NCBI GenBank assembly: GCA_009729775.1
Contig: GCA_009729775.1_4081.1
Strand: one strand, 5' to 3'
DNA from: Escherichia coli
Lineage (GTDB): Bacteria > Pseudomonadota > Gammaproteobacteria > Enterobacterales > Enterobacteriaceae
DNA: 64,000 bases
In this document: positions 1-64,000 of the stretch, piece by piece
Layout of the letters: each line of letters opens with the position of its first letter
Position numbering within the stretch: position 1 is the stretch's first letter
Program-made: the position numbers and the translations under genes
Notes under the pieces: generated by a model
The model's input: the letters and a program-made list of their open reading frames with translations, nothing else
Told to the model about the DNA's origin: nothing
Databases searched by the model: none

Positions 1-416
1 GGTGTATAGAATTGCCATGTATTGTGATCTGGCTCATAGTTAGGGTCTAGTACAAAAACCGTACCATCCTGACCATAAACTTCCCCATCCTCTAATAGCT
101 CACGGAAGAAATCTTCTCCAGTAGTTGGGTCTTCGTATGCATTATAAAAACGAAAAACAACATTCTCAACATCAGTTCGGGTAGTACCATCGTCTTCATC
201 ATATTCCACCAAACGGTCCTGATGAAATACTAGGTCAATAGAACCAATGCGAGGTTTATTATGTGGAGTTTTGATTTCTTGCTGGGAATTCAAATCAATA
301 CGTTCAGTACTGATGAATACTCCACTAGGGGTAATTTCAATACCAGACACATTTTCTGGTGAATAGTAAGCGTCACACATGTCATCAATGTGCATGTGCT
401 CATGATACACTTCCAT
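1..416 (-). CDS. partial CDS, hypothetical protein (C-terminus lies beyond window start)
   Basis: ATG at 414-416 on minus strand opens a frame (MEVYHEHMHIDDMCDAYYSPENVSGIEI...) with no stop in the ~120 nt I translated by hand; absent from ORF track presumably because no stop in window. Confidence 0.3.
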   Translation of the reverse strand, partial: MEVYHEHMHIDDMCDAYYSPENVSGIEITPSGVFISTERIDLNSQQEIKTPHNKPRIGSIDLVFHQDRLVEYDEDDGTTRTDVENVVFRFYNAYEDPTTGEDFFRELLEDGEVYGQDGTVFVLDPNYEPDHNTWQFYT

Positions 417-457
417 TTCAGGATTCTGCAACAACAGTGCTGCTAAGTCTTTTGCTT

Positions 458-850
458 TCAATCTTCAATCTCCATAGAATTATCATCATCATAATCATCA
501 CTGGTGTACTTAGTTTTTACCTCAATACCATTCTCATGTAGGTATGTGATAAAACCATTACCATAAACGAATTGATTATAATATGTATTTTCTTCTACAT
601 GTGCATCATAATCATCTTCATAATATGTGGGTATTGTAACATCATGACCTACACTTTGCAAGTACTGGAACAATTCTTTCAGTACTACTTCGATATCACC
701 TTCTTCTGTACCATAACAATAAGCAGGTTCACCGTGAGTGAATTTGAAACCTTTACAGGAAACTGTATAAATGTCACTCATTTGTATACCACAATCATCA
801 CATTCATGTATAGAACAATGCTGGTGGAATTTAATCTTTTTGATTTGCAT
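458..850 (-). CDS. hypothetical protein (130 aa, acidic)
   Basis: ORF track; same strand and packing as neighbours. Confidence 0.55.
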   Translation of the reverse strand: MQIKKIKFHQHCSIHECDDCGIQMSDIYTVSCKGFKFTHGEPAYCYGTEEGDIEVVLKELFQYLQSVGHDVTIPTYYEDDYDAHVEENTYYNQFVYGNGFITYLHENGIEVKTKYTSDDYDDDNSMEIED

Positions 851-1463
851 TTAGAAATTCACCAATTTTGGTAGTTGATGCTTTAACATTGAATTCAGAA
901 TCAGGAAAATCTTTAGAAAATGATTCATTTTGTTCTTGTGAAAGTTCTTTTTTCGGTGGAAATAACATTTTGGCTAAATTTTTACCACATTCAATTGCTT
1001 CATCATATGACATATTTTCCCATGTTTCATGCCAAGTATTAGGATCATATTCTGTCAGTACTGAAATGAAATCAATATCATCAGATGTATAACAAACAGC
1101 ATGTTGATTAGAGAATTGTGTTGATTGATTTTTACCTAATAAAACAATTGGCTTTTCATAAGGAATGTTAAATACCAACCCATATTCTAAGCTAAGAACA
1201 GTTTGAATATGTGAACCCTCCAATTTTGGAGTAATAGTACCATCCTTAAAGAAAATTTGCACATGACCCAAGAGGGGGGTTTCGTATGGTGTAAGTACAT
1301 TTTCAGAAACTGATGTAGGTTTTACCGTTGTGAAAATACCAGATGGTGTAACCATTAATTTATTATCAAAATTCTGATAATGCAAGTCACTCTCTGCATC
1401 ATAATGATAAATTTCTAGATTTGGTTGAGATAGTAGTAATTTTGCTAACTCATGCGATTTCAT
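831..1463 (-). CDS. hypothetical protein (210 aa)
   Basis: ORF track; ATG at 1461-1463 preceded by GGAG RBS. Confidence 0.65.
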   Translation of the reverse strand: MKSHELAKLLLSQPNLEIYHYDAESDLHYQNFDNKLMVTPSGIFTTVKPTSVSENVLTPYETPLLGHVQIFFKDGTITPKLEGSHIQTVLSLEYGLVFNIPYEKPIVLLGKNQSTQFSNQHAVCYTSDDIDFISVLTEYDPNTWHETWENMSYDEAIECGKNLAKMLFPPKKELSQEQNESFSKDFPDSEFNVKASTTKIGEFLNANQKD

Positions 1464-1474
1464 ATTATTTCTCC

Positions 1475-1504
1475 AAAAGAAAAGGAGAGTCGCTATGACT
1501 CTCC
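1475..1504 (-). terminator. intrinsic terminator-like hairpin (stem GGAGAGTC/GACTCTCC) followed by U-rich run on minus strand
   Basis: 8-bp perfect stem 1484-1491/1497-1504, A-run 1475-1483 on plus = U-run after hairpin on minus; lies between stop of 1512..1952 and RBS of 831..1463. Confidence 0.5.
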
Positions 1505-1511
1505 ATATAGT

Positions 1512-1952
1512 TTATTGTAAAACTTTAAGTTTGTAAAGTACTCCTTCAACAAAACTCATAATATCTTCTAATGTGTTTACACTGCCGTAATCACCCGATT
1601 CTTCAAGCATATCATGAATTGCTCTGCATTGCTCAACATATTCTTCAAGAATTGGTACACAATCTTCAATTGGTGTAAAACGATAACTATTACCAGTCCC
1701 AACTTGCAAAGCACCACGATTATTCATGATACCTTCAACAAATGCGTCTACATATTCTGGTAATTCTTTATATAGTTCATCTAATTGTAAATGCTTTGTA
1801 TAAAAATGACATTGTAAGTGCCAGTTATGTGCAGCAGAACTTAAAAACAAACTATTTTCAATAAAAGTTAATAGTACTTCATCATATGAATTATCTTCTT
1901 CAGTACTTCCGATAAAGTCCATTACGTGTCGTAAATCATTAATATCTTCCAT
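1512..1952 (-). CDS. hypothetical protein (146 aa)
   Basis: ORF track. Confidence 0.6.
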   Translation of the reverse strand: MEDINDLRHVMDFIGSTEEDNSYDEVLLTFIENSLFLSSAAHNWHLQCHFYTKHLQLDELYKELPEYVDAFVEGIMNNRGALQVGTGNSYRFTPIEDCVPILEEYVEQCRAIHDMLEESGDYGSVNTLEDIMSFVEGVLYKLKVLQ

Positions 1953-1984
1953 AATATCTCTCCTTAGAGTTATTCTCTTATTAT

Positions 1985-2413
1985 TTAGTTAATAATAAAG
2001 GTAATTTCAGGATTCATTTCCGAAACTGCATTGCGTTTACTTCTATCCCATAGTATTCTGTTATTATACAAAGAAGAATCACATACGACAAGTAAGCAAT
2101 TTCTTAATCTACTTACAGTACTTTGATTATTTAAATCAGTTTCTGAGATAAAAAATACATTTTCAGGAACTACTAAAGGAATAGATTTATCAAAAAACAA
2201 AACTACAATAGGTCTTGTTGTATGAACTGATTTAACAAAATCCAAAATACTATTATAAAAATTAGTTTCTTTAGTAATTACTGACGGATCTTTAATTCTT
2301 TTCAAATATTGCTGTGGTAATTGATGTTCGTCTTTTATCTGAAACTCAAAATATTCTTTGAATAACATTTGTGTTAATTCAGATTTATCGGATATTTTCG
2401 TTGTGTTACTCAT
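1985..2413 (-). CDS. hypothetical protein (142 aa)
   Basis: ORF track. Confidence 0.6.
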   Translation of the reverse strand: MSNTTKISDKSELTQMLFKEYFEFQIKDEHQLPQQYLKRIKDPSVITKETNFYNSILDFVKSVHTTRPIVVLFFDKSIPLVVPENVFFISETDLNNQSTVSRLRNCLLVVCDSSLYNNRILWDRSKRNAVSEMNPEITFIIN

Positions 2414-2496
2414 TCACTTCGTTCTCTCGTAACTCAAGAAGTCACTGCGTTTACTTCGTAAACTAGTTCCTTCTGAAAATGATAATGTACTTTAAA

Positions 2497-3068
2497 AACT
2501 TGACGGGATTTGTTGAGGACTATTACATCCCCCCGCAGGGGAATGAAGGTAATAAAAAAGAGACAATTAAGTCTCTCTTGACGATGATGGCATCGGATAT
2601 TATCGAATTGCGAATTTCTCAAATTTTGGACGGATCTTTCTTGTACCAAAATTTAGAGAGCGAAAGCGGGTTGCTCGGTTTCTCTCTATCGCAGTCATAT
2701 GCAACGGTCGCTGGTCTTTTCATCAACAGCACTCAGTACTAACTCTATTCGATCAAAGTAGTACTTGTTCTCAAATTTTGGACGCAACTTTCTTGTAAAA
2801 ATTGCGTCCGCTATCCTTGAACTCCCTTAGCAAATCTGGTAAGGTGCGAACCTTATACATCTATCTAGGAACTCTCTGTATGCTTATCGGAGTTCTTTAT
2901 ACAGCCGTGTCGCCGTGATTCGTGGTCTTACATCGTGTTTGTTTAAATGCCAGTACTCTAACAGGTTTCTTCTGCTGTTCGCTACAACGGTAAAGCTCAT
3001 CTATCCTTTACATTTTCAAGAGAAGTAGGTTCTCAGTGTCCATTTTTCAATGTCCGTTGTCATTTTCT
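2497..3068 (-). ncRNA. candidate large structured noncoding RNA, copy A (paralog of 58627..59162); identity unknown
   Basis: ~690 nt gap without credible ORF in an otherwise gene-dense genome; local GC ~50% vs ~33% background; blocks conserved with copy B (CCCCGCAGGGG, GAAAGCGGGTTGCTC.GTTTCTCTCTATCGC, GCAACGGTCG..GGTCTT, TTTGGACGCAACT, GGTAAGGTGCGA.CCTTATA, AGGAACTCTCT...GGAGTTCTTTATACAGCCG, TGCTGTTCG); conserved stems with variable loops; TGATATAAT extended -10 on minus strand at 3075-3083; strand and ends approximate. Confidence 0.45.
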
Positions 3069-3074
3069 ATATAC

Positions 3075-3103
3075 ATTATATCATTGGAACATATAATGTC
3101 CCA
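3075..3103 (-). promoter_or_regulatory. extended -10 promoter (TGaTATAAT) with upstream imperfect palindrome TGGGACAT-N3-ATGTTCCA, reading into ncRNA copy A
   Basis: plus-strand attatatca at 3075-3083 = TGATATAAT on minus; palindrome 3085-3103 resembles the one at 28306-28326. Confidence 0.4.
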
Positions 3104-3580
3104 TTACATGTATACTTTTTTTAAATCCTTAGAACAACGATCAAAAATTGTGTTTATGAATTCAACATCTTCGATAATATTCGAATCGTTAGCAACATTT
3201 TCATTTCTTGTCGTGTTCCTATATGTGTGTTCAGGATGATTGTATACCACCTTGACTACATTATTTAGGTCTATAAAATTTGACGTTTTTTGTGTATAAG
3301 AAGCCTGAAGCTTGATGAGTTTACCATCATTCTCAAGATTGGTTTTATGAATTAGTTCTTCAATGCCAGTTAAATGGCTATAGCTATCTTTTTCTTTTAC
3401 AAAAGTAATAGTAACAAGAACTGCTTTCTCATCTCCCATATCGGAAATGTTTTTTACAGCACTGATAATTTCTAAGTTTGAAAAATCTAATTCTTTAAGC
3501 ATTTTACAAATATTTCCACAAAGTTCGATAAGTGATAATTTCTTCTCTGGTAACAGAAACTTCATTGCACTTAACACCAT
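3104..3580 (-). CDS. hypothetical protein (up to 158 aa; true start probably internal)
   Basis: ORF track; 5' end overlaps 3504..3860 by 77 nt so a downstream start is likely. Confidence 0.5.
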   Translation of the reverse strand: MVLSAMKFLLPEKKLSLIELCGNICKMLKELDFSNLEIISAVKNISDMGDEKAVLVTITFVKEKDSYSHLTGIEELIHKTNLENDGKLIKLQASYTQKTSNFIDLNNVVKVVYNHPEHTYRNTTRNENVANDSNIIEDVEFINTIFDRCSKDLKKVYM

Positions 3581-3860
3581 CAGTTTCAGTACTGAATGGT
3601 TGTACTGGTCTATCTTCTGTTAAACCTCGTTCATAAGTACAATGATAAAACTTATTTGTGCTCATGTCAAGAAATACGAGATCAAATTCTTCAGTCCACC
3701 TTCTGTTCCCTTTGCTTTCATTGTAGATGATTTTATATTTTACATCTGGTTTAAAAGTTTCAGTACTGTCATCCCATGCACCATAGTCAGTATATTCATC
3801 ATTTTCATCTAACTCTGCTAGATGCCACATTAATTGTGGTAAAAAGATTTTAGATTTCAT
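3504..3860 (-). CDS. hypothetical protein (118 aa)
   Basis: ORF track; ATG 3858-3860 preceded by GGAG RBS. Confidence 0.6.
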   Translation of the reverse strand: MKSKIFLPQLMWHLAELDENDEYTDYGAWDDSTETFKPDVKYKIIYNESKGNRRWTEEFDLVFLDMSTNKFYHCTYERGLTEDRPVQPFSTETDGVKCNEVSVTREEIITYRTLWKYL

Positions 3861-3871
3861 TTATTTTCTCC

Positions 3872-3899
3872 AAAAAAAAGGACTTGAATACTCAAGTCC
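3872..3899 (-). terminator. intrinsic terminator-like hairpin (GGACTTGA/TCAAGTCC) plus U8 on minus strand
   Basis: perfect 8-bp stem, A8 run on plus 3872-3879; immediately downstream of stop of 3913..4524. Confidence 0.5.
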
Positions 3900-3912
3900 C
3901 TATAATATCATA

Positions 3913-4524
3913 TCAATCATGTTTATTCAATTTCTTCTGTTCTTTTTTCAAAGCTTTCATATGACGACCAAACTCTCGAACATGCCATAGATGATCAGTT
4001 TCCCATAATTCTTGACGTAACCTACGTTCTTCTAGTAGTTTCGACTTGTCAATGTTATTTTTCTTTTTTTGTACATTAAAGAAATTATTCATATGTTCTT
4101 GGAGAAGATTACGACCTTTAACTTTCTCAAGAAACTCATCAACTGTTTCAGTTTTATTCGAACGTAGTTGATTACATCTGGAGCACATAGTATTAAAGTT
4201 TGACTCTAAATCAGGTCCACCCTTAGATGCCAGATGATTATGGTCAACTGTCATTAAAACTTCATAAAGACCACATACAGCATATACATTTAAATGTGGT
4301 TTACCATATACTGGATCAGAACATAATGAACGTTCAATGCGTACTTCAGTAGCTTCAATCCCACATGCCACGCATTTTGGATTCTTAATAAATGTAAGAA
4401 CTTTTTGTGGGAAATATCGAAAAGTAATACCATTTAAAGTGTAGCGTTTCATCTTAGTACTTCGTTGATTTAATTCGTCAAGAAGTGATAATTTGGTCGT
4501 ATAGTAAACATGATATTTGTTCAT
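3913..4524 (-). CDS. HNH endonuclease (homing-endonuclease-like), ~203 aa
   Basis: motif CVACG...TVDHNHLASKGGPDLESNFNTMCSRCNQLRS (HNH with flanking Cys pairs); start moved to ATG 4522-4524 (AAGGA RBS) to avoid 44-nt overlap. Confidence 0.7.
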   Translation of the reverse strand: MNKYHVYYTTKLSLLDELNQRSTKMKRYTLNGITFRYFPQKVLTFIKNPKCVACGIEATEVRIERSLCSDPVYGKPHLNVYAVCGLYEVLMTVDHNHLASKGGPDLESNFNTMCSRCNQLRSNKTETVDEFLEKVKGRNLLQEHMNNFFNVQKKKNNIDKSKLLEERRLRQELWETDHLWHVREFGRHMKALKKEQKKLNKHD

Positions 4525-4525
4525 T

Positions 4526-4834
4526 TTATTCCTTGATATTGATTTTAATATCTTTACCTTGTAAATCACGAATAGTTTTAATTAATGCATCATGTTTTAA
4601 AGCACATTCGTTGTATACTGCATCCCAACGAGTAAGTACTTTAAGAATTTCTGCACCATCATAACCTTTAAAACCATTTTTGTCAATCATAATTTTTTGT
4701 GGTAGAGGTGTATCATCATCACATCTTTCTAACAGAATTTCTTGTTTAATTGGTGCAGGGGATTGTAGTTTTACTTGTTCTGCACATCCACTTATAATTA
4801 AAAAAGAAATAAACGGAACTAATAATTTTTTCAT
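4526..4834 (-). CDS. putative o-spanin (outer-membrane lipoprotein, Rz1-like), 102 aa
   Basis: N-terminal signal with lipobox LIISGC; directly follows and overlaps the i-spanin-like gene. Confidence 0.5.
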   Translation of the reverse strand: MKKLLVPFISFLIISGCAEQVKLQSPAPIKQEILLERCDDDTPLPQKIMIDKNGFKGYDGAEILKVLTRWDAVYNECALKHDALIKTIRDLQGKDIKINIKE

Positions 4835-5205
4835 TTGAATTTATTCCTCGCAGCTTGAGAATTTTGTTTTAGTTCATTCAGTACTTTTACACCATCTTCA
4901 TCTAAACATACATTCTTATAAACTTCACGTTCTACAATAAAAGGAACTTTTGTTTCAATAACTTTAGCATTATCTTCCATGATTTTTTTAGTTTCAAGGT
5001 AATTTTTTGCATTTTCTTGTTGCATTTTATCTAAGGCGGTATCAACTTTTTTAGCTATTTGTTGCTCTATGCTTTGTTGATAGCCACTGTAATAAGTATT
5101 AGCTTCCCAGCCAGCATAAGCTGAACCGCCAATCAATAATACAAAAGAAATTGGTTTCCAAAATGGAATAAGAATTTTTGAAACAATTATTTCTAACATA
5201 CTCAT
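4831..5205 (-). CDS. putative i-spanin (Rz-like), 124 aa
   Basis: single N-terminal TM helix (WKPISFVLLIGGSAYAGW) followed by charged helical region; ATGA-type overlap with lipoprotein gene. Confidence 0.5.
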   Translation of the reverse strand: MSMLEIIVSKILIPFWKPISFVLLIGGSAYAGWEANTYYSGYQQSIEQQIAKKVDTALDKMQQENAKNYLETKKIMEDNAKVIETKVPFIVEREVYKNVCLDEDGVKVLNELKQNSQAARNKFK

Positions 5206-5258
5206 AATAATATCTCCTATAGTTGATGATATTATTTAGAGTATATAATTGTATAGAT

Positions 5259-5678
5259 TTACAACATTTTTTGAATATGTTCTGCTAGTTCATACAGCTT
5301 AGTTTCATTATTCTCGAACTTTTCATCAACTTGAACATTGAATTTTTCTTCTAGTTCCATTACCATTTCAATCCAATCAAGCCAATCAAAATGGAATTTT
5401 TCTTCGACTTCCAATTTAGTAAGATTGAAGTTCGCTGATACATCATTCTCTGATGTATCACAATAACGAGTAGTGATGAATTTGACAATTTCTTTTTCAA
5501 CATCGTTTAATTCACGAGTTTGATATTCGGGCTGAAGATACCACCACTCTCCCTTATTAATAGATTCCAATTCTTGTTTGATTTCATGCATTACTTTATA
5601 ACGGTCAGTACTTTTATGAATAGAATTGACTTCTTGATTCAATACATGTAGTGCATTTTTAATACGTTCATTTAACAT
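5259..5678 (-). CDS. hypothetical protein (139 aa)
   Basis: ORF track; AAGGTG RBS upstream of ATG 5676-5678. Confidence 0.6.
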   Translation of the reverse strand: MLNERIKNALHVLNQEVNSIHKSTDRYKVMHEIKQELESINKGEWWYLQPEYQTRELNDVEKEIVKFITTRYCDTSENDVSANFNLTKLEVEEKFHFDWLDWIEMVMELEEKFNVQVDEKFENNETKLYELAEHIQKML

Positions 5679-5689
5679 TTTATCACCTT

Positions 5690-5722
5690 ATAAAAAAAGA
5701 GAACTCCATATGAAGTTCTCTA
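5690..5722 (-). terminator. intrinsic terminator-like hairpin (AGAGAACT/AGTTCTCT) plus U7, overlapping the transcription start of the promoter at 5723-5751
   Basis: stem-loop 5697-5722, A7 on plus 5690-5696; downstream of stop of 5753..8542. Confidence 0.5.
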
Positions 5723-5751
5723 ATTATACATAATTACTTTTTCTATGTCAA
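5723..5751 (-). promoter_or_regulatory. sigma70-type promoter, consensus TTGACA-17-TATAAT, for 5259..5678
   Basis: minus-strand TTGACA (plus 5746-5751) and TATAAT (plus 5723-5728) with 17-nt spacer. Confidence 0.55.
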
Positions 5752-5752
5752 G

Positions 5753-8542
5753 TTATAAATCACGGAAACGATTTGGTGTGTTTAAACGATACATTGAGTA
5801 CAATCCCAATCCACGCATAATCTCACCTGCCCAGAAACCAAAAAACATACCATTATCAGTACCTTCTCTGACTGCTGGACTCCATGAACCATTCATTGGA
5901 GAACCTGGACTTACAATAACATAGTTCTTTTGAAGTTCGAGAACTAAGTTATCAGCGAGTGTTGTTAGACCTTCTATTTTACATCCAGCCAATCCAGCAG
6001 CACAAGCCCCAGCTAACCACAACCCACACATATGACCTGTAAAGTCCCAATCTGGACCTTCAACTGTGCCATCTTTATTGAAGATTGTTGGTGAACGACC
6101 ATCATTATCTTTTTGAAATTGAATTAAAAAGTGAATCCAATTCTCACAAAATTCAACAAGATCTGCTGGTGGTTCAATTCCTCTCTCTGCGAGTTCTTGC
6201 CATGCTCTGGCAGCCCCAAAGAACGCACGTGGTTCATACCCACTCCATGCTTGATCACCCCAATGTAGCATAGTAAATGTATCTGGTTCACCATATTTTA
6301 AGTTATCCCAGCGGTTCCAAACATATGCTTGTGCACATGGACCAACAGTACCGAATTGTTGAGTAAACCATGTTTGAGAATCTTTCATAAAGCTTAACAT
6401 GTTGCCTAAACGTGTGTTATCAACTGGTTGGTCTTTAAAACAATATATCACTGGATACTGATAACCAGGATAAGGCAAACCACGCCAACCTGAATACTGA
6501 TTCGCATACGGGTCAGTGATGTTAGAAAATGGTATTGTTCCTGGAGTGTAATGCAATGAGTTTAACAAATAATCTTTGATTACACAATCCCCTAACTGTG
6601 CAGTATAAGGTGATTCACCTGCAATTGTTATTGAAAATGTCATGGTATAGTCATCACCGTCAGCATCCGTATATAATTCTGGAATGTCATTAATACAATA
6701 CCAATCAATTATTGCAGCAACGCCATCTACTGGGGTTGTATCAGGTAAAATAGTAATATCTTCTAGCTCACTATAAACTGGTGCATCTGGTCTTGGGTCA
6801 GAACTTGGATGATTTGGCTGATACCCAGATAAACGTAATGTATCAGAACTTAGTGTGATAGTAGTCCATTCCCCGTGTGTTGCAGGAATCATCCACCACC
6901 ATCTCCAACCATTATCATCTATAATTCGTATATTATAATCATCTTCATATGAACGATATGTGAAAGATTTAACTTCAGACTTATTTGTTGCTAATAACCA
7001 AAATCCAATAACAGCACCATCATCTTCACCACAAACCAACTGATTAATTGTATCGCGTCTTGTGATTAATATATCAGTACTATATAACATTTCGGACGTA
7101 GCTGCACCATAAGGAACAACAATTCTACTATCAGCAATTATATAAGGGGAACCATCTGCTTTCTTTTCTCTAACAAATGCACTTAACGGTGTTAATGAAT
7201 GTGTGATATTTTGGTCTTTACTTTCTGGTAAGCCGCAACGATAACGAACAACATCATGGTCATTTTTTGTTTTTGACAATTCCAGTACTGGTTTAAATGA
7301 TAACGGTTTACCATCATCGCACACGCCACCATAGTCAACTAGCAATTTTGAATCAGCATTTACCCTGAACCAAATAGCTTGTTGCTCCATAGTACTCTGT
7401 GCACTTTGGTCTTGTCTGATAGTAATGTATCCTAACGAATTTCTACCAAACTTAGCAATAGCATCACTTGGATAAAAATATTCATAGGAAATACCATCAG
7501 TGAATGGTGTGGTTACAATTGTACTTTGTCTGAAAAATTTATCTCTGGAGTCGATATCACCATAAGCATAGCATGTGAGTAGTGAACATTTCCAACCCAA
7601 ATAATGTTTTCTTTCTTTAGTTATTTTATATAACAAATACGAAGCATCACTAAACCATAATTCTGCATCTGATGCGTTATCAGCAAATTCTAAATCAATT
7701 GGAACATGAAGTGGGCGGTTGTGTTGCATTTCATTTCGTTGAATTATTACACCACCATATTCTACTGGTTGACGATTAGCAAAATTTAATTTATATACAC
7801 CATTAATTGTTGTATTCTTTAATTGAACAGTTCCTTTTTCAGATTCGTCAAAACCTTCTGCTAAAATATTACCATCCCAGTCGATTTTTCTACCCATGAA
7901 ATCAATAATCCAGTCAACATCATATTGTTCACCTGGTGTATCCCAATCAACACTACCATCTGGTAATAAAGCTTTTACTGACGCATTTATTTGGTTCCAT
8001 GCTAAAGCACCTTTGAATGCAAATGTCACTTTATCCAAGAACTGACCATAATATGGTGCACCATGTGGTATTTTGCATTGACCATTAGTAAATGTAAATT
8101 CTACTCCCTTGAAACCACCATGTGTGGGCCAGCCATCATCAGCTAAAGGCCAGTTAGCCAATATAGGTTCTTTTGCATTAACTATCCAGTTACATTGTAG
8201 CGGTGTAGGTGGATCTGGTAATTCACGTCCAGCATAAAAGTACTGATGATATGCGTCCCAATACCACTTTGCCTTATCTAAAAACAATGGATCATTTGTA
8301 GCCAGATATGCATAAATGTATCCTAAAATTAATAGACTTTGACCTTCTGTTGTCCCGTCACCGTTTGGTTGACCTTCCATTGCAGAATAGTTAATAAAAT
8401 GGCGGTTGTTCGCCAAAACACCCTGATTGTTCACCACATAATGCTGTACTGTTGGATCTATAGTATCACCAGTATTTCTTTCAATAAATTTGTGATGCCC
8501 ATAAAGAAGTTGTACAATATTATCAATATTATTGTTTAACAT
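5753..8542 (-). CDS. large protein (929 aa), possibly tail-associated with glycosidase-like C-terminal region
   Basis: long ORF ending the tail-fiber-containing transcription unit; Trp/Gly-rich, C-terminal segment reminiscent of alpha/alpha-toroid glycoside hydrolases (weak, by eye). Confidence 0.65.
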   Translation of the reverse strand: MLNNNIDNIVQLLYGHHKFIERNTGDTIDPTVQHYVVNNQGVLANNRHFINYSAMEGQPNGDGTTEGQSLLILGYIYAYLATNDPLFLDKAKWYWDAYHQYFYAGRELPDPPTPLQCNWIVNAKEPILANWPLADDGWPTHGGFKGVEFTFTNGQCKIPHGAPYYGQFLDKVTFAFKGALAWNQINASVKALLPDGSVDWDTPGEQYDVDWIIDFMGRKIDWDGNILAEGFDESEKGTVQLKNTTINGVYKLNFANRQPVEYGGVIIQRNEMQHNRPLHVPIDLEFADNASDAELWFSDASYLLYKITKERKHYLGWKCSLLTCYAYGDIDSRDKFFRQSTIVTTPFTDGISYEYFYPSDAIAKFGRNSLGYITIRQDQSAQSTMEQQAIWFRVNADSKLLVDYGGVCDDGKPLSFKPVLELSKTKNDHDVVRYRCGLPESKDQNITHSLTPLSAFVREKKADGSPYIIADSRIVVPYGAATSEMLYSTDILITRRDTINQLVCGEDDGAVIGFWLLATNKSEVKSFTYRSYEDDYNIRIIDDNGWRWWWMIPATHGEWTTITLSSDTLRLSGYQPNHPSSDPRPDAPVYSELEDITILPDTTPVDGVAAIIDWYCINDIPELYTDADGDDYTMTFSITIAGESPYTAQLGDCVIKDYLLNSLHYTPGTIPFSNITDPYANQYSGWRGLPYPGYQYPVIYCFKDQPVDNTRLGNMLSFMKDSQTWFTQQFGTVGPCAQAYVWNRWDNLKYGEPDTFTMLHWGDQAWSGYEPRAFFGAARAWQELAERGIEPPADLVEFCENWIHFLIQFQKDNDGRSPTIFNKDGTVEGPDWDFTGHMCGLWLAGACAAGLAGCKIEGLTTLADNLVLELQKNYVIVSPGSPMNGSWSPAVREGTDNGMFFGFWAGEIMRGLGLYSMYRLNTPNRFRDL

Positions 8543-8543
8543 A

Positions 8544-9080
8544 TCATACTCCTGCTCTAATTAATGCACCGTACCATGTAACTCCTTTATCATATGTTTC
8601 TAATGAAATAATATCTTTTTCACCAATTTCATAAGAAAGAACAACTGGTCTATTATATGACCATTTAACATTTGAACCCCAATTAACGAGGTTAGACCCT
8701 GTTTGCTGAGTTAATAGGATAGTAATTGAATAAACTTCAGTAGGAGCAGAACCAATAGCAATAGTGGTATTTCTATCAGATAAATTAATATTAAAAACTG
8801 TATTACCTGATAGGGGATTAATTAAAATATTATTAGAACTCAATACATTATATAACTTGTTACTAGCACTATCATACAATGTTACCCATTCTGTTTCATG
8901 ATTCTCATTAGTAGCTTTAGCTTTTATTTTTACATTATTTTCGGAAGAAGTCATTCCAGTCCAGCCAGAAATAATAAAAGAACTGTTTTTATTTGTTCCA
9001 AATGATGCAATTACCGAATCACTAAGAGAACTATCTTCACCGTCAATAGATCCGAGTACTGACAATGTTAAAACCATCAT
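8544..9080 (-). CDS. hypothetical protein (178 aa), Ser/Thr/Asn-rich, possibly structural
   Basis: ORF track; composition. Confidence 0.55.
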   Translation of the reverse strand: MMVLTLSVLGSIDGEDSSLSDSVIASFGTNKNSSFIISGWTGMTSSENNVKIKAKATNENHETEWVTLYDSASNKLYNVLSSNNILINPLSGNTVFNINLSDRNTTIAIGSAPTEVYSITILLTQQTGSNLVNWGSNVKWSYNRPVVLSYEIGEKDIISLETYDKGVTWYGALIRAGV

Positions 9081-9243
9081 TTTTAATGTCTACGCCAGTT
9101 GCACCTGAAAAATTATTTTGAAATTTAATAACTCCGGTAGTGTGGATATCTGTGAAAATTTGTTGTGCCATACTTAATCCTTGCGTTAATTTATATTGAG
9201 TATTTATCGAGTATAATGGCATTTTTAGTACCATTATACTCAT
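9043..9243 (-). CDS. hypothetical small protein (66 aa); may be N-terminal part of 8544..9080 via frameshift
   Basis: ORF track; overlaps downstream ORF by 38 nt in another frame. Confidence 0.3.
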   Translation of the reverse strand: MSIMVLKMPLYSINTQYKLTQGLSMAQQIFTDIHTTGVIKFQNNFSGATGVDIKNDGFNIVSTRIY

Positions 9244-9248
9244 GTATA

Positions 9249-10481
9249 TTACTTATACCATTGCATTTCTCTGATATCAATGATAATTTTTGATGCTAAT
9301 TTAATGTTTGGTTTTTTGGGAAGTACTGATTTCTTATATAGAACATCACGAATGTATTGTACTTTATCATCGAAATATTCTAATACTTCTTCATACTTCC
9401 ACTTACCATTACGAATATCCATCAACATTTGTGCATCAGGTCGTTTAACTTGAATAATTCCACTCTGTAATGCTTCTTCTGCACTATTCAAAAGTCTAAT
9501 TGTGTGCATAGCATGTTTGCAATCGAATCCGTGTTGTGATTCTAAAATAGCACGTTTGGCATTACGATTTTCTTTCCATTTATGATAACTTTTCCTATTC
9601 TCACTATTTTCCTGATATTCTTTTTCGTTAAATTTTACAATTAGTTCTGGTTTGGTTTTCAACTCTTCAGTACTACGCTCTTTAGAAAAATAACGCAATG
9701 AACCATCACCATTGATAGTACTTTCATTCGGATTTTTAATAATCGCAAAAATGTTTTCTCCGTAATGAATTAGTTCATAGCCATTATTAAAATTCAATAA
9801 ATTGAAATCACGATCTAGAATTTTATCAGTAGTGTAGTTATGCACTAATCTTACAAAATGATATTGCTTTAATGGATTTTTCGAAACTAACTGCAATGAC
9901 GTATCACGCATATATTTTTCAAAATCAATCTTTTTAGCATTAAATGGATGTAAGTTCGATGTATCTAAACGTTCAACAAGATATTGTGGAAATGAATCAT
10001 ACATCCACGCAAGAACCTCATCGACTGGGTGTTCTTCTAAAATCTCATTTAATCGTTTTTCAGCAATACGCTCTTTATCCATCCAACCGTGATGATTTGT
10101 CATACGCTTAATCTGATTATATGCATATCCAGTGTATGAAAATGCAATCTTGGAACTAAGAAGTTTTTGGTTAAATGAACGAAGATAGTCATAAATTTCA
10201 GTACTTTCAACAATGTGTTCAGGTTCAACCCAAAGTGATTCAAGAATATTAGGGTTAGCTTCAGTGTATAATTTTAAATACTGATTCAACTCATAGAATT
10301 TAGTATCTTCTTCGCTTTTATCAGCTACCTCTTTGACCTTATAGAAGGGTGTAAGAATAAATTCTTTATTAGCAAGAAAAATACCACGATAATCAGTATC
10401 ACTTTCAGGTGTACTGGTTCCGTAGGCTTGTGACCCAGCCAAGTGTTTCACTATTGTTTGTTCAATATATTGGTTATTCAT
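9249..10481 (-). CDS. Pol-beta-superfamily nucleotidyltransferase (410 aa)
   Basis: N-terminal motif AGSQAYGTSTPESDTDYRGIF = GS-x9-SDxD nucleotidyltransferase signature; rest unassigned. Confidence 0.6.
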   Translation of the reverse strand: MNNQYIEQTIVKHLAGSQAYGTSTPESDTDYRGIFLANKEFILTPFYKVKEVADKSEEDTKFYELNQYLKLYTEANPNILESLWVEPEHIVESTEIYDYLRSFNQKLLSSKIAFSYTGYAYNQIKRMTNHHGWMDKERIAEKRLNEILEEHPVDEVLAWMYDSFPQYLVERLDTSNLHPFNAKKIDFEKYMRDTSLQLVSKNPLKQYHFVRLVHNYTTDKILDRDFNLLNFNNGYELIHYGENIFAIIKNPNESTINGDGSLRYFSKERSTEELKTKPELIVKFNEKEYQENSENRKSYHKWKENRNAKRAILESQHGFDCKHAMHTIRLLNSAEEALQSGIIQVKRPDAQMLMDIRNGKWKYEEVLEYFDDKVQYIRDVLYKKSVLPKKPNIKLASKIIIDIREMQWYK

Positions 10482-10879
10482 AGATAAATTGTTAACTCCT
10501 TTAAGAAACCATTATAATAACGATTAAAGTCATGTTCTAATGTTTTATAATCATCAAAACTAAAACCTAAATTGATAATTGTATCTTCTTGAAAGAAAGT
10601 TTCTTCATTCATACATTCAATAGGTTCGTAATTAATTCCACCTTTGAAAACTTTTGTAAAAAACATTCCATCATTATTAATTTCAACATACATAAAATTA
10701 TTTTCTGGATCACGAGGACAGACGATATTCAGTGAACTATTTCCACTTGTATTGTACTCATAAGAAATTATATCAAAAGAATCAATACCATAACACTTAG
10801 ATTTTTCTTTATCGCCAAATACTTTTCTATCTGTACTCATATTGCGTATAGTGCTATAGATATCATCAACTGTAGTCAT
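10478..10879 (-). CDS. hypothetical protein (133 aa)
   Basis: ORF track; ATGA overlap with neighbours. Confidence 0.55.
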   Translation of the reverse strand: MTTVDDIYSTIRNMSTDRKVFGDKEKSKCYGIDSFDIISYEYNTSGNSSLNIVCPRDPENNFMYVEINNDGMFFTKVFKGGINYEPIECMNEETFFQEDTIINLGFSFDDYKTLEHDFNRYYNGFLKELTIYL

Positions 10880-10881
10880 AG

Positions 10882-11391
10882 TTAACCACCATACTTTGAC
10901 TTGTATGTTTCAAGTGATAAAGATATACGATTTTGCTTTTTAATTCTTTCATCAATATCCTTTGAATTCTTCACACTTCGGTATACGTCAGCTAATAAAT
11001 TATAATCTTCTTTATTTGAGCTATGCTGTGTCCAACCTATGTCTGTTTTAATACGAACACTTGCTTTATTTGACGAGTAAAAGAAACTGAAACCATTTGA
11101 CCCATCAAAAATATCAAAAGTATCTACCCAATCACCATAAGGAAAACTCATTGGGACTGACTCGTGGTCGATTGTGATATCCGATAAATTTTTTGAACAG
11201 TACTTCGCAAAGTGATAAACGATTGGATCACATTTTGATAATTCGTATTTGTATTCAATGATAGTTTTTCTATTAGCATCATTGATAGCATATTCTTTTA
11301 TCAATGGACTTTTTTTGATGATAAGAGTCCATAGAAACGATTCTAATCCGGTTTCATCAACTTTTTGTTTCTTTTTGAAAAATGAAATCAT
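10882..11391 (-). CDS. hypothetical protein, tandem paralog 3 of 3 (169 aa)
   Basis: shares KSPLIK...DANRK.IIEYKYELSK core with the two upstream ORFs. Confidence 0.6.
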   Translation of the reverse strand: MISFFKKKQKVDETGLESFLWTLIIKKSPLIKEYAINDANRKTIIEYKYELSKCDPIVYHFAKYCSKNLSDITIDHESVPMSFPYGDWVDTFDIFDGSNGFSFFYSSNKASVRIKTDIGWTQHSSNKEDYNLLADVYRSVKNSKDIDERIKKQNRISLSLETYKSKYGG

Positions 11392-11909
11392 TTATATAAA
11401 CCCTTAATTTTCTGTCTATTATGTATATCATTTTGCTGGATTTTCAATTTAGTAAGGTTGTTTCTTACACCTTCAACTCCACGCATTATTTGTAACATAA
11501 TTAGTGATTCGTCATATGTTAGTACATTGCTATTATTATCGATATATACTTTCACTCCACTTTCAAGATAATCATTTTCTTTGGAGTTAAAGTTTCTAAT
11601 AACAAACTTAACGCCATTTGATGTATCACTGAAAACATATCGTTCCGCACCGTAGAATGTTTTTCCACGAAATAAACCGCCGTCTTCCCACTTCCAACGA
11701 CTAGATTCATAATCATTAACGTAATCAATGATTAAAGAAAGTAAAGGATGTTTGCTCAATTTATATTTTGCATCTAACAGGATACGTCTATCATTATCTG
11801 TGGTAATAATATCCTTTAGTGAGTAGCTTTTAGATATAATTTTAAAGATAATTTCATGCCAAATTAAAGTACTGTTTTGTTTTCCAACTGATCCAAAAAA
11901 CATATCCAT
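11388..11909 (-). CDS. hypothetical protein, tandem paralog 2 of 3 (173 aa)
   Basis: shares KSYSLK...DNDRR.LLDAKYKLSK core. Confidence 0.6.
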   Translation of the reverse strand: MDMFFGSVGKQNSTLIWHEIIFKIISKSYSLKDIITTDNDRRILLDAKYKLSKHPLLSLIIDYVNDYESSRWKWEDGGLFRGKTFYGAERYVFSDTSNGVKFVIRNFNSKENDYLESGVKVYIDNNSNVLTYDESLIMLQIMRGVEGVRNNLTKLKIQQNDIHNRQKIKGLYK

Positions 11910-11915
11910 TCCTCA

Positions 11916-12482
11916 TTAGTATAAATCAGTAATGTCTTTGTATGCATTAATCTGTTTTTGTTGTAATGAAAGTTCATTGAGTTTAGTTACCATTTTATCT
12001 ACACCAACACGTGTATAGAAAATAATAAATGAATCTAAATTGCCTAGAGTAATTCTTGAACTGAAATTTGAAAGTTTTCTTGCATAAACATAAATTTCTT
12101 CTTCACTTGGTAAACGTTTCTCAATCGGCCAGCTTTCCACACCATTCGGCTCATAATCGATTTCAAATTCAACTCCCATCACTGTGTCTTGAATGCGATC
12201 CGTATATGAACCACCGTAAAAATACTCTCTTGGTTTGGATCTCCAACGAGGACTAAATGGGTCAGTTGCGTATTCTTTTACAAATTTGTAAAAGGACATT
12301 TTACTGAGCATATACTTCATCTCAATTAGTGCTTTGCGGTCATCATCAGTTTTAAACTCTGCTTTTAGCGATGGACTTTTACACAGTAACTTAACTAAAT
12401 TGTTGTACATCTTTAATGTACGTTGTTCTTTCATTTCTTTGATTTTGTGACGTTTTGGTGGTGGTAATAAAGATTTGACCAT
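11916..12482 (-). CDS. hypothetical protein, tandem paralog 1 of 3 (188 aa)
   Basis: shares KSPSLK...DDDRKALIEMKYMLSK core; AGGAGG RBS; promoter upstream. Confidence 0.6.
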   Translation of the reverse strand: MVKSLLPPPKRHKIKEMKEQRTLKMYNNLVKLLCKSPSLKAEFKTDDDRKALIEMKYMLSKMSFYKFVKEYATDPFSPRWRSKPREYFYGGSYTDRIQDTVMGVEFEIDYEPNGVESWPIEKRLPSEEEIYVYARKLSNFSSRITLGNLDSFIIFYTRVGVDKMVTKLNELSLQQKQINAYKDITDLY

Positions 12483-12504
12483 AATTTCCTCCTATTTTTA
12501 TTCA

Positions 12505-12532
12505 ATTATACACATAAAAGAAAAGCCCGTCA
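12505..12532 (-). promoter_or_regulatory. sigma70-type promoter TTGACG-16-TATAAT; -35 lies inside the preceding terminator stem
   Basis: minus-strand TTGACG (plus 12527-12532) and TATAAT (plus 12505-12510). Confidence 0.5.
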
Positions 12533-12542
12533 ATAGACGAGC
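12515..12542 (-). terminator. terminator-like hairpin downstream of tail-fiber-like gene
   Basis: 7-bp stem (one mismatch) 12525-12531/12536-12542 followed on minus by U-rich run. Confidence 0.45.
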
Positions 12543-12549
12543 TTTAAAT

Positions 12550-15279
12550 TTATTTCCAACGTGTGCCTGGACCTGATGGTACACCAGTACTGGCAGGTAT
12601 CGCTGAACCACGTTTCGTTGTACTTGGACGATATGTCAAAAAACGAGTTACTTTTTCTGTATCAATTGAATTTATTCCTGAAGTTCCAGTAACTATCTTA
12701 CCAATGTAAGTGCTAGTTAAAGATTCATCAATTGTTTCAGTACTAATAACATATGACGCTTTCTTAGTATTCCTGTTCATTTGTATATACAAATAGAACG
12801 TAGTATTAGCTGGATTACTTTTTACAGTACTTAAATCAACACTTTGTATAGGTAGTCTGTCGAAAATTCCACCTAAAAACACCGGAACTTCACGTGTAAA
12901 GTACACTGAGAATCCTTGTGCAACGTCTTGTGATACTACCACAATCTTTTCTTTAACGCTACCATTTCCGCTAATTAAACCATCCATTTCAGCAGATGTT
13001 GTACCAAAAACGCTGAATACAGATTTGGTTTGATAGTCAGAATCTTGAAAATTGTAATATCCAAAACCAACACCAGGAATAACACCATGTTGATATGCTG
13101 CACCAAGTTGGATGTAACTAGATGATAAAAAACGATTTGATGTTATGACACCATCTACTGTTTTAGCTATCATCATCTTAAATTGTGCATTACCTGGTTG
13201 TGAAAATTGATGTACGGCATCAACACCAATGTAACCAAATCCTGAATATTTTGCAACTGTTAGACCAGTACAACGTTTCATATATGCTTCAGTAATAATT
13301 CCTGTAACAGAACTCAGTGTTTCATATCTAGTACTCACCAATGTAGCTGAAGTTATGTTAGTTCCAGATAATACAACATCAACTTCGGCATAGATTGCAT
13401 AACCTTGGTTATTGTTAAGATTATATGCTGAAACTACTGCGATGGATTTAGAAAAAGTATTATCAGGTACATAATATAATACAATTTGTCCAGATAGTGT
13501 ACCAACAATGCCAGAGTTTCCTATATTAGCAAAAATATCTTGTTTTAATGATTCTAATACCGTTGGTTCTATTGTATATGTTTCATCAAATTCTAAAGTA
13601 TCTGGATTTAATAATCCACCACTTGTTTTATATACACCTTCAATGAATGATGTTCCATAGCATCTAACACTACCATCGGTATCAACAAGAGAAATCATAG
13701 CAGTGTATGTAAAATCATCGCCTATTTGTTTACGATTAGATTGTGGTGCAAAACCATTTAATGTAGTATTATGTTGAACTGAGTTATATTGATATGTTGG
13801 TTGTGAACCTATTTCAGAAAAAACAGTATTATTATAATTATATGTTACATCATCATACGTACCAGAACATGCTAATAATATTTTTCTATTATCGATGAAA
13901 CGTACACCTAAAAGGTTTGCACCAACAGCACTACCAAAAACTGGTAAAACGTTTGCATTTATAACATTACTTGCGGATCTAGTACTGGCAACCCATGAAT
14001 CAAACGGTGTACCACTAACCTTATATCGTTGTAGACCATAAAATTCAGTTGAACTCCATCTAAATTTAGATGCAAATACCAAACCATCTTTAGTTTGACA
14101 TAAACCACCTGCGTTTCCTAATACGCCAGCAGCAGTTGTCCCGGTGAAGTTGACCATATCAATTTCAAAAGGGTTAGAAACTTGAAATCCATTATTATAT
14201 GAAACAGTCGCAGGTGCACGAGCACTACCATCTAGGGACATAGATTTTGAGTTTATATTATAAACAAAACTTATGCCAGTACCATAAACTGTTGAAATAT
14301 ACAAAGGTGTAACCATTCGATGTGTTGGATATAAAGTTACACGTATTTTTGATAAATCAGGACTAACGTTGGCTTGTATATTAAAGTCTGTATAATCTGA
14401 AAATTCTACACGTGATACGGGTGATGTAACTTCGAATAATGAATCCGAGCTAGTACCAACACTATATAATTTATCGAACACTCTTATGTTATTAGATGCA
14501 GAATAACTTGTGTTTCGAACAGTTTGTCCTGATAACCCAGTAACTTTTGTTAATGATGCCATTGAGCTTGCTTTCACATCACTTAGCTCTACTGTGTAAA
14601 TGGAAAGTGCTAATCCCAAATTAGAAACACTCTTATCTTTACACCAAATATAAACCTTTGTCCCAACAATATGTGTATATATTGGCATATCATTACCAAA
14701 AGAAGTACTTGGTACTTTAGCATGAATATGTGATATTTCGTTAAATGTACCATTGGTTATAGTGAAAATATAATTATCTTCAGTACTTAAACACCCAAGC
14801 ATTTCATAACCATTAGAGCCAATAAAGTACTTAATATTTTCAGTACTACTCATAATTGAAGGTTTATACATTGAATTGGTTGAAATAACACTTTCTTGTG
14901 AAATCATAGTTATATTTCTGATTTCTCGTATAAATGAATAATAAAAACCTTTAGTACTACCATTGGTTCCGCTACGCAGAACAACGGCGGTTCCATCATC
15001 TTCAATAATTGTTGGCTGAACTACTTGGTCACTTGACATAGGTGTAGCACCTTCATACGACCCACTTACGTTTAATGGTAAGTAATCCATTTCTCCTATA
15101 CGTGATATAGGCAACATATCTAAAATACTTTGAACTTCAGAACGCTTATATATTGGATATTGAACAATTCCAGTATTGGCATTCGGTGAGGTTCCATTAA
15201 AAGTACGCATAGCGTACCTTTGTCCAATTGCCAAGTTCCCAAGGATCTCGGCACTTCCTATAATTCGTTTTGATGACAT
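12550..15279 (-). CDS. tail-fiber-like protein, paralog B (~909 aa)
   Basis: start moved to ATG 15277-15279 (AAGGA RBS); N-terminal module LPIS.IGEMDYLP..VSG...GTAVVLRSGTNGS and C-terminal module shared with 15895..18591. Confidence 0.65.
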   Translation of the reverse strand: MSSKRIIGSAEILGNLAIGQRYAMRTFNGTSPNANTGIVQYPIYKRSEVQSILDMLPISRIGEMDYLPLNVSGSYEGATPMSSDQVVQPTIIEDDGTAVVLRSGTNGSTKGFYYSFIREIRNITMISQESVISTNSMYKPSIMSSTENIKYFIGSNGYEMLGCLSTEDNYIFTITNGTFNEISHIHAKVPSTSFGNDMPIYTHIVGTKVYIWCKDKSVSNLGLALSIYTVELSDVKASSMASLTKVTGLSGQTVRNTSYSASNNIRVFDKLYSVGTSSDSLFEVTSPVSRVEFSDYTDFNIQANVSPDLSKIRVTLYPTHRMVTPLYISTVYGTGISFVYNINSKSMSLDGSARAPATVSYNNGFQVSNPFEIDMVNFTGTTAAGVLGNAGGLCQTKDGLVFASKFRWSSTEFYGLQRYKVSGTPFDSWVASTRSASNVINANVLPVFGSAVGANLLGVRFIDNRKILLACSGTYDDVTYNYNNTVFSEIGSQPTYQYNSVQHNTTLNGFAPQSNRKQIGDDFTYTAMISLVDTDGSVRCYGTSFIEGVYKTSGGLLNPDTLEFDETYTIEPTVLESLKQDIFANIGNSGIVGTLSGQIVLYYVPDNTFSKSIAVVSAYNLNNNQGYAIYAEVDVVLSGTNITSATLVSTRYETLSSVTGIITEAYMKRCTGLTVAKYSGFGYIGVDAVHQFSQPGNAQFKMMIAKTVDGVITSNRFLSSSYIQLGAAYQHGVIPGVGFGYYNFQDSDYQTKSVFSVFGTTSAEMDGLISGNGSVKEKIVVVSQDVAQGFSVYFTREVPVFLGGIFDRLPIQSVDLSTVKSNPANTTFYLYIQMNRNTKKASYVISTETIDESLTSTYIGKIVTGTSGINSIDTEKVTRFLTYRPSTTKRGSAIPASTGVPSGPGTRWK

Positions 15280-15295
15280 CTTTCTTTTCCTTAAT

Positions 15296-15883
15296 TTACC
15301 AACCAATTGTACCAGTTTCTGATGGTTTTCCAGTACTGACTGGGAATGAAGAACCTTTTTGTGTAACACTAGGTCTATATGTACTAAATCTGGATACTTT
15401 ATTAATGTTTATATTTGTAATACCACTTGTACCAACGGTCAGTGTTCCAATAAACATTATAATTTCAGATTCTTGTATTTGTGTTGGTGATATTTTATAA
15501 ATTGGTTCACCGAGAACTAACGTTGCATATACGTATTGTGTTTGTGTTCCAGATGAAACTGTTGAAGCAAAAATAGAAACTGCTGGAAATTTATAAAGAT
15601 AACCACCAATAAATGATGGTATCTGTCTATTAAATGTAAGACTATATCCAGATGAAGTGATATTTAGACTTGCATCATCATACAATTCACCGTATTGTGT
15701 GAGGGGTAATCCATTTACAATAAAATTAACTTCATCTTTAGTAATAGAGGGGAATGTACATTCCCCATTTGAATTTGTTGGGTAATAAGTCATATTATTA
15801 CCTAATACACCAAGTCCAGTACTTTTACCTTGTACTGTAACTTGTTGCATTGCCTTAAGGTCTGCTCTTATTTTATATGCCAT
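15296..15883 (-). CDS. small protein (195 aa) sharing the tail-fiber C-terminal module
   Basis: C-terminus ...RFSTYRPSVTQKGSSFPVSTGKPSETGTIGW matches C-termini of both large paralogs. Confidence 0.6.
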   Translation of the reverse strand: MAYKIRADLKAMQQVTVQGKSTGLGVLGNNMTYYPTNSNGECTFPSITKDEVNFIVNGLPLTQYGELYDDASLNITSSGYSLTFNRQIPSFIGGYLYKFPAVSIFASTVSSGTQTQYVYATLVLGEPIYKISPTQIQESEIIMFIGTLTVGTSGITNININKVSRFSTYRPSVTQKGSSFPVSTGKPSETGTIGW

Positions 15884-15894
15884 TATGTAATCCT

Positions 15895-18591
15895 TTACCA
15901 GTTTATGGTTCCTGTTTGTGATGGTAGACCGTAGCTAACTGGGAACGATGAACCTGCTGATTCAAGTGAAGCACCAAATATATCTAAACGGGAACGTTTT
16001 TGTATATTAATTGTTTCGATTTGAATTGCATTAGTTTGAATAGTACCTATCCAAAAAATATTATATGCAGTTGTTCCTGTTTCAGAAATAACATCAGTAG
16101 TTATGTAATAGTTTGCCAATCCTTGTTCCAATTTAACATATACATAGAATGTTGTATTTGCTGGATTAGACTTAATAGTTCTCAAATCAATATTTGAAAC
16201 TGGTAGTGAAAATGACTTACCTGAAAGAATAACAGGTGTTTCCTCAGTAAAATAAACAATAAATCCTTGTGCAACGTCCTGTGACACTAAGTTAATTGGG
16301 CTACCTTGAGCAGTCCAGTTATTATAGTCTGTAATCGTTGTCCCATATTTTTTGAATGTCATTTTATTTGAGTAATCCATTGGCTCCAAAATTCCAAAAC
16401 CAATACCAGGTAATGCTGCGGGTTGACTTCCTTGTTCATAACTGGCATGAGATCCAGTAATAATAAAACTTGTAAATTGTGCAGTTGATTTAGTTACATA
16501 TGCTCTAAATTGATGAGTTGCAGTATTACCTATTGTTGGATGTGTTAATGGGTCAGAACCACCAATGAAGTAGAATGAACCACCATCATATATTGTCAAA
16601 CCAACAGAAGAAGATGCAATCGAACCATTCCCATTTGGTGTAAAGTTATCACCATATGTATTTTCAAGTACTAAACGCTTGAATGTAATAGATGTAATAT
16701 TACCAACTCTAGTATTAACATTAACTTCAGCAATTCTAATATAGTTTCTATAATCATTAGTAACTGTACTCAACATAACGAAAGCAGGAATGTCTGTTTG
16801 TTGCGGAACAAATAGTGTCATATCACGGTATGCTTGTGCTGATAAATTCCAATCACTTAGAACTTTCGCATATTCAGCATTTCTAAAATTATCAAGTACT
16901 GATTGTGTTACACTTATAATACCTGTACCATTTAAGTTTTTATCATAGGATAAAGATTGTGAATAACGTTGTCCAACCATAAAAATACCACCATTGGTTG
17001 TGACAGTTGACCCAGAAATACTACTAATAAAAATTCTATTATTTGCATTATCATCAACATTAGCACGTTCAACTGTAGGTTCATAACCTTGTATTGTTCC
17101 TAAAGATAATGATTTAAATGTAAAATTAGGAGTACTTTTATGAACTGCATATGATGGTCTAAATCCACCACTACCCGAAGCACGTGAATATTGTTTAGTA
17201 CTGTTATCTGGTAGTAATTCCACACCATTAATAAATGAGCCTACGGCTGAACCAAATGATGGACGAACTATTCCACCTTTGAAATCAGTTGATAGTACTG
17301 CACGGACATTCAGCATACTATAAACTATTTGAATAGGAAACTTAGCTTTTTGCATAAGTAATGGTTCTGCTAAGTTTGGACATGCAGTACAAAATGCTTC
17401 ACCAGAATTTAAATAAAAATAAGAACTGTAAATATTCCTTGCATTTGCATGGTTATACAATGGATCGTTATTTAAAACGTTACCAGTAGGAACTAATGCT
17501 GAACCAGTATCCGTTATAACTAATGGTGCTTGGTATGAACCAATATCATTACCCGCATCTAATGTACATTGTTTAGTACTCATATTGAATACAAAACTGT
17601 AACTATGTTGTGGTCGTGTATTATAAGTTGCCATTGTAAACCAAGCATCACCATTCATTCTAAAGCGGAAATTCTGTGTACCTGGCTGCTGTGCAACATA
17701 TAAATCGATTGATGTCATGTAAATCCCAATACCACGTAGATTTTTTGGAACATACACATAAGGTTTATCAGCGATATTCGTTGATGTTACCTGATTAGTT
17801 ATAACCATATTATTTTGTGCAGAATAAGTTGTATTATAAAATGTTTTAGTAGTCCATCCAGTAATACGAGTTGCTGTATAAGTGCCATTACTGATATTAT
17901 AAACAACTTTAACTACAACTAATTGTAATTGGTTATTTGCATTAAGTACGTTGAAAACATATATAGAACCATCTTCTGCCATCATAGCATATTCAATACC
18001 ACCTTCAGGTGATATATCTGCTTGGTTAACGAAAAAACCAGTATGCAATTTATCATCTAATGTACCATTGGTAATTGATATAAACAAACCATTAGTACTG
18101 TTAGAAGTGTCAATATATCTACCGAGTAAAATATTTGGATCAGTATTGTATAAACCAATCGCAACTCGATTTGAACCAAAAAATCCAGGCTTGTATTGAC
18201 GACTTGTGTTAATTGTACGGCTCATGTCATCAACTGATAATGCGTTAGCTAAATATGAATAAAATAATCCCTCAACACTACCGTTTGTCCCACTACGTAA
18301 AAGCACTAGTGTACCATCGTTTTCTAATAAAATTTTATTTCTACGTTGTGTCTGGTTTTCTGATGCACCATTGAAATCTCCAGAAACACCCGCAGGTAGA
18401 TAGTTTTGTGAACCATAATGGGAGATTGGCATCATACTTACTATATCTAGTACTTCATCTCTTGAATAAGTATCTAGCTCCATATTGCCATTAGCATCAA
18501 ATACTTGATCATTGATACCTTGTATTGTTCTTTTACCATTAACTGTCACATTATGTGTGACATCCAAGCCACCATATATTTTCTTTGACAT
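15895..18591 (-). CDS. tail-fiber-like protein, paralog A (898 aa)
   Basis: long Gly/Ser/Thr/Asn-rich ORF; shared N- and C-terminal modules with 12550..15279; T4-type late promoter upstream. Confidence 0.65.
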   Translation of the reverse strand: MSKKIYGGLDVTHNVTVNGKRTIQGINDQVFDANGNMELDTYSRDEVLDIVSMMPISHYGSQNYLPAGVSGDFNGASENQTQRRNKILLENDGTLVLLRSGTNGSVEGLFYSYLANALSVDDMSRTINTSRQYKPGFFGSNRVAIGLYNTDPNILLGRYIDTSNSTNGLFISITNGTLDDKLHTGFFVNQADISPEGGIEYAMMAEDGSIYVFNVLNANNQLQLVVVKVVYNISNGTYTATRITGWTTKTFYNTTYSAQNNMVITNQVTSTNIADKPYVYVPKNLRGIGIYMTSIDLYVAQQPGTQNFRFRMNGDAWFTMATYNTRPQHSYSFVFNMSTKQCTLDAGNDIGSYQAPLVITDTGSALVPTGNVLNNDPLYNHANARNIYSSYFYLNSGEAFCTACPNLAEPLLMQKAKFPIQIVYSMLNVRAVLSTDFKGGIVRPSFGSAVGSFINGVELLPDNSTKQYSRASGSGGFRPSYAVHKSTPNFTFKSLSLGTIQGYEPTVERANVDDNANNRIFISSISGSTVTTNGGIFMVGQRYSQSLSYDKNLNGTGIISVTQSVLDNFRNAEYAKVLSDWNLSAQAYRDMTLFVPQQTDIPAFVMLSTVTNDYRNYIRIAEVNVNTRVGNITSITFKRLVLENTYGDNFTPNGNGSIASSSVGLTIYDGGSFYFIGGSDPLTHPTIGNTATHQFRAYVTKSTAQFTSFIITGSHASYEQGSQPAALPGIGFGILEPMDYSNKMTFKKYGTTITDYNNWTAQGSPINLVSQDVAQGFIVYFTEETPVILSGKSFSLPVSNIDLRTIKSNPANTTFYVYVKLEQGLANYYITTDVISETGTTAYNIFWIGTIQTNAIQIETINIQKRSRLDIFGASLESAGSSFPVSYGLPSQTGTINW

Positions 18592-18625
18592 TATATATCC
18601 CTTATAAATTAGATATTAGTTAATG

Positions 18626-18633
18626 TATTTATA
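18626..18633 (-). promoter_or_regulatory. T4-type late promoter box TATAAATA upstream of tail-fiber-like gene
   Basis: exact TATAAATA on minus strand ~35 nt upstream of ATG 18589-18591; the octamer alone is expected by chance in AT-rich DNA. Confidence 0.35.
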
Positions 18634-18641
18634 TACATAAC

Positions 18642-18663
18642 AAAAAAGCACCCAACGGGTGCT
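18642..18663 (-). terminator. intrinsic terminator downstream of nrdG
   Basis: stem AGCACCC/GGGTGCT with U-run on minus strand (A-run 18642-18646 on plus). Confidence 0.55.
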
Positions 18664-18667
18664 TATG

Positions 18668-19138
18668 TTAAAAATCTTTATTTTTATATAGTATTCTTTG
18701 ATTATTTGAACCACGGAAAGGTAATTTTAAATTCTTTTCGGACTCGATAAACTTACCATCAACTAATACATCTAAGTACTGAAGTATATCTTTAGCATGA
18801 TTTTTCATAATCTCATCTAAAGTATACCCACTCCAGCACCAAATAGTTTTACTAGGATAAGTTTCTTTAACTACTTTGCATAGATTTAAAACTTCATCTA
18901 TATTCTTTTTCATTAATGGATCGCCGCCTAGAAGTGACAAACCACTAACATATGGTTTTTTTAGTTCCTGTAGTATAATCTCAACTGTTTCAGTACTGAA
19001 CAATTGACCACTTCTGTAATCCCATGCTTCTTCATTGAAGCAACCATCACATCCGTGCGAACACCCACTAACAAATAAAGAGCAGCGAACGCCCTCTCCA
19101 TTTACTAAATCATCCTTGATTATCGTCTGGTAATTCAT
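18668..19138 (-). CDS. nrdG: anaerobic ribonucleotide reductase activating protein (radical SAM)
   Basis: 156 aa; motif VSGCSHGCDGCFN; adjacent to nrdD. Confidence 0.85.
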   Translation of the reverse strand: MNYQTIIKDDLVNGEGVRCSLFVSGCSHGCDGCFNEEAWDYRSGQLFSTETVEIILQELKKPYVSGLSLLGGDPLMKKNIDEVLNLCKVVKETYPSKTIWCWSGYTLDEIMKNHAKDILQYLDVLVDGKFIESEKNLKLPFRGSNNQRILYKNKDF

Positions 19139-19442
19139 CTAATATTGCACTCACTATTTCGACAAGAACATCGCCGTGACATGATTTTGGTTTACAGAAA
19201 CAACCAAGGCGTTTCCCTGCGAGTTCAAGTAATTCATCAATCTTAACTTCTCCACAAGAAATACGTTCAATAATGTATTCTCTGAATTTTTCAATTGATT
19301 CTTCTCTTGTACTAACAATGAACTCGGCTTTGGTTTGTTTATCTTTAATATGGGTAAATGGGTTTCCCCATTTAGACCCACGTCCAATATACACATCATA
19401 CGGTTCTTTGTATTTGTTAACCACAATTGGCTTTAAATCCAT
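19110..19442 (-). CDS. conserved small protein (110 aa) with GNP and C-x-C...C-H motifs (DUF4326-like, from memory)
   Basis: YIGRGSKWGNPF...LGCFCKPKSCHGDVL; located between nrdD and nrdG. Confidence 0.5.
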   Translation of the reverse strand: MDLKPIVVNKYKEPYDVYIGRGSKWGNPFTHIKDKQTKAEFIVSTREESIEKFREYIIERISCGEVKIDELLELAGKRLGCFCKPKSCHGDVLVEIVSAILDELPDDNQG

Positions 19443-19450
19443 AATTTACC

Positions 19451-21256
19451 TTATTTGTGCTGAATACGCTCACAACACTCTTGTTGTTTGCCTTTATTGA
19501 ATCCACGCGAAGAAGGATTACCCAAGTAACCAGAAACACGACGAATCACTGAGATTGTCTTCTCATTACGATTATCACATACCGGACAGTGGAAACCATG
19601 TTTATCTACACTGAACTCACCCTGGAAGCCACATTCATAACAATGGTCAACTGGTTGGTTAATACCAAAATATGGTATCTTCGTGTAAGCATAGTTAACT
19701 AATGTTTCAAGTGCTTGAATGTTGTTTGCTAAGTTTGGAGATTCAACATAACTGATGTTTCCACCGTTACTTAGGTAAGCAAAGCCTTCTTCATAACTCC
19801 ATTTATCAAATGGAGAACTTTCTACCCATACTGGTTGATGGAAGGAATTTGTGATGTAATCACGTTTTAGTACTGAAGGATATTTTGCTTCAATACAACG
19901 TGCAAATTTATAACAAAGTGACTCTGCTGGCGTTCCATATAGACTAAAAGCTATATTACTCTCTTTTTTGAACTCATCGCATTTTACTTTCATATAATTC
20001 AGTACTGACATACAAAACTCCTTACTGATAGAACCAGTGAGGATTTCTGAACATTCAACAAGTCCAACATAACCAATACTAATACTAGCATAACCATTGT
20101 AAAATAGCTTGTCAATGGTTTCTTCTGCACCTAAACGTGCTAATGCACCTTCCATGAACAAAATTGGATTTTGCTTTGCTTTAGTGCCTTTTAAACGCTC
20201 TACGCGGTTCATCTGAGCACGATATGCAATATTCATATGCTCGTCTATCTTATCAAAAAACTCTCCGTCAGAAGTACTCTCAAGAGCAATTAGAGGTAAA
20301 TTGATAGAAACCACACCTAAATTGAAACGACCGTTGTATTGTTCATTTCCATTTGAATCTTCCCATTTTCCTAAGAATGAACGACAGCCCATCGGTGTTA
20401 CAGCAGTACTACTACTTCCAGTCACTTTGTGATTTAATGGTACTGAAACAAAGTCAGGGTAGATTCGTTTTGATGCACAACGCATAGCTAACTGTTTAAG
20501 GTCATAATTACTATCGTTGGTATTCATGTTTATACCATCTTGTAAAAAGAAAATTACTTTAGGAAACACTGGAGTAATCTTATCTTTACCTAAACCATTC
20601 TCATGGACTTTTAAGTACTGTTCAGTGATTAATTTGCCAAATTTAGAAGTGTTAAGACCTAAACTAAGAGAAATAAATGCAGCTTGACCATTAGTACTAA
20701 TCATTGAATTAGTTTGGTAAAGTAATGTTTGGCAGCCATCATACACTTCTTTACGTAGTTCTTCTTCAATGAATTCATCACTTAGATTATATTTCTTTTG
20801 TTTTTCTAACAGCTTATCCCATGACTTTTGAACGTAAGGTTCTAATCCGACATCAATGTGAGCCAAAGATTGACCACCATACTGGGAACTGGCAACAGCT
20901 TGGACAATTTGTGTCAGTACTGTGCAAGCTACACTGAAACTTTTTGGTTCTTCAATTTTAGCACAACCAATAGTGAAGCCGTTTTTAAGCATATCAGGAT
21001 AGTTAACCAAGCAACAATTGGTCAATGGGCTAATATAGTAATCTAAATCATGAATATGACCATATCCATCATTATGCCATTGCATTAACTCGGTGGGAAT
21101 AACATCTTGTGAATAATGCTTAGATAGAATACCTGCTAGTAAATCTCTATGTGTATTGACGCATTTTGCATCTTTATTAGCGTTTTCATTAGTAAGATCA
21201 GTATTACTCTGATTTAGGAAATTTGTTACATCGGTATATAATTTATCTAATTGCAT
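19451..21256 (-). CDS. nrdD: anaerobic ribonucleoside-triphosphate reductase, class III
   Basis: strong resemblance to T4 NrdD as I recall it (LTNENANKD, NCCL, C-terminal glycyl-radical region RRVSGYLG and CPVC Zn site); start moved to ATG 21254-21256 with AAGGA RBS (ORF track start 21319). Confidence 0.9.
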   Translation of the reverse strand: MQLDKLYTDVTNFLNQSNTDLTNENANKDAKCVNTHRDLLAGILSKHYSQDVIPTELMQWHNDGYGHIHDLDYYISPLTNCCLVNYPDMLKNGFTIGCAKIEEPKSFSVACTVLTQIVQAVASSQYGGQSLAHIDVGLEPYVQKSWDKLLEKQKKYNLSDEFIEEELRKEVYDGCQTLLYQTNSMISTNGQAAFISLSLGLNTSKFGKLITEQYLKVHENGLGKDKITPVFPKVIFFLQDGINMNTNDSNYDLKQLAMRCASKRIYPDFVSVPLNHKVTGSSSTAVTPMGCRSFLGKWEDSNGNEQYNGRFNLGVVSINLPLIALESTSDGEFFDKIDEHMNIAYRAQMNRVERLKGTKAKQNPILFMEGALARLGAEETIDKLFYNGYASISIGYVGLVECSEILTGSISKEFCMSVLNYMKVKCDEFKKESNIAFSLYGTPAESLCYKFARCIEAKYPSVLKRDYITNSFHQPVWVESSPFDKWSYEEGFAYLSNGGNISYVESPNLANNIQALETLVNYAYTKIPYFGINQPVDHCYECGFQGEFSVDKHGFHCPVCDNRNEKTISVIRRVSGYLGNPSSRGFNKGKQQECCERIQHK

Positions 21257-21393
21257 TGTACATTCCTTGTATTTTGAAATCATCTGGGGGTGAAGATATT
21301 TAATATCACCAGACAACATTATAGCGTCAGAACAGGTTATTTCTCTTGACCTATATCAAGGAAAAGTCACATTGGTTTTTATTTGCACAAATA

Positions 21394-21415
21394 GAAAAAG
21401 CACCACTAGGGTGCT
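21394..21415 (-). terminator. intrinsic terminator-like hairpin (AGCACC/GGTGCT) plus U-run
   Basis: hairpin 21399-21415 with A-run 21394-21398 on plus. Confidence 0.5.
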
Positions 21416-21532
21416 TTAAAGTACTGCTAATATAACAACTGCCCAAATTAACAGTAATACATTGGTTGGGGCTGAAAAAATCATATATGCAGCAATTGCA
21501 CTACAACCTATGACAAGTTTAGCTAGTCTCAT
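21416..21532 (-). CDS. small hydrophobic peptide (38 aa), not in ORF track
   Basis: hand translation MRLAKLVIGCSAIAAYMIFSAPTNVLLLIWAVVILAVL; terminator directly after stop. Confidence 0.3.
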   Translation of the reverse strand: MRLAKLVIGCSAIAAYMIFSAPTNVLLLIWAVVILAVL

Positions 21533-21704
21533 CTGGACTCCATGTAATAGTCACTGTGAACGTCCCTTCCTGAAAACCAAACTCATCTTGTGGGATTTGT
21601 TCAGCTAATGGGTTAAATCTTGAATCGAAGGCTTCATGCACATCTCGCTGAATATCATAGAGACTTTCACCATCGTATTCTTTTTTAAAGATTTCATTCT
21701 GCAT
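21519..21704 (-). CDS. hypothetical small protein (61 aa)
   Basis: ORF track; overlaps 21694..22104 by 11 nt in another frame. Confidence 0.4.
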   Translation of the reverse strand: MQNEIFKKEYDGESLYDIQRDVHEAFDSRFNPLAEQIPQDEFGFQEGTFTVTITWSPDETS

Positions 21705-22104
21705 TGATACGTAACGACCCTCGTATTATGTCTGGATAGCCATCAAATAGTTCAATAAGTTGGTTTAACGCATAAGAACTGAAGAATGGATTATTCTTTG
21801 CAATTTCTATTCGTTTTTCAATATCCATTAATATAATCTCTGGTCTACTGAAATTACCTTTACGTCTATATGTTAGTAAACGCTCTTTGTGTCCGTTGAA
21901 CTGAAATTCAAAATATGTTGATGATGTATAATCACTTCCATCAGGAATCGGAATTGAGAAATCAACATTGTACTTATAACCAAATGCAAAAAAATAACCA
22001 CCATCTTCGAACGGTATAGTTGTATCATTTAGGTGGAAATCTATTTCATCTCCTAATATATCAAATATCTTGGTACTTAGAGACATAAAATCATCGGCTA
22101 ACAT
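21694..22104 (-). CDS. hypothetical protein (136 aa)
   Basis: ORF track. Confidence 0.5.
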   Translation of the reverse strand: MLADDFMSLSTKIFDILGDEIDFHLNDTTIPFEDGGYFFAFGYKYNVDFSIPIPDGSDYTSSTYFEFQFNGHKERLLTYRRKGNFSRPEIILMDIEKRIEIAKNNPFFSSYALNQLIELFDGYPDIIRGSLRINAE

Positions 22105-22114
22105 TTTTTTTACC

Positions 22115-22333
22115 TTATTTTATAACTCGACAGTAGTACTGAATAATGTAAGGAAATAATGGATTATTCACGTATGTAGCGAAATTAGCTATTGTAACTT
22201 TTTTATAGTACGAATTATGAATTGTTATAAGAGTGTGGGGATCTATTGATTCTCTATTAGAGAGTTCAACATAACGCCCACACTTCATATAAGCCTTACC
22301 ATAATAATCGTAAATTATGTCATATTTTTCCAT
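22115..22333 (-). CDS. hypothetical protein (72 aa)
   Basis: ORF track. Confidence 0.5.
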   Translation of the reverse strand: MEKYDIIYDYYGKAYMKCGRYVELSNRESIDPHTLITIHNSYYKKVTIANFATYVNNPLFPYIIQYYCRVIK

Positions 22334-22693
22334 TTATTCTGGATCTTTGTTTTTATCAACTGTGTTGTTTTTATTCAAATCAATTTGTAAAGCCATTGCA
22401 GCTTCAGCATTTTCTTCATGTGTGCCATTGAATTTATACCCATTCTTAATGAGATTCACTGTGTAGTACTTATTGTAAAGAAATGCCCACACGACCATTG
22501 CAATTGTACCCACAATCCAAAATGACACTGCGTTGAGGATGAAGTAAATTACAAATGCACCGATGAACGTAATAAAGTCACCACGAAACAATGCAGGGAA
22601 CGGTCCAAAGAATAATGTTGTCCATGAGAATCCAAAGAAACCATCTTTGCGTTGTCCTACATTTTCATTTTTTAAAGAAATAGTTTTAGCCAT
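22334..22693 (-). CDS. membrane protein (119 aa)
   Basis: two or three hydrophobic helices (FFGFSWTTLFFGPFPALF..., ILNAVSFWIVGTIAMVVWAFL). Confidence 0.55.
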   Translation of the reverse strand: MAKTISLKNENVGQRKDGFFGFSWTTLFFGPFPALFRGDFITFIGAFVIYFILNAVSFWIVGTIAMVVWAFLYNKYYTVNLIKNGYKFNGTHEENAEAAMALQIDLNKNNTVDKNKDPE

Positions 22694-22702
22694 TTTAATC
22701 TC

Positions 22703-22927
22703 CTACTTATTATTTGGGTTTGGTATACAGTACACATATACTAGATTACTAAAGTGTTCAGTACTGGAATATTTTGCTAACTCAGTAATGTGAAAGTTCT
22801 TGTCATAAAACCTTCCACTATTGAATGTTGTTATTTGGCAACAATGTATAGGTCTGAAAATATAATAATAAAATATATCATTTTCAACTACAACAGTATG
22901 GTTTGTATAACGCTCGATTTTCTTCAT
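22703..22927 (-). CDS. hypothetical protein (74 aa)
   Basis: ORF track. Confidence 0.45.
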   Translation of the reverse strand: MKKIERYTNHTVVVENDIFYYYIFRPIHCCQITTFNSGRFYDKNFHITELAKYSSTEHFSNLVYVYCIPNPNNK

Positions 22928-23292
22928 GTGTGGATAATTTCCTTAACCCCGTATTCCATAATTGCTAATGTGCAAATTTCACATGGTTTAGCAGGTACAG
23001 GAATACCATCTTTACTTATCCGTGCAATCAGTAAAGTATGAACATCAGCACGTGCAGCTAATAAGCAAGAAATTTCAGCATGGAGAAATTCACCTTGTGG
23101 ACGTCCAGCACGAATTGCAAAACCTTTCTGTACTGGATGTGTCTGTGTATAAGAATTTGTGCGTGTTGCCAGTACTCGACCTTTTTTATCCAGTGCACGA
23201 GCAATCACACGATACCGCTTGTAGTTCCCTACTTGCTCAATAGGTGGCATCCGGCGTAATTCTTCAACAAGTTTCTCCAATTTACTATTCAT
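22924..23292 (-). CDS. small CDA-fold zinc deaminase (TadA/cytidine-deaminase-like), 122 aa
   Basis: HAEISCLLAA ... PCEICTLAI = H(A/C)E...PCxxC zinc-binding signature; Arg-rich; gene GC ~42% vs ~33% background (hand count). Confidence 0.65.
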   Translation of the reverse strand: MNSKLEKLVEELRRMPPIEQVGNYKRYRVIARALDKKGRVLATRTNSYTQTHPVQKGFAIRAGRPQGEFLHAEISCLLAARADVHTLLIARISKDGIPVPAKPCEICTLAIMEYGVKEIIHT

Positions 23293-23915
23293 AAGTCTAA
23301 GTCTATACCCTTTTCAAGTGATTTTTCTAGAACCCAAAGTTTACATTCTTCACTCTCCAAATGTATCTTTGCCTCTTGCTGTTCTTCTATTGTACAAGAC
23401 TTTATGAATGCACGCAAGGCTTGGATTGTATTTTTTAAATTTTTTATGTCATCGATAATTTTTTCTTTGGTTTCTTCATCGATTACACATGAACTCCAAC
23501 TGTGTCGTTCCTCCCAAACTGTTTTAGTGGGATTATAAATTGATGATGTCGAAATAGCTACATGGATCTTATTAAATTCATCGTCCGCTTCTTGTTGGGT
23601 GTAATCACCATATGTTCTTAGCACATTTTTGTATAATTCATCAATGGCCTCTTCATACGTATCACCACCACAATCCAATTGATAATCATGTGCTTGTACC
23701 CATTCGTCGTCTTGCTCAATATACATTGGTGAAAGAAATTCTACCCAAAATTGAGTCTTTGTATTCAATGCTTTGAAATCTTCAATTCGATTTGTCATTG
23801 GACACACATCATGAGGTTCTATATCAATCCTAGCTGGAACCATATCTTTGTTTATGAATTTAGGATGACCCAAAATCCACCAGTACTTTTCCGATGTAGT
23901 CATAGTAATCTCCAA
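23289..23915 (-). CDS. hypothetical protein (208 aa)
   Basis: ORF track. Confidence 0.6.
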   Translation of the reverse strand: MEITMTTSEKYWWILGHPKFINKDMVPARIDIEPHDVCPMTNRIEDFKALNTKTQFWVEFLSPMYIEQDDEWVQAHDYQLDCGGDTYEEAIDELYKNVLRTYGDYTQQEADDEFNKIHVAISTSSIYNPTKTVWEERHSWSSCVIDEETKEKIIDDIKNLKNTIQALRAFIKSCTIEEQQEAKIHLESEECKLWVLEKSLEKGIDLDL

Positions 23916-23949
23916 TTAAAAAGTACTGCACACGATGGCAGTACTGATG

Positions 23950-24309
23950 TTAAACGTAACGTTTCTTTTTATAATCATACCCTACTGCTTTGTAAAAGTC
24001 AAACAAAGAAGCATGTTCAAATGTAGGTAATAGATCATATGGGTGCTGATAGTTCGCAATACCAACAATAGCCATCATTGATTCAGCAGTTCTTACGTTC
24101 TCACTATCCCATTCATCTAAACGCCAAAGTGAGCAAAGTACCTCTCGTTCATGTTGCTTACCCAGAAAGAATCCAGCTTCACGGTCACGAAATGCACCTA
24201 CACTGACAGTACTTTTGTACCAGTCTTTTTCACCATATAATGGCATACGGATAATATGTTTTTCTTTAGCTTCTCCAAAGCGATGAAGAAATGCTACATA
24301 ATCACTCAT
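23950..24309 (-). CDS. hypothetical protein (119 aa)
   Basis: ORF track; ATG 24307-24309. Confidence 0.55.
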   Translation of the reverse strand: MSDYVAFLHRFGEAKEKHIIRMPLYGEKDWYKSTVSVGAFRDREAGFFLGKQHEREVLCSLWRLDEWDSENVRTAESMMAIVGIANYQHPYDLLPTFEHASLFDFYKAVGYDYKKKRYV

Positions 24310-24476
24310 AATTTATAACCCATTACAGGTTTGGTATGATCCGGTTCGTAAGACTTTTCAGTACTGAACCCTCTGAAATTACCACGACCTGGATTCGGGC
24401 AAGCCATTCCTTGTACTGAATGCTTACCCTTATCTTTGCCACAATTTTTACATTTGTAGTCAATTACTTCTTTCAT
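24306..24476 (-). CDS. small zinc-ribbon-like protein (56 aa), not in ORF track
   Basis: hand translation MKEVIDYKCKNCGKDKGKHSVQGMACPNPGRG...; ATGA overlaps with both neighbours. Confidence 0.4.
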   Translation of the reverse strand: MKEVIDYKCKNCGKDKGKHSVQGMACPNPGRGNFRGFSTEKSYEPDHTKPVMGYKL

Positions 24477-24721
24477 TGTGCATCCTTCGGAACAGTATTA
24501 AGACGTTTGCGATTCACAATCTTCCTGCACATGAGGTTAAGATCTTGCCCATGACGCATAGTATGACATGCGTATAGTGTTCCTTGATGATTTAGTTTTG
24601 TTAAACCTTGACGGATGATTTCAGCATCCATCTCATCAACTTTAGGAGCACAACCACAGAGAATAATGGATACAAATATTGTTAATGTAATGAATATATT
24701 TTTCATGATATTTTTTCTCAT
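24473..24721 (-). CDS. small lipoprotein (82 aa)
   Basis: signal peptide with lipobox ILCGC. Confidence 0.5.
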   Translation of the reverse strand: MRKNIMKNIFITLTIFVSIILCGCAPKVDEMDAEIIRQGLTKLNHQGTLYACHTMRHGQDLNLMCRKIVNRKRLNTVPKDAQ

Positions 24722-25098
24722 TTAGTAAAACACGAATTATTACTGATAAGTTCATCAAGTACGTTTTGTACTTCGATAGAATTAATATCAACTTTGTAAT
24801 AATTATAGTTTTTAACTCTAAAATGTTCTTTTGATATATCAACTTTAAATTCAATAATATCAAGATTACCAATAAAATCAGACTTATCAGTTCTTAAATC
24901 CAAAATACCTAATTCCGGTTTTTGTGGTTTACATAAAATCAAACCAAATTTATTTTCTTCAAATGCCTGATTAAACATATCATAATAATCACTAATAACA
25001 AATCTAATATTATCAGTGCTTAACTTTCCTGATTTTCCTTTTTTATAAACAGAAACAATGTTTAGTTCAAAGGTTTTACCAAAGCGTGTGATTTTCAT
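24718..25098 (-). CDS. hypothetical protein (126 aa)
   Basis: ORF track. Confidence 0.55.
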   Translation of the reverse strand: MKITRFGKTFELNIVSVYKKGKSGKLSTDNIRFVISDYYDMFNQAFEENKFGLILCKPQKPELGILDLRTDKSDFIGNLDIIEFKVDISKEHFRVKNYNYYKVDINSIEVQNVLDELISNNSCFTK

Positions 25099-26066
25099 TT
25101 TGGGCTATAACCACTTTTAATTTTAGAAATTACTTTCTTCTCGAAGAACTTACGTGCTTCTTCAATAGTTTCGAATTCTTCACCATCTGTAGTACTAGTT
25201 TTACCAATAGAACCGTACTCAATAATTACTTCACACACTGGAGCATTCAATTCAATATTATAGAATTTGTTTGAAGAATCGTGAACATATTCCAAATGTA
25301 CATTATCAGGAATGTTCTGTACATAATCATAGTTCTTGAAGATAATATCAATCATATTTTCTTCGCCGCGATCAGGAAATATTTCAGTATTATTGAGTAC
25401 TAAACGCTGTGCAGCACGGAACATATCAAAATATTGTTCGCCTTTTTTCAGTTCTTTTGTATCAGAACAGAAATGACCATAATATTCTACATAATCATTC
25501 CAAGGATAAATTCCTTCATCAGCAGTTTCAGACACGTAAGTTTCATCTTGTGGAACTTTAAAACCACGAGTTTTTGGATGAGAAATTAAGCACAGTGAAA
25601 TATTATGACCGATATCTGAATCATCAGTAATACTACCACCAACCATATGAACAACATTTTTAATACTTTCAAAATCTACATCTTCAATTTCATGATACAT
25701 TAAATGTTCTTCAATATTACTTACTAGTAATGAATTACCATTTCCGGCATCGAATTCAAAAATGAAAAGTTCTACACAATCTTCTTCTTTCATTTCAATA
25801 GTATCACTGAGTTTAATATACTCATTTTTTAATTGTTCAATATTTTCATGAGAACCAAAACTATAACGTGAACTGATATAACTACTACCGTCCAACCATC
25901 CCATATCCCAAGGTTCTTCTGACATGTATTCTGAGCTATAGAAATCAGTCAAATCATCTCTCTGAGTACAAACCGTAAGAGAACGAACATTACTAAGACC
26001 TTGAACTTCAAGATTCAGCACTGTAGTATTGCCAATTTTTTGTTCAGAAATAATTTTAGTTTTCAT
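25095..26066 (-). CDS. protein with C-terminal WGR-like domain (323 aa)
   Basis: C-terminus NKFYNIELNAPVCEVIIEYGSIGKTSTTDGEEFETIEEARKFFEKKVISKIKSGY resembles the WGR motif pattern; N-terminal 260 aa unassigned. Confidence 0.55.
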   Translation of the reverse strand: MKTKIISEQKIGNTTVLNLEVQGLSNVRSLTVCTQRDDLTDFYSSEYMSEEPWDMGWLDGSSYISSRYSFGSHENIEQLKNEYIKLSDTIEMKEEDCVELFIFEFDAGNGNSLLVSNIEEHLMYHEIEDVDFESIKNVVHMVGGSITDDSDIGHNISLCLISHPKTRGFKVPQDETYVSETADEGIYPWNDYVEYYGHFCSDTKELKKGEQYFDMFRAAQRLVLNNTEIFPDRGEENMIDIIFKNYDYVQNIPDNVHLEYVHDSSNKFYNIELNAPVCEVIIEYGSIGKTSTTDGEEFETIEEARKFFEKKVISKIKSGYSPK

Positions 26067-26283
26067 TTAAAATACCTATTGAATTGATTTACGCCATTTG
26101 GCTAGTTTAACATTCATGTAAGTAAGGAACTCACGTTCCATCTCTTCTGAACTCATATTATCGCATTACAAAGCGAACATGTCAAGTGCACAAATGCAAA
26201 GATCTACAGCTTCACCTTTGACACCATCTTTACCTGCTTCTTTATATGATAACCCATCACGGATGTTCATATTTCATATCATC

Positions 26284-26934
26284 CTACTTTTTCGATTGGA
26301 ACAATGCAATCTGTACGCGTGTGATGAACTCACGCTCTACTTCTTCAGCACTGTGTCCTTCATATTGTGTCTTGAAAAGTTCCATTGCTTTTAGGGCCAT
26401 CTGTACAGAAATGTCTGTAATACTTTCAGTACTGGTGCTTTCAAATACGTTTTTGATGGTTAGTTCACCATCACAAACATCATCAACTACAACTGGGGTA
26501 TTGTTTTGTTCATCAATGTAACGTAAAGCTTTGTACTCTGCTTTTGTTAGATTTTCATACCAACGTGGGTGGTGGAACAAATCATGCATTGTAACTTTTG
26601 CTGCTTCCATGAGAAGTAATAGCTCTTCATTTCTGCGAATATGTTTTTCTTCACCTTTATGATTTTTGTAAGTATATGCACAACGCATAATGGCTAATCG
26701 AACTTCACCTGCTTTGGTGATAGTGTATGAATGTATTGCATTATCATAATCACTTTCCCATTTCTGACCAGCATATTCGTACCAAAGTTCATTAGTTTCC
26801 CATTTAATGAAATCAAATTCTAACAAACTGTCAATCAACTTAGCCAAATTACCACTGTACTCACGGCTAATGATATTGAAACCACCATTGTACTTTGCAA
26901 GGTACAGAATCTTTTCTTGAGTTACATTTTTCAT
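26284..26934 (-). CDS. hypothetical protein (216 aa)
   Basis: ORF track. Confidence 0.6.
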   Translation of the reverse strand: MKNVTQEKILYLAKYNGGFNIISREYSGNLAKLIDSLLEFDFIKWETNELWYEYAGQKWESDYDNAIHSYTITKAGEVRLAIMRCAYTYKNHKGEEKHIRRNEELLLLMEAAKVTMHDLFHHPRWYENLTKAEYKALRYIDEQNNTPVVVDDVCDGELTIKNVFESTSTESITDISVQMALKAMELFKTQYEGHSAEEVEREFITRVQIALFQSKK

Positions 26935-27272
26935 TACATGTAATCCTTGATGTATTTTAGCAGTTTAGATTTCTCTTCGGTACTTAATGATTTCTTGTTC
27001 ATTAAGTGTTTCATTTCTTGACGTTCAATTTCTTCACATCTTTTAGATTCAGCTTCAATTCGTGTATTATATTCTTCGTCAGTTTCTTCTCTGGTCCAAA
27101 TTACATTGTATCCATGAAAACCGCCGTAACCACTGTCTGGTGAAAGACTAATGTGACCGTTATATTCAGCACGATACTTATTAAGAGTGTCAATAAAGGT
27201 ATCAATGCCACACGGTTCAATTTCAATATAACCAATCACTACAGTAACGTCAATTTTGTTCATAAAGTTCAC
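26934..27272 (-). CDS. hypothetical protein (112 aa)
   Basis: ORF track. Confidence 0.55.
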   Translation of the reverse strand: MNFMNKIDVTVVIGYIEIEPCGIDTFIDTLNKYRAEYNGHISLSPDSGYGGFHGYNVIWTREETDEEYNTRIEAESKRCEEIERQEMKHLMNKKSLSTEEKSKLLKYIKDYM

Positions 27273-27290
27273 CTATAAAATTAGGGAGCA

Positions 27291-27848
27291 TTAGCTCCCT
27301 TTGTATTGATGTTTATGTTTTGTACTGTATTTCCAGCCAGTACTATGTCTTGTTCTGATATCGTCCCAATACGATGGTAATGAACGCATCTTACGTCTTC
27401 CACGTATATCAGGTTCCCCCTCATCCTTCAGTACTGCACAAGCCATACGACGCTCTTGTTGAGTCTTAGGACGCTTGTATCGGGAGTGGTTATGTTTGTA
27501 CATATACGAACGCTTATGACGCCATTCCGTATCACGAGCTTTACGTTTATGTTCCCAGTACTCATTATAGAGTATCATGTATTCACCCATAAGTAAATCA
27601 GGAGATACAAGTAATCCTTTTTCAGTACAAAGATAATAACCCACAAACTTTTCTGGAAACATTTCGTAATAGAAACGGTTCTTCCAAAATGTTTCACGAT
27701 TCTTTTTGTTGAATTCTGCTAAATCAAATTTCATCTTACTGTGGAAACGATCTATCCCTTGATGGTCAGCAATGTATTGAAGTAGATCGTCTACAATCTC
27801 AACTTTACCAGAATCGTGATACAACGTAAATGTTTGGTCAAAAAACAT
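27291..27848 (-). CDS. hypothetical protein with strongly basic C-terminus (185 aa)
   Basis: ORF track; K/R/H-rich tail. Confidence 0.55.
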   Translation of the reverse strand: MFFDQTFTLYHDSGKVEIVDDLLQYIADHQGIDRFHSKMKFDLAEFNKKNRETFWKNRFYYEMFPEKFVGYYLCTEKGLLVSPDLLMGEYMILYNEYWEHKRKARDTEWRHKRSYMYKHNHSRYKRPKTQQERRMACAVLKDEGEPDIRGRRKMRSLPSYWDDIRTRHSTGWKYSTKHKHQYKGS

Positions 27849-27944
27849 ATGAAATCTCCTTTAAGTTAAAATAACCTAATGGAAAGTCATTCTTCCTTTA
27901 ATACATGTTCTCATGATTTGTTCCTTTTGTCAAGATATAGATAT

Positions 27945-27970
27945 AAAAAATCCCTGCCAAAAGACAGGGA
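27945..27970 (-). terminator. intrinsic terminator (TCCCTG/CAGGGA) plus U6 ending the 33.5-28.0 kb transcription unit
   Basis: perfect 6-bp stem, 8-nt loop, A6 on plus 27945-27950. Confidence 0.5.
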
Positions 27971-27990
27971 CGAAAAACTGAAATAACACA

Positions 27991-28055
27991 TGGAGTTCTT
28001 TTTAATTTAATAAAAAGTATTATTATTCTTATAAAAGTATTTATTAAGAACTCCA
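27991..28055. repeat. 10-bp perfect inverted repeat (TGGAGTTCTT / AAGAACTCCA) separated by ~45 nt of AT-rich DNA
   Basis: seen directly in the sequence between gene 28075..28263 and the terminator. Confidence 0.4.
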
Positions 28056-28074
28056 CAATATTGCTTCAAATGAA

Positions 28075-28263
28075 TCAAAAACCTTTCTGAGCTACTAGTT
28101 CACGGTACTGTGCACGAGTTAGTACACCTTGCTTGCGTAGAGCTTGTAGACCGGATAGGGTTTCACTCTTACGTTGTTCGTACATACGTTGTTCTTTGGA
28201 TTGAATAACTTTCTCTTTCTTAACTTTTGCTACTGGTTCTTGTTTCTTAGGTTGTTTAGCCAT
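28075..28263 (-). CDS. small basic protein with SHOCT-like C-terminal motif (62 aa)
   Basis: AAGGAG RBS; MAKQPKKQEPVAKVKKEK... then LSGLQALRKQGVLTRAQYRELVAQ; own promoter/operator upstream; GC ~40%. Confidence 0.55.
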   Translation of the reverse strand: MAKQPKKQEPVAKVKKEKVIQSKEQRMYEQRKSETLSGLQALRKQGVLTRAQYRELVAQKGF

Positions 28264-28294
28264 TTTATATCTCCTTCTGTATTATGATAACAAC

Positions 28295-28326
28295 ATTATA
28301 TCATGTATGGGACATAATGTCCCATA
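28295..28326 (-). promoter_or_regulatory. extended -10 promoter (TGaTATAAT) overlapped upstream by a 21-bp palindrome TATGGGACA-N3-TGTCCCATA (candidate operator)
   Basis: plus attatatca 28295-28303; palindrome 28306-28326; RBS and ATG of 28075..28263 follow. Confidence 0.5.
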
Positions 28327-28331
28327 CAATA

Positions 28332-29771
28332 TTACATATTTTCTTCAGCAAATTCAGCCAGTGGTGAACGAACAACACCTTCTAGTTCGATGACACGACA
28401 ACCTGCCCAGTCTTTAAACTTCTCAGTTACATATGTCAAACCACTGTTAACAGGACTAATAAACTTACTGTCAATCTGACTCAAGTTACCCATAATTACT
28501 ACTTTACAGTTTAACCCTGCTCGTGTCAAGATGGTTTTTGCTTGTGCAGGTGTAATGTTTTGGAATTCATCAACTACTAGAATAGTGTTGGTGAATGAAC
28601 GTCCACGTACAAAGTTTAGTGCTTTAAATTGAATAACATTACGTTTCATAATCTCTTCAATACTACCTTGTGGATTGGCATCATCTTTATGAAGAAACTC
28701 TAACGCATCAATCGCGGCTCCACAGAATGGAATCACTTTTTCTGCTTCTGAACCTGGCAAGAAACCAATATCTTCAAACTGTGAGTCTTGAGTTTTAGAG
28801 AAGATGATTCGGTCGTATTTACGTTTTTCCAGTACTAATTCTAATGCAGTAGCAATTGTAATTAGTGTTTTACCAGTACCAGCAGAACCTAGCAGTACTG
28901 TTAGATGTACATCAGGATCGAGAATACTGTTGATGGCGAGTGCTTGTTGGATATTCTTTGCTTTAATATCCCATACTTTAGCACGTAAAGCCACTGATTG
29001 TCCAATGTCTTGGAATACCAAAATATCTTCTGGTGTTAGTGTTCCATCATCTTCCTCAATTGCTGATTGTCCTTCGTACACAAATAATACGTCAGCATCA
29101 TCATATAGATAATCACCGATGCATAGATTTTGTGGAAGCAGATGTTCAATCAAGCTTTTAGAAATGTAATGATACAAACGACGACCAACTTGTTCGGATT
29201 GAATATTAGTATTGGTTAAGTTGCTGTATACTTCCCAAAAATTGATTTCCAGATGGTGTTGACCAATGTGAATCAAATCACTATCACCAATAACAATATC
29301 ATGGCGATAATCTTGTACCTCGACACCATAACTTAGTGCTTTGATACGCATGTTGATATCACGAGTTACCAGTACTGATTCTGTTGCTAAAGCTACCAGA
29401 ATGATTTTATCATCAGGTACAGTACTTTTGAGAAGGGTTTGAACTTTCTCTTCTGTACCTTTAGTACGAATTAGTGCCTCAGCTTCTTCGTTTGTAATAA
29501 CAAACAATTTGCTATCAGGATTCATATTGGTATGAACATCAGCAATATTAACACCAGTACTACTAATCTCGTCATGTGATGCATCTGCAATAATTGCTTC
29601 AATGTTACGAATAGCAACACGAGCATCGCGTGAAACATCTACATTACGACTCTTAATCGAATCTAATTCTTCCAGTACTGTAAATGGTAGAATGATTGCA
29701 GCACCATCAAAAGCAATAGATGCATTAGGGTCAGATAGTAGTACGTTTGTGTCAATTGTATATTTTTTCAT
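28332..29771 (-). CDS. phoH: PhoH2-type protein: N-terminal PIN domain fused to PhoH-like ATPase (479 aa)
   Basis: PIN signature (YTIDTNVLL, ILPFTVLEELD); Walker A VLLGSAGTGKT and PhoH-like C-terminal half. Confidence 0.85.
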   Translation of the reverse strand: MKKYTIDTNVLLSDPNASIAFDGAAIILPFTVLEELDSIKSRNVDVSRDARVAIRNIEAIIADASHDEISSTGVNIADVHTNMNPDSKLFVITNEEAEALIRTKGTEEKVQTLLKSTVPDDKIILVALATESVLVTRDINMRIKALSYGVEVQDYRHDIVIGDSDLIHIGQHHLEINFWEVYSNLTNTNIQSEQVGRRLYHYISKSLIEHLLPQNLCIGDYLYDDADVLFVYEGQSAIEEDDGTLTPEDILVFQDIGQSVALRAKVWDIKAKNIQQALAINSILDPDVHLTVLLGSAGTGKTLITIATALELVLEKRKYDRIIFSKTQDSQFEDIGFLPGSEAEKVIPFCGAAIDALEFLHKDDANPQGSIEEIMKRNVIQFKALNFVRGRSFTNTILVVDEFQNITPAQAKTILTRAGLNCKVVIMGNLSQIDSKFISPVNSGLTYVTEKFKDWAGCRVIELEGVVRSPLAEFAEENM

Positions 29772-29831
29772 AAAACATCCTTGAGTTATGAGTACATCCT
29801 TGTACTCGACTAATGTTATTGACTCGGATTA

Positions 29832-30134
29832 TTACATATTTGGTTCGTATTCAACATAGCAACGTGAACCTCGAACCTTTTCTTCCCAGCACTCCTGGTA
29901 AACAAGTTGACCAATTGAAACTGGTTCTCTTGATAGTCCATTACGTACTTCACCACTTTGGGTTTTATACATGAATGAACATTTGGACTCGCTACATTGT
30001 CCTAAACTAACAACTTCTGCGGTATTGTAGTGAATGTTGGTACGCTTAGTGTTCTCGTGATACTGTCCGAACCAAAGAACTCCTGCACCTAACAGAACAG
30101 TACAAATAAGACTTTTGATGTGTGTTTGAATCAT
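29832..30134 (-). CDS. small secreted or membrane-anchored Cys-containing protein (100 aa)
   Basis: N-terminal hydrophobic segment LICTVLLGAGVLWF; five Cys. Confidence 0.5.
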   Translation of the reverse strand: MIQTHIKSLICTVLLGAGVLWFGQYHENTKRTNIHYNTAEVVSLGQCSESKCSFMYKTQSGEVRNGLSREPVSIGQLVYQECWEEKVRGSRCYVEYEPNM

Positions 30135-30451
30135 AATGCGTTAAATCCATTGTTTAAGTATGTTTCAATATTAATTTTACCAACAGGATTACTACTGTGA
30201 ACAAAGTACTCAAACGGTTCTTTAATATTATTATCAAACATATAATCAATAAGAAACTTAGCAAAAGAATATCCAGTCTTTTCGTCTTCGCTCACATCAC
30301 CCAAGTCATGGTCGAATGATACAAATGCTGGAATTCCATTTTCAATAACATATTCACATGCACTTTTAAAGTCACGACATACCACCATATCTTGGTTTGG
30401 ATAATATAGATTTGCATCACGAATATCATCCAAAAACATTGCGTAAGACAT
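30131..30451 (-). CDS. hypothetical protein (106 aa)
   Basis: ORF track; ATGA overlap. Confidence 0.55.
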   Translation of the reverse strand: MSYAMFLDDIRDANLYYPNQDMVVCRDFKSACEYVIENGIPAFVSFDHDLGDVSEDEKTGYSFAKFLIDYMFDNNIKEPFEYFVHSSNPVGKINIETYLNNGFNAL

Positions 30452-30460
30452 GTTAAACTC

Positions 30461-31012
30461 CTATAGATAACTAATTAGTAAGTTTTCTTTTTGAATCAGA
30501 TACTCCAATTCTTGTTTTGCTGTACCGATGAAGTTCTGTGTCATAAGATTATTATATCCCGCTTCTCGATTTTGTCCCTTAGAATAACGAGAAATATGAC
30601 ATAAATTTACACCAGCAACTTCAGCACTCGCATGTTTAGCATTAGTGTATCCATCTCTAATGTGTTTCAACTCGTCATAGCTTACTTCATAGCTAAAACT
30701 ATGACTGTTTGCACCTGGGTAAATTTCAAAAGTTTTGAGTGGTCGAAGATGGGAAACAAAAATATTGTAATCCATTTCTTCTTGAACTTCACGACGCAAC
30801 GCATCTTCTAGTGAGATATCAGTACTTTCAACTGTTCCACCACATCCTCCTAGAAGTCCATCCCAACGTAATTGTAGTAATACCAGATTTACTTCTGGTA
30901 TATCATTTAACTCATAGTTTTTGTAAGGGTTGCATTTTCTTGCAAAGAAATAGCAAAATACAAAATTTGCACGTGAGCCATATTCACCAAAGGGAACTTC
31001 TTTAACACTCAT
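30461..31012 (-). CDS. Nudix-family hydrolase (183 aa)
   Basis: Nudix-box-like GGCGGTVESTDISLEDALRREVQEEMD (REVQEE core; spacing slightly atypical); start overlaps Sir2-like stop (ATGA). Confidence 0.6.
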   Translation of the reverse strand: MSVKEVPFGEYGSRANFVFCYFFARKCNPYKNYELNDIPEVNLVLLQLRWDGLLGGCGGTVESTDISLEDALRREVQEEMDYNIFVSHLRPLKTFEIYPGANSHSFSYEVSYDELKHIRDGYTNAKHASAEVAGVNLCHISRYSKGQNREAGYNNLMTQNFIGTAKQELEYLIQKENLLISYL

Positions 31013-31767
31013 TTCATACGTTCCTTAATTATAGTCTCTAGATGTGGTATTGCTTTGGTTGCTGGCTTGATAACTTTTTCATTAAACAAAAAATCATTAT
31101 CATTTTTACGAATGTTAACATTAACACTATAACATGGTAATGCTGCTGCTAATCTCGACCATACCAGTACTGTATCGCTACTACCAATTACAATAACTGT
31201 ATCATTTTCATTAAGAGATTTCAACACATTATTTCGTTCTTCGTAAATTGGTAAGCGTATACCATCAACATAACGATGATATTCTCCAATCATTACTACA
31301 TTTGGTTTAGCAAAAACATCATGTTTTGGTATGTATGGTTCGTATCCGCAGTTAATAACATTATAATCATCAGAATTGATACTATAATTTTCAATAACTT
31401 CACACAAGTTTCCATGAAGTTTAAGCTCATGACCACCAATACGAGTATAAAGATCGTCCATGTTAGAAGTCATATGAAGGAAGCAATCACCATATTGATC
31501 TTCTAACGATTTTATAAAATAATGCATTGCATTTGGTTCGCATTGTCCCAATTTTACACGTAATGTATTATAGAAAGAATGAACAACATGATATTTTGTA
31601 GTTAAACTAGCAATGTTACATACATCATTAATTTTAAATGTATCCCACAAACCATCATCAAATCGAAAAGGTTCCATCCCACTTTCAACGGAAAGTCCTG
31701 CACCTGATATAATCAGTAATCGTTTTTTACCTTCATTGCTTATAAATTTTTCTGATATCATATTCAA
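31009..31767 (-). CDS. Sir2-family (sirtuin-like, NAD-binding) protein lacking the Zn-ribbon (252 aa)
   Basis: ISGAGLSVESGMEPFR (GAGIS..SGIP.FR), TSNMDDLY (TQNID.LH-like), LHGN, VIVIGSS; no Cys4 module. Confidence 0.8.
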   Translation of the reverse strand: MNMISEKFISNEGKKRLLIISGAGLSVESGMEPFRFDDGLWDTFKINDVCNIASLTTKYHVVHSFYNTLRVKLGQCEPNAMHYFIKSLEDQYGDCFLHMTSNMDDLYTRIGGHELKLHGNLCEVIENYSINSDDYNVINCGYEPYIPKHDVFAKPNVVMIGEYHRYVDGIRLPIYEERNNVLKSLNENDTVIVIGSSDTVLVWSRLAAALPCYSVNVNIRKNDNDFLFNEKVIKPATKAIPHLETIIKERMK

Positions 31768-31770
31768 TCC

Positions 31771-31965
31771 TTATAAAAAACCAATTAAATATATTGATAA
31801 TAACAGAATGATTCCAATATGATAGGCATACATAAAATTATTATCTTTGTGATAACCATTGGATTTCAAGTCCCTGTATAAGCATTTAGCATTGTTATAA
31901 ATTACAACAATAAAAAAAACTATAAAAAAACTCAAAACCCATTCATAAATTGTGTATGCCATCAT
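31771..31965 (-). CDS. small membrane protein (64 aa, 2 TM)
   Basis: two hydrophobic helices; between HslV-like and Sir2-like genes. Confidence 0.45.
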   Translation of the reverse strand: MMAYTIYEWVLSFFIVFFIVVIYNNAKCLYRDLKSNGYHKDNNFMYAYHIGIILLLSIYLIGFL

Positions 31966-31989
31966 CTATTCTCTTATAATTATATAATT

Positions 31990-32586
31990 TTAATACTTTA
32001 AAACATCAAACTCGGCACTTACACTAGTTACATTATCACTGACAATTTTAAAAATTGATTTGATGCGTTCATGTAGTGGCACTTTTGATTCATTTTCAAC
32101 TTCAATATATGCTTGCATTGCTGCAATAGCATGATATGTTCCGCTACCTACGGCGGTGATTCGTGTTTTCGGTTGAAGAACTGAAAAATCTTCTTGAACT
32201 TCATAAATTGTATGATTGTGAAGAATGATGAACTGTCCACCACCTACTTCTTGTGAAGGATCACGAGAACCCCATTCCTCTTTGAACATTTGACGAATAA
32301 TAGGAATAACTTTCAGTACTAAGTACTGTGGAAACGTCTCATTTGCATCTTGCTGTGGTAGATTCAAACTGTAAGTAAGAAGTTGACCCATACGGAATGA
32401 TGTGGTGTAACCAATCGCCATAATTTCTTTTGTACGGGTCAAACCAGCATCATCATTGATTTTAATGAATTCTTTCTCAAATACTTTAGGCTCAGTTTGA
32501 ACGGACTTTGTGAACCCGTTACTTCCCAGTTTGTCCCCTGCAATAAAAGAAGTTACACCATCAGTGTGTGCAATGATACATGTCAT
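31990..32586 (-). CDS. HslV/proteasome-beta-like Ntn-hydrolase peptidase (~198 aa)
   Basis: start set to ATG 32584-32586 giving N-terminus M-TCIIAHTDGVTSFIAGD (cf. HslV TTIVSVRRNGHVVIAGDG, Thr1 nucleophile after Met removal) and RITAVGSGTYHAIAAMQA (cf. HslV LIAIGSGGPYAQAAARA); comparison with HslV from memory. Confidence 0.6.
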   Translation of the reverse strand: MTCIIAHTDGVTSFIAGDKLGSNGFTKSVQTEPKVFEKEFIKINDDAGLTRTKEIMAIGYTTSFRMGQLLTYSLNLPQQDANETFPQYLVLKVIPIIRQMFKEEWGSRDPSQEVGGGQFIILHNHTIYEVQEDFSVLQPKTRITAVGSGTYHAIAAMQAYIEVENESKVPLHERIKSIFKIVSDNVTSVSAEFDVLKY

Positions 32587-32843
32587 AAAATAGCTCCAAT
32601 TGCAAATAAAGTTGTATATAAAATATAAATCAATGTACCTAATAACATTAGACACACCAAATATGATGTTGCCAGAACATAATAAATTATTGCTTCAAAC
32701 TTTGAATTGAACTTCATTGTTGTGTTATCAATAAAGCCATTTTTGTAATCTTTGTAAATGAAAACTGTTAGGAAAAGTACAGTAATATACATCACTACTG
32801 TAGCATAAAAAATAATAGATGTCAAATTTTGGATGTTTGTCAT
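32583..32843 (-). CDS. small membrane protein (86 aa, ~3 TM)
   Basis: hydrophobic helices; stop overlaps the HslV-like start (ATGA). Confidence 0.5.
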   Translation of the reverse strand: MTNIQNLTSIIFYATVVMYITVLFLTVFIYKDYKNGFIDNTTMKFNSKFEAIIYYVLATSYLVCLMLLGTLIYILYTTLFAIGAIL

Positions 32844-32913
32844 AGTTATATAATCTCAATATAATTAATAACAAAGGAAGTACATCATAATCATCCTGTT
32901 ATTTTAATTATTT

Positions 32914-33522
32914 TTATTGTTTGACTGAACCGTAAAAAACCAGTTCTGGTTTTGTTAATATTACAACATCTTCACCACGCGAACGGCTAACTTTATATAG
33001 AACGTCTGGTGGAATTCCATTTGCAGAATATAGTGTAAATAGAAAACCTACTTTAGTTGCCATTTCTTCAGTAAAAGTTGATAGCTGCCTAACTGATACA
33101 AAAGAATTATCACCGTCTTTAACATTACTTTTAATAGAAATGTTATGAAGTCCCAGTACTGAGCGATTTATCATGTATCGCTTTTCAAAAGCTACACTGA
33201 AGAATACCACAGTACATGCTGAGTTGCAATACCTAGAAACAATTAAATTTATACCATTGTCTCTAACGAAGTTTGCCATTTTAATCCCAGCATCAAAATC
33301 ACCACCTGGCGATGTGATGGTAATGGTATCATAGTGTTCTTTATCATACAACTCCATCATACGCTTTAGTGACCCATCCGTAATATCTGAGATGAAATAT
33401 ACATTACGTGTTTCAGGATTGTACTTTATCACATTTTTACTTTCAACACCAGCACTGGCTGGAAAATTTATCAACATCAGAAGCATTACTGCTTGTACTA
33501 CCTCAAGCCATAGTCTTTTCAT
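32914..33522 (-). CDS. secreted ClpP/S49-fold serine peptidase-like protein (202 aa)
   Basis: signal peptide MKRLWLEVVQAVMLLMLINFPASAG; core ITSPGGDFDAGIKMANFV...CNSACTVVF...VLGLHNIS resembles the ClpP/SppA/NfeD pattern. Confidence 0.55.
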   Translation of the reverse strand: MKRLWLEVVQAVMLLMLINFPASAGVESKNVIKYNPETRNVYFISDITDGSLKRMMELYDKEHYDTITITSPGGDFDAGIKMANFVRDNGINLIVSRYCNSACTVVFFSVAFEKRYMINRSVLGLHNISIKSNVKDGDNSFVSVRQLSTFTEEMATKVGFLFTLYSANGIPPDVLYKVSRSRGEDVVILTKPELVFYGSVKQ

Positions 33523-33555
33523 AACAAATCCTTAATTTTGGTTAGGAAGATATAA

Positions 33556-33585
33556 ATAATATAGTACTTAAACACTTAAGTCAAA
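33556..33585 (-). promoter_or_regulatory. sigma70-like promoter TTGACT-17-TATTAT for the 33.5-28.0 kb operon
   Basis: minus-strand TTGACT (plus 33579-33584) and TATTAT (plus 33556-33561); AAGGA RBS before ATG 33520-33522. Confidence 0.4.
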
Positions 33586-33703
33586 CTTTTTCTGTACTTA
33601 ACTCAAATTTCCCTCATCTGATAATCCCCTTAGTACAATCACTGTGAAGATTCTATCACAAACCCATACCAAATGTAAAGCTTTTTTATAAGGAGTGCCC
33701 TTA

Positions 33704-33835
33704 ATGGGGGAACCAATCGCAGGACAAGACCAATTTCCATTCACTTTAGGTGGATATTTAGTTGACGGTGTAAATATAAAAGGTACAACAATCTGTAAAA
33801 GTAGTTGTTTATTAATAAGAGGAAATAAAATATGA
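33704..33835 (+). CDS. small upstream ORF (43 aa) translationally coupled to 33832..34209, not in ORF track
   Basis: AAGGAG RBS 8 nt before ATG 33704; stop TGA overlaps the downstream ATG (ATGA). Confidence 0.4.
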   Translation: MGEPIAGQDQFPFTLGGYLVDGVNIKGTTICKSSCLLIRGNKI

Positions 33836-34209
33836 AAGCTATAGCAGCACAAGGTAAATTACCATTCAATATCGGCGGCTTTTGTGTAACCGCCGCTAAT
33901 ATAAACGGTGAATTGAAATATAACTTGAACATCTTTAATCAACGTTCTAGTTGTGTTTACGATCTTATCGACACTGATTTTAATGTTTATCGTTTTGTAA
34001 CTATAACAAGTTTTGATAAAGATAAAATCAGATTAGATGCAACTAAAACTGCACTAGAGATTGCACCAACTTTAGCAAAAAATACTTTTTGTATTAAGAT
34101 TGATGATAGTGCATTTGCCGAATCATTCCAGTTTCATAAAATTAAATTGAGTACTGGAGAAATGAAATATCACCCTTGGGATTTGTATTATTGTAACATC
34201 CCTGGTTAA
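33832..34209 (+). CDS. hypothetical protein (125 aa); the only clear plus-strand gene
   Basis: GAGGAAA RBS; bounded by a bidirectional terminator. Confidence 0.6.
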   Translation: MKAIAAQGKLPFNIGGFCVTAANINGELKYNLNIFNQRSSCVYDLIDTDFNVYRFVTITSFDKDKIRLDATKTALEIAPTLAKNTFCIKIDDSAFAESFQFHKIKLSTGEMKYHPWDLYYCNIPG

Positions 34210-34210
34210 C

Positions 34211-34240
34211 AAAAAAGGAGCCTTCTGGCTCCTTTTTTTA
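34211..34240. terminator. bidirectional intrinsic terminator (AGGAGCC/GGCTCCT flanked by A6 and U7)
   Basis: perfect 7-bp stem with 4-nt loop between convergent genes. Confidence 0.55.
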
Positions 34241-34492
34241 TTCTACAGTATTAAGCTTCTGACAAATCATGTCAGCTTCTACTCGGTCTTTATAATAAAT
34301 GGTAAATCCAAATCTACTTGTTACCCTTTTCTCACTACGGTGTATACAGTTTACAATATAGTACTTATTATTTTGTGCAGAAAAACGCACTTCATAGTTT
34401 CGTTGAGAAATGTCATTATCATCAATAACAAACATTACTGTTATAAAAAATAATACTAATATTGATAGTAATCCAACAATCATAAATGTCAT
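34238..34492 (-). CDS. small membrane protein (84 aa)
   Basis: N-terminal TM helix IVGLLSILVLFFITVMFVI. Confidence 0.55.
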   Translation of the reverse strand: MTFMIVGLLSILVLFFITVMFVIDDNDISQRNYEVRFSAQNNKYYIVNCIHRSEKRVTSRFGFTIYYKDRVEADMICQKLNTVE

Positions 34493-34980
34493 TGATTCAT
34501 ACCCTTGTCATAAATGCAGTTAACAATAATCCCAGCATCTTCCAGTACTTTAATCGCTTCAGGTGGTGTTCGTGGATAACTTTTGTGATAAATTACACGG
34601 GTAATCCCACTACCTGCGATTAACTTAGAACAAGTATAGCATGGTTGTAGAGTTGTGTAAAGAGTTGCTCCTTGGCGTTCAGTAGGAGAACTATACAGTA
34701 AAGCGTTCATCTCTGCATGGATCTCATGAATATTACTCCACTCATGATGTTCATGTTTTGCTGCATCATCAACCCAGTCTTGAAAACGACCATCGTTCAC
34801 TAAATGTTGATTTACATCACAACAGTTTGGCTGCTTAGATGGCGTTCCATTGTATCCAGTACTCAATACTCTATTATTTTTAACAATAACACAACCAACT
34901 TTTTGTGAAATACATTTACTTTCCTCAGCAACTACTTCTGCTATCTTCAACCAAGTCGTATGTTTCATTATAAGCTCCAA
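34489..34980 (-). CDS. cd: deoxycytidylate (dCMP) deaminase
   Basis: HAEMNALL ... PCYTCSKLIAGSGI zinc signature; 163 aa. Confidence 0.8.
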   Translation of the reverse strand: MELIMKHTTWLKIAEVVAEESKCISQKVGCVIVKNNRVLSTGYNGTPSKQPNCCDVNQHLVNDGRFQDWVDDAAKHEHHEWSNIHEIHAEMNALLYSSPTERQGATLYTTLQPCYTCSKLIAGSGITRVIYHKSYPRTPPEAIKVLEDAGIIVNCIYDKGMNQ

Positions 34981-35449
34981 TACTTAACAATGCGTTTTTA
35001 CACAAATCATGAATTTTCATAACTCGAATATAGTTTAACACATCTGTTTCATTAATTTCAAATGGTTTATCTGCATATGTAGACCATGTTTGATTTAATT
35101 CAATCACAAATGTAATTTTGTCTGTATCCATAATATTATCACAAAATCTACGAAAATCTTGCTCTTCATCGGAAAGTCTGAAATTTAAATCATTTTTTAA
35201 ACCATTAACAGTGAAGCAAATACCAGTACTGTAACCGATGCAAATATCTTCAATATCATATAATCCATAAATTAATTTAGAGATAAAAGTGCTATATTTG
35301 TTTCTATGATAATAGTTTAATATTTCTTGTTTAATATTAATTTCAATATCAGTAGTTTTTTGTAATGTAAGTTTAATTAATTCTAATGTCTTGATTATGT
35401 TATCTAACCAGATATTAGTATCATCTATACTTAGGTGTGTGTATTTCAT
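34925..35449 (-). CDS. hypothetical protein (174 aa)
   Basis: ORF track. Confidence 0.55.
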   Translation of the reverse strand: MKYTHLSIDDTNIWLDNIIKTLELIKLTLQKTTDIEINIKQEILNYYHRNKYSTFISKLIYGLYDIEDICIGYSTGICFTVNGLKNDLNFRLSDEEQDFRRFCDNIMDTDKITFVIELNQTWSTYADKPFEINETDVLNYIRVMKIHDLCKNALLSIGAYNETYDLVEDSRSSC

Positions 35450-35975
35450 TATGTCCCTCTAGATTCCAATCATCAACGAGTTTAGAACAAACTTCCATAT
35501 GATTATAGTACTTTTCATTCAATACATAAGGTTTATTATGATATTGACGTACATCAGTGAATATATCATAATTTCTATATATGAATGACATATTTTTGTG
35601 CATGAATTCTATAGTTTTCCAAATCTTTTCTATATCATATAAAATTGTTTTTAATGATAAACCTGTAAGCTTTGAAATTCTTTCAACTTTAAAACCGGAT
35701 AATATCATAGTATTATTGTGTTTAGTCAAATAACTATATCCAATTGAACTATGTATCATTTCTACACTATCAACTTGTGTTATTGTTTTTAAAAATGACT
35801 TTAAATTTCTATTAAACCAATACCACTTTTTGTTTTTATTATAACATGAATACCATTTCTTCAATATATCAATTGCTTCAGAATTAATTTTCAAAGCAAA
35901 CTCATCAATTAAAAACATATGATGATAAAAAATATCACTTTGTTCTTCAGTTAAATTATATTGCTGCATATTCAC
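35421..35975 (-). CDS. hypothetical protein (184 aa)
   Basis: ORF track. Confidence 0.55.
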   Translation of the reverse strand: MNMQQYNLTEEQSDIFYHHMFLIDEFALKINSEAIDILKKWYSCYNKNKKWYWFNRNLKSFLKTITQVDSVEMIHSSIGYSYLTKHNNTMILSGFKVERISKLTGLSLKTILYDIEKIWKTIEFMHKNMSFIYRNYDIFTDVRQYHNKPYVLNEKYYNHMEVCSKLVDDWNLEGHNEIHTPKYR

Positions 35976-36054
35976 CTACCCTAGTAACAATGATTCCTTG
36001 GGTATTTAGCTTATATAGATCATTTTTTGATCGATGAAAATTGATATACAGCAA

Positions 36055-36082
36055 TAAAAAGAGGAATCCAGTACTGGATTCC
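36055..36082 (-). terminator. terminator-like palindrome GGAATCCAGTACTGGATTCC plus U-rich run
   Basis: 20-bp perfect palindrome downstream of stop of 36094..36540. Confidence 0.45.
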
Positions 36083-36093
36083 TATTTGTAATA

Positions 36094-36540
36094 TTATTTT
36101 TGATATGGGGTGTACTGATATTTTTCACAATCAGAAACAGTTAGGACACCTTCGTCATAACCATATTGAAGAACGAGGTCGAAAGCTTTATCAACCATAG
36201 CCACAACATCTTTATAACGAACAATTTTATGCGATTGATTCTCAACAGCTTTCATAATACCCATTAGTAGCCAACGTCCTTCATCTGTATGAAGTTTAGC
36301 AAAACGAGGTCGTTTAGTAGCTGCCATAATATCAGTCCATTCAGCTTTAAAAATGTGTGGACGTTTTGGAATATCATATAGTGTAGTAGGGAAAGTTACA
36401 TTATTTTTCTTCATTGCTTCTGCTTGGGCTGCACGATAACCCTGACGATATAATGGATGCTGCATTTTTAGTTGTTCAGCACTTAGAACTACTTTTGCTT
36501 TGTATGCGTCATAACCATCTTTATATTGTGCATTAGACAT
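36094..36540 (-). CDS. hypothetical protein (148 aa)
   Basis: ORF track. Confidence 0.6.
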   Translation of the reverse strand: MSNAQYKDGYDAYKAKVVLSAEQLKMQHPLYRQGYRAAQAEAMKKNNVTFPTTLYDIPKRPHIFKAEWTDIMAATKRPRFAKLHTDEGRWLLMGIMKAVENQSHKIVRYKDVVAMVDKAFDLVLQYGYDEGVLTVSDCEKYQYTPYQK

Positions 36541-36541
36541 A

Positions 36542-36859
36542 TTATTCTTTTACCTCATCAGTTTGAATGTATTTTTTATCAGAGAATGTACCGTGTTCTT
36601 TACGCATAGCTTCTGCATGTTGAACCGCATCAACTGGATTAATGTTCTTTTTAATTAGTACTTCTTTCATTAATTCAAGTACAATTGCAAAACCATTCAG
36701 TACACGCTCAGATTCATCCACGTTTTTTAATTCAAGTGCTACTGCACTAATTTGATCGAACGCAACATTAATAAAATCGGAATCTTCTAATACATTTGCA
36801 ACTTCAGTATTATTACGCACTAGTACTTTCATATAATCTCCACAAAGATGATGCCCCAT
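36542..36859 (-). CDS. hypothetical protein (105 aa)
   Basis: ORF track. Confidence 0.55.
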   Translation of the reverse strand: MGHHLCGDYMKVLVRNNTEVANVLEDSDFINVAFDQISAVALELKNVDESERVLNGFAIVLELMKEVLIKKNINPVDAVQHAEAMRKEHGTFSDKKYIQTDEVKE

Positions 36860-36880
36860 ATTGAGGCATCAAAAACCATC

Positions 36881-37576
36881 TTACACCCACTCTTCCACGC
36901 CACCGCGACGCTTAACTAAGTACTTACCTTCTTCATTGCGTGGCCCAAGAATAATACCATCGATGAAACCATGTTCACCATATTCAAGAGCTTCTTCTGC
37001 ATTTAGCCACAAATCACGGTCTGCATCTTTAAGTAGTTGTTCGTGTGTTACACCAACTGCTTCTGCAATTTCTTTAGTCAATAGAGTGTTTAGGGCATCA
37101 GAATGTTTAAGTGAAATCTTCTGGTCAGTAATTAGACCTTGTGTACCAGAACTTACTTGGTGACACATGAAATAAGAACGCTTACCACCTAAACGGAAAC
37201 CTTTAGTGCCAATTACAGATTGTGTATAGCAACCCATTGATGCTGCATAGCCCATTACTACTGTGCGAATTGGCGAAATACAAGACTTGGCAACATCTGC
37301 AATACCCAAACCTGCGTGTACTGAACCACCAGGAGAACTAATGTAAAATGTAATAGGGGAATCACCTTGTGAATCTAGCCAAACCAATTGTTGTTTGATG
37401 ATATGTGCCATTTGATCATTAAAGTCAGTATCAAGGAAAATGATACGGTCTTGCATCATTCGAGATGCTAGATCATATGTACGCTCTGACCCATTAACTT
37501 TTTCAACTACATAAGGAATAGAAATGTTACGTACTTCACCACCAGCATAACCACCAAAATTGAATTGTTCAACCAT
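36881..37576 (-). CDS. clpP: ClpP-like ATP-dependent protease proteolytic subunit (231 aa)
   Basis: YISSPGGSVHAGLGI ... MGYAASMGCY (Ser) ... YFMCHQVSSGTQG (His); not in a morphogenesis context. Confidence 0.8.
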   Translation of the reverse strand: MVEQFNFGGYAGGEVRNISIPYVVEKVNGSERTYDLASRMMQDRIIFLDTDFNDQMAHIIKQQLVWLDSQGDSPITFYISSPGGSVHAGLGIADVAKSCISPIRTVVMGYAASMGCYTQSVIGTKGFRLGGKRSYFMCHQVSSGTQGLITDQKISLKHSDALNTLLTKEIAEAVGVTHEQLLKDADRDLWLNAEEALEYGEHGFIDGIILGPRNEEGKYLVKRRGGVEEWV

Positions 37577-37640
37577 TATTAATTTCCTCTATTGTTTCAA
37601 TGTTGTGAGTATTATATCACTAAGATTTAAAATGTCCAAA

Positions 37641-38081
37641 CTATTTTACTGGAATATTTGAAAAGAAATCAGTCATCCAATACGCCGTCTCTTTGTTGAA
37701 TAATACTGGATCAAACTTAAGTAACTCAACATGACTTGTATCATACACGCTTGTATCGGTAATGTCAAACAAAGTTTTAGTACTGAATAGTGGATTACTC
37801 ACTAGAAAGTAGTAATCAGCAGTAGTGCTAATGTCATCATAAAACACACCGTCATACCATCCATCATCATATACATAAACAGAATCGTCATGAAGATAGT
37901 AAACTTCTATATGTAAACTCAAGTTCTTCATGGTTTCAATCATTTTTGCCGTATGAGGATTTAACTTATTGACATTTTCAAACACATAAGAGTGTTTTTT
38001 ATTCATATCAACAAATGAAAATATTCGTACTGAACGTATATTCATATTACTCCAAATAAACAAGTGAATTAATGAAATCAT
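37641..38081 (-). CDS. hypothetical protein (146 aa)
   Basis: ORF track. Confidence 0.55.
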   Translation of the reverse strand: MISLIHLFIWSNMNIRSVRIFSFVDMNKKHSYVFENVNKLNPHTAKMIETMKNLSLHIEVYYLHDDSVYVYDDGWYDGVFYDDISTTADYYFLVSNPLFSTKTLFDITDTSVYDTSHVELLKFDPVLFNKETAYWMTDFFSNIPVK

Positions 38082-38430
38082 ATTTCAATTTATCATCAAC
38101 ATAATTCAAATCAACTTTAATCATCGGAGCATGGGAACGTATAGACAGTGTTTCCATAAAGTACTGATTAAGTTTGTATGTATGGAAAAGATGAATATCT
38201 CGTTTCAACACCACCATTACTTCCCCGAACAGATCACAGAGTTCAACTTCAGTGTTAGTAGGGTCAAACCCATAACGATTCTTTAATGTACGTGGTTCTT
38301 TATTTCGATAATAATGCACAGCTTTATTACTATTCACTAACAAGTGATGATATGCATTACTATAAACTGAGCAAATAACTCGGCTTGGATAATTGGTATA
38401 TTCTGGTAGTTCAAAATAAATTAATGACAC
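38047..38430 (-). CDS. hypothetical protein (127 aa)
   Basis: ORF track. Confidence 0.5.
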   Translation of the reverse strand: MSLIYFELPEYTNYPSRVICSVYSNAYHHLLVNSNKAVHYYRNKEPRTLKNRYGFDPTNTEVELCDLFGEVMVVLKRDIHLFHTYKLNQYFMETLSIRSHAPMIKVDLNYVDDKLKYDFINSLVYLE

Positions 38431-38442
38431 AATATCCTCTCA

Positions 38443-39246
38443 TTAAATTTCAAATACAAATTTAGGATTGTAATCAAAATTCTCACAAGCTCCACTGTAT
38501 GATTCATAGCCTCGTGGATTACAAATGATACGTGTCTTACCAATGTGGTAGTCAAAGCTACTATGAACATGACCATGAATCCAAACATCAGCACCCAAAT
38601 CTTCAATGTACTGATCCATATCGGAACAGTAACAACCATTCAGTGAATCATTTTTATATTTTGGTGAAACACTTTGATAACTTGGTGCGTGATGGGTAAC
38701 CACGATGACCTTGAAATCATTATCATGCATAAAGCGAACTGTGTCAATAGAATTTTTGATAAATTGTTTATCTTTGTGATGCATAAACTCAGTATCATCT
38801 GGTGTCAGTTTCTTACGCCAAGGCTCTGATGTTGTTCCATGACGGATATGTTTGTAATCGTTCATCTTCAGACGAGCATCAAACTTCGTTAAAGAATTAC
38901 CTTTATCGAAGTCTGTCCACAGAGTACTACCAACAAGCAGTACTCCATCCAGCCATACAAATTTGTTTTGCAAAAAGATGAAATTTGGAATCTCATCTTG
39001 CATATCAGACAGTACTTTATGCGTTTTGTGGATATTGGAACCATAGTATTCGTGATTACCGGGAACCAGTACTACATTCTTAAACTGCTTACATAGTGAT
39101 TCGATGCCAGTACGGTAACGACTGCGTTTAACTTCATCGAAGTCCCCAGCAATAATCAGTACTACATCACTGTAATCACCGCTATGGAGGTAATCAGTTC
39201 CACCGTGTACGTCAGATGTTACAACAAATTTCATAATTACCCCCAA
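38443..39246 (-). CDS. calcineurin-like metallophosphoesterase (267 aa)
   Basis: TSDVHGG, GDF, GNHEYY, VTHHAP, GHVH motifs. Confidence 0.7.
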   Translation of the reverse strand: MGVIMKFVVTSDVHGGTDYLHSGDYSDVVLIIAGDFDEVKRSRYRTGIESLCKQFKNVVLVPGNHEYYGSNIHKTHKVLSDMQDEIPNFIFLQNKFVWLDGVLLVGSTLWTDFDKGNSLTKFDARLKMNDYKHIRHGTTSEPWRKKLTPDDTEFMHHKDKQFIKNSIDTVRFMHDNDFKVIVVTHHAPSYQSVSPKYKNDSLNGCYCSDMDQYIEDLGADVWIHGHVHSSFDYHIGKTRIICNPRGYESYSGACENFDYNPKFVFEI

Positions 39247-39253
39247 TAAATGG

Positions 39254-40672
39254 TTAACCTAATGCGTCAATAATACTGTTTGAGAATACTTCAACTGCAC
39301 TCTCACGAATTTCTAAGATACGAGTATAATCATCACAAGTGTTTTTGTCAAATCTAAATTCAATAAACACTGGTAAGAACAGTGATGGCTCACCAGTACG
39401 CTTGTCGAATACAATGTCATTACACTCAACTGTAACCACTTTACCAATAAGTTCTTGCATTCTTTCCCAAATGGTTTTAAATGTCCATTCAGCATCTTTC
39501 TCTTTGATACCAGTACCCACATTAACTTTCAATGAACCACAAGCACTTTCCAGTTGTAAAGAACCTAGGCTTCCTTTACGTTTACCTTCACCTTCATTGA
39601 AACCAACAATACGTAAGTCCAGTTGCATTTTCAATTTCATTTTCAACTGCTTCGGAGAAGTGTGAGATTTCCAGATGCCATCTTCACATTTCAGTACTGA
39701 ACCCTCTTCACCTTCGTTCATTAGTTCACTATTGTACTCAAATGCTTCTTTGATGTTTAGAACTTTACGGAATCCAACCATACGAACAAAATCACTATTG
39801 AGTTCGTTAATTGCATCTACTAAGATCTCGCGACGTTCTTTACGTTTTACATCCCATACGCCTTCACAAAATGCATCATATGGAACAACATCCCATAGAA
39901 CGAATACAGTACGCATTGCTTCATTCTGACTGATGCTATCTTTTCCAGCTTTCTGAATTATACCGTTGCCAGTAGTGCGTGGGAGAATTGTTTCCCCATC
40001 ATTGTCCAGTACTACACCTTCACCCATAAAGACTACACCACTACTAAAACGTTCATCTTTACTTTGGATGATGTGAGCAAGACCTGCCATCTCACCATCT
40101 CGACAACCCAGGAAGTCGTATAGTTTACCATTACGGGATGTAGAAGTTAATGAACCATTAATGACAACGTGGTTCAAGTACTGACCATCCATTTTCACTT
40201 CTGATATAGCATAACCATAATCTTTGAAGTTAATGTTCTTTGCAGTCTTTTTGTCAATCAAAGAACAACGCATATATGGTTCGTCTTTGATGAATCCTTT
40301 ACCAAACACATCATTGCAGTTTTTCTCCTGAATACCACAATCAAGGTTCTTCGTGAGCATTTTACGAAGAACTTCCTGGTCATCTTCTGATACAGAACCC
40401 AGTACTGAAGCAATGAAATCACGCCCAGCATTTCCTGTCACGCCACGCTTGTAAATGCATTCTAGCTTATCAATTGCTTCATCTAACGTCATATGTTGAT
40501 ATACGTCATCAGCGTCAGGGAGCTTCTTATAGCCACTTACGATAGAAGGGTCTAGAGTATATTTCAGTACTTTTTGTAAAGTTACATTATCTTTATTTTG
40601 TTCAAGAATAGCTTTTTTGCCTAGTGTACTGCTAGTATTTTTAATGCTTTCAAGAATTGCTAAAATGCTCAT
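39254..40672 (-). CDS. ATP-dependent DNA ligase (472 aa)
   Basis: nucleotidyltransferase motif I EVKMDG (lysine adenylation site); size and architecture like T4 gp30; AAGGA RBS. Confidence 0.85.
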   Translation of the reverse strand: MSILAILESIKNTSSTLGKKAILEQNKDNVTLQKVLKYTLDPSIVSGYKKLPDADDVYQHMTLDEAIDKLECIYKRGVTGNAGRDFIASVLGSVSEDDQEVLRKMLTKNLDCGIQEKNCNDVFGKGFIKDEPYMRCSLIDKKTAKNINFKDYGYAISEVKMDGQYLNHVVINGSLTSTSRNGKLYDFLGCRDGEMAGLAHIIQSKDERFSSGVVFMGEGVVLDNDGETILPRTTGNGIIQKAGKDSISQNEAMRTVFVLWDVVPYDAFCEGVWDVKRKERREILVDAINELNSDFVRMVGFRKVLNIKEAFEYNSELMNEGEEGSVLKCEDGIWKSHTSPKQLKMKLKMQLDLRIVGFNEGEGKRKGSLGSLQLESACGSLKVNVGTGIKEKDAEWTFKTIWERMQELIGKVVTVECNDIVFDKRTGEPSLFLPVFIEFRFDKNTCDDYTRILEIRESAVEVFSNSIIDALG

Positions 40673-40683
40673 TGTATATTCCT

Positions 40684-41886
40684 TTATAGATAATACTTTC
40701 CAATATAAAGTGGATTACTAATTGATAGTTGAACGTGACATGGTTTGTCTTGGTAGTAACGAGTGCTTGATGTTTTGCGTTCATTTGGTGGGAAGAATGG
40801 GGAACGATAGCCATTCCATGTACTAAATGATGAGTGTTCATTAATATCAACATCCATTACCATAATCCCATTATCATCAATTTGAACCGGATATGCACTA
40901 AAGCGTTCAAATTTATCATTATAATGGATATTATAATCTCCACTACGCCCATAATAACTACGCGTTGTATTATTACTTACACCAAAAAATACGCGATATG
41001 TTTGTTCATTATCTTTAGTCATAAATGGTACGTTCTCATTGAAACGTCCATTATTCATAAGATCATCAACATTTATTTCTTCGTATTTAATTTTAAGGTC
41101 TTTTGCTTTAAATGATTTATTGTGTACCAGTACTGGAATGTTAGATTCACCTAATGGGTTATGTCTGTTTGTTCTATAGCTTTGCCAAAATTCATTAGCA
41201 AGTTTAATTTCTTCATCTGCCGTAGTCTTCTTATTCAAGAGTGCACGAGGTTCCAGATTGTAATTATCCAAACGTTGATTCAATGCATAAGTTCCACGAG
41301 TACTGTTAAAAAGTAAATGATAAACTGAACTCTTATCGGGATATGCAAATTCCTTAGTTTTCTTTATACAAATTGCATGTACTTTACCGCAGTAATAGTA
41401 ATCTTCTTTAAGATAAGTGAAACCATCACCAACTTTAAGACCTGCTACAGTTTCTTTTTGTTGTTCTTTTTTATTTTCTTTTTCAACTAACTTAGCAAAC
41501 GTTTTTGTTTTACCATTAATTAATTCTAAGTTATTGTTGAAAAACATTGGGTCTACAAAAACACCTTTGATTATATCGTTATTGATAATTAAATCATTCA
41601 TGTTTTTTGCACTAATCATAAATTCAAATCCTTCTGGGTGACGGATTGTGAAATATGTTTCTCGTGCATGAGTTGTTAATTTATCAACTACACAAAATCC
41701 CGTAGTTGGAACGTTGTCAATATATAACGATGGAAGATTGTTCTTCTTTGCCCAGTACTCTGCTCTCTCTTTCTTTGTTTCAAACGCTTTTGTATGTGAT
41801 TTTGTTGCATCGATAATAAAACCATCAACTTGGTTGTGGTTTACATAGGAACGTGCAACAAATAACTTCTCTGGAAAATCCATCAA
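40684..41886 (-). CDS. hypothetical protein (400 aa)
   Basis: ORF track. Confidence 0.6.
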   Translation of the reverse strand: MMDFPEKLFVARSYVNHNQVDGFIIDATKSHTKAFETKKERAEYWAKKNNLPSLYIDNVPTTGFCVVDKLTTHARETYFTIRHPEGFEFMISAKNMNDLIINNDIIKGVFVDPMFFNNNLELINGKTKTFAKLVEKENKKEQQKETVAGLKVGDGFTYLKEDYYYCGKVHAICIKKTKEFAYPDKSSVYHLLFNSTRGTYALNQRLDNYNLEPRALLNKKTTADEEIKLANEFWQSYRTNRHNPLGESNIPVLVHNKSFKAKDLKIKYEEINVDDLMNNGRFNENVPFMTKDNEQTYRVFFGVSNNTTRSYYGRSGDYNIHYNDKFERFSAYPVQIDDNGIMVMDVDINEHSSFSTWNGYRSPFFPPNERKTSSTRYYQDKPCHVQLSISNPLYIGKYYL

Positions 41887-42302
41887 ATAGTCCTCATTGT
41901 ACTGATTGCTTTTAATGTGTCAAACAATGCACCATATTTTACTTGCATTAGTTGATCACCAGCAGGAAGATTCATACGCATAACAGCCATGTCTTCAATC
42001 ATTTCAGACGTACACAGTACTGCTACACAGGTAATAGCATCATTCAATCCAGCTTCATTGAATTTGGCAAACGGAACTTTTCCCTGTTTGCTGAGGTTGT
42101 TATAATAAGAATTTAACTTATCATGTCCACCAGCATTTAGTACTACAATAGTTTCGTGTTCATTGTACCATTCATCAATAATAGTACTGAAAGCAGTACC
42201 TTCATATTCTTTAATTAGTTTAACACCAGCATGGAATGCTTGAATACCAGCTTGGACACCCTGGCAGTACATATTGGTTAAGCAATATAATTTCATTTCC
42301 AT
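41883..42302 (-). CDS. hypothetical protein (139 aa)
   Basis: ORF track. Confidence 0.55.
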   Translation of the reverse strand: MEMKLYCLTNMYCQGVQAGIQAFHAGVKLIKEYEGTAFSTIIDEWYNEHETIVVLNAGGHDKLNSYYNNLSKQGKVPFAKFNEAGLNDAITCVAVLCTSEMIEDMAVMRMNLPAGDQLMQVKYGALFDTLKAISTMRTI

Positions 42303-42520
42303 ACCTCTTGTTTTTCTACGTAGCCTTTCCCATCACAGTGTGGACAAGCATAAAAGCTGCGGTAATCTTCTGACGGTACTTGTTGTGTTCCATTACATGT
42401 AGGACATACTTTACGTGCACCCGAAATAATACGTTCATGGTGTTCAGCTTGTTTAGCTGAATCAAAAATACGACCATCTTCAGTTTGGTATTTTTCTACC
42501 ATAACTTGAATTACTTTCAT
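42293..42520 (-). CDS. small zinc-ribbon protein (75 aa)
   Basis: CPTC ... CPHC. Confidence 0.5.
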   Translation of the reverse strand: MKVIQVMVEKYQTEDGRIFDSAKQAEHHERIISGARKVCPTCNGTQQVPSEDYRSFYACPHCDGKGYVEKQEVWK

Positions 42521-42530
42521 TTCTATTTCC

Positions 42531-42800
42531 TTATAAAAATGTTAAATCTTCAGTACTTAATTGTGATAATTTACCATCATATTCAATTTCAACATATACA
42601 TTTTGGTCATAAACAGCAACTACACGTTTAATAACTCCAACCTTCACGACATTCTTTTTGTAGTTGAACTCAACTGAACAACCAATAAGTTTATTTGATA
42701 GAATCTCACGTATTTGATTTGCATGATCTTTTAGGATAGAATTAATAGATTTTTTCATAATATATCTATCATTCAAATATTTTTTAACTACATCATGCAT
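42531..42800 (-). CDS. small protein, member of dispersed paralog family (89 aa)
   Basis: core L.....KLIGCSVEF like other ~85-100 aa ORFs. Confidence 0.5.
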   Translation of the reverse strand: MHDVVKKYLNDRYIMKKSINSILKDHANQIREILSNKLIGCSVEFNYKKNVVKVGVIKRVVAVYDQNVYVEIEYDGKLSQLSTEDLTFL

Positions 42801-42805
42801 AATTA

Positions 42806-43564
42806 TTACCTTTTGAAACGATTGAATGAGTACTCATCTTTTTCTTTACGTAAGTATCTCATTCCACCACTTTGTGGAGTAGCGAGAGTTAAGTCACCCG
42901 TCAAGAACTGACTATCAATCCATATGCGATTTCCGTAAATGAGTGGGTCTGTAACTGCTGTATGTCCACTAAAGACACAATGCACTCCATCTAACTTAGG
43001 TGCATAATATGTATTATTAGTTCTACAATAATCGAATGTTTTTCTATCCCACAAGCACTTATCAATTATATCAGCACTAAGTGATTTTGTCCCATTGACA
43101 AATCGTTCCCATGTTGTATATTCCAACGGAACTCCAGCATGAACTAACCCAATCTTCAATCCTCGGTGATTGATTTGGATAATCATAGGGAGATCCTTTA
43201 AGTACTGACGAAAGAATTGAATGCCTGTTCCCCCAACTTCATCAAGGAATTTATCACCACCATTACTTATCCAACAGTGATACCAATCTCGAAGTGTTTC
43301 CGAATCAACGCACATCATCTCATGATTACCAGCAATCATGTAACGATTTTCTCCGAACAAAAATTCAAAAAGGAGCTTTGAATTTTGTTCTCCACGGTCG
43401 ATAATATCACCTACACTGAAAACATAATCATTGTGTGTAATACCAAATTCTTTCACTGTAGCATCCCATAGTTTACCATTACCATGCAAATCACCTACAA
43501 TGTATAAATCTTTATCATCAGGTACGGTTACTTCTAAGAAGTGTTTCATTATTACTCCAACCAT
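42806..43564 (-). CDS. Ser/Thr protein phosphatase, lambda-PPase-like metallophosphatase (252 aa)
   Basis: GDLHGN, GDIIDRG, GNHE motifs; true start probably the internal MKHF. Confidence 0.75.
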   Translation of the reverse strand: MVGVIMKHFLEVTVPDDKDLYIVGDLHGNGKLWDATVKEFGITHNDYVFSVGDIIDRGEQNSKLLFEFLFGENRYMIAGNHEMMCVDSETLRDWYHCWISNGGDKFLDEVGGTGIQFFRQYLKDLPMIIQINHRGLKIGLVHAGVPLEYTTWERFVNGTKSLSADIIDKCLWDRKTFDYCRTNNTYYAPKLDGVHCVFSGHTAVTDPLIYGNRIWIDSQFLTGDLTLATPQSGGMRYLRKEKDEYSFNRFKR

Positions 43565-43803
43565 ATAATATTAGTGTGTTTAGTAACTTGTGTTCCAGCA
43601 AAAGAACCATCTTTAAGATAAGTATTAATTTTAAAACGCCATTCACCCCCACTAATATACATATCAGTAATAATATACTTTCCATACCCTCTGGAGTTTA
43701 TTAATCGTACTTCTTGACCAATATATTTTGGCTTCAGATCATTTATAAAATCATCAGCCAAAGACATAAGATATCGCAAATGTGATAAGTCGGTGTTGAA
43801 CAT
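43552..43803 (-). CDS. small protein, paralog family (83 aa)
   Basis: KPKYIGQEVRLI core. Confidence 0.5.
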   Translation of the reverse strand: MFNTDLSHLRYLMSLADDFINDLKPKYIGQEVRLINSRGYGKYIITDMYISGGEWRFKINTYLKDGSFAGTQVTKHTNIIWLE

Positions 43804-44018
43804 TATTTCTTTCTCTTATATTTGTTAATAATATCTTGGGTAAGTGAAATAAAAATATATACTAACGTTACAGGCCAAATAATAGCCATCAGTGCTGCTG
43901 TTTGGAGATTCATGATAATCATGATTTCATCTTTAAAACAACCCCAATTAAGTACTAGAAAGTTGGTTATAAATGTAACAAATGCTACAAAACCATATAT
44001 TGCAAAAAATGTTATCAT
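43803..44018 (-). CDS. small membrane protein (71 aa)
   Basis: two hydrophobic helices. Confidence 0.45.
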   Translation of the reverse strand: MITFFAIYGFVAFVTFITNFLVLNWGCFKDEIMIIMNLQTAALMAIIWPVTLVYIFISLTQDIINKYKRKK

Positions 44019-44020
44019 AA

Positions 44021-44350
44021 TTATTCCTCATCATCCACTAAAACAAGATAATCCAAACTTAACTCGGTATCTATGTAACAATCACAATTCAAGTACTCAA
44101 TTTCAGCACCTATAGTTCTCCCATTCTTAAATATCTCAATGATTTTCATTCTAGTATTGGGATTAATGTGTTCAATGTCGTATTCGTATTCAGGGTCAAT
44201 ATACTCACTTGTCATACGTTTGATGTATTGTTCCGAATATCGTACAGTTTTACCTATAAGATCATTACTCAACGTCTGATAAAAATCATCTTGAATTTTG
44301 AATAATGACCTATAAAAAATATTATGTTGAATTAGTGGTTTCATTGACAT
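44021..44350 (-). CDS. small protein, paralog family (109 aa)
   Basis: SNDLIGKTVRYS core. Confidence 0.5.
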   Translation of the reverse strand: MSMKPLIQHNIFYRSLFKIQDDFYQTLSNDLIGKTVRYSEQYIKRMTSEYIDPEYEYDIEHINPNTRMKIIEIFKNGRTIGAEIEYLNCDCYIDTELSLDYLVLVDDEE

Positions 44351-44979
44351 TAATCACAACTTCCAGACGATGAACTTGAATCAGAACTAGAGCTATCATA
44401 GGAACAAGAATCAGAGGAAGAACTGCTGTGACGGCTATAATCACTGTAATCATCATTGTTGTAGATTGGTGATGTTACGATTGCTGCTGCGGTCGCTGCC
44501 GTTGCAATTTGTGCAGTATGGTCATGAACACCTAGTTGTGGTTCATCCTTAGATTTACCTTTGTTCTTACCTTTAGTGTAACGAGCTTTCTTTGCAGTTT
44601 TAGTATTTTTCTGTACTTTAGGAGCTTTTGGTTTCACATCTTCAACTACTGGAACTACATTCACTACAACTTTAGGATCAGTTTCTTCAAGTGTATTATA
44701 CACTTTAACTTGCATTTGAACTTCAACTTCTTTAACTTCTTCTTTAACTTCTGGAATAACTGTTTCTGGTGCTGGAGTGATTTTATCAAGTTCTTTAGTA
44801 ATAAAGAAGCTTGTATTTTTCTCACCTAGCATAACAAGAAGACCAATGGCAATCACTGGACTTAGTACTGTACCAAGTACTACATAACCTAGAACACTTC
44901 TGTTATAGTTATATGCAAGCATACCAGAAATAATAATACCGATTACATATGCACTGCTAAGAATAATTGGGGTTAACAT
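44350..44979 (-). CDS. membrane protein with low-complexity linker and Ser/Cys-rich C-terminus (209 aa)
   Basis: two N-terminal TM helices; PKV/KEV-rich repeats; C-terminus SSSSSDSCSYDSSSSDSSSSSGSCD. Confidence 0.55.
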   Translation of the reverse strand: MLTPIILSSAYVIGIIISGMLAYNYNRSVLGYVVLGTVLSPVIAIGLLVMLGEKNTSFFITKELDKITPAPETVIPEVKEEVKEVEVQMQVKVYNTLEETDPKVVVNVVPVVEDVKPKAPKVQKNTKTAKKARYTKGKNKGKSKDEPQLGVHDHTAQIATAATAAAIVTSPIYNNDDYSDYSRHSSSSSDSCSYDSSSSDSSSSSGSCD

Positions 44980-45283
44980 ATTCTACTCCTTTGTATATAA
45001 ATTTACTAACTTCTTCGATGTATAAAGACGTTCCTGAACGTTCATTTAGAACTAACCAAGCACCAAAACCACATCGAATCTCGGATATATGAAACTCTTC
45101 TACACTATAATTTGAATACGCGTTAAATGGACATATTTCATCAGATATACTTACCACATAGTTATTATTAATTGAATCTAACACCTGGGTATTGTATAAA
45201 TTATTAGTACTGAAAATCTGCATTAACGAGCTAGAAAGCATCTCGGTTGTCTTTTCTAATATTGTTAAAAACGAACCATTCAC
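44957..45283 (-). CDS. hypothetical protein (108 aa)
   Basis: ORF track; promoter-like TGATATAAT upstream. Confidence 0.5.
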   Translation of the reverse strand: MNGSFLTILEKTTEMLSSSLMQIFSTNNLYNTQVLDSINNNYVVSISDEICPFNAYSNYSVEEFHISEIRCGFGAWLVLNERSGTSLYIEEVSKFIYKGVEYVNPNYS

Positions 45284-45314
45284 TTCAACTTCTCCCTATT
45301 GGTGATGTAATCAA

Positions 45315-45323
45315 ATTATATCA
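45315..45323 (-). promoter_or_regulatory. extended -10 element TGATATAAT
   Basis: ~32 nt upstream of ATG of 44957..45283. Confidence 0.35.
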
Positions 45324-45340
45324 CCGAATTCTGATACGTC

Positions 45341-45646
45341 TCATGATATTCGCATTTCATCTATATATAATGAACATGATTCAGAATTATCGTCTAAACT
45401 TAAACCTAAATCGACCATTAAACCACAATGCGTTCCCCAGAATTTTTTTATGTATAGTTTTTTGCTACTATTACCTAAATCATAAACATATTCATTTTTA
45501 AACATACTTTTTAATTCTTCACATATACATTTTACTATCTTCATTAATTGATTATGATATTCGTATGGTATCCCATCAAGTTCGTTAATTATTAATGCAA
45601 AACCATTATCATAGTACTTTAGCTTATTGAATGTTTGTATATCCAT
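45341..45646 (-). CDS. hypothetical protein (101 aa)
   Basis: ORF track. Confidence 0.5.
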   Translation of the reverse strand: MDIQTFNKLKYYDNGFALIINELDGIPYEYHNQLMKIVKCICEELKSMFKNEYVYDLGNSSKKLYIKKFWGTHCGLMVDLGLSLDDNSESCSLYIDEMRIS

Positions 45647-45943
45647 TTAATATATAATCTCACTAGCTTCTATTGTGTAGACACCATCATCAGTCATTAA
45701 TCTTACTGCAACTTTAATATTACTAGACATTCGTGTAACTATCAATCCAATAATTATACCATTCTTTAAAGTACCATTATGGTATCTAACTTTTACTTCA
45801 GTTTTATTATCAATTAAGTATCTTCTAATTATGTGTATTTCATTTCTGAATAATTCTAAAAAAGCTTCACTATTTTCTTTATCTGACCCGTCTGAACACC
45901 AGTACAATAAATTTACTTGTTCAAATAATTTTTTTATATTCAT
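45647..45943 (-). CDS. hypothetical protein (98 aa)
   Basis: ORF track. Confidence 0.5.
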   Translation of the reverse strand: MNIKKLFEQVNLLYWCSDGSDKENSEAFLELFRNEIHIIRRYLIDNKTEVKVRYHNGTLKNGIIIGLIVTRMSSNIKVAVRLMTDDGVYTIEASEIIY

Positions 45944-46299
45944 AAAAATCTCACAGATTTAATATTACTGGTTACATGATTTACCCAAGTGTTATCGAAC
46001 TTGTAAACAATTGTATTAAGTGATTTATGAAAATTAACCTCGCACACTAATGCCTTGGAACCATTGATTGTACAGACCGTGGATGGTAAGTTGTTTGCTA
46101 ATATCTCTTTTTCATCTAAACAAAGTGAACTAATACAATCATAATAGAGAGGTTCAAGAACTTTTTCAGTACTGAGAAATTCAAAAGAAAGATCATCTAT
46201 TAGTTTTATGTAATCGAATAAATTATGATAATATTCATTCATTGTAGATCCTTTTAAATTTAGCATTATTAGAATATGTATATGAATGACCAAAATCAT
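45940..46299 (-). CDS. hypothetical protein (119 aa)
   Basis: ORF track. Confidence 0.5.
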   Translation of the reverse strand: MILVIHIHILIMLNLKGSTMNEYYHNLFDYIKLIDDLSFEFLSTEKVLEPLYYDCISSLCLDEKEILANNLPSTVCTINGSKALVCEVNFHKSLNTIVYKFDNTWVNHVTSNIKSVRFL

Positions 46300-46489
46300 T
46301 TACACCATGTACATTTAGTACACCGTCACTGAAATAAATTCGATCAATAGTGAGTTCACGTTTATAATCCCAATCATCATACCAGCACAGAACACGAATA
46401 CCTTTGTACTTTGTAGTTAAATCATTTTCTAATATAGTCAAGTAATCAATATGACTTTTGAATATCTCTAAGTCCTGCTCAAACATCAT
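46235..46489 (-). CDS. small protein, paralog family (84 aa)
   Basis: TTKYKGIRVLCW core. Confidence 0.5.
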   Translation of the reverse strand: MMFEQDLEIFKSHIDYLTILENDLTTKYKGIRVLCWYDDWDYKRELTIDRIYFSDGVLNVHGVNDFGHSYTYSNNAKFKRIYNE

Positions 46490-46746
46490 TGTTCCTCGTA
46501 TAATTCTATATCATCAACTCCAACTTGGCGAATTGCAGTACTTCTGTTGAATGTATTTTTTTCAAACAAACATACTGTTAAACGTATTTCACACTTCAAT
46601 GCACTGTAATAAATCATATCAATAACACCATATGTTTCATACATTTCTACGTATACATTTCGACCTAAATACTTTTCTTCTAAATCAGTAATTAGACTAT
46701 TGATAAGATTACCTATCTGTGTTATATCTGTGTGAAATTTATCCAT
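46486..46746 (-). CDS. small protein, paralog family (86 aa)
   Basis: EEKYLGRNVYVE core. Confidence 0.5.
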   Translation of the reverse strand: MDKFHTDITQIGNLINSLITDLEEKYLGRNVYVEMYETYGVIDMIYYSALKCEIRLTVCLFEKNTFNRSTAIRQVGVDDIELYEEQ

Positions 46747-46991
46747 TATAATAAACCTCTCACATAAAACATTGATGAAAATAGATAATCATTAGTACTT
46801 GTGTTTAGTTGTTTAGAAAAGTTATATTTTTTATCTTTATTTTCGTATAAAGACAATCTATAGAACATTTCTATATTTTCTAAGTATTCTTTTTGTAACA
46901 ACATCTGTGTTTTTACATTCATTATAATATACCTTAAAAGAAAAAGGGACCAACATATGATCCCTTTTGTATTAGAAATTTCCTTCTGCAA
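46746..46991 (-). CDS. hypothetical small protein (start uncertain; track start is TTG inside pseT 3' end)
   Basis: ORF track; probable true start at internal ATG (MNVKTQ...). Confidence 0.35.
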   Translation of the reverse strand: MQKEISNTKGIICWSLFLLRYIIMNVKTQMLLQKEYLENIEMFYRLSLYENKDKKYNFSKQLNTSTNDYLFSSMFYVRGLL

Positions 46992-47904
46992 CTTGCATTA
47001 CTTTCAAGCCAAGTAGCTTACGCCACATGAATACAACTTGATCGCGGTCATCATAAACCTTTTTAACATCGTAATGATCAACCACATTTTTCATGTACAG
47101 GTCGAATTTTACAACATCATCGGGACGTTTATCATCTATGTCTCGCATAAACAATGCATCGTAAGGAATACCCCAATTCTTAAGCCACTGTTCGGTATCA
47201 GCACGACACCCTTCAGTACGCCCACTCATGACGATAATCTTGCGTTTATGAAAAACTGCTTCAGCGATAATAGACAAAATAACTTCTTCATCTGGTGTAT
47301 CCTGAAGAACAGTACTTTCATCGTAAGGATTACGACCCCATTTATGAGCAAGAGTACCGTCAATATCAACGATAACAGCAGCTTCTCGTGAATTACCATA
47401 GTAACCAATGTGCATGGCCTTACTATAATAGTACGTATCTGCCATAGTGTCAATGATATTATCTTGTACTGAACGCTCACGCATGAGGTTACGTTTCTTA
47501 CAAAGTTTTACGAACTCTTTAATCTTAAAGAAAACATGAACATCTGCACCACGATCTTCATTCGGTACAAAATCTTCGTAGAAGTTCTTTTCTTTGTAGT
47601 CGTATTCATTATCTTTAGCCCAACGTTTCCATTCATCACGGAAATGTTGTTTAAGGTTCGTATCGGACACAATGATGTTCCAACCATTCTCTGCTGCTGA
47701 ATTTGCTGCACTGAACTGCATTTTAGTTACGTACTGCTCATTAGCGTCGTTGAATTTGTATGCATCATGTGACCCTGCCATTGATTCTCGAATGTCATCA
47801 CGGTTAATGTTGATAGTCTTCGATTTGGCATTTTTAATTTCTTGAACTGCCCATGTGGTTTTACCACAACCAGGCAACCCAACTGTTAGTGTAATAGTTG
47901 GCAT
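46972..47904 (-). CDS. pseT: polynucleotide 5'-kinase / 3'-phosphatase
   Basis: Walker A GLPGCGKTT; HAD phosphatase motif VIVDIDGTLA; overall resemblance to T4 PseT (from memory) including C-terminal QVAEGNF; AAGGAG RBS. Confidence 0.9.
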   Translation of the reverse strand: MPTITLTVGLPGCGKTTWAVQEIKNAKSKTININRDDIRESMAGSHDAYKFNDANEQYVTKMQFSAANSAAENGWNIIVSDTNLKQHFRDEWKRWAKDNEYDYKEKNFYEDFVPNEDRGADVHVFFKIKEFVKLCKKRNLMRERSVQDNIIDTMADTYYYSKAMHIGYYGNSREAAVIVDIDGTLAHKWGRNPYDESTVLQDTPDEEVILSIIAEAVFHKRKIIVMSGRTEGCRADTEQWLKNWGIPYDALFMRDIDDKRPDDVVKFDLYMKNVVDHYDVKKVYDDRDQVVFMWRKLLGLKVMQVAEGNF

Positions 47905-47916
47905 TATTACTCCTTG

Positions 47917-48231
47917 TTACTCAATGAATTCTACATCTTCGAGTTTGTGCCATCCTCTTGAAAGGTTTCTTGTTCCGTTATTGTATTCAGTGTATACAAA
48001 GCATTCACCATTTACTAAATTACCAATAGCAGTACGCGATACTTTAACATCAAGAATTATAGTACTGAACCATTCTCTGATTGTATGATCCCAGCATTTA
48101 ACTTTACATCCAATCAATGTTTTCTTAAAATCGAAAACGTAATCTTCGACCATTGATTCGACAGATTCTATTAGTTCCTTTTCAATGTACTTTAACTTTT
48201 CGATCCTCTCAAATGCAAGTTCTTTATTCAT
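47917..48231 (-). CDS. small protein, paralog family (104 aa)
   Basis: KKTLIGCKVKCW core. Confidence 0.5.
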   Translation of the reverse strand: MNKELAFERIEKLKYIEKELIESVESMVEDYVFDFKKTLIGCKVKCWDHTIREWFSTIILDVKVSRTAIGNLVNGECFVYTEYNNGTRNLSRGWHKLEDVEFIE

Positions 48232-48237
48232 ATGTCC

Positions 48238-48492
48238 TCAATTATCTAGAACATCCACTATCAAACAAGCTTCAATAACGAAACAATCATCTAATTCAAA
48301 GAGTAATTGATAGTCATCAGAAAACTTCACTTTAGTAATGTAAGCACTTTCAATTCCACCACTATGATAAGAACTATATAAAATACATTTACCTGTATAT
48401 TCCTTACGGATACGACTAAATTCTTCATATAAATGAGTAATAAACGTATCCGCAGTTTTGTTGTAGTATTTTAGGTCACTTACTGTGCTCAT
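48238..48492 (-). CDS. small protein, paralog family (84 aa)
   Basis: RKEYTGKCILYS core. Confidence 0.5.
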   Translation of the reverse strand: MSTVSDLKYYNKTADTFITHLYEEFSRIRKEYTGKCILYSSYHSGGIESAYITKVKFSDDYQLLFELDDCFVIEACLIVDVLDN

Positions 48493-48706
48493 TAACTTTT
48501 CCTACTCCAAATCGTTTGGAGATTTTCACAAGTACAGATTCATCACAACGAATACTAGCTGTATCATTGGATGAACTGTACTTTAATGGGGTCCACTGTA
48601 ATTGAGATTCTTCTAGGAACTTGATACATCTGAAGTAATCTTTCAGAGAAAGAAATTTAACTACTGACATATCCTGAACAATACTATGCTGAACTTCAAC
48701 TTTCAT
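48476..48706 (-). CDS. hypothetical protein (76 aa)
   Basis: ORF track. Confidence 0.45.
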   Translation of the reverse strand: MKVEVQHSIVQDMSVVKFLSLKDYFRCIKFLEESQLQWTPLKYSSSNDTASIRCDESVLVKISKRFGVGKVNEHSK

Positions 48707-48715
48707 ATGAACTCC

Positions 48716-48973
48716 TTATAGTGGATCAAATTTATTTTCACGTTTCGATGTATAGCGAGTTACATCATGTATTCTCGGCTTAACACCTTTTGGTTTCCTT
48801 TTCTTCTTGTATTCAGTACTACTACATCCGAAGGTATTCTCGATTCGTTTCTTACTTATCTTCACACCTTTCATTGAGCGTTTGTGCTGTAATTCATCGA
48901 TTTCTTCTTGTATTTTCCTGAACTCAGTCGGAGAAAGGGAACCGTCATTTTTATACTTAGGTTTAGCCATCAC
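48716..48973 (-). CDS. small basic protein (85 aa)
   Basis: K/R-rich. Confidence 0.5.
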   Translation of the reverse strand: MMAKPKYKNDGSLSPTEFRKIQEEIDELQHKRSMKGVKISKKRIENTFGCSSTEYKKKRKPKGVKPRIHDVTRYTSKRENKFDPL

Positions 48974-49000
48974 TTCTCCTTGTGCTTAGGCTAGATAGTA

Positions 49001-50143
49001 CTAAAAATCCTTTAGTACAATTTTCATGTATTTTATAAGAGTCTCTTTGTAATCAACTTTCTTATTGTTATACATTGCAAAGGCCAAGCCCTGACGATTC
49101 AGTTCATTAGTTAAACACTCCTGAACCTTCATTGCGAATTCCTTTCGCTCCAAGTGCTTGTGTTCCTTGACGAAGCTTTCTACTTCATCTTGTAATGCAT
49201 TATAGCACGAAAATACCAATTGTTCCATTCTTAATATCTTTTGCATAGCATATTCATCAGTACTGAACAATTGTTTTAAATCATCACTAGAACCATTTAA
49301 TACTGCTTCATATAAATGAGAATCAATAATAATACTATCTTTTGTAAGATGTAATGAACTGTACCAGTCAGTCTTTATTTTACACATTGTCCCATTATTT
49401 AGGATGCACACAAAACCCTCAATATCAAGCATTTTATGAACTTCCTCCACGCTTTCACGGAAGGTATTTCGTACCGGAAAAGTGTGATGAATATCTTTTC
49501 CAGTCATATTAGTACTGTACTGTGCAAGACATGGAAACTTATCACGTAGTGCTTTACCACATAGCAACTCACCACTCACACGATGACGAACGTTCAGTAC
49601 AAACAGTTGTTCTACCTGATATGGTAATACAATTCGGTACTCTGGGCTTGTATACTCCATATTAACTGTGTAACCTAAACGTTCCGCTTCGTCGATGTAC
49701 TGATACAAATTCTGGTTCTCGTTAATAAGTCGAGTACTGTTAATCGCATGGTCAGAGTACAATGCAGTATGTGATTTACAACGAATCTCACCATCATTAT
49801 CACGGTAAGTACTGATTACTGAACCATCCAACTTAGGCATCACTACTGCAATGTCATTACATGTGGTGTTGGCAGGGAACATTGTAGCAGGATTCTCATA
49901 AGCATTAAAGAACTTTTTCATAGTACGGGCAGCACAACGAATCATTTCACCTTCTTCATCAATTTCCCACATAGATCCACGGGTTTCTAATGCATTGGGT
50001 TGCATGAAATCAGTATATGATGCTAGTCGGTAACTGAATACACGATACGTGCCACCAGCAGGACTTTTATGATCTACATAAAAGAACGCATCGTTTGTAT
50101 TACATAAGTGCATTAAATCTTCATATATTTGCAAAAGGGTCAT
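49001..50143 (-). CDS. rnlA: RNA ligase 1 (T4 Rnl1-like)
   Basis: N-terminus and KxDG adenylation motif (MPKLDGS) closely parallel T4 RnlA as I recall it; 380 aa; AGAGGT RBS. Confidence 0.9.
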   Translation of the reverse strand: MTLLQIYEDLMHLCNTNDAFFYVDHKSPAGGTYRVFSYRLASYTDFMQPNALETRGSMWEIDEEGEMIRCAARTMKKFFNAYENPATMFPANTTCNDIAVVMPKLDGSVISTYRDNDGEIRCKSHTALYSDHAINSTRLINENQNLYQYIDEAERLGYTVNMEYTSPEYRIVLPYQVEQLFVLNVRHRVSGELLCGKALRDKFPCLAQYSTNMTGKDIHHTFPVRNTFRESVEEVHKMLDIEGFVCILNNGTMCKIKTDWYSSLHLTKDSIIIDSHLYEAVLNGSSDDLKQLFSTDEYAMQKILRMEQLVFSCYNALQDEVESFVKEHKHLERKEFAMKVQECLTNELNRQGLAFAMYNNKKVDYKETLIKYMKIVLKDF

Positions 50144-50448
50144 TTTATTACCTCTATATCTACATCAGTTCCATAATATGATATTAATCCATCATCAGAT
50201 TCACACTGAATAGACAACTCAGATTCATAGTATGTTACTTTATTCACTGTTAGTACGTGTTCTTCAATTTTTCCAGAAAAATAATTCATTTCACGCACAC
50301 GAACTTTAGTTCCTTTAGGTAGTTCATCTGAGATTTTTTGAACAAGTTCATAAGCAGCCTGTTCAAGTGTGTACAGTAATTGTAATCTATCTTGAATATT
50401 CATATTATTTCCACCAACTTGTATCACGTCCATTAGACAAAGATTCAT
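50140..50448 (-). CDS. small protein, paralog-family-like (102 aa)
   Basis: ELPKGTKVRVRE core. Confidence 0.5.
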   Translation of the reverse strand: MNLCLMDVIQVGGNNMNIQDRLQLLYTLEQAAYELVQKISDELPKGTKVRVREMNYFSGKIEEHVLTVNKVTYYESELSIQCESDDGLISYYGTDVDIEVIK

Positions 50449-51094
50449 TGTACTGATGCCTAAAATTAGTTTTTGGATTATTGTTCATAGTACTAATAAA
50501 ATCAAATTTAACATTCTCTTGAATATATTTTTTAACACTATCTTTAAATTTAATAGTACTGAAGTCTAAATCTAGATGTTCATACAATACCGGATGACAA
50601 AACTCATGTGTACGCAACGATGGCATAGTATCCTTAATGTATTGCACAGTGTTAATCATTGCATTGTATTCAGGCATAGCACGCATCATCATTAGCTGAA
50701 AGTGTTCTTCCTCTGACATTGACTCATCCAAATCAATAACGACTTCATCATTTTTAGAGTCATAAACTTTAATGGTACTCTTGGTTGGATCAAGCATCGC
50801 CCACTCTGGATACAGGCATGTTTTCCAAAAAGGATTATTGCACTGAAACATACTAATGAGATTTTGATCTTTATCAAAAATAGCAAATCCAAGATCCGAA
50901 CTTGGTTGTACTTCACATACACAAATATCGTAAGACGAGTCTTCAGTACTGAGTGAACCAACTACATTTGATATATGTGAATATGGAGTTTCTCTTGACT
51001 CCAACTGAAATGTACTTTCAATTCGATTGATTTGTGGATGTAATGTAATTACACCCCTTAGTACATATAAAATTCTATCTAAATCTTTAATCAA
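50405..51094 (-). CDS. hypothetical protein (229 aa)
   Basis: ORF track. Confidence 0.55.
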   Translation of the reverse strand: MIKDLDRILYVLRGVITLHPQINRIESTFQLESRETPYSHISNVVGSLSTEDSSYDICVCEVQPSSDLGFAIFDKDQNLISMFQCNNPFWKTCLYPEWAMLDPTKSTIKVYDSKNDEVVIDLDESMSEEEHFQLMMMRAMPEYNAMINTVQYIKDTMPSLRTHEFCHPVLYEHLDLDFSTIKFKDSVKKYIQENVKFDFISTMNNNPKTNFRHQYNESLSNGRDTSWWK

Positions 51095-51669
51095 AATTCT
51101 ATCCCCGTATCGGTTAATTTCGTTCCGTCCATGTACTTAACAGTTATTTCAATGCGTCGATCAGTACTCAATTTTTGAAGATCATTGTAGTACAATTTAA
51201 ATTCTTCAAAGAACTCAAGTGGTGGAATATCGTATAAAGTACTAATCTGGAAGTGCTCAGGTAATCCAAATTCCAATATATCAATCTTAGGCATAAGTCC
51301 ATCGGCTGCTGCACCTTCTGGAGTACTGCTGTCTGCTACATAAAACATAGAATTACCATGACGCTGGATAACGAATATGCAATCATCTTCACTTACATAA
51401 ATCATATTTCCAAGGTATGGATCGTTATCACACCAATTATCATGGACGAGTTGTTCAACTTGAAGTAAATCTTTTATAATTCCCTGACCACTATCGTCAA
51501 CTAGAATATGTAAACCAGAACAATCTTTGCTCAACCAGCGGTATCTTGCATCACATCCTGATTCCATAAATGGATATTTTGAAAAATCCATATCAGTACC
51601 ATTATAAAACCAATCGTACCACTCGTTACGCATAGTAATCAGCTTAGTACTTAATTCTAATACATTCAT
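51091..51669 (-). CDS. hypothetical protein (192 aa)
   Basis: ORF track. Confidence 0.55.
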   Translation of the reverse strand: MNVLELSTKLITMRNEWYDWFYNGTDMDFSKYPFMESGCDARYRWLSKDCSGLHILVDDSGQGIIKDLLQVEQLVHDNWCDNDPYLGNMIYVSEDDCIFVIQRHGNSMFYVADSSTPEGAAADGLMPKIDILEFGLPEHFQISTLYDIPPLEFFEEFKLYYNDLQKLSTDRRIEITVKYMDGTKLTDTGIEF

Positions 51670-51676
51670 TTTAGTT

Positions 51677-51979
51677 TTATCCTCTTAATTTAATAGTACT
51701 GGCTGGATATTCTACCAAAGTATTATCAGGTAATCCTATACAGTAATAAGGGAAATACCCCATCTTTATATTAATACCAATTAAAATTCCTGTTTTATAT
51801 GAAGTATTAATTCCATAGTAATCGTCTATATCAACAGCAAGTCCATATAATGATATGTTACAATCCTTGATATATCGGTCAAACATTTTATACATTGCAG
51901 AATATAAAGTTCCATTGGATTGTCTCACCAAATCAGCCAACATTTTGATAGTACTGTTAATTAAATCTATACTGAACAT
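51677..51979 (-). CDS. hypothetical protein (100 aa)
   Basis: ORF track. Confidence 0.5.
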   Translation of the reverse strand: MFSIDLINSTIKMLADLVRQSNGTLYSAMYKMFDRYIKDCNISLYGLAVDIDDYYGINTSYKTGILIGINIKMGYFPYYCIGLPDNTLVEYPASTIKLRG

Positions 51980-51992
51980 CTTTGTACCTGCG

Positions 51993-52016
51993 AAAAAAGA
52001 CCAGCAAACGCTGGCC
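51993..52016 (-). terminator. terminator-like hairpin plus U6
   Basis: stem CCAGC/GCTGG; A6 on plus 51993-51998; downstream of stop of 52024..52305. Confidence 0.45.
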
Positions 52017-52023
52017 TAAGAAT

Positions 52024-52305
52024 TTAAATTATTTCATAAAGACAATATACACCATCAACACCAGCATCAGGAAAATCAACATAGAAATTCACACTAACAG
52101 TGTCGTAATCTATATCAGTGATTCGTCCGGTTTTACCTACACTTTTTACAAATATATCAGTACCAAGATACACAAACTCAAATTCGTCAGCATACTCTTT
52201 TATGATATCTGCGAACCAACAACCACACCTAGGTTCTGTGTTAATAATTTCAAGATATAATGTAATATATTGTTCGTATGTCCATGTGTGTAGATAAAAA
52301 TCCAT
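52024..52305 (-). CDS. hypothetical protein (93 aa)
   Basis: ORF track. Confidence 0.5.
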   Translation of the reverse strand: MDFYLHTWTYEQYITLYLEIINTEPRCGCWFADIIKEYADEFEFVYLGTDIFVKSVGKTGRITDIDYDTVSVNFYVDFPDAGVDGVYCLYEII

Positions 52306-52315
52306 AGCAGTTTCC

Positions 52316-53053
52316 TTAGAAATATATCATACCCATCAATTCAGAATCGGCGGGGCGAGTATAACCTTGCTTCTTAACTTTAAAATAGAATGATTCATGC
52401 TCTTCTAAATTATAACGTTTTTTCAAGCAACGAGTGTATGTCTGACAATTTGGGTGAACCCATTCATAAATGTGAATGCCATTTTCGTCATAACCATTTA
52501 TACTACAACGATTTCCTTCATGCTTCATAAAGTTTTTACTTTTTTCAGTAAATTCTTTCACTGTAGTTGTATATGGAGATTTGTATTCAAAAGGAACTTC
52601 AGTCATACGAAAATAATAGTATTCTTCGTCTTCATCATATCCCAAGAGCACTGTGTTAGTTTCACGTACATTGTAATGATTCTTACTTTTTAATTCATTT
52701 TCGTATATATCTTTCAGTACTTCTGCAAAAACTTCATCGCTTGATGCATTAGGATTAGATACACCTGATACTCGGCGTTCAATAATAAAATCAGTGAATT
52801 TGCGGTCTTCGGCAATATCTTCGTTCATATAAAGACTAACAAACTTATCCTTATATGTCTTTACACTATATTGCTTACTTTGTACTTCACTATAAACATC
52901 TGCTAACATATTCTCCTGACCACACTGCACACCACTTACAGAATAAGCACATGCATGTTCAGCCATTACTGATGTTAACATTTGGAAATTTGCCATGTTT
53001 AATTCATTCGCCATCTCTGTAGCGAAACGGATACGGTCAAGCATTTCACACAC
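52316..53053 (-). CDS. hypothetical protein (245 aa)
   Basis: ORF track. Confidence 0.55.
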   Translation of the reverse strand: MCEMLDRIRFATEMANELNMANFQMLTSVMAEHACAYSVSGVQCGQENMLADVYSEVQSKQYSVKTYKDKFVSLYMNEDIAEDRKFTDFIIERRVSGVSNPNASSDEVFAEVLKDIYENELKSKNHYNVRETNTVLLGYDEDEEYYYFRMTEVPFEYKSPYTTTVKEFTEKSKNFMKHEGNRCSINGYDENGIHIYEWVHPNCQTYTRCLKKRYNLEEHESFYFKVKKQGYTRPADSELMGMIYF

Positions 53054-53102
53054 TCCTTGTGTTAATTATTGTTCCTTACCCATTATTATATCATGAATTA
53101 AA

Positions 53103-53399
53103 CTATTGTCCCTGTTTATAGCAATAAAGATTCTCTAATTTAAAGTCCACTAGGTCACATTCAGAACGTACTCGATTCTTGTTCCAGAATAAAATACGAA
53201 TCCTTTCATAATCACGATAAACACTAATAATGCTTCGGTGCTTGGATTTGTAGTACTCCTGTACTATCCCCAGATACACAGTCCTCAATAAAGACTTAGT
53301 TGGATAGGGCATATTCTGTGCTGACGTGATATTGTAAATCATCTTCATTGTTTCAGCAATAAGTACTTCATTTGTTCTCATTGTAATCCTTACATACAC
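53103..53399 (-). CDS. hypothetical protein (98 aa; track start is GTG, ATG at 53379-53381 more likely)
   Basis: ORF track plus hand check of start codon. Confidence 0.5.
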   Translation of the reverse strand: MYVRITMRTNEVLIAETMKMIYNITSAQNMPYPTKSLLRTVYLGIVQEYYKSKHRSIISVYRDYERIRILFWNKNRVRSECDLVDFKLENLYCYKQGQ

Positions 53400-53544
53400 T
53401 ATGCAAAGTAAACCCTAAACCAACACCGACAAATGGAAATAGTAAATTGATATACCAAGTATTAATTGATGAAAGGAAACAAATCCCACATACTGTCAGT
53501 ACTGCCAATGAAAAAAGACTCCAGATAAAAAATACTGTTCTCAT
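53368..53544 (-). CDS. small hydrophobic membrane protein (58 aa), not in ORF track
   Basis: hand translation MRTVFFIWSLFSLAVLTVCGICFLSSINTWYINLLFPFVGVGLGFTLHSVCKDYNENK; ATGA overlap with stop of 53541..53831. Confidence 0.35.
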   Translation of the reverse strand: MRTVFFIWSLFSLAVLTVCGICFLSSINTWYINLLFPFVGVGLGFTLHSVCKDYNENK

Positions 53545-53831
53545 AAAAATGTTACCTCATCAAATGAAAAGTTTAAGTACGTTGTTGAATCTTGGTCTAA
53601 ACTATGAATAGTAATATGACCATTGAAATAAAAAGAAACATCAACTATTTGAAGTTTTGGGTATTTTCTAGTACTGAAATACCTTCCTACTACTAAGTCA
53701 GAAAACATATTTCTGTATTCTTGTGTTACGTTTTTGTATAGGTTATGTAGAGCACTTTCTTGTGAATCGAAAGTAATGGAATAATCTTTCACCAATATAG
53801 CATATGTTTTCTGCATTAAAATGATATTCAT
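53541..53831 (-). CDS. small protein, tandem paralog array member 1 (96 aa)
   Basis: N-terminal QKTYAILVKDY and SDLVVGRYF core shared with array. Confidence 0.5.
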   Translation of the reverse strand: MNIILMQKTYAILVKDYSITFDSQESALHNLYKNVTQEYRNMFSDLVVGRYFSTRKYPKLQIVDVSFYFNGHITIHSLDQDSTTYLNFSFDEVTFL

Positions 53832-54214
53832 AAATCTCCTAATACCTCAAAAATTACTGATATTGGGTATAATGGGTTACCAGTTGAAGTAATACATACA
53901 ATTAGTACGTTTTTTCCTGGTCCCACATCCGTTATAGTGAAATTAATATTATTAATATTCAGTGATTTACCAATATAATGCTCTTTCAATAATTCAACAA
54001 AATAATCCAGTACTGGATTATCTGCACTATATGATAACTCAGTACTTGATATCATTTTATATGTATGAACTATTAGTTCAGCTTTAGTCATGAACACGCT
54101 CACAATTAAGGCAATAAATGCACTCAATGTCAGGTCGCCATGATTTATCAAAATCTTTGTGCTGTTCTTCGGTGTATTCTGCATCATCATTAATAGGGAA
54201 GAAATCACCAGCAC
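53828..54214 (-). CDS. small protein, paralog family (track 128 aa; likely ~75 aa from ATG 54053-54055)
   Basis: KEHYIGKSLNI core; 5' part of track ORF overlaps the zinc-ribbon ORF. Confidence 0.45.
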   Translation of the reverse strand: MLVISSLLMMMQNTPKNSTKILINHGDLTLSAFIALIVSVFMTKAELIVHTYKMISSTELSYSADNPVLDYFVELLKEHYIGKSLNINNINFTITDVGPGKNVLIVCITSTGNPLYPISVIFEVLGDL

Positions 54215-54284
54215 CAGTCGCCCAGTCTGAATCTAAACGGAAACGAGCTAATTGAGTACTGTTACAATATGGACACTTATTCAA
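54084..54284 (-). CDS. small zinc-ribbon protein (66 aa, TTG start)
   Basis: CPYC ... CLNC; AAGGA RBS 8 nt upstream of TTG. Confidence 0.4.
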   Translation of the reverse strand: MNKCPYCNSTQLARFRLDSDWATGAGDFFPINDDAEYTEEQHKDFDKSWRPDIECIYCLNCERVHD

Positions 54285-54561
54285 AATTTATTCCTTCTAA
54301 CTGATATACGTTTAATGAAAATGACCCACTATTATTATCGCATCTGAAACACAGTGTTAAAGAACCATTAAAACTAACTACATCCGTACAGATACATTTT
54401 TCACCATTGGATATGATAGATTTTCCTATATATAAATCTCTTACTATAGTACGGTAATGTTGCCATAAAAAATAATACACACTTTCATAGTACTCATCTT
54501 TTACATATGATAAGTATAAGAATTTATAAAATACTTGTATTTCCTTTAAGTTGTTTTTCAT
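54277..54561 (-). CDS. small protein, tandem paralog array member (94 aa)
   Basis: EIQVFYKFLYLSY N-terminus; RDLYIGKSI core. Confidence 0.5.
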   Translation of the reverse strand: MKNNLKEIQVFYKFLYLSYVKDEYYESVYYFLWQHYRTIVRDLYIGKSIISNGEKCICTDVVSFNGSLTLCFRCDNNSGSFSLNVYQLEGINFE

Positions 54562-54835
54562 TCTCCAACTCCAGTAAATTTACACCAATCCAATCAACAT
54601 CACTATCAGTACTTAATTCCAATCGTAGCTTACCGCTATGACTAACAATATCGCGGAATTTGTATATTTTATTATCACGAACTATACACAAATCATGGTA
54701 ATATTCATGTAATTCATCCAAAAACTTTATCCATACCGAACGATAGATTTCACCGTAGAGATATTCTCCAGCATCAACCGTAGCGTATTGGATATACAAA
54801 AATTTATATGTGAATTGTATATCATTTAATAACAT
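54524..54835 (-). CDS. small protein, tandem paralog array member (103 aa)
   Basis: LNDIQFTYKFLYIQY N-terminus; 20-nt identity with next paralog at 5' end. Confidence 0.5.
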   Translation of the reverse strand: MLLNDIQFTYKFLYIQYATVDAGEYLYGEIYRSVWIKFLDELHEYYHDLCIVRDNKIYKFRDIVSHSGKLRLELSTDSDVDWIGVNLLELENEKQLKGNTSIL

Positions 54836-54845
54836 ATGTAACCTC

Positions 54846-55157
54846 TTATAAATTCACCAACTTCACAACTTTAATCTCGATAAATCCCCTATCGGTTATT
54901 TCAAGAAATTCAACATGGATAATCCCATTGTATGATTTAACTCCAGAGAACTCGAATATATCATTTCCGTCGATAAAAGTACTGTAATTCTTTTTTATAT
55001 ATTCACCTACTGAATCTAAGTACTCAATATATAAATCAATAAATGGTTGTTCTTTGTATGGGTTATGTGAACCTATTTTGTTACTAACAAGGTATACATC
55101 ATACAAATCATATAGGATCTTATAAGTGAATTGTATATCATTTAAATTTAATCCCAA
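54846..55157 (-). CDS. small protein, tandem paralog array member (103 aa)
   Basis: LNDIQFTYKILYDLY N-terminus. Confidence 0.5.
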   Translation of the reverse strand: MGLNLNDIQFTYKILYDLYDVYLVSNKIGSHNPYKEQPFIDLYIEYLDSVGEYIKKNYSTFIDGNDIFEFSGVKSYNGIIHVEFLEITDRGFIEIKVVKLVNL

Positions 55158-55414
55158 GGGAATATCTCCAACGGAATACTGGTAAATCCAAAATCAGTGT
55201 AGTACTGAACCTCAACTTTACCATCACGTCTAATGATTATATCAGAAAATTCTGCATGGTCATCACCAATAATAACAGTACTGAATTTTTTTTTAATCTT
55301 ACCACGAATCGTATGAATCATTTCAGTGCATGTGTCTTCTAGACTAGGGCTATCATTGTCGTGTGCTAAATCTCGAATAATCTTGTATGTTAGTAGGAAA
55401 TCTTTATAATTCAT
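55148..55414 (-). CDS. small protein, tandem paralog array member (88 aa)
   Basis: KDFLLTYKIIRDL N-terminus. Confidence 0.5.
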   Translation of the reverse strand: MNYKDFLLTYKIIRDLAHDNDSPSLEDTCTEMIHTIRGKIKKKFSTVIIGDDHAEFSDIIIRRDGKVEVQYYTDFGFTSIPLEIFPWD

Positions 55415-55686
55415 ATGTCCACCAAATCTATACTATATCTTTCATTAGTATTACTATCTATAAATGATAGTACTAATTTACCACCAAAACTATTAACTTG
55501 TTCTATCTTCTGTTTTTTACCACGAATGATTATCTCACTATTAACAAAATATTCACGTATCATTATTAAGTGATTAATCCAGATAGTATGAGTGAATGTG
55601 TTTTCTCGTATTGTATTGAGATATCTTCCATTGTGATGTAAATCAAACAAAACACTGTATGTATATTGTAGAACTTTATAATTCAT
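55411..55686 (-). CDS. small protein, tandem paralog array member (91 aa)
   Basis: KVLQYTYSVLFDL N-terminus. Confidence 0.5.
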   Translation of the reverse strand: MNYKVLQYTYSVLFDLHHNGRYLNTIRENTFTHTIWINHLIMIREYFVNSEIIIRGKKQKIEQVNSFGGKLVLSFIDSNTNERYSIDLVDI

Positions 55687-55698
55687 ATATCCCCTTAC

Positions 55699-55726
55699 AA
55701 AAATAGCCCGAACTTATGTCGGGCTA
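55699..55726 (-). terminator. intrinsic terminator (TAGCCCGA/TCGGGCTA) plus U5
   Basis: perfect 8-bp stem; A-run 55699-55703 on plus; downstream of stop of 55733..56419. Confidence 0.55.
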
Positions 55727-55732
55727 TGTACA

Positions 55733-56419
55733 TTATTCATCGTCGTCATCGTCATCTAGATCGATATAGATACTATCATCACCATCATCAAAGTACTCCA
55801 CAATAACTCCTGGAATATTAAGGGCAGTAAACATTGCATCATATTTCTCATCAGATGGAATCAAAACAAATTCATCAATGTTTTGAACTTCTGGCATTTT
55901 ATCTTCGGGGATACCCATATCAACAAGTGACTGAATAATCTTTTCTTTGAATTCTAAAAACTTCTCTTCAGATTCAAAATCCATAATAAGCTGTGCAACA
56001 TATCCTTCATCGTTACCGAATGAAATTGACATTTGTGCATCAGTGCCGACATAGCACCAAACACGTTTACCTGTGTGCTGCTCAATAAAGTTTTGAATCT
56101 GTAACACAATGTCATGGCGAGAACTGTTAGCAATGTTGTTAAGATTTTCTACACCAGCATTAATTCCAGTACTGTCATTTGTTTCTTCAAATTCACCATA
56201 ATCACCCAATACATACTGTACACCTTCATGATGTAATGCATATGCATAGTCAAGGTCAGCGAGTGAATCGCACTTTCCACGGATCGGACGTAGGGAAAGA
56301 CCTAAGCGAAGATAACGGAAGTATGTATTAGTATTTGTATTTGTCAACGTAATGCTCCTTAACAATATAAAAGTAGTTGCTGTTATTGTCAAAAAAGATA
56401 ACCATCCCTTTATAGACAT
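55733..56419 (-). CDS. hypothetical protein with poly-Asp C-terminal tail (start uncertain)
   Basis: ORF track; C-terminus IDLDDDDDDE; N-terminal ~30 codons overlap 56328..56627. Confidence 0.5.
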   Translation of the reverse strand: MSIKGWLSFLTITATTFILLRSITLTNTNTNTYFRYLRLGLSLRPIRGKCDSLADLDYAYALHHEGVQYVLGDYGEFEETNDSTGINAGVENLNNIANSSRHDIVLQIQNFIEQHTGKRVWCYVGTDAQMSISFGNDEGYVAQLIMDFESEEKFLEFKEKIIQSLVDMGIPEDKMPEVQNIDEFVLIPSDEKYDAMFTALNIPGVIVEYFDDGDDSIYIDLDDDDDDE

Positions 56420-56627
56420 TTACACCAATTTTGATTTCACATATGTTATTTGATTTACTCGCTTCAGTCAATAACATTTTGTGCTCTTTACTGAAAGTGT
56501 GGAACAGTGGTTTGACATGCCACATTTCGATACCATCCAGTACTGAAAATTTTTCACTAAATTTAATCATTGATTCTTGTAAAAAATATCCTGTAAGATT
56601 TATTTCATCACACATGCAAGTTTCCAA
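56328..56627 (-). CDS. hypothetical protein (99 aa)
   Basis: ORF track. Confidence 0.45.
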   Translation of the reverse strand: METCMCDEINLTGYFLQESMIKFSEKFSVLDGIEMWHVKPLFHTFSKEHKMLLTEASKSNNICEIKIGVNVYKGMVIFFDNNSNYFYIVKEHYVDKYKY

Positions 56628-56901
56628 GAAAATTAATCACATCTGCATGTGATAATGTATCATTACCTTCTAGTACATTAATGATAAACGGCACTTGGCG
56701 ATATAGTTCAGCCAAGAATTGTACCTCATCAGATGTGTAAGAATATCCCATAGGAACAACCTGTGCAGTCCAGTTTCCTAGAGTTTTGTTAGCAATAATT
56801 GCAACTACAGTATTACCTTTGTATTCAACATGGATGGAACGAAATCCTGATTGCTCATTTTGATCCCAAAGTACTGGATTGGTTTTGAACAGTACTGACA
56901 T
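56608..56901 (-). CDS. hypothetical protein (97 aa)
   Basis: ORF track. Confidence 0.5.
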   Translation of the reverse strand: MSVLFKTNPVLWDQNEQSGFRSIHVEYKGNTVVAIIANKTLGNWTAQVVPMGYSYTSDEVQFLAELYRQVPFIINVLEGNDTLSHADVINFLGNLHV

Positions 56902-56903
56902 AA

Positions 56904-57437
56904 TTATTTCCTCATGTATTTTATAACGTCTTCAAATAATTGTATTTTTAAGTCCTCGTCATTTCCAGGTAAAAACTCACGAAAACTAGCAAAATCTTCA
57001 TTTTTTGCGAAGTTACGCATTTGTGTTGAGCTATATTGACTTACATTACGGTCAATACCTGCCTGAATTGCTTTTATACTACAAAAATTATACAACTTAC
57101 CATTGTACATGTCAAGAGTTTTTTGAAAAGAATCAATACGGTCAGAACCACAAATGAAAAGAACATCTAAGTACTTTCCATCCAGTTCTCTCATTATATC
57201 AAATAGATTGTCTTCTGTGTAGATGTTCTCTTGCACTGAAGGATAGAATCCCTCTGTATAATACATTTTTAGTTCAGGTGGGAGTGGGTTTTTTATATTG
57301 TCAGTACTGGTGCTTAGATATATTTTTAAATCAGCATTGTACTGTTCTTGTAATGTTTTGGCCTTTTCAAAAACTAAACCATGTCCACGATGTACAGGAT
57401 TAATACGACCAAACGTTAATACACATGTTTCTTTCAT
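56904..57437 (-). CDS. HxGH-motif nucleotidyltransferase, NMN/NaMN adenylyltransferase-like (177 aa)
   Basis: FGRINPVHRGH (cytidylyltransferase-fold H-x-G-H) and downstream SSTQMR (cf. ISSTxIR); substrate not determinable. Confidence 0.55.
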   Translation of the reverse strand: MKETCVLTFGRINPVHRGHGLVFEKAKTLQEQYNADLKIYLSTSTDNIKNPLPPELKMYYTEGFYPSVQENIYTEDNLFDIMRELDGKYLDVLFICGSDRIDSFQKTLDMYNGKLYNFCSIKAIQAGIDRNVSQYSSTQMRNFAKNEDFASFREFLPGNDEDLKIQLFEDVIKYMRK

Positions 57438-57955
57438 AAATTCTTCATCACCAACCCAAGAGATTTAAGATAATTGATTTTAGCAGTGGTTAAGTACTTA
57501 TCCAGTACTATCAGACACGAAGGAAATGGTGCTGAATCTGTTTTCTTATCGGGTTCTTCTGGTATACCAAATCGTAATCTTCCCTTAATAAAACAAATAC
57601 AATCACATATTTTAGCAGCATAATCCTGAAAAGCAATTGTGTCGGTTCTTGAGGGTACAAGAATAACTACAGTTGCCCCGTTATTATATGCATCTACTGC
57701 TTTAGATAACCAAGTTTTCAAGTCACTGTATGGTGGATTCAACCAAACTATATTATTTCCCCAATCCTGTGATAGTGAATCATCTTCTGGAGTGAAAAAA
57801 TTATCACACAATGCAGTCTCATCTACACAAGCAGCATCAAGTGTAAATCCCCATAACTCATCCAAATCTTCAAAGAAATCTTTGGGAGTTGTCCAGTTAT
57901 CTTTTCCAGTACTGAAATGTACTGAATGTTTTTTCGAAGCATCCTTCTTCGACAT
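57434..57955 (-). CDS. phage-type DNA N6-adenine methyltransferase (173 aa)
   Basis: NPPY catalytic motif (WLNPPYSD); size typical of small phage Dam-like MTases. Confidence 0.6.
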   Translation of the reverse strand: MSKKDASKKHSVHFSTGKDNWTTPKDFFEDLDELWGFTLDAACVDETALCDNFFTPEDDSLSQDWGNNIVWLNPPYSDLKTWLSKAVDAYNNGATVVILVPSRTDTIAFQDYAAKICDCICFIKGRLRFGIPEEPDKKTDSAPFPSCLIVLDKYLTTAKINYLKSLGLVMKNL

Positions 57956-57971
57956 TATATAATTCCTTTTG

Positions 57972-58592
57972 TTAGAGACAGTTGTGTACTATCTTATCAA
58001 AAGTACTACTGTCAATGTTATATTCATATAAAAATTTAAAATGTGAACCGTAACGCATCATCAGATTAAACTCTTCTTCAGTATTGAACTTGTAATCATG
58101 AATAGTCTCAGGGGTACATTTTAAACCCAAGAACTCTATAATTTCAGATGTTACATCATATCCTGAATTGAAGTATTTAACCCAAACACATTTTCCTTGT
58201 GGGTTGTATTTTCTATATTCTCCTTCTAGTTCTCCTTTAATAATATGAGCCTTAACACTTATTGAATTATTACTATATCTTTCTTCAAAATAATTACCAT
58301 ACTGGGCTTTTGATATTGTTGGTTTTTGAGTAGGAAGTAATTTAACTGAAGTCACTTCAATTCCATTTTGTAATTCCTTTATATAAGAAATGCATCCTTT
58401 TTCTTTAATAACCACATATCCAGTAAAGATATCTTCGTCTTGTGATTGATTAATGCAATCATCAAAATTCAAAGTTTTATAAGTAACAGTTTTTTCTTTT
58501 CTAATAAATGCCATCATTATTCCTATGGAAACATCAATGAATATACGTGACGTTGATTGCATCAACATCAGTAGAATTATCATGCTACGCAT
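57972..58592 (-). CDS. hypothetical protein (206 aa; start probably internal)
   Basis: ORF track. Confidence 0.5.
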   Translation of the reverse strand: MRSMIILLMLMQSTSRIFIDVSIGIMMAFIRKEKTVTYKTLNFDDCINQSQDEDIFTGYVVIKEKGCISYIKELQNGIEVTSVKLLPTQKPTISKAQYGNYFEERYSNNSISVKAHIIKGELEGEYRKYNPQGKCVWVKYFNSGYDVTSEIIEFLGLKCTPETIHDYKFNTEEEFNLMMRYGSHFKFLYEYNIDSSTFDKIVHNCL

Positions 58593-58626
58593 GTCTAATT
58601 CTACAAGTACTATTTTCTTTTAATTA

Positions 58627-59162
58627 ATATTGACGGGGTTTGCTTGAGCATATTTCATCCCCCCGCAGGGGAAAGAACAAAAAAATTTGACGCTGGTGGC
58701 CTTCACATAGTTCATATCACGAATTCTCTTACGAGACGAAAGCGGGTTGCTCTGTTTCTCTCTATCGCGGTTCTTGTAGCAACGGTCGTCGGTCTTAAAC
58801 ATCCCGACACATAATACAAATACCATATGACCAGTACTTGTATTTGATTTCACAAAATTTGGACGCAACTATATTGTATAATTCCGACCGCATATTTCTT
58901 ATGAAATCTCCCTTAGATAATTGGTAAGGTGCGATCCTTATATGTCTATCGAGGAACTCTCTTTATCCTATTGGAGTTCTTTATACAGCCGCATTGCCGT
59001 GAGTGGTTCAAACTATGCCATCATCTAACGGGTTTCATCTGCTGTTCGTACTGAAAGGACTACTCATCTACCCTCTACATTTTCGAGTGGATTAGGCTTT
59101 TAATCATTTCCTTATGGGAACCTTTCAGGATTAAAAAAGGTGACTAACATATTATGTTGTCA
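58627..59162 (-). ncRNA. candidate large structured noncoding RNA, copy B (paralog of 2497..3068); identity unknown
   Basis: ~600 nt without credible ORF; GC-enriched; same conserved blocks and stems as copy A; TGATATAAT on minus strand at 59169-59177 immediately upstream; strand and ends approximate. Confidence 0.45.
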
Positions 59163-59166
59163 CCTT
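59131..59166 (-). terminator. strong hairpin (AAGGTGACTAACAT/ATGTTGTCACCTT) plus U6; overlaps the transcription start of the promoter at 59169-59177
   Basis: ~13-bp stem with A6 on plus 59133-59138; downstream of stop of 59195..60082. Confidence 0.5.
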
Positions 59167-59168
59167 AT

Positions 59169-59177
59169 ATTATATCA
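59169..59177 (-). promoter_or_regulatory. extended -10 promoter element TGATATAAT reading into ncRNA copy B
   Basis: plus attatatca 59169-59177. Confidence 0.4.
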
Positions 59178-59194
59178 TTAACTTATCATTTGTC

Positions 59195-60082
59195 TCAGTT
59201 ATATTCGGTTTTTTCTGTGAAATTTGTTAGTATATCAACACTAAAACTTCGAATAACCTCAATCTTGCTTGGCATGAAACGGTGTTTATTTTTAATATAC
59301 AACTCATCATCTTCAATAAAAGATGTAAAAATGAATGCCATATCTTCACGTGGAATTTGTAAAATATCACACATTTCATTTGCCGATGCTACTGGTGAAT
59401 CATTATAGTACTGAGAGTATGCACTAGATTGGCGACCGATTATAATAGAATTTCTGATTAGAAAATTACTACAGTACTGAAAATCTTTGTAGTACTTTTC
59501 AATAATGTACGGCATAAGTGCTTCTTTCACGTCTTCATAACCATTAGTACTATCAATTGCTATACAGTAATCTTCACGTTCTTTTTTCTCATGATGGTAA
59601 TCATAAACATACTCAAAGAATGAATTTTTATTTAATGAATCATTTAAACCAACTGACCCACTATAGTATGATTTTCTATCATTCATTCGATCATCTGGGC
59701 ATGATGCATACATAGAAGTGTCATGTGATGATGTACCAATATAAATTTTCTTAGTAATATGATTATACGCTATGTAATCATAATCTTGAACTCCAGTCAG
59801 CATTAACTGGAACATTAAATCATCAGGAACATCAATTAACGGGTACTCAAACTTCGAATATCTACTGCGGCAGAAGTTCTTTTCAAATGCTCGGTATGCG
59901 ATAAAATCTTTTAGATTTTTACAAGATTCATGTTCATGAGCACTACTGCTACGTACATTGACATTAGTCGATGTGCAATATCCATCCGAATCTTCGGTGA
60001 AGTTACCAGCATAATCCTTATTGTAGTCAACGATTAGATAAAGTTTCATACATCTCCAGACAAAAAAAGGACGAGATAACAA
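59195..60082 (-). CDS. hypothetical protein (295 aa)
   Basis: ORF track. Confidence 0.55.
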   Translation of the reverse strand: MLSRPFFVWRCMKLYLIVDYNKDYAGNFTEDSDGYCTSTNVNVRSSSAHEHESCKNLKDFIAYRAFEKNFCRSRYSKFEYPLIDVPDDLMFQLMLTGVQDYDYIAYNHITKKIYIGTSSHDTSMYASCPDDRMNDRKSYYSGSVGLNDSLNKNSFFEYVYDYHHEKKEREDYCIAIDSTNGYEDVKEALMPYIIEKYYKDFQYCSNFLIRNSIIIGRQSSAYSQYYNDSPVASANEMCDILQIPREDMAFIFTSFIEDDELYIKNKHRFMPSKIEVIRSFSVDILTNFTEKTEYN

Positions 60083-60092
60083 ATCCCGTCCT
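60062..60092 (-). terminator. terminator-like hairpin (AGGACG/CGTCCT, 13-nt loop) plus U7
   Basis: A7 on plus 60062-60068; downstream of stop of 60101..60406. Confidence 0.4.
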
Positions 60093-60100
60093 TTGGTTTA

Positions 60101-60406
60101 TTAGTGACTTGCCCAGCAGTAAACAGGACGTAGATTTTCCATTGGATTTACTTCAGGCTTCAGTACTGTTACACGTACTTCATATGGAGTTCCATCTGCG
60201 TGATGGAATGTTTCATAATGAATACTTTCAATAAATGTTTCGTATTCTTCTTGTGAACGTGAACGTACTGATGATGAATATTTCTTTTTAGAATCTGCTT
60301 TAAGTGTAACACTAACTAGTTCTGATTCCTCACCTTCTTCAAGTTTGTTGAAATCGAACTCTGGTACACCTTCAAACATATCAAATTTCATTCCATTTTC
60401 TTCCAT
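60101..60406 (-). CDS. hypothetical protein (101 aa)
   Basis: ORF track; AAAGGA RBS. Confidence 0.55.
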   Translation of the reverse strand: MEENGMKFDMFEGVPEFDFNKLEEGEESELVSVTLKADSKKKYSSSVRSRSQEEYETFIESIHYETFHHADGTPYEVRVTVLKPEVNPMENLRPVYCWASH

Positions 60407-60455
60407 TTTTAAATTCCTTTTATATAATGTTAATTAGATATTTTTAATAAGCAGA

Positions 60456-60842
60456 TTAGATTGTGTCATACTGTAGTGTTCCGTGACGGAATTTTTCAAG
60501 TCGTGCTAGAACTTCTTTTCGTTCAACAATTTCTGGAACATCTTCTTGTAGTTGATCACAAACTTCAACAATGAAGTCCCAATCACTCTCACAACTTTGT
60601 CGTACCGCCTCAATTGTTTTCCAATCAGTACTGATATCACCATCAGCATTTTGATATACAGGCCAAACTTTTCCATAATCAGCAATGGATTTGTCATTTA
60701 GAATACGAATGGCATTGAAAATCTGACCAGTACTGAAGTGTTTTGTATTCTTCATATCTTCTAAACAGCATAGCTTTGGCTCACCTTTTACTTCAATGAG
60801 TAAAACACCACCAATTGCTTTTAGGACTGAACTTGTATTCAT
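60456..60842 (-). CDS. hypothetical protein (128 aa)
   Basis: ORF track. Confidence 0.55.
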   Translation of the reverse strand: MNTSSVLKAIGGVLLIEVKGEPKLCCLEDMKNTKHFSTGQIFNAIRILNDKSIADYGKVWPVYQNADGDISTDWKTIEAVRQSCESDWDFIVEVCDQLQEDVPEIVERKEVLARLEKFRHGTLQYDTI

Positions 60843-60913
60843 CTATATCTCCGTTATCAAAAAAAGATGTGAACATTATATCACAAGAATCTAATATGTT
60901 CACATTATTTTCA

Positions 60914-61207
60914 TTAGATTTTAATAATATTGTACCAGTTATCAAAATCCTCAATTGCTAGAATGAACATATTTTCATCATTGAAATCTAAAATATGTTC
61001 ATTGTATAGGTAACTAATGTACTTGTTTTTGCATAGTCTAGCATTCATTAGTAACATTTCTACTGCACGTTCATAAGAACAAGGAACAAGGTATAACTTA
61101 GTACCATCTTGGTGAATAATTTCCTCAGCACCATGTGGTATAAAACGTTCTGCTGTATGTGGAATATACGGCTTAGTTTTAAAAATAATTTTGAATTTAG
61201 TATCCAT
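60914..61207 (-). CDS. hypothetical protein (97 aa)
   Basis: ORF track. Confidence 0.5.
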   Translation of the reverse strand: MDTKFKIIFKTKPYIPHTAERFIPHGAEEIIHQDGTKLYLVPCSYERAVEMLLMNARLCKNKYISYLYNEHILDFNDENMFILAIEDFDNWYNIIKI

Positions 61208-61223
61208 ACCAAATCCTCCAGAT

Positions 61224-62078
61224 TTATAATGTTTCTTTTATGTTATGTAACATAGTATTAACTATGCACATCTTACCACCTAACTTGTAGTAATATTCTA
61301 ACTTATTAATAATATTACTTTTTAATATATCAAATATTTGATATTCATTTGGATCGAAACTAAGTTCGAATTGGAATGTATATAAATTGTTAAAGAGGTG
61401 AACTAATGATGCATCTGGTGATTCCATTGTAACTGTATATTTTTCACGATAACCAGTACTAATCACTACTTCGGATATATCACCTTTCATGTATATGTCA
61501 ATATTGTACATCATTGGTCTGCCCGTGGCAATATCTTTCATGCGAAAGAATGCAGTACTACGATATACAATGCCTTCTGAAACCTGTTCTTGTATAGTGA
61601 TATTTGAAACTTCACTCTCTTGGAATTTGGACTCGAATGAATGAGTGTAATTTGTTTTTTCATTATCCGTGTGCATAGTACATGTGTATTTTCCAAAATC
61701 ATCTCTAGATGTATATGATTTATCACTGCTAGTTTTATAGAACGAAACACCATTGATATGTTGTTCTTTATACATCATCGTGTCATGGGATTTGTAGTAT
61801 GAACAATTAGGTGTTGAAAGAGATTCAAACTTGTTCACGTCATGACAGTAAGAAATAGAAGAATCGCTATACATTACTACATCACGAATTGCAACTTCTT
61901 TTGTAAAACCTTTTTTGACGGAAATTTGAAAGTCATTGTATGGGAAGATTGTATATCCATCGTATGCATTTGATGTACTGATACCAAATGGTGTAGTAGA
62001 ATTCAGAAATTCGTTGATATGTTCAAGTACTGAATACTTTTTAAAATTAAGAAAATCTGAAATGTCTAACATATACAA
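61224..62078 (-). CDS. hypothetical protein (284 aa)
   Basis: ORF track. Confidence 0.55.
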   Translation of the reverse strand: MYMLDISDFLNFKKYSVLEHINEFLNSTTPFGISTSNAYDGYTIFPYNDFQISVKKGFTKEVAIRDVVMYSDSSISYCHDVNKFESLSTPNCSYYKSHDTMMYKEQHINGVSFYKTSSDKSYTSRDDFGKYTCTMHTDNEKTNYTHSFESKFQESEVSNITIQEQVSEGIVYRSTAFFRMKDIATGRPMMYNIDIYMKGDISEVVISTGYREKYTVTMESPDASLVHLFNNLYTFQFELSFDPNEYQIFDILKSNIINKLEYYYKLGGKMCIVNTMLHNIKETL

Positions 62079-62101
62079 TCCTCATAAATTTAGACAAAAA
62101 A

Positions 62102-62233
62102 TTAGTCGAGAATAAATCTCGACTTGTGTTTTACTTTACCATTTTTCATTTCTTTTTTACGATCCACATGTGTCTGAGGCTTGTTAAACTCATTCATGTG
62201 TTTCTGTACGAAATTGTTTACTTTCTTAGCCAT
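62102..62233 (-). CDS. small basic protein (43 aa), not in ORF track
   Basis: hand translation MAKKVNNFVQKHMNEFNKPQTHVDRKKEMKNGKVKHKSRFILD; starts 3 nt after stop of 62236..62709; hairpin plus U-run at its 3' end. Confidence 0.3.
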   Translation of the reverse strand: MAKKVNNFVQKHMNEFNKPQTHVDRKKEMKNGKVKHKSRFILD

Positions 62234-62235
62234 AC

Positions 62236-62709
62236 TTACTCCAAACTGGGATCTTTAACTGTTAGACTTTCTATGTCACTCGCATAAAGAACTACATTGG
62301 ATTGATTTTCAGACACTTTAAAGTCGTGATAACTGTCTTTGACGATAAAATTATCTAATATAAACCCTTTACTACAGCACATCATAATTTTATCATCTTT
62401 GATTGTGTAGGTGTTTTTCTTTTTACGTACTTCAGATTGTGGCGTAATACTATCGTTATTACGAATAACACAATCAATATATTGTTCATTTGTACTCATA
62501 GGCATACCCATGATAAACGAGTTTTCAGTACTGATTGTTAGTATAAAAACGTTAGTATTTGGGTTGTGAAAAAAATCATGCATTGTCTTGCTACACAAAA
62601 ATAGACATTGAATAATGTCCTTCACATTAAACATTATATCATGAACTTTGAATGCGTCCAACTCTAAAATGTCATCAATTTTCCCATTTTCAACAGTTTT
62701 AATCTCCAT
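62236..62709 (-). CDS. hypothetical protein (157 aa)
   Basis: ORF track. Confidence 0.55.
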   Translation of the reverse strand: MEIKTVENGKIDDILELDAFKVHDIMFNVKDIIQCLFLCSKTMHDFFHNPNTNVFILTISTENSFIMGMPMSTNEQYIDCVIRNNDSITPQSEVRKKKNTYTIKDDKIMMCCSKGFILDNFIVKDSYHDFKVSENQSNVVLYASDIESLTVKDPSLE

Positions 62710-62751
62710 GATCTATCCTTGATCTTCTAATGCACTCCATGTGCGTTTTTA

Positions 62752-63249
62752 TTAAGTCACTGCATTATACTTCTCTATAGCATTAGTAATATTTAATATA
62801 GCTTCAGGAACCATTTCTTTATTGTATTCACGTTTTAAATTTTCCATTTTCTTAATAATTTCCAAGAAAAATGGCAAAATACATGAAGTATCTGTAAAAT
62901 TACATGAGTACAAAGTACTCATTTGAAATAATTCACCTGAATCAATATTAAGAGATTTGTATTCCTTAACAATGTTTTCGTTTGTATTGAAAATATGAAA
63001 TACTGTTCCCATGTGATGAAGATATACACCATTCTCATTTTGAATATGGCATGGTGTGATTACAATAGCAGTGTTGTCAATATTATTTACTATTGATAAA
63101 CGTAGACTATGTAAACCTAAAATAACAGTACAATCACTTGAACTGCTTTGAATTTGGTCAGCAGTTTGTGTAACACTTGTAATATTTTCCCCATCAAGAC
63201 AACTCTTGATTTTATCAAATGAATTTTTCATTGATTTAGTTAGATACAT
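62752..63249 (-). CDS. hypothetical protein (165 aa)
   Basis: ORF track. Confidence 0.55.
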   Translation of the reverse strand: MYLTKSMKNSFDKIKSCLDGENITSVTQTADQIQSSSSDCTVILGLHSLRLSIVNNIDNTAIVITPCHIQNENGVYLHHMGTVFHIFNTNENIVKEYKSLNIDSGELFQMSTLYSCNFTDTSCILPFFLEIIKKMENLKREYNKEMVPEAILNITNAIEKYNAVT

Positions 63250-63653
63250 TTATGAACACCTTCGAAATATTTGATTAATGATTTTATCATATCGCTACTA
63301 ATGCCATGTAAGTCAACACCTAAACACTCGTATTGAAAAAAATCAATATCCTCCAGTGTGTTTAGATCAATTTCCACCTTATCATGACCCAACGAATTCA
63401 TAATAACGTTTTTATCATTAATTGTCAAGAAAGTTTTTTTATTTGAACCTAAAAAGATTTTTACATGTTTTTTTGGCATTACATCATAAGATAAAGATTG
63501 TGAACCATAAATGTATATGCCTTCCATTGAACCAATATCTATAAAATATAGACGAATCCCTTTGTGGTATTTTGACTCCTTAGTCATCGCCTCTATTAGT
63601 TCATCTGTGGTTGTTAACCTTGTTTCTTTCTTCTCTAAATTGCTCAAATGCAT
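63240..63653 (-). CDS. hypothetical protein (137 aa)
   Basis: ORF track. Confidence 0.5.
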   Translation of the reverse strand: MHLSNLEKKETRLTTTDELIEAMTKESKYHKGIRLYFIDIGSMEGIYIYGSQSLSYDVMPKKHVKIFLGSNKKTFLTINDKNVIMNSLGHDKVEIDLNTLEDIDFFQYECLGVDLHGISSDMIKSLIKYFEGVHKCI

Positions 63654-64000
63654 AAAATAATACCTTGATCATTTGTAATGTTTCTGACATTACATCAGCA
63701 GAAAATTGAACATCAGTGTATTTTACCATAGTACTTTGAGTAAAGAAAGTAGCTTCAATATCTTCAAGGTCAAATGGCTCATCAAATAAATTAGTACTGA
63801 ACATATCAGTTTTTTTCTTATAAGTCAACATAAACTTAGCACTGTATCTCAATACAATTTCATCTTTACTTACTAAAATTCGTGCAATGTTCTGTCTACC
63901 CAGTGTTGTAATGTTAACATTAAACGTATTCTTTCGTGCCTCAACAATATCAACGAAATAACCATCACCTTGGTAAACGTTATGACGAACTTCTAATCCT
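63601..64000 (-). CDS. partial CDS, hypothetical protein (N-terminus lies beyond window end)
   Basis: frame of the 83-aa track ORF stays open upstream through 63853-64000 (hand translation, no stop); the track start at 63852 is just the first TTG. Confidence 0.5.
   Translation of the reverse strand, partial: GLEVRHNVYQGDGYFVDIVEARKNTFNVNITTLGRQNIARILVSKDEIVLRYSAKFMLTYKKKTDMFSTNLFDEPFDLEDIEATFFTQSTMVKYTDVQFSADVMSETLQMIKVLFYAFEQFREERNKVNNHR

Follow-up and report, generated by a model that had tools for sequence, protein, structure and literature searches.

A three-gene operon of an Asteriusvirus jumbo phage with two propeller-rich proteins and a headless paralog, predicted to act at the tail baseplate

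Phage baseplates carry several described protein families with which the locus reported here can be compared. In the Chimalliviridae, phiKZ gp131-135 and SPN3US gp168 are baseplate-periphery fibre proteins, and the phiKZ cryo-EM atlas places gp131-like N-termini at the base of the baseplate fibre (PMC13250141). The gp131-135 proteins are tandem paralogous virion proteins with shared terminal modules and propeller-type distal domains, and gp132 (110 aa) is a small truncated member. In siphophage receptor-binding proteins (RBPs) and the T6SS protein TssK, a shoulder domain docks as trimers onto baseplates; in the lactococcal p2 RBP and in TssK the shoulder is N-terminal and is followed by a neck and a receptor-binding head, and SPP1 gp22 is a shoulder-only protein. 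Gp45 of Staphylococcus phage phi11 (5EFV), a trimeric baseplate RBP without a fibrous fold, binds glycans through a "platform" formed by a beta-propeller. In the related jumbo phages RaK2 and K64-1, a tail-fibre and tailspike cluster (ORF525-534), several members of which were verified in virions by mass spectrometry (MS), lies directly downstream of nrdD-nrdG.

The slot downstream of nrdG is occupied by a different set of genes in the 64,000-nucleotide stretch analyzed here (the window), which derives from an Asteriusvirus jumbo phage to which PBECO4 and phAPEC6 are 97% identical. Three ORFs were found on the minus strand, at the coordinates given in the sequence-only reading: gene A (15895..18591, 898 aa), gene B (15296..15883, 195 aa, with its own RBS AAGGA) and gene C (12550..15279, 909 aa), which has the same architecture as A. 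The 909-aa length of C follows from the ATG at 15279, which has an RBS AAGGA upstream; an alternative GTG start (939 aa) would overlap B. All three are "hypothetical" across the database records examined, and two of them were left uncalled in the phAPEC6 annotation. Like gp131-135, they form a tandem set of paralogs with shared terminal modules, propeller-type domains and a small truncated member, here B. No A, B or C homologue was found in RaK2, and the RaK2 cluster consists of beta-helix-type spikes as opposed to propeller proteins.

The three genes are most likely a single operon running from a promoter box to a terminator, and late transcription is predicted from these elements. The upstream unit is closed after nrdG by an intrinsic terminator hairpin AAGCACCCGTTGGGTGCTT followed by a T-run (18646..18664, minus strand). 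This hairpin is kept in 7 of the 8 genomes compared (it is missing in Turkey5), and a terminator is annotated at the nrdG 3' site in G17. A T4-late-promoter-like box, TATAAATA with core ATAAATAC, lies at 18626..18633 on the minus strand, 35-42 nt upstream of the A start codon, at a distance suitable for a T4-type late promoter before a virion gene and in agreement with the T4-type box that had been proposed before the first gene. Only 2 copies of TATAAATA occur in the 64 kb against 12.6 expected by chance. The ATAAATA core at −38 to −42 is conserved in 8 genomes, including G17, WPEC5, Turkey5, ph0011, Munch, CBB and Yen9-04, and the other coding-strand ATAAATA, at 9201, lies upstream of MS-verified virion genes. 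In CBB, ATAAATA precedes structural genes and a gp55-like factor has been reported (PMC5259590). A second intrinsic terminator (12522..12545, minus strand) closes the operon, and terminators are annotated at the same place in G17 and Munch.

A and C align end to end at 27% identity (E 6e-61), and B aligns with both of them at the N-terminus (~67 residues) and at the C-terminus (~120 residues). The C-terminal part of B (77-195) matches residues 774-898 of A at 36% identity (E 9e-17) and residues 787-906 of C at 43% (E 3e-23), as expected from the proposal that B ends with a module common to its neighbors. The blocks described as shared (LPIS..G..YLP..VSG, LLRSGTNGS, SNPANTTFY and SFPVS.G.PS.TGTI.W) were all recovered. 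We found in addition that the N-terminal block extends to B, a feature absent from the sequence-only reading (B 1-85 against A 1-74, E 5e-7; B 1-67 against CBB_148 1-67, E 8e-11). An HMM scan of the whole window confined these modules to A, B and C; a 929-aa "tail protein" (5753-8542), considered as a further paralog, is unrelated to them.

Gene A has an N-terminal segment (residues 1-43), a helix and LPxSxYG hinge (44-60), a beta-propeller-rich body of about 50 beta-strands that is absent from B (~61-773; 16273..18411, minus strand), a shoulder-like beta-sandwich (~774-870) and a conserved C-terminal tail (871-898). The last two make up the shared C-terminal module (residues 774-898; 15898..16272, minus strand), which ends ...SSFPVSYGLPSQTGTINW. 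In B the N-terminal segment and helix/hinge (1-67) are joined by a short linker to the shoulder-like sandwich (77-160) and the conserved tail (161-195). The C-terminal module of C (residues ~787-909; 12553-12921, minus strand) has a slightly deviant terminus, SAIPASTGVPSGPGTRWK, with a C-type tail ending ...GTRWK. The paralogs keep their own C-terminal signatures across genera: ...INW for A, ...IGW or ...INW for B, and ...RW[KHNQ] for C.

The AlphaFold2 model of A (pLDDT 86.8, pTM 0.80) is compact, globular and all-beta, with residues 1-23 and 872-898 disordered. The body probably comprises two beta-propellers, and the N-terminal helix may pack on the C-terminal sandwich. A description of these proteins as tail-fiber-like therefore does not fit: about 50 short strands give propeller matches only, the model lacks the elongated trimeric fibrous fold of the T4 gp12/gp34-37 type, and Pfam finds no fibre domain in A, B or C. 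The parallel beta-helix catalytic domain of tailspike depolymerases was not found either. The sequence-only reading had named non-fibrous enzymes as the structural outcome that would speak against it; the non-fibrous half of that outcome holds.

In the model of B, the core (residues 70-160, pLDDT 85-95) is a predicted beta-sandwich of the RBP-shoulder/TssK-N type. Its fold matches are p2 RBP (2WZP), phage 1358 RBP, the A-1(L) and HFTV1 tail fibres, SPP1 gp22, TssK and a phi812 baseplate protein; the shoulder-like fold of the C-terminal module of A is taken from this model of B. There is no sequence similarity between A, B or C and p2 RBP, phage 1358 RBP or TssK. Unlike the p2 RBP and TssK shoulders, the module is C-terminal, and the A and C sandwich has a large body before it and a conserved tail of 28-35 residues after it. 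Profile searches based on B gave a weak lead to phiKZ gp49, a protein of the inner baseplate ring (E 0.28 PDB-wide, 6e-4 in a small database). The phiKZ baseplate scaffold protein gp27, also of 898 residues, showed no sequence or fold match to A, and the shared length is a coincidence.

Propellers raise the possibility that A and C are virion-borne glycan-degrading enzymes (depolymerases) that strip away capsule, LPS or some other polysaccharide before the true receptor is reached. Among the best fold matches of A are the catalytic propellers of GH130 phosphorylases, sialidases including the phage phi92 endosialidase, GH43/GH32, ulvan lyases and NanH; the equivalent slot in RaK2 holds depolymerase-type tailspikes; and polar body residues are invariant or nearly so across the 27%-identical paralogs (R99, H183, R509, E90, D92, E622, D739). 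All fold matches, however, are to generic beta-propellers at 5-10% identity, so binding and catalysis are indistinguishable from them, and the lectin propellers AofleA, SapL1 and AAL score equally well. The body has no strictly invariant acidic residue. Pfam gave no family for A, B or C even at E up to 1 and no match for seven long relatives, the PDB yielded no sequence match to single sequences or to the A1 profile, and no signature or catalytic residues of a propeller glycosidase or sialidase family were recovered. We consider an enzymatic role possible but rather unlikely. Also among the Foldseek matches is phi11 Gp45, a weak and generic hit (E 4e-4, query-normalised TM 0.13) that differs from A and C in domain order, attachment stem and phage type.

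The triplet was found at the nrdG slot in Munch, ph0011, Turkey5, WPEC5 and G17, and CBB and Yen9-04 have three full-length paralogs downstream of nrdG. Orthologues of C are CBB_149, Yen9-04 g139 and Munch_171, and in CBB, GAP32 and Yen9-04 the positional orthologue of B is a middle paralog of full length. Instead of the proposed simple duplication giving two host-range determinants, these genes are a triplet of ancient origin. Each position has its own orthologues in different genera, and the body was lost from the middle member. The proposal that the shared modules serve attachment or assembly fared better, and they are best read as the assembly and attachment unit of three paralogs.

B descends from a full-length ancestor that lost ~730 residues, an origin that would also suit a functionless, decaying leftover of a deleted paralog. 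Against such decay, B orthologues keep a stable length (195-202 aa) down to 46% identity, the gene has its own RBS, and its dN/dS is 0.20-0.37, a conservative estimate because dS is saturated; by this measure B is under purifying selection. Headless counterparts also occur elsewhere (Agricanvirus DM_18 and Goslar_00028), such forms accounting for 51 of the 147 best representative clusters, and we regard decay as very improbable. Most likely B, the middle member of the ancestral triplet, lost its head, kept the whole assembly unit and would still join the same assembly, either serving as a headless subunit or filling a docking site.

Proteins bearing the module fall into at least 538 clusters at 50% identity with a bimodal length distribution (130-260 aa and 870-1030 aa), and short forms in other phages have tail-fibre-type N-termini by PHROG. 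In a few distant relatives the module is internal, with 400-600 residues after it. It has no Pfam match, and its PHROG families (3573, 7449 and 26864) are without assigned function. In Elvirus, Agricanvirus and Seoulvirus, an N-terminal anchor like that of phiKZ gp131/133/134/135 is fused to an A-family body (EL ORF114/115, DM_19 and SPFM16 YomR), and the headless DM_18 also has a gp131-like N-terminus. SPFM16 YomR has the size of SPN3US gp168, a Seoulvirus protein entered as a "baseplate/fiber protein". A, B and C themselves lack a gp131-like N-terminal domain (the NPH-motif anchor), and the shoulder-like C-terminal module is missing from the phiKZ proteins; profiles A1 and A3 have no hit to gp131-135, and the A-family HMM has no match in roughly 140 kb of phiKZ. 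Because A, B and C are without a detectable anchor of this kind, the link to baseplate fibres comes from the homologues only. From the fusion proteins and the literature (PMC13250141; PMC5105663) we infer that A, B and C probably lie at the baseplate periphery or its fibres.

The A orthologue of phAPEC6, gp323c, was detected in virions by MS, thinly supported by 4 peptides with 5.6% coverage and at low abundance (PMC7247149). GAP32 homologues of CBB_148 and CBB_149, the orthologues of B and C, were also detected in virions by MS (PMC5259590 supplement 5). CBB_147-149 were undetected in CBB's own MS (PMC5259590 main-text table), and their "structural" label stems from the GAP32 MS data. The detections of gp323c and the two GAP32 homologues show that members of the family are virion proteins. 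We also considered whether A, B and C could form the "hair" or whiskers of phAPEC6 and CBB, and set this identity aside: the model is globular, and homologues occur in GAP32, for which the CBB authors describe no whiskers, although they leave the question open.

Compared with ph0011, the flanking proteins are 88-94% identical, and A, B and C are 54%, 44% and 51% identical, respectively. Across the operon dS is saturated, and dN/dS is 0.08-0.38. A recombination boundary suggested by BLASTN within the 3' end of gene C in ph0011 was rejected, as a codon-level sliding window revealed divergence throughout C; the boundary lies in the C/p188 intergenic region. Among A orthologues the N- and C-terminal regions are conserved, the C-terminal module most of all, and the body is more variable. 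A cassette that diverges much faster than its flanks is the pattern usual for host-range genes, and we infer from it that A, B and C may have a host-range role.

The same proteins could instead be a non-recognition scaffold of an enlarged jumbo-phage baseplate, comparable to the outer-periphery proteins of phiKZ, in which case relaxed constraint, or co-evolution with the rest of the baseplate, would account for the divergence. Position-specific orthologues of the triplet in genera with different hosts, the conserved end modules, the many large scaffold proteins of phiKZ baseplates and the low MS abundance all suit a scaffold. It fits poorly with the sharpness of the divergence island and its saturated dS, which indicate cassette exchange typical of host-range modules, with the replacement of the distal propeller of gp131-type fibres by the A-family body in the homologues, and with the tailspikes in the RaK2 slot. 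We consider a scaffold without a recognition role improbable.

We therefore favor, as the probable though by no means secure reading, that A and C are baseplate-attached, propeller-headed host-recognition proteins accompanied by a headless assembly subunit, B. The late-transcribed products would be virion proteins at the periphery of the tail baseplate. A and C would each consist of an N-terminal anchor, the helix and LPxSxYG hinge, a large propeller-rich head, the shoulder-like beta-sandwich and the highly conserved C-terminal tail, which probably provides the contact between subunits or with a docking partner. Assembly and attachment would fall to the conserved ends, and the variable head would point toward the host, where A and C may bind a surface glycan or other receptor and possibly cleave the glycan. 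Support for this reading is weakened by the end modules, which are only 23-47% identical between paralogs within one phage, unlike those of interchangeable RBPs at one docking site.

This low identity has another possible meaning. Since the modules are not homogenised within a genome, the C-terminal signature of each paralog is retained from genus to genus and the three genes diverge together as a cassette, A, B and C may be distinct chains of a single obligate hetero-oligomer, such as a 1:1:1 heterotrimer, in place of three separate homotrimers. Diverged but complementary end modules would hold the chains together, and in Asteriusvirus the loss of the propeller head from one chain would leave an asymmetric, two-headed receptor-binding complex. 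This arrangement is also suggested by the known hetero-hexameric fibre base that phiKZ builds from gp131 paralogs, and by the recurrence, in unrelated jumbo lineages, of the three-gene pattern including a headless chain (DM_18/19/20 and Goslar_00026/27/28). In the Goslar trio the module profile matches 00026 and 00028 only; EL ORF114-116 is a tandem trio in which 114 and 115 alone have the A-family body and none is headless. We put the hetero-oligomer forward tentatively, as a possibility that on balance we doubt.

Asteriusvirus phages (PBECO4, 121Q, phAPEC6 and G17 among them) are therapy candidates against O157 and avian pathogenic E. coli, and almost nothing of the machinery with which they adsorb is annotated. 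The cassette described here, bounded by promoter and terminator, diverges as one block between phages that are nearly identical elsewhere, and it offers a concrete target for host-range engineering. The widespread module ties together the Rak2-like phages, Agricanvirus and the baseplate-fibre proteins of Chimalliviridae, and the recurrent headless paralogs may be a design feature of jumbo-phage adsorption machines. If A, B and C do form a hetero-oligomer, the hetero-hexameric fibre principle of phiKZ would extend to another large group of phages.

The window belongs to an Asteriusvirus jumbo coliphage; identity of the region is 97% with PBECO4, phAPEC6, SP27 and others, versus ~95% with G17 and 121Q. 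Three consecutive minus-strand ORFs, A (898 aa, 15895-18591), B (195 aa, 15296-15883) and C (909 aa, 12550-15279, with an ATG start at 15279), are flanked by nrdG and several small genes without an assigned role. A and C can be aligned over their entire length (27% identity, E = 6e-61). B 77-195 matches the C-terminal ~120 residues in both A (36%, E = 9e-17) and C (43%, E = 3e-23), and B 1-85 matches the N-terminus of A (E = 5e-7). These alignments confirm the shared C-terminal module described in the sequence-only reading, predicted here to be a shoulder-like beta-sandwich with a conserved tail; both ends of B, not the C-terminus alone, are common to A and C. In a six-frame HMM scan, no A/B/C module was found elsewhere in the 64-kb window.

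Terminators lie 3' of nrdG (hairpin, 18664-18646, minus strand) and 3' of C (12545-12522, minus strand). The TATAAATA box (18626-18633, minus strand) is located 35-42 nt 5' of the gene A start codon, the A/B and B/C gaps are 11-16 nt, and an AAGGA-type RBS is visible for both B and C. There are 2 copies of TATAAATA in the window, as compared to 12.6 expected by chance. The core ATAAATAC is kept at −38 to −42 of the gene A orthologue in G17, WPEC5, Turkey5, ph0011, Munch, CBB and Yen9-04, in a diverged spacer. ATAAATA is found 5' of structural genes in CBB, for which a gp55-like sigma factor was also reported (PMC5259590). Within the first 20 kb, the coding strand has one further ATAAATA (at 9201), 5' of gp315c and gp314c, virion genes verified by MS. 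Because of the conserved box, the CBB precedent and the site at 9201, predicted late expression of A-B-C is well supported by sequence.

The box at 9201-9207 (minus strand) marks a second late-type virion island. It lies ~30-36 nt 5' of a 42-aa ORF (9043-9171, minus strand; phAPEC6 gp315c, 4.66 kDa, MS-detected), followed by a 178-aa ORF that is unannotated in phAPEC6 (8544-9080, minus strand) and a 929-aa protein (5753-8542, minus strand; PHROG 2871 'tail protein'; phAPEC6 gp314c, 'tail fiber', MS-detected). This last protein, considered as a possible relative of A and C, is unrelated to them. The third and last coding-strand ATAAATA of the window (28038-28044, minus strand) is 5' of small ORFs (27898-28056 and 27291-27848) that could be another late gene. 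Directly downstream of the A-B-C terminator are small paralogs arranged as a tandem trio (188, 173 and 169 aa; 10882-12482, minus strand; PHROG 18641/7868, no assigned function), with a near-consensus sigma70-like promoter, TTGACG-17-TATAAT, at 12533-12505. Conservation of these paralogs is ~90% in both WPEC5 and ph0011 and drops to 30-37% in Turkey5.

The earlier proposal that A, B and C are virion proteins holds up. The A orthologue, phAPEC6 gp323c (98.6 kDa), was detected in virions with 4 peptides (PMC7247149), and homologues of CBB_148 and CBB_149 were detected by MS in GAP32 (PMC5259590). The phAPEC6 B and C orthologues are intact yet have no CDS in the GenBank record (MK817115 6151-9484), which gives a spurious 114-nt ORF in their place, so the published phAPEC6 proteomics could not have detected B or C.

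Searches with the A/B/C proteins gave no Pfam match and no PDB sequence match, and the PHROG families involved (3573, 26864 and 7449) have no assigned function. An AlphaFold2 model of A, built from a 37-sequence alignment, is confident (pLDDT 86.8, pTM 0.80). It has disordered residues at 1-23 and 872-898, a single helix at 44-53, ~50 beta-strands over 86-770 and a small beta domain at 775-870. The description 'tail-fibre-like' does not fit the architecture. The module (profile A3) weakly resembles phiKZ gp49 (PDB 9xqs_M), a subunit (138 aa) of the hexagonal ring in the inner baseplate, with an E of 0.28 across PDB and 6e-4 in a small database; the aligned region takes in the complete sandwich with its MFIG motif, and the similarity is non-significant alone.

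At E≤1e-3, a family profile made from B and the modules of A and C matched 538 clusters, each represented at 50% identity. The best 147 of these have bimodal lengths, with 51 at 130-260 aa (headless, i.e. lacking the propeller-rich body) and 70 at 870-1030 aa; a few others are longer and carry the module internally. The A-family body and module are fused to differing N-terminal anchors in other jumbo phages; in Agricanvirus DM_19, Elvirus ORF114/115 and Seoulvirus YomR (1727 aa) the N-terminal region shares homology with that of phiKZ gp131/133/134/135. YomR has the same size as SPN3US gp168, listed as 'baseplate/fiber protein'. DM_18 (420 aa) consists of a gp131-like anchor and the module, nothing else. 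Goslar_00028 (169 aa), a further headless form, adjoins gp131-like fibre proteins, one with a Peptidase_S74 domain, and metagenomic short forms have N-termini matching tail-fibre PHROGs. The hinge motif LP[IV]S.[FY]G separates anchor from body or module in all versions. In the phiKZ atlas (2026), the outer baseplate carries a hetero-hexameric fibre base made of gp131-like N-termini, and the gp131 propeller sits distally (PMC13250141). About three adjacent family paralogs are clustered in other jumbo lineages, sometimes including a headless member: DM_18/19/20 of Deimos-Minion (L004 1613-9924), Goslar_00026/27/28 (L006 661-8549; module-profile matches in 00026 and 00028 only) and EL ORF114-116 (L005 2836-12947; A-family body in 114/115 only, no headless member).

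CBB (Mimasvirus) and Yen9-04 (Eneladusvirus) carry three full-length ~900-aa paralogs in the slot after nrdG, given as paralogs by the CBB authors. Module comparisons indicate position-specific orthology (A = CBB_147, B = CBB_148, C = CBB_149), and each of A, B and C retains a paralog-specific C-terminal signature across genera. Since B matches both ends of CBB_148 (B 1-67 to 1-67, E = 8e-11; B 79-195 to 798-916, 45%, E = 1e-30), we infer that it is the middle paralog minus ~730 residues. That B is a pseudogene or relic of this loss is effectively excluded: its orthologues stay 195-202 aa long down to 46% identity, dN/dS is 0.20-0.37, and the A-B-C arrangement recurs in Munch, ph0011, Turkey5, WPEC5 and G17.

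A orthologues are better conserved at the ends (residues 1-120 and 750-898) than in the middle. Protein identity to ph0011 is 88-94% in flanking genes versus 54/44/51% in A/B/C, and to WPEC5 89-97% versus 86/72/74%; in both comparisons dS is saturated in the cassette and modest in the flanks. Nucleotide identity falls over nrdG-A-B-C and recovers immediately past the terminator. The operon therefore behaves like an exchangeable cassette that diverges fast and is under purifying selection, a typical pattern of host-recognition modules. As nrdG (18668-19138) is more diverged from WPEC5 and ph0011 (81-87% aa, dS ~1.3) than nrdD and the DUF4326 gene, its divergence suggests that the exchanged cassette has its left boundary in or near nrdG. 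RaK2 has no A/B/C homologue; directly after its nrdG is a tail-fibre and tailspike cluster (ORF525-534).

We consider A and C to be probably virion proteins of the baseplate periphery. The conserved N-terminal segment, hinge, shoulder-like sandwich and C-terminal tail would form an assembly and attachment unit, the more variable propeller head would engage a host surface glycan, and headless B would still fill an assembly position. Heads that cleave glycans rather than bind them are a less likely alternative, and a purely structural role for all three proteins is improbable. The host-range role proposed earlier is plausible; 'duplicated dual determinants' misdescribes the history. An obligate A:B:C hetero-oligomer is conceivable, though we rate it unlikely; it is suggested by the recurrence, in two further jumbo-phage lineages, of gene trios that include a headless member, by paralog-specific modules that are not homogenised and by the phiKZ precedent. 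A baseplate protein of RBP type that pairs a propeller head with a C-terminal shoulder-like module, and has a conserved headless paralog, would be a new combination of a kind already known.

Follow-up and report, generated by a model that had tools for sequence, protein, structure and literature searches.

The 64,000-nucleotide stretch of DNA analysed here (the window) belongs to an Asteriusvirus jumbo phage and is 98-99% identical to phages 121Q, G17 and Sharanji. It carries a small open reading frame, hereafter the mini-deaminase gene (Table 1), which is a real, conserved gene of this jumbo E. coli phage and whose copy in 121Q already bears the annotation "dCMP deaminase". As the initial annotation had stated, the product is a 122-aa protein with a zinc-deaminase signature, with HAE at residues 71-73 and PCEIC at residues 103-107. 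The gene overlaps both of its neighbours: the stop codon of the upstream gene, which encodes an acidic protein, overlaps its start codon (ATGA), and its own stop codon overlaps the start of a short downstream ORF. The acidic protein was found directly upstream of the mini-deaminase in every Rak2-like clade examined and has no sequence match in Pfam or PDB, while the downstream ORF has no family match and no homologue at the orthologous loci of the other Rak2-like clades examined. No tRNA genes were found in the 64-kb window.

Table 1. Features of the mini-deaminase locus and its comparator, in window coordinates.
Feature	Coordinates	Strand	Remarks
Mini-deaminase gene, 122 aa, CDA-fold zinc deaminase	22924..23292	(-)	121Q gene 490, Sharanji gp468, RaK2 ORF518; homologue of phiKZ PHIKZ260
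H71-A72-E73 codons (CAT GCT GAA)	23074..23082	(-)	Zinc ligand and catalytic glutamate, helix 2; invariant in alignments A1 and A2
P103-C104-E-I-C107 codons	22972..22986	(-)	Two Cys zinc ligands, helix 3 start; P103, C104 and C107 invariant in A1 and A2
Codons of residues 46-62, family-specific segment N46-S-Y-x-x-T-H52-P53-x-Q55...A59	23106..23156	(-)	Forms an additional helix (53-61), after strand 2 and before the HAE helix
Acidic protein, 208 aa (TTG start) or 204 aa (ATG at 23903)	23289..23915	(-)	Upstream of the mini-deaminase; PHROG 16370; pI 4.6
74-aa ORF	22703..22927	(-)	Downstream; start overlaps the mini-deaminase stop (ATGA)
NrdD, anaerobic ribonucleotide reductase	19451..21319	(-)	About 1.6 kb downstream of the mini-deaminase, same transcription direction; from annotation
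NrdG, activase of the anaerobic reductase	18668..19138	(-)	From annotation
Canonical T4 Cd/ComEB-type dCMP deaminase, 163 aa, pI 6.4	34489..34980	(-)	Paralogue at superfamily level only; comparator

The mini-deaminase has both hallmarks of the superfamily, an [HC]-x-E motif in helix 2 and P-C-x-x-C where helix 3 begins. It scored 29.4 bits against Pfam PF00383, above the gathering cut-off of 25, and this model was matched by 37 of 37 family members. Across these 37 diverse members (alignment A2), no change is seen in the zinc ligands H71, C104 and C107 or in N46, P53, A72, E73 and P103, and H52 and A59 are at least 90% conserved; the same level holds for Q55 in alignments A1 and A3. R91 does not vary either, and the long loop between strand 3 and PCxxC is surrounded by conserved basic residues (A1 and A2). 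The only cysteines of the mini-deaminase are C76, C104 and C107. The invariant His, Glu and two Cys, together with N46, suggest that the protein is catalytically active. Its structural model contains three core helices, one inserted helix (residues 53-61) and four strands, whereas the three-layer alpha/beta/alpha fold of the CDA superfamily has a five-stranded sheet. Helix 4 and strand 5 are lacking, and the chain ends at strand 4, 15 residues past PCxxC. No delivery or targeting domain is present: the protein is a stand-alone 122-aa polypeptide whose neighbours have no known family.

The curated NCBIfam models for ComEB, tetrameric cytidine deaminase, TadA and RibD all remained far below their cut-offs. 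The ComEB model (TIGR02571) did not match the mini-deaminase at E<=10 and matched 12 of the 37 relatives weakly (best 1.1e-6), none of which reached the cut-off. The TadA model (NF008113) likewise did not match it, and its weak matches to 8 of the 37 relatives (best 1.9e-5) were all far below the cut-off, while the tetrameric cytidine deaminase model (TIGR01354) gave 13.8 bits against a cut-off of 113.65. None of the toxin- or APOBEC-type Pfam families (MafB19, DddA, SsdA, APOBEC-like) was reached; MafB19-deam scored 14.6 bits against a cut-off of 27, and this model is unspecific, as it also matches the canonical Cd at 1e-15.

At E<=1e-10, the mini-deaminase falls into a virus-associated family of 1,095 clusters (50% identity) that includes PHIKZ260 of phage phiKZ. 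Members were found on viral genomes and phage-like contigs; a scan of 185,579 species genomes, limited to one peptide pattern from alignment A1, gave only two loci, both on short MAG contigs. The proteins are 96-166 aa long and strongly basic, with a median pI of 9.65 and 97% above 8.5 among 270 sampled members. Helix 4 is absent from the family. About half of the members, including the mini-deaminase, stop at strand 4, and the rest add a C-terminal beta-hairpin, as in the longer relative P0262, where a beta4-turn-beta5 hairpin follows strand 4 instead of helix 4 and a parallel strand 5. The family signature is N-x-Y-x-K-[TS]-H-P-x-Q...A...G-x-P before HAE and [IV]-A-R-x4-G-x4-A-K-P-C-x-[IV]-C around the zinc cysteines. 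The mini-deaminase has the length, both signatures, the end at strand 4, the pI above 8.5 and the viral setting of this family. PHIKZ260 is 32% identical to it, with the same motifs and size but HSE in place of HAE, and RaK2 ORF518 is 75% identical; the similarity of ORF518 to phiKZ ORF260 had been noted by RaK2's annotators. Current automatic annotation names the members inconsistently, as 'dCMP deaminase', 'TadA' or 'hypothetical'. Literature searches yielded no biochemical data for any member, and none of the papers found that mention PHIKZ260 gives its function. Membership in the 'B3gp45' clade of phage deaminases (Iyer et al. 2011) was considered and discarded, B3gp45 being a giant APOBEC-like toxin of a Wolbachia prophage. 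The PHIKZ260-like clade delineated here appears to be a large, unnamed, virus-only or virus-associated family of stripped-down, very basic predicted deaminases.

The initial annotation had taken the atypical composition of the gene as a possible sign of recent acquisition. The composition itself was confirmed: GC content is 40.9% against a background of 33.3% (about 42% and 33% by the earlier hand count), the highest of 98 window ORFs, and the protein is Arg-rich (9% Arg). The gene also has the third lowest synonymous-codon likelihood of 96 ORFs (z = -1.5), and the rare codon CGG occurs three times in the window ORFs, each time in this gene. These values would fit a foreign origin, but the codon-usage z lies within the variance of the window ORFs, and so does GC3, which is average (z = -0.15). 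The GC excess sits in codon positions 1 and 2 and follows from an Ala/Arg/Gly/Pro-rich amino-acid composition. It recurs over the local background in most orthologues and homologues checked, including RaK2 (37.1 vs 30.6%), fHe-Yen9-04 (35.2 vs 29.7%), 7t3 (40.3 vs 34.7%) and phiKZ (40.3 vs 34.4%). Acquisition is further contradicted by synteny, as five Rak2-like clades (Asteriusvirus, RaK2, 7t3, XbC2 and fHe-Yen9-04) keep orthologues of 53-75% identity at the same syntenic position. Between the window and Sharanji, the gene shows 17 synonymous and no non-synonymous codon differences; it is under purifying selection. The mini-deaminase gene belongs to the core genes that Rak2-like jumbo phages have inherited vertically, and its recent horizontal acquisition is hardly credible.

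Among characterized enzymes, the canonical dCMP deaminases (T4 Cd 1VQ2, S. mutans 2HVV, cyanophage S-TIM5 4P9C, human DCTD; ComEB TIGR02571) are the most similar. Both they and the mini-deaminase have a zinc site built from HAE and PCxxC, an Asn that follows strand 2 and the conserved dC-contacting Ala, Glu and Pro, and the genomic setting is nucleotide metabolism. In T4 Cd the contacts to the dC moiety are made by V24, N40, A105, E106 and P131 (PMC12697855). Four of these positions correspond to N46, A72, E73 and P103, which do not vary across the 37 family members; the same residues fail to distinguish dCMP deaminases from other helix-4 families. When profile A1 was compared with PDB sequences, the best matches were the dCMP deaminases of S-TIM5 (2e-6), S. 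mutans (4e-6) and T4 (1e-5), against about 3e-3 for TadA-like chains, and structure-based identity was also highest to dCMP deaminases (29-33%). The mini-deaminase differs from these enzymes in being about 40 residues shorter, without helix 4 and parallel strand 5, and it lacks the T4-type second zinc site. Its connection between strand 3 and PCxxC takes about 11 residues instead of 3-4, it has the extra helix with the HP-x-Q motif, and its pI is 9.7 compared with 6.4 for the window's Cd. In canonical enzymes, the C-terminal region missing here is expected to contribute to the allosteric dCTP/dTTP site and to the hexamer. The mini-deaminase is indeed a second deaminase besides the phage's own Cd, as first proposed, and BLASTP detected no similarity between the two.

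Other deaminases resemble it less. The anti-phage dCTP deaminase (NCBIfam NF041025) shares the HAE-to-PCxxC core, but only the C-terminal core of this 437-residue model is matched (profile positions 336-384, 11.6 bits against a cut-off of 400), and the mini-deaminase gene belongs to a phage and not to a host defence. In tetrameric cytidine deaminase and blasticidin-S deaminase (TIGR01354; 3DMO, 3OJ6), the first zinc ligand is Cys, not His. Tetrameric cytidine deaminase has C-A-E and PCGxCRQ where the mini-deaminase has HAE and PCEICTL, and its C-terminal beta4-beta5 hairpin has a counterpart in P0262 but not in the mini-deaminase, from which strand 5 is missing altogether. The C-terminal helices of TadA and ADAT2 are also missing. 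The 5mC-selective deaminases related to mSCD-B5 are likewise phage-encoded and annotated as dCMP deaminases; they show that proteins of this kind may depend on a triphosphate substrate and are able to act on ssDNA (bioRxiv 10.1101/2024.12.05.627091). However, mSCD-B5, of 154 aa, adopts the prototypical fold of mononucleotide deaminases, with PBCV-1 7FH4 as its closest structure, and is encoded next to a cytosine-methylating thymidylate-synthase homologue (same preprint). None of this canonical fold, length and linkage holds for the mini-deaminase, and an mSCD-B5-type identity was rejected.

Nearest homologues and gene neighbourhood both point to a substrate among the deoxycytidine nucleotides. 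PHROG 174, 'dCMP deaminase', was matched at 6.6e-13, and among the NCBIfam models, that of the anti-phage dCTP deaminase was hit by the most members, through its deaminase domain (25 of 37, best 7.7e-9); ten of the 37 members also matched the PADLOC 'dCTPase' model. In each of the five Rak2-like clades examined, nrdD/nrdG follow downstream of the mini-deaminase gene, and in XbC2 and fHe-Yen9-04 a thymidylate kinase gene (tmk) stands between them. On unrelated metagenomic phage contigs, a family gene was found at 1.5 kb from nrdD/nrdG (L017, arranged as in the Rak2-like phages), flanked by DnaB and DNA polymerase A (L018), and 4 kb from a dUTPase_2 gene (L020). Phage phiKZ, whose sole CDA-fold deaminase is PHIKZ260, encodes thymidylate synthase, tmk and DHFR. 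Nucleotide-metabolism neighbours of the family gene were absent from phiKZ, L004/L008, L010 and L019.

Taken together, our best guess, a tentative one, is that the mini-deaminase is an unregulated dCMP, dCDP or dCTP deaminase that makes the corresponding dU nucleotide. It would be a zinc-dependent hydrolytic cytosine deaminase with the CDA fold cut to its minimum. A free deoxycytidine nucleotide would be converted to the deoxyuridine nucleotide, which may then feed thymidylate synthesis for a phage genome of 33% GC in a host of 51% GC. The enzyme would be free of the allosteric dCTP/dTTP control that the canonical hexameric Cd of the same phage has. [quoted passage not shown] Some observations run against a dC-nucleotide substrate: the part of canonical dCMP deaminases that holds helix 4 and strand 5 is missing, no curated family model was reached, and the family is uniformly very basic, which is more typical of nucleic-acid binders. 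In addition, this phage already has a canonical Cd and phiKZ has a Dcd-type dCTP deaminase (PHIKZ214), so that a plain dCMP or dCTP activity would duplicate an existing one in one of the two lineages.

The basicity of the family, together with the invariant R91 and the basic residues around the loop before PCxxC, would suit a polynucleotide deaminase acting on RNA or ssDNA, such as host transcripts, tRNAs or, during takeover, the host's DNA. The editing or anti-defence role first proposed for the protein would then be essentially right. Several further points favour such an enzyme. The C-terminal beta-hairpin of the longer members has a topology common to cytidine deaminase and many toxin deaminases (Iyer et al. 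2011 classification), the presence of another dC-nucleotide deaminase in both Rak2-like phages and phiKZ speaks for a role that is not redundant, a study of early infection mapped a separate primary transcription start site for PHIKZ260 (PMC8244752), and phage 'dCMP deaminase' homologues deaminate ssDNA in vitro (bioRxiv 10.1101/2024.12.05.627091). The three CGG codons might throttle its expression, which is speculation. On the other hand, the closest sequence homologues are mononucleotide deaminases, none of the toxin- or APOBEC-type cut-offs was reached, and the protein has neither a targeting domain nor a general immunity-like partner. The acidic upstream protein was rejected for that role as it is kept only within Rak2-like phages; in other contexts of the family, the upstream genes are unrelated to it and not consistently acidic. 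A free DNA deaminase would also endanger the phage's own genome, around which there is no phage nucleus according to the Sharanji paper, and the conserved site beside nrdD/nrdG and tmk fits nucleotide metabolism. We regard a polynucleotide substrate as unlikely, though worth serious consideration. The earlier suggestion of a role beyond redundant nucleotide metabolism keeps some force, given the pI, the coexistence with another dC-nucleotide deaminase and the curated models that were not reached. Of the two observations that the initial annotation had named as refuting its reading, only one was made: GC3 lies within the variance of the window ORFs, whereas the protein is not clearly orthologous to any dCMP or riboflavin-pathway deaminase.

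Its tRNA version fared worse. A TadA-like adenosine-34 deaminase for phage or host tRNAs is suggested by the basic protein, by the automated JGI name 'tRNA(Arg) A34 adenosine deaminase TadA' of several family members and by the tRNA-Ser with anticodon ACU, i.e. with A34, of the close relative Sharanji. However, the mini-deaminase ends at strand 4, and the TadA helices after this strand form part of the anticodon-loop binding surface. The TadA model did not match it and stayed far below cut-off for the few relatives matched. The tRNA-Arg of Sharanji has the anticodon UCU, inosine 34 in tRNA-Ser(ACU) would misread AGA, a common Arg codon (152 uses in the window ORFs), and A34 is absent from all seven tRNAs of phiKZ, although this phage has a family member. 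The host's tRNA-Arg(ACG) may still offer an A34 substrate. The E. coli host, moreover, has its own essential TadA. A TadA-like function is very improbable. Another small molecule is a somewhat better candidate, albeit a doubtful one: C or dC nucleosides (salvage), CTP or CMP, a modified cytosine nucleotide or a pyrimidine signalling nucleotide. Tetrameric cytidine deaminase was the second most often matched NCBIfam model (16 of 37), the long loop before PCxxC and the C-terminal hairpin are cytidine deaminase features, coexistence with Cd or Dcd suggests a different substrate, and some phage homologues prefer 5-methyl-dCTP (bioRxiv 10.1101/2024.12.05.627091). Against this stand the HAE motif instead of CAE, the absence of PCGxCRQ, the low score on the cytidine deaminase model and the absence of a cytosine-modifying thymidylate-synthase homologue next to the gene; binding of an uncharged nucleoside, besides, needs no very basic surface.

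If the mini-deaminase is an unregulated dC-nucleotide deaminase, it would be an ordinary part of dNTP-pool biasing in AT-rich jumbo phages, and only its minimal architecture would be notable. It is among the smallest apparently functional CDA-fold enzymes, in a family that goes down to 96 aa and in which many members have four strands instead of five. The PHIKZ260-like clade comprises over a thousand 50%-identity clusters under inconsistent automatic names. It is conceivable, if rather unlikely, that these proteins are natural polynucleotide or signalling-nucleotide deaminases of large phages, used for host takeover or counter-defence. This would explain their coexistence with ordinary dC-nucleotide deaminases, their uniform basicity and the presence of the otherwise absent CGG codon. 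The family, at about 100-125 aa and a pI of about 9.6, would then contain the smallest known nucleic-acid deaminases, and these would be attractive scaffolds for compact base editors.

The initial annotation described an ORF with the H-A-E and P-C-x-x-C zinc-deaminase signature, and this ORF is indeed present, encoding a 122-aa PHIKZ260-like protein, hereafter the mini-deaminase. It was also rightly separated from the canonical T4 Cd/ComEB-type dCMP deaminase of the window (Cd); BLASTP similarity between the two is absent (E=12). The mini-deaminase scores 29.4 bits against PF00383, above the Pfam gathering threshold of 25, and matches PHROG 174 'dCMP deaminase' at 6.6e-13, but it falls far short of the cut-off of every NCBIfam model. 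Its below-threshold Pfam match to MafB19-deam was counted as unspecific because the same model also matches Cd.

Table. Deaminase genes, motif codons and neighbouring genes in the window
Feature	Position	Strand	Remark
Mini-deaminase ORF, 122 aa, ATG start	22924..23292	-	Read from sequence
H71-A72-E73 codons of mini-deaminase	23074..23082	-	
P103-C-E-I-C107 codons of mini-deaminase	22972..22986	-	
Acidic ~208-aa protein, pI 4.6, PHROG 16370	23289..23915	-	ATGA overlap with mini-deaminase start
323-aa phage protein, C-terminal WGR domain (PF05406, 1.2e-10)	25095..26066	-	Sharanji label 'WGR domain protein'
Canonical Cd/ComEB-type deaminase, 163 aa	34489..34980	-	PF00383 5e-22, PHROG 174 1.5e-62

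When 1.84 billion cluster representatives were searched with a profile, 4,533 matches reached E<=1e-3 and 1,095 reached E<=1e-10; the best 150 matches listed each consist of a single domain and measure 96-166 aa. In 37 diverse members N46, P53, H71, A72, E73, R91, P103, C104 and C107 are invariant, and the common signature is N-x-Y-x-K-[TS]-H-P-x-Q...A...G-x-P...LHAE...[IV]AR-x4-G-x4-AKPCxIC...YT; in PHIKZ260 of phiKZ, HSE replaces HAE. The pI has a median of 9.65 among 270 members and exceeds 8.5 in 97% of them, against 6.4 for Cd. The C-terminus lies 15-17 residues past PCxxC, at strand 4, in 54% of them, while about one third have a hairpin tail of 25-29 residues. Database members are overwhelmingly of metagenomic or phage origin. 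By tblastn, the family occurs in 196 phage records, including Rak2-like jumbo phages, phiKZ-like phages, large Synechococcus phages, Salicola SCTP-2 and Aeromonas phages of 115-139 kb. In 185,579 species genomes, a scan limited to one peptide pattern yielded just two loci, both on short MAG contigs.

Compared with PDB sequences, the family profile matched dCMP deaminases best (S-TIM5, 2e-6; S. mutans, 4e-6; T4, 1e-5), with TadA-like chains at about 3e-3. None of the 37 members reached an NCBIfam cut-off. Most frequent, in 25 of 37 members (best 7.7e-9), were matches to the anti-phage dCTP deaminase model, and further matches below cut-off were to tetrameric cytidine deaminase (16), ComEB (12), TadA (8) and RibD (6); PADLOC 'dCTPase' was matched by 10 of the 37. 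Since PF00383 is passed and the NCBIfam cut-offs are missed, the mini-deaminase is a CDA-fold superfamily member outside every curated functional family. In sequence, its nearest relatives are dC-nucleotide deaminases.

An AlphaFold model built from 30 homologues (pLDDT 91.2) predicts helix 1 (3-14), strands 1 (28-34) and 2 (40-45) and an extra helix (53-61), followed by the HAE helix (72-80), strand 3 (86-92), a loop of about 11 residues and the PCxxC helix (105-114). Strand 4 (118-121) is the last modelled element, and neither helix 4 nor strand 5 is present. In the longer relative P0262 (127 aa, pLDDT 95.2), strand 5 comes right after a two-residue turn and forms a C-terminal hairpin, whereas dCMP deaminase, TadA, guanine deaminase and RibD have the helix-4 arrangement. 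The modelled topology of the mini-deaminase is either similar to that of cytidine deaminase or simply truncated.

The region shares 98-99% identity with three jumbo coliphages of Asteriusvirus, namely 121Q, G17 and Sharanji, and the gene already has an annotation: it is gene 490 of 121Q, labelled 'dCMP deaminase' (the canonical enzyme being gene 469), and gp468 of Sharanji, labelled hypothetical. The presence of two CMP/dCMP deaminases in this phage group was remarked in the CBB genome paper (PMC5259590), and the annotators of RaK2 recorded the likeness of ORF518 to phiKZ ORF260. The deaminase entry of the Sharanji paper (PMC11895373), compared with GenBank OR545507, lies about 23 protein accessions further on, at the place expected for the canonical dCMP deaminase; its label is also borne by T4-type cd genes in several GenBank records. 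The mini-deaminase stands for a large clade of minimal, basic CDA-fold deaminases that is associated with viruses and lacks helix 4; no description of this clade was found in the searchable literature.

The atypical GC content noted initially was borne out, the gene having the highest value (40.9%, z=+2.2) of 98 non-overlapping window ORFs. The protein is Arg-rich as stated (9.0%, rank 2), and its Lys content is average. The GC surplus sits in the first two codon positions (ranks 2 and 3). Codon usage lies within the spread of the window ORFs: GC3 is 23.6%, their mean being 24.5% (z=-0.15), and the leave-one-out synonymous-codon likelihood is low (z=-1.5, third lowest of 96). The orthologues of RaK2, fHe-Yen9-04 and 7t3 and the phiKZ homologue are likewise 5-6 GC points above their surroundings, XbC2 being the exception; the surplus therefore belongs to the Ala/Arg/Gly/Pro-rich composition of the family. 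Orthologues with 53-75% identity occupy the identical slot in RaK2, 7t3, XbC2 and fHe-Yen9-04, and the 18 nucleotide differences from Sharanji, in 17 codons, are all synonymous. For these reasons the suggested recent acquisition is not supported. Only 3 of 665 Arg codons in 96 minus-strand window ORFs are CGG, all in this gene (codons 14, 26 and 91, the last encoding invariant R91). Sharanji has the same three and RaK2 has CGG at two other positions; there are none in the 7t3, XbC2 and fHe-Yen9-04 orthologues. Elsewhere in the window, three minus-strand ORFs of about 900 aa each (5753..8542, 12550..15279 and 15895..18591), which may be paralogues, differ from their neighbours in having unusually high GC at the second codon position (0.41-0.43) and low GC3 (0.17-0.23).

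The acidic PHROG 16370 gene is the upstream neighbour in all five Rak2-like clades; in RaK2, 7t3, XbC2 and fHe-Yen9-04 the mini-deaminase gene directly follows and overlaps this gene of about 210 aa. Its N-terminal ~110 residues are best conserved, and Pfam and PDB sequence searches gave no match. The anaerobic ribonucleotide reductase genes nrdD and nrdG lie 1-3 kb downstream of the mini-deaminase gene in Rak2-like phages, with a thymidylate kinase gene (tmk) in between in XbC2 and fHe-Yen9-04. Among unrelated metagenomic phage contigs, the family gene is near nrdD/nrdG in L017, flanked by DnaB and DNA polymerase A in L018 and 4 kb from a dUTPase_2 gene in L020. In L004/L008, L010 and L019 its neighbours are helicases, 2OG-Fe(II) oxygenases or amidoligase clusters, and nucleotide enzymes are absent from the vicinity. 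In the whole phiKZ genome PHIKZ260 is the sole CDA-fold deaminase, being the single match of a family HMM that also picks up Cd of the window; a motif scan agrees. An early-infection study (PMC8244752) assigns PHIKZ260 a primary transcription start site of its own. The phiKZ annotation includes a Dcd-type dCTP deaminase (PHIKZ214, with fragment PHIKZ217), thymidylate synthase (PHIKZ235), tmk and DHFR. Window positions ~28300..50200, matched to 121Q genes 438-480, carry, by the 121Q annotation, Sir2-like, PhoH-like, three Clp-type protease and DNA ligase genes, as well as an RNA ligase and a gene whose product name is cut to 'polynucleotide 5'; the latter is probably a polynucleotide kinase forming a T4-style RNA-repair pair with the RNA ligase.

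The zinc-deaminase active site is intact, conserved and under purifying selection. T4 Cd contacts dC through N40, A105, E106 and P131 (PMC12697855). Because their equivalents are invariant in the family, we infer that the mini-deaminase is active and directed at the cytosine ring. Free deoxycytidine nucleotides are tentatively the most likely substrate class, although a polynucleotide target, if rather less probable, is kept as a substantial alternative. A polyanionic substrate would match the uniformly high pI of the family and its invariant Arg after strand 3. Moreover, alongside the family member, Rak2-like phages carry a canonical dCMP deaminase and phiKZ a Dcd-type dCTP deaminase, so that plain dCMP or plain dCTP activity would be redundant in one lineage or the other. 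Another small molecule is a distinctly unlikely substrate. A specific TadA role is very improbable, as the C-terminal helices are absent, the Sharanji tRNA-Arg has anticodon UCU and phiKZ has no A34 tRNA. The closely related Sharanji (L022) does encode, outside the window, a tRNA-Ser with the unusual A34 anticodon ACU (loop CUACUAA) and a long variable arm (17472-17562), and a long-variable-arm tRNA with anticodon CAU, annotated as Met (17377-17463); with scores of about 50 bits, both exceed the threshold of the Rfam tRNA model.

Acting on free deoxycytidine nucleotides, the mini-deaminase would provide the thymidylate synthesis of a 33% GC phage with dU nucleotides. It would be expected to lack allosteric control, because it has no counterpart of the C-terminal part with which canonical dCMP deaminases support their regulation and hexamer assembly. 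Recent studies found phage members of this superfamily that are specific for dCTP or dCDP (PMC12697855) or for 5-methyl-dCTP, as well as activity on ssDNA (bioRxiv 10.1101/2024.12.05.627091), so that homology does not predict the phosphorylation state of the substrate. The PHIKZ260-like clade comprises over a thousand sequence clusters and has a member in the model phage phiKZ.

What the first reader, a model, noticed from the sequence alone, without database searches (positions are those of the whole stretch)
25095..26066. WGR-like C-terminal domain on a 323-aa phage protein
The last ~60 residues (YNIELN...VIIEYGSIGKTSTTDGEEFETIEEARKFFEKKVISKIKSGY) match the WGR pattern, which is best known from PARPs and bacterial nucleic-acid-binding proteins. 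The N-terminal 260 aa are unassigned. A WGR protein in the same genome as Sir2/Nudix hints at ADP-ribose or nucleic-acid-break-related functions.
Basis: inference. Interest (0 to 1): 0.45.

Follow-up and report, generated by a model that had tools for sequence, protein, structure and literature searches.

The report
Jumbo-phage WGR protein, orphan N-domain
The gene really does encode a protein ending in a WGR nucleic-acid-binding domain, but this is already annotated in GenBank and cited in a 2021 jumbo-phage survey; it has no PARP enzyme part, shows no specific tie to the phage's Sir2/Nudix genes, is dispensable, and its acidic front 250 residues match nothing known.

Summary

The window is an Asteriusvirus (PBECO4/121Q-like E. 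coli jumbo phage). The gene is already labelled "WGR domain-containing protein" in several GenBank records. Its Ecwhy_1 ortholog, QAY00573.1, is the example Iyer et al. 2021 give for a jumbo-phage WGR DNA-binding transcription factor.

New here:
- The N-terminal 250 aa form a confidently folded (pLDDT 89), strongly acidic module.
- That module is found in only about 30 protein clusters among billions searched, and always fused to WGR.
- The WGR is of the short bacterial type. Tyr replaces the Trp, the Arg is lost, and the PARP2 5'-phosphate Tyr segment is absent.
- There is no ADP-ribosyltransferase domain.
- Sir2 (adjacent Nudix where annotated) occurs in 658 phage records, many lacking this gene, which is in only 18.
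- Near-identical phages (CRJP21, 121Q) lack the gene, and it was not detected in the phAPEC6 virion proteome.

Most likely role: an accessory intracellular nucleic-acid-binding regulator or adaptor. Function is untested.

The parts
25095..26066 (-). CDS of the 323-aa WGR-domain protein (stop codon 25095-25097)
   Evidence: ORF list and translation. 99% identical to WGR domain proteins of slurp01, PBECO4, G17 and phAPEC6. The exact sequence is WP_155851003.1.
25317..26066 (-). N-terminal family-specific acidic alpha/beta module (residues 1-250). Motifs FDAGNGxxLLVSN, GGSxxDDxDI and HPKTKGFKVP. Positions invariant across the whole family: G60, G71, N117, G144, D148, D149, P164.
25101..25301 (-). 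C-terminal WGR domain (residues 256-322)
26157..26185 (-). Candidate sigma70-type promoter (TTGACA-17-GATAAT with TG), about 90 bp upstream of the ATG. Unproven.
   Evidence: Best consensus match in 23800-28400. It lies inside ex-coding sequence, so its conservation is not independent evidence.
26079..26270 (-). 3' remnant (64 codons, one in-frame stop) of a UES1_434-like gene, filling the 'intergenic' gap upstream of the WGR gene
   Evidence: tblastn 96.9% identity to the UE-S1 gene's C-terminus. slurp01 and G17 annotate a 34-aa ORF here.
24718..25098 (-). Downstream 126-aa ORFan whose start overlaps the WGR stop by 4 bp. Not an obligate partner.
   Evidence: Only 3 clusters of close relatives and no domain. 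Absent from the WGR-carrying phages Ecwhy_1 and UE-S1 and from loci L002 and L003.
24664..26270 (.). 1.6-kb segment (gene remnant, WGR gene, 126-aa gene, 5' end of the 82-aa gene) that is replaced in phage CRJP21 by 216 bp holding a 59-aa lipoprotein-like ORF
   Evidence: blastn breakpoints and CRJP21 annotation.
23922..23945 (-). Terminator-like hairpin closing the run of overlapping genes (WGR, 126 aa, 82 aa, 56 aa, 119 aa)
   Evidence: Scan. G17 annotates a terminator at the equivalent place.

Best explanation
This is a non-structural, dispensable jumbo-phage protein made of two tightly packed parts. The C-terminal part is a genuine WGR domain of the short bacterial (MolR/2ra8-like) type. 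The N-terminal part is a 250-residue acidic alpha/beta module that exists only in this small phage family and only fused to WGR. The most likely mechanism is that the WGR domain binds nucleic acid, probably DNA, through its conserved Lys/Tyr surface (K267, Y269, Y284, K289, K310, K317). This would bring the N module to that site, where it acts as the regulatory or effector half, either through protein contacts or through a small conserved polar site (N117, D148, D149). That makes it a phage-encoded DNA-bound regulator or adaptor during infection, in line with the transcription-factor reading of Iyer et al. 2021. Shown here: the domain identity, the two-domain architecture, the absence of a PARP catalytic part, dispensability, and the narrow distribution. 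Inferred: nucleic-acid binding, its target, and the role of the N module. It is not a PARP, and it is not specifically tied to the Sir2/Nudix genes.
Against: No experiment exists for this protein or for any phage WGR protein. The whole protein is strongly acidic (net about -32), and in the window protein the WGR domain itself has net charge -4, which is unusual for a DNA binder. The eponymous Arg, essential for stable DNA binding in PARP2 (R153A shows no binding), is never present in the family. The PARP2 5'-phosphate-reading Tyr201 segment is missing because the protein ends at SGYSPK. The MolR 'transcription factor' role of bacterial WGR proteins is itself largely inferred.
Confidence: 0.42

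Rival explanations
1. PARP-like logic without PARP chemistry. The WGR senses DNA nicks or ends and allosterically switches on an unknown enzymatic activity in the N module, with N117, D148 and D149 as a metal- or nucleotide-binding site acting on DNA ends or nucleotides.
For: The few polar residues invariant across the whole family cluster in loops after beta-strands, in the SN and GGSxxDD motifs. The domains are tightly packed (pTM 0.89), as needed for allostery. WGR couples break-sensing to catalysis in PARPs and is fused to ligases. The gene sits in a nucleotide and DNA-metabolism neighbourhood containing dCMP deaminase, NrdD/G and PhoH.
Confidence: 0.2
2. Accessory host-takeover or anti-defence protein. 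The acidic N module acts as a decoy, as a DNA mimic or protein inhibitor against a host DNA-binding or defence protein. The WGR would serve as a targeting or protein-interaction domain.
For: The gene is present or absent among 98%-identical phages, with three alleles at the locus, which is typical of accessory conflict genes. The N module has net charge -20 to -35 in every member, and only 1 of 376 comparable windows in this proteome is as acidic. The family is narrow and fast-evolving. A possible sigma70-type promoter would fit early expression.
Against: No match to any PADLOC model (best E = 0.021), and no similarity to known DNA mimics. A 250-aa globular alpha/beta fold is unlike the known elongated mimics (from my own knowledge of Ocr and ArdA). 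Acidity is moderate for this proteome, ranking 6th of 78 ORFs. The promoter lies in ex-coding sequence and is unproven.
Confidence: 0.2
3. One reading: the protein works with the phage Sir2 and Nudix enzymes in an ADP-ribose/NAD-linked pathway, for example by reading or writing ADP-ribose marks at DNA breaks.
For: Sir2, a Nudt16-like Nudix and a cREC_REC protein lie 4.4-5.7 kb upstream on the same strand. The same order recurs in a divergent relative, L003. WGR is best known from PARPs.
Against: There is no ART, macro or PARP_reg domain. Sir2 is present in 658 phage records, the WGR protein in 18, and many Sir2-carrying clade members lack WGR. A PIN-PhoH gene and a predicted terminator separate the two gene blocks. 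Iyer et al. treat the two genes under separate systems.
Confidence: 0.05

Closest known systems
Bacterial short WGR proteins (COG3831 'predicted DNA-binding domain in MolR'; structure 2ra8 from Bacteroides fragilis; E. coli MolR/YehH; Deinococcus DR2173)
   Different: In those proteins WGR is N-terminal and is followed by DUF4132 or another, larger C-terminal domain. Here it is C-terminal, after an orphan acidic module. No DUF4132 or other partner domain was detected.
PARP1/2/3 WGR domains (DNA-break sensors)
   Different: No ART catalytic or helical regulatory domain. The residues matching PARP2 W151 and R153 are Tyr and a small residue (S/A/G/P), and the Y201 segment is absent. It is therefore not a PARP, and PARP-style 5'-phosphate reading is doubtful.
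Jumbo-phage 'WGR DNA-binding transcription factor' of Iyer et al. 2021 (example QAY00573.1)
   Same: It is the same protein family: QAY00573.1 is Ecwhy_1 gp294, in the same 90%-identity cluster as the window protein.
   Different: That paper gives only a one-line domain assignment. It does not describe the N module, the degenerate motif, the gene's dispensability or its distribution.
Other viral WGR proteins (stand-alone ~100-aa phage WGR proteins, phage PARP-like ARTs, pithovirus and ASFV DNA ligase N-domains)
   Different: None shares the N module, and no full-length match exists in BFVD.

Membership tests
WGR domain (Pfam PF05406) | Profile score above Pfam's gathering threshold | tested here: met
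   41.8 bits against 22, E = 1.2e-10, residues 256-322. Distant members score 26-33 bits.
WGR domain (Pfam PF05406) | WGR fold (beta-sheet plus C-terminal helix) superposable on solved WGR domains | tested here: met
WGR domain (Pfam PF05406) | Eponymous Trp-Gly-Arg motif | tested here: not met
   The motif reads Y284-G285-S286. Gly is invariant, Trp occurs only in P0011, and Arg never occurs (S/A/G/P instead). The motif is also degenerate in 2ra8 (Y-G-K), so this does not exclude membership.
PARP / ARTD enzymes | ADP-ribosyltransferase catalytic domain (H-Y-E) with helical regulatory domain | tested here: not met
PARP-type DNA-break-sensing WGR | Residues equivalent to PARP2 W151, R153 and Y201, which are required for stable break binding | tested here: not met
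   Tyr stands in for W151, no Arg sits at the R153 position, and the protein ends before the Y201 segment. The K130 and Y132 equivalents (K267, Y269) are kept. The mapping uses the PARP3 alignment, alignment A3 and PMC6294510, and is by motif, so it is partly inferred.
MolR-like WGR regulators | N-terminal WGR followed by DUF4132 | tested here: not met
   No DUF4132 hit, and WGR is C-terminal here.
MolR-like WGR regulators / phage WGR transcription factor | Sequence-specific DNA binding and an effect on transcription | not testable with these tools
   Needs EMSA, ChIP and RNA-seq. Only a literature assignment exists.
WGR-fused ATP-dependent DNA ligases | Nucleotidyltransferase and OB domains | tested here: not met
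Sir2/Nudix NAD-ADP-ribose module | Specific co-occurrence or operonic linkage with Sir2 and Nudix | tested here: not met
   Sir2 is in 658 phage records and the WGR protein in 18. 121Q, CRJP21, RaK2, Munch and GAP32 have Sir2 but lack this protein. A PIN-PhoH gene and a terminator lie between the two blocks.
Known anti-phage defence or anti-defence families (PADLOC) | Significant match to a PADLOC model | tested here: not met
   Best hit was ThsB TIR-like at E = 0.021 and 12.6 bits, which is not significant.

The most novel reading that the evidence does not exclude
The 250-aa acidic N module may be a previously undescribed functional domain, either an enzyme or a defence-protein inhibitor. 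It would have evolved in Asterius-like jumbo phages and be delivered to DNA lesions or ends by a degenerate WGR sensor. That would be a PARP-like 'sense a break, then act' device with new chemistry, carried as an optional accessory gene.
Probability: 0.15. Interest if true: 0.55.

Novelty: already known. Interest (0 to 1): 0.2.

Why it matters
As given, the finding adds nothing new. The WGR call is already in GenBank, and the ortholog is cited in the jumbo-phage literature as a WGR-type DNA-binding factor. What remains of interest is modest. No phage WGR protein has been tested experimentally. This one pairs a degenerate WGR with a well-folded orphan domain found in only about 30 protein clusters. 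Natural isolates with and without the gene exist (PBECO4 or slurp01 against 121Q or CRJP21), so a phenotype could be sought cheaply. A positive result would show what WGR domains do outside PARPs.

Tried and rejected
- **Wider homolog searches.** An exhaustive HMMER search of 1.84e9 representatives with the N profile gave 8 hits, one of them spurious (an FN3 repeat protein). A second profile search including the distant members again found only WGR-fused proteins.
- **A conserved partner gene.** The 126-aa downstream ORF overlaps the WGR stop but is an ORFan and is absent from other WGR-carrying phages, so I rejected it as a partner. The upstream genes are syntenic within the clade but absent from the distant branch.
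- **Paralogs.** Neither module has a paralog in the 64-kb window.
- **An early sigma70 promoter.** It is the best consensus match in the region, but it lies inside the remnant of a former coding sequence, so I kept it only as a candidate.
- **Source of QAY00573.1.** I first guessed it came from phage G17, which was wrong because G17 uses QBO accessions. A cluster look-up resolved it to Ecwhy_1.
- **Expression data.** The genome papers I opened for phAPEC6, fEgEco12 and Sharanji do not mention this gene. Only the phAPEC6 virion proteome was informative, and it was negative.

Full report
**1. The observation**

Window 25095..26066 holds an ATG-to-stop ORF of 323 aa on the minus strand. The plus-strand reading is full of stops.

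Pfam WGR (PF05406) matches residues 256-322 with E = 1.2e-10 and 41.8 bits, well above the curated cutoff of 22. NCBIfam matched only the same stretch, through a family that begins with a WGR-like segment. Single-sequence phmmer against PDB gave weak hits to the WGR of 2ra8 and PARP3. With a profile built from 27 homologs, the 2ra8 hit becomes significant at E = 1.7e-6.

The domain call is therefore confirmed, and it is far beyond chance.

**2. Where the window comes from, and what is already known**

The region is 98-99% identical to Asteriusvirus genomes (slurp01, G17, Sharanji, UB, PBECO4, phAPEC6), which are ~350-kb E. coli jumbo phages. Several of these records already annotate the gene as "WGR domain(-containing) protein". 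G17 notes the COG3831 match.

The exact window protein is WP_155851003.1, seen on a 344.8-kb contig in E. coli assemblies.

Iyer et al. [quoted passage not shown] The cluster look-up shows that QAY00573.1 is Ecwhy_1 gp294, in the same 90%-identity cluster as the window protein. Their SIR2 example, QAY00582.1, has an accession nine numbers higher, so it probably comes from the same phage, although I did not look it up. It is discussed under a separate NAD-centred system.

The finding as written is therefore already in the databases and the literature.

**3. Anatomy beyond the WGR**

A word-indexed search of 5.8 billion proteins returned 27 full-length homologs of 314-331 aa, 37-99% identical, all carrying PF05406.

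I then ran an exhaustive HMMER search of 1.84 billion cluster representatives with a profile of the N-terminal 250 aa only. It found eight proteins. Seven are real and all are fused to a C-terminal WGR: four close members plus P0028, P0029 and P0031, which are 21-24% identical to the window protein over their full length. The eighth is an FN3-repeat false positive. A further profile search that included the distant members again found only WGR-fused proteins. The N module is thus a very small, closed family that never occurs without WGR.

The N module folds confidently on its own (pLDDT 88.9). It has a beta-rich first half and a helical second half.

It matches nothing known:
- Pfam, PHROGs, NCBIfam and PADLOC gave no hit.
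- A profile search of PDB sequences gave nothing (best E = 1.4).
- BFVD gave only WGR-part hits.

Across the full family the only invariant N-module residues are G60, G71, N117, G144, D148, D149 and P164. D54, Y63 and G110 are conserved at 90% or more.

The module is acidic in every member, with net charge -20 to -35 and pI 4.05-4.7. The WGR part is near neutral, from -4 to +5. Within this window's 78 ORFs of at least 100 aa, the mean net charge is -3.2 +/- 4.5 per 100 aa, against -11.2 for the N module. Only 1 of 376 comparable windows is as acidic.

**4. The WGR subtype**

The alignment to PARP3 and the family alignment show the signature as Y284-G285-S286. Gly is invariant. The aromatic position is Tyr, with Trp only in P0011. 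The Arg position is S, A, G or P and is never Arg. 2ra8 reads Y-G-K.

Structural and mutational work on PARP2 (PMC6294510) gives the following:
- W151 stacks on the 5'-end ribose.
- R153 binds the 3'-side phosphate, and R153A loses stable binding.
- K130 and Y201 read the 5'-phosphate.
- Y132, K179 and K183 contact the backbone.

By motif correspondence through NKFY, the phage family keeps the K130 and Y132 equivalents (K267 and Y269, both invariant) and several helix lysines (K310, K317). It lacks the Arg, and it ends at ...SGYSPK, before the Y201 segment. This mapping is partly inferred.

The domain is therefore a short, bacterial-type WGR. Nucleic-acid binding is plausible. PARP-style 5'-phosphate nick reading is doubtful.

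**5. Genomic context**

77 of the 78 ORFs of at least 100 aa in the window are on the minus strand. The gene lies in a run of mostly unknown small genes bounded by terminator-like hairpins on the minus strand at 27971-27950 and 23945-23922 (G17 annotates equivalent terminators).

The WGR gene and the next four ORFs (126, 82, 56 and 119 aa) overlap by 4 bp each. On the transcriptionally upstream side lie PIN-PhoH (28332-29771), cREC_REC, a Nudt16-like Nudix and Sir2. On the downstream side lie a dCMP-deaminase-like gene (22924-23292) and, in relatives, NrdD/NrdG.

The broad order Sir2-Nudix-cREC-x-PhoH-...-WGR-...-deaminase-...-NrdD recurs in divergent relatives (L002, L003 and Erwinia phage Hallingskeid). 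This is clade synteny and does not show a specific linkage.

The distant branch of the family (P0031, P0050) sits in an unrelated, ORFan-rich viral context next to an adenylosuccinate-synthase homolog, with no shared neighbour.

The 126-aa ORF immediately downstream is an ORFan. It is missing from Ecwhy_1, UE-S1, L002 and L003, all of which do carry the WGR gene, so it is not a partner. No paralog of either module exists in the window.

**6. Dispensability**

tblastn finds the protein in only 18 phage records: 17 Escherichia phages plus Erwinia phage Hallingskeid at 39.6% identity. By contrast, 36 records match the surrounding DNA.

In CRJP21, whose flanks are 98% identical, window 24664-26270 is replaced by 216 bp encoding a 59-aa lipoprotein-like ORF. 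121Q is absent from the protein hits, and G17's notes on the neighbouring genes (PBI_121Q_483, _487) leave room for three 121Q genes in between, which fits the CRJP21-type layout.

Three alleles therefore exist at this locus: WGR plus the 126-aa gene, WGR alone, and neither. The gene is non-essential.

The phAPEC6 ortholog gp336c is not among that phage's 62 virion proteins detected by mass spectrometry, although the PhoH-like gp341c is. The WGR protein is most likely non-structural.

**7. The Sir2/Nudix idea**

tblastn with the window's Sir2 finds 658 phage records, with an adjacent Nudix wherever the records are annotated. These include the whole Asterius/RaK2-like clade: 121Q, CRJP21, E9.1, JP4, RaK2, K64-1, Munch and GAP32. 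Those eight all lack the WGR protein.

Co-presence in one genome is thus the trivial result of Sir2 being ubiquitous in the clade. With no ART, macro or PARP_reg domain in the protein, I rate the ADP-ribose link as unlikely (0.05).

**8. The promoter candidate**

The best sigma70-type match in 23800-28400 is TTGACA-17-GATAAT with an extended -10 TG, at 26185-26157 on the minus strand, about 90 bp upstream of the ATG. It is identical in slurp01, Ecwhy_1, UE-S1 and TH47. In Ecwhy_1 the homology begins only 7 bp upstream of the -35 hexamer.

However, window 26079-26270 is the last 64 codons of a UES1_434-like gene carrying one in-frame stop, at 96.9% identity. The element therefore sits in former coding sequence, and its conservation is not independent evidence. 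I keep it only as a candidate.

**9. Mechanism**

What is shown:
- a genuine WGR domain
- obligate fusion to an orphan acidic module, with confident inter-domain packing
- no catalytic PARP part
- not detected in the one available virion proteome (phAPEC6)
- dispensability
- no conserved partner gene

What is inferred from knowledge of WGR domains:
- They recognise DNA breaks in PARP1-3.
- They are fused to ATP-dependent ligases.
- They occur in DNA-damage-linked bacterial proteins (MolR, described as LexA-regulon, and DdrO-regulated DR2173).
- The Iyer et al. assignment.

My best reading is that the WGR tethers the protein to nucleic acid, probably DNA, and the N module acts there as a regulator or adaptor (confidence 0.42). 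The rivals are:
- a break-sensor coupled to a new enzymatic N module (0.20)
- an acidic decoy or anti-defence accessory protein (0.20)
- the ADP-ribose/Sir2 link (0.05)

The strongest points against DNA binding are the protein's overall acidity and the missing Arg.

**10. Verdict**

The WGR call is already known from annotation and from Iyer et al. 2021.

The additions from this work are the orphan status and rarity of the N module, the degenerate WGR motif, the accessory nature of the gene, and the lack of a specific link to Sir2/Nudix. Interest is low (0.2). The only route to something notable is experimental: showing what the N module does.

Noticed in passing
window 26079-26270 (minus strand): The 'intergenic' gap upstream of the WGR gene is the last 64 codons of a UES1_434-like 389-aa gene, 96.9% identical with one in-frame stop (CAA to TAA). 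The 34-aa ORF that slurp01 and G17 annotate here is this pseudogene fragment. Its C-terminal tail also resembles that of the neighbouring 216-aa gene (26284-26934), which suggests a recombination scar between paralogous long and short forms.
   Followed up: yes
window 24664-26270; L006 (CRJP21) 2165-2380: There are three natural alleles at this locus in near-identical Asteriusviruses: WGR plus the 126-aa gene, WGR alone (Ecwhy_1, UE-S1), or a 59-aa lipoprotein-like ORF (MKFLLVLIAVLMVLSCSV...) replacing both (CRJP21, and probably 121Q).
   Followed up: yes
window 28332-29771 (minus strand): A 479-aa PIN_4 + PhoH fusion protein. Its phAPEC6 ortholog gp341c is listed among the virion proteins detected by mass spectrometry (8 peptides, 30.9% coverage), so a PIN-PhoH NTPase/nuclease appears to be packaged in the particle.
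   Followed up: partly
window 30131-31767 (minus strand): A tight three-gene block: Sir2 (252 aa, TTG start as listed), a Nudt16-like Nudix (183 aa) and a cREC_REC 'cyclic-phosphate processing receiver' protein (106 aa). The genes overlap or abut. Sir2 homologs, with an adjacent Nudix where the record is annotated, occur in 658 phage records.
   Followed up: partly
L008 10112-11341; L009 9121-10350: The distant branch of the WGR family lies next to a 409-aa adenylosuccinate-synthase (PF00709) homolog in ORFan-rich viral-looking contigs. This could be a PurZ-like enzyme of a phage with modified adenine. Three ~360-410-aa genes of similar size sit just upstream of the WGR gene there.
   Followed up: no
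window 25095-26066; protein WP_155851003.1: The exact protein sequence is recorded from E. coli isolate assemblies on contigs of 342-350 kb. This fits reports of virulent Asterius-like jumbo phages persisting in bacterial isolates (bioRxiv 10.1101/2024.12.31.630880).
   Followed up: partly
whole window: 77 of the 78 non-overlapping ORFs of at least 100 aa are on the minus strand. The proteome is acidic on average, with a mean net charge of -3.2 per 100 aa.
   Followed up: partly
window 24473-24721 (minus strand): An 82-aa ORF with a lipoprotein-like N-terminus (MRKNIMKNIFITLTIFVSIILCGC...). It is conserved in L002 and L003, sitting before the WGR gene in L002 and after it in L003. A conserved 56-aa Cys-rich ORF (CxxC...C, phrog_10623) follows at 24306-24476.
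   Followed up: no
window 22924-23292 (minus strand): A 122-aa dCMP/cytidine-deaminase zinc-binding domain protein (Pfam 29.4 bits). This is much shorter than the matching PHROG dCMP-deaminase profile (384 positions). It is 84% and 67% identical to its counterparts in L003 and L002.
   Followed up: no
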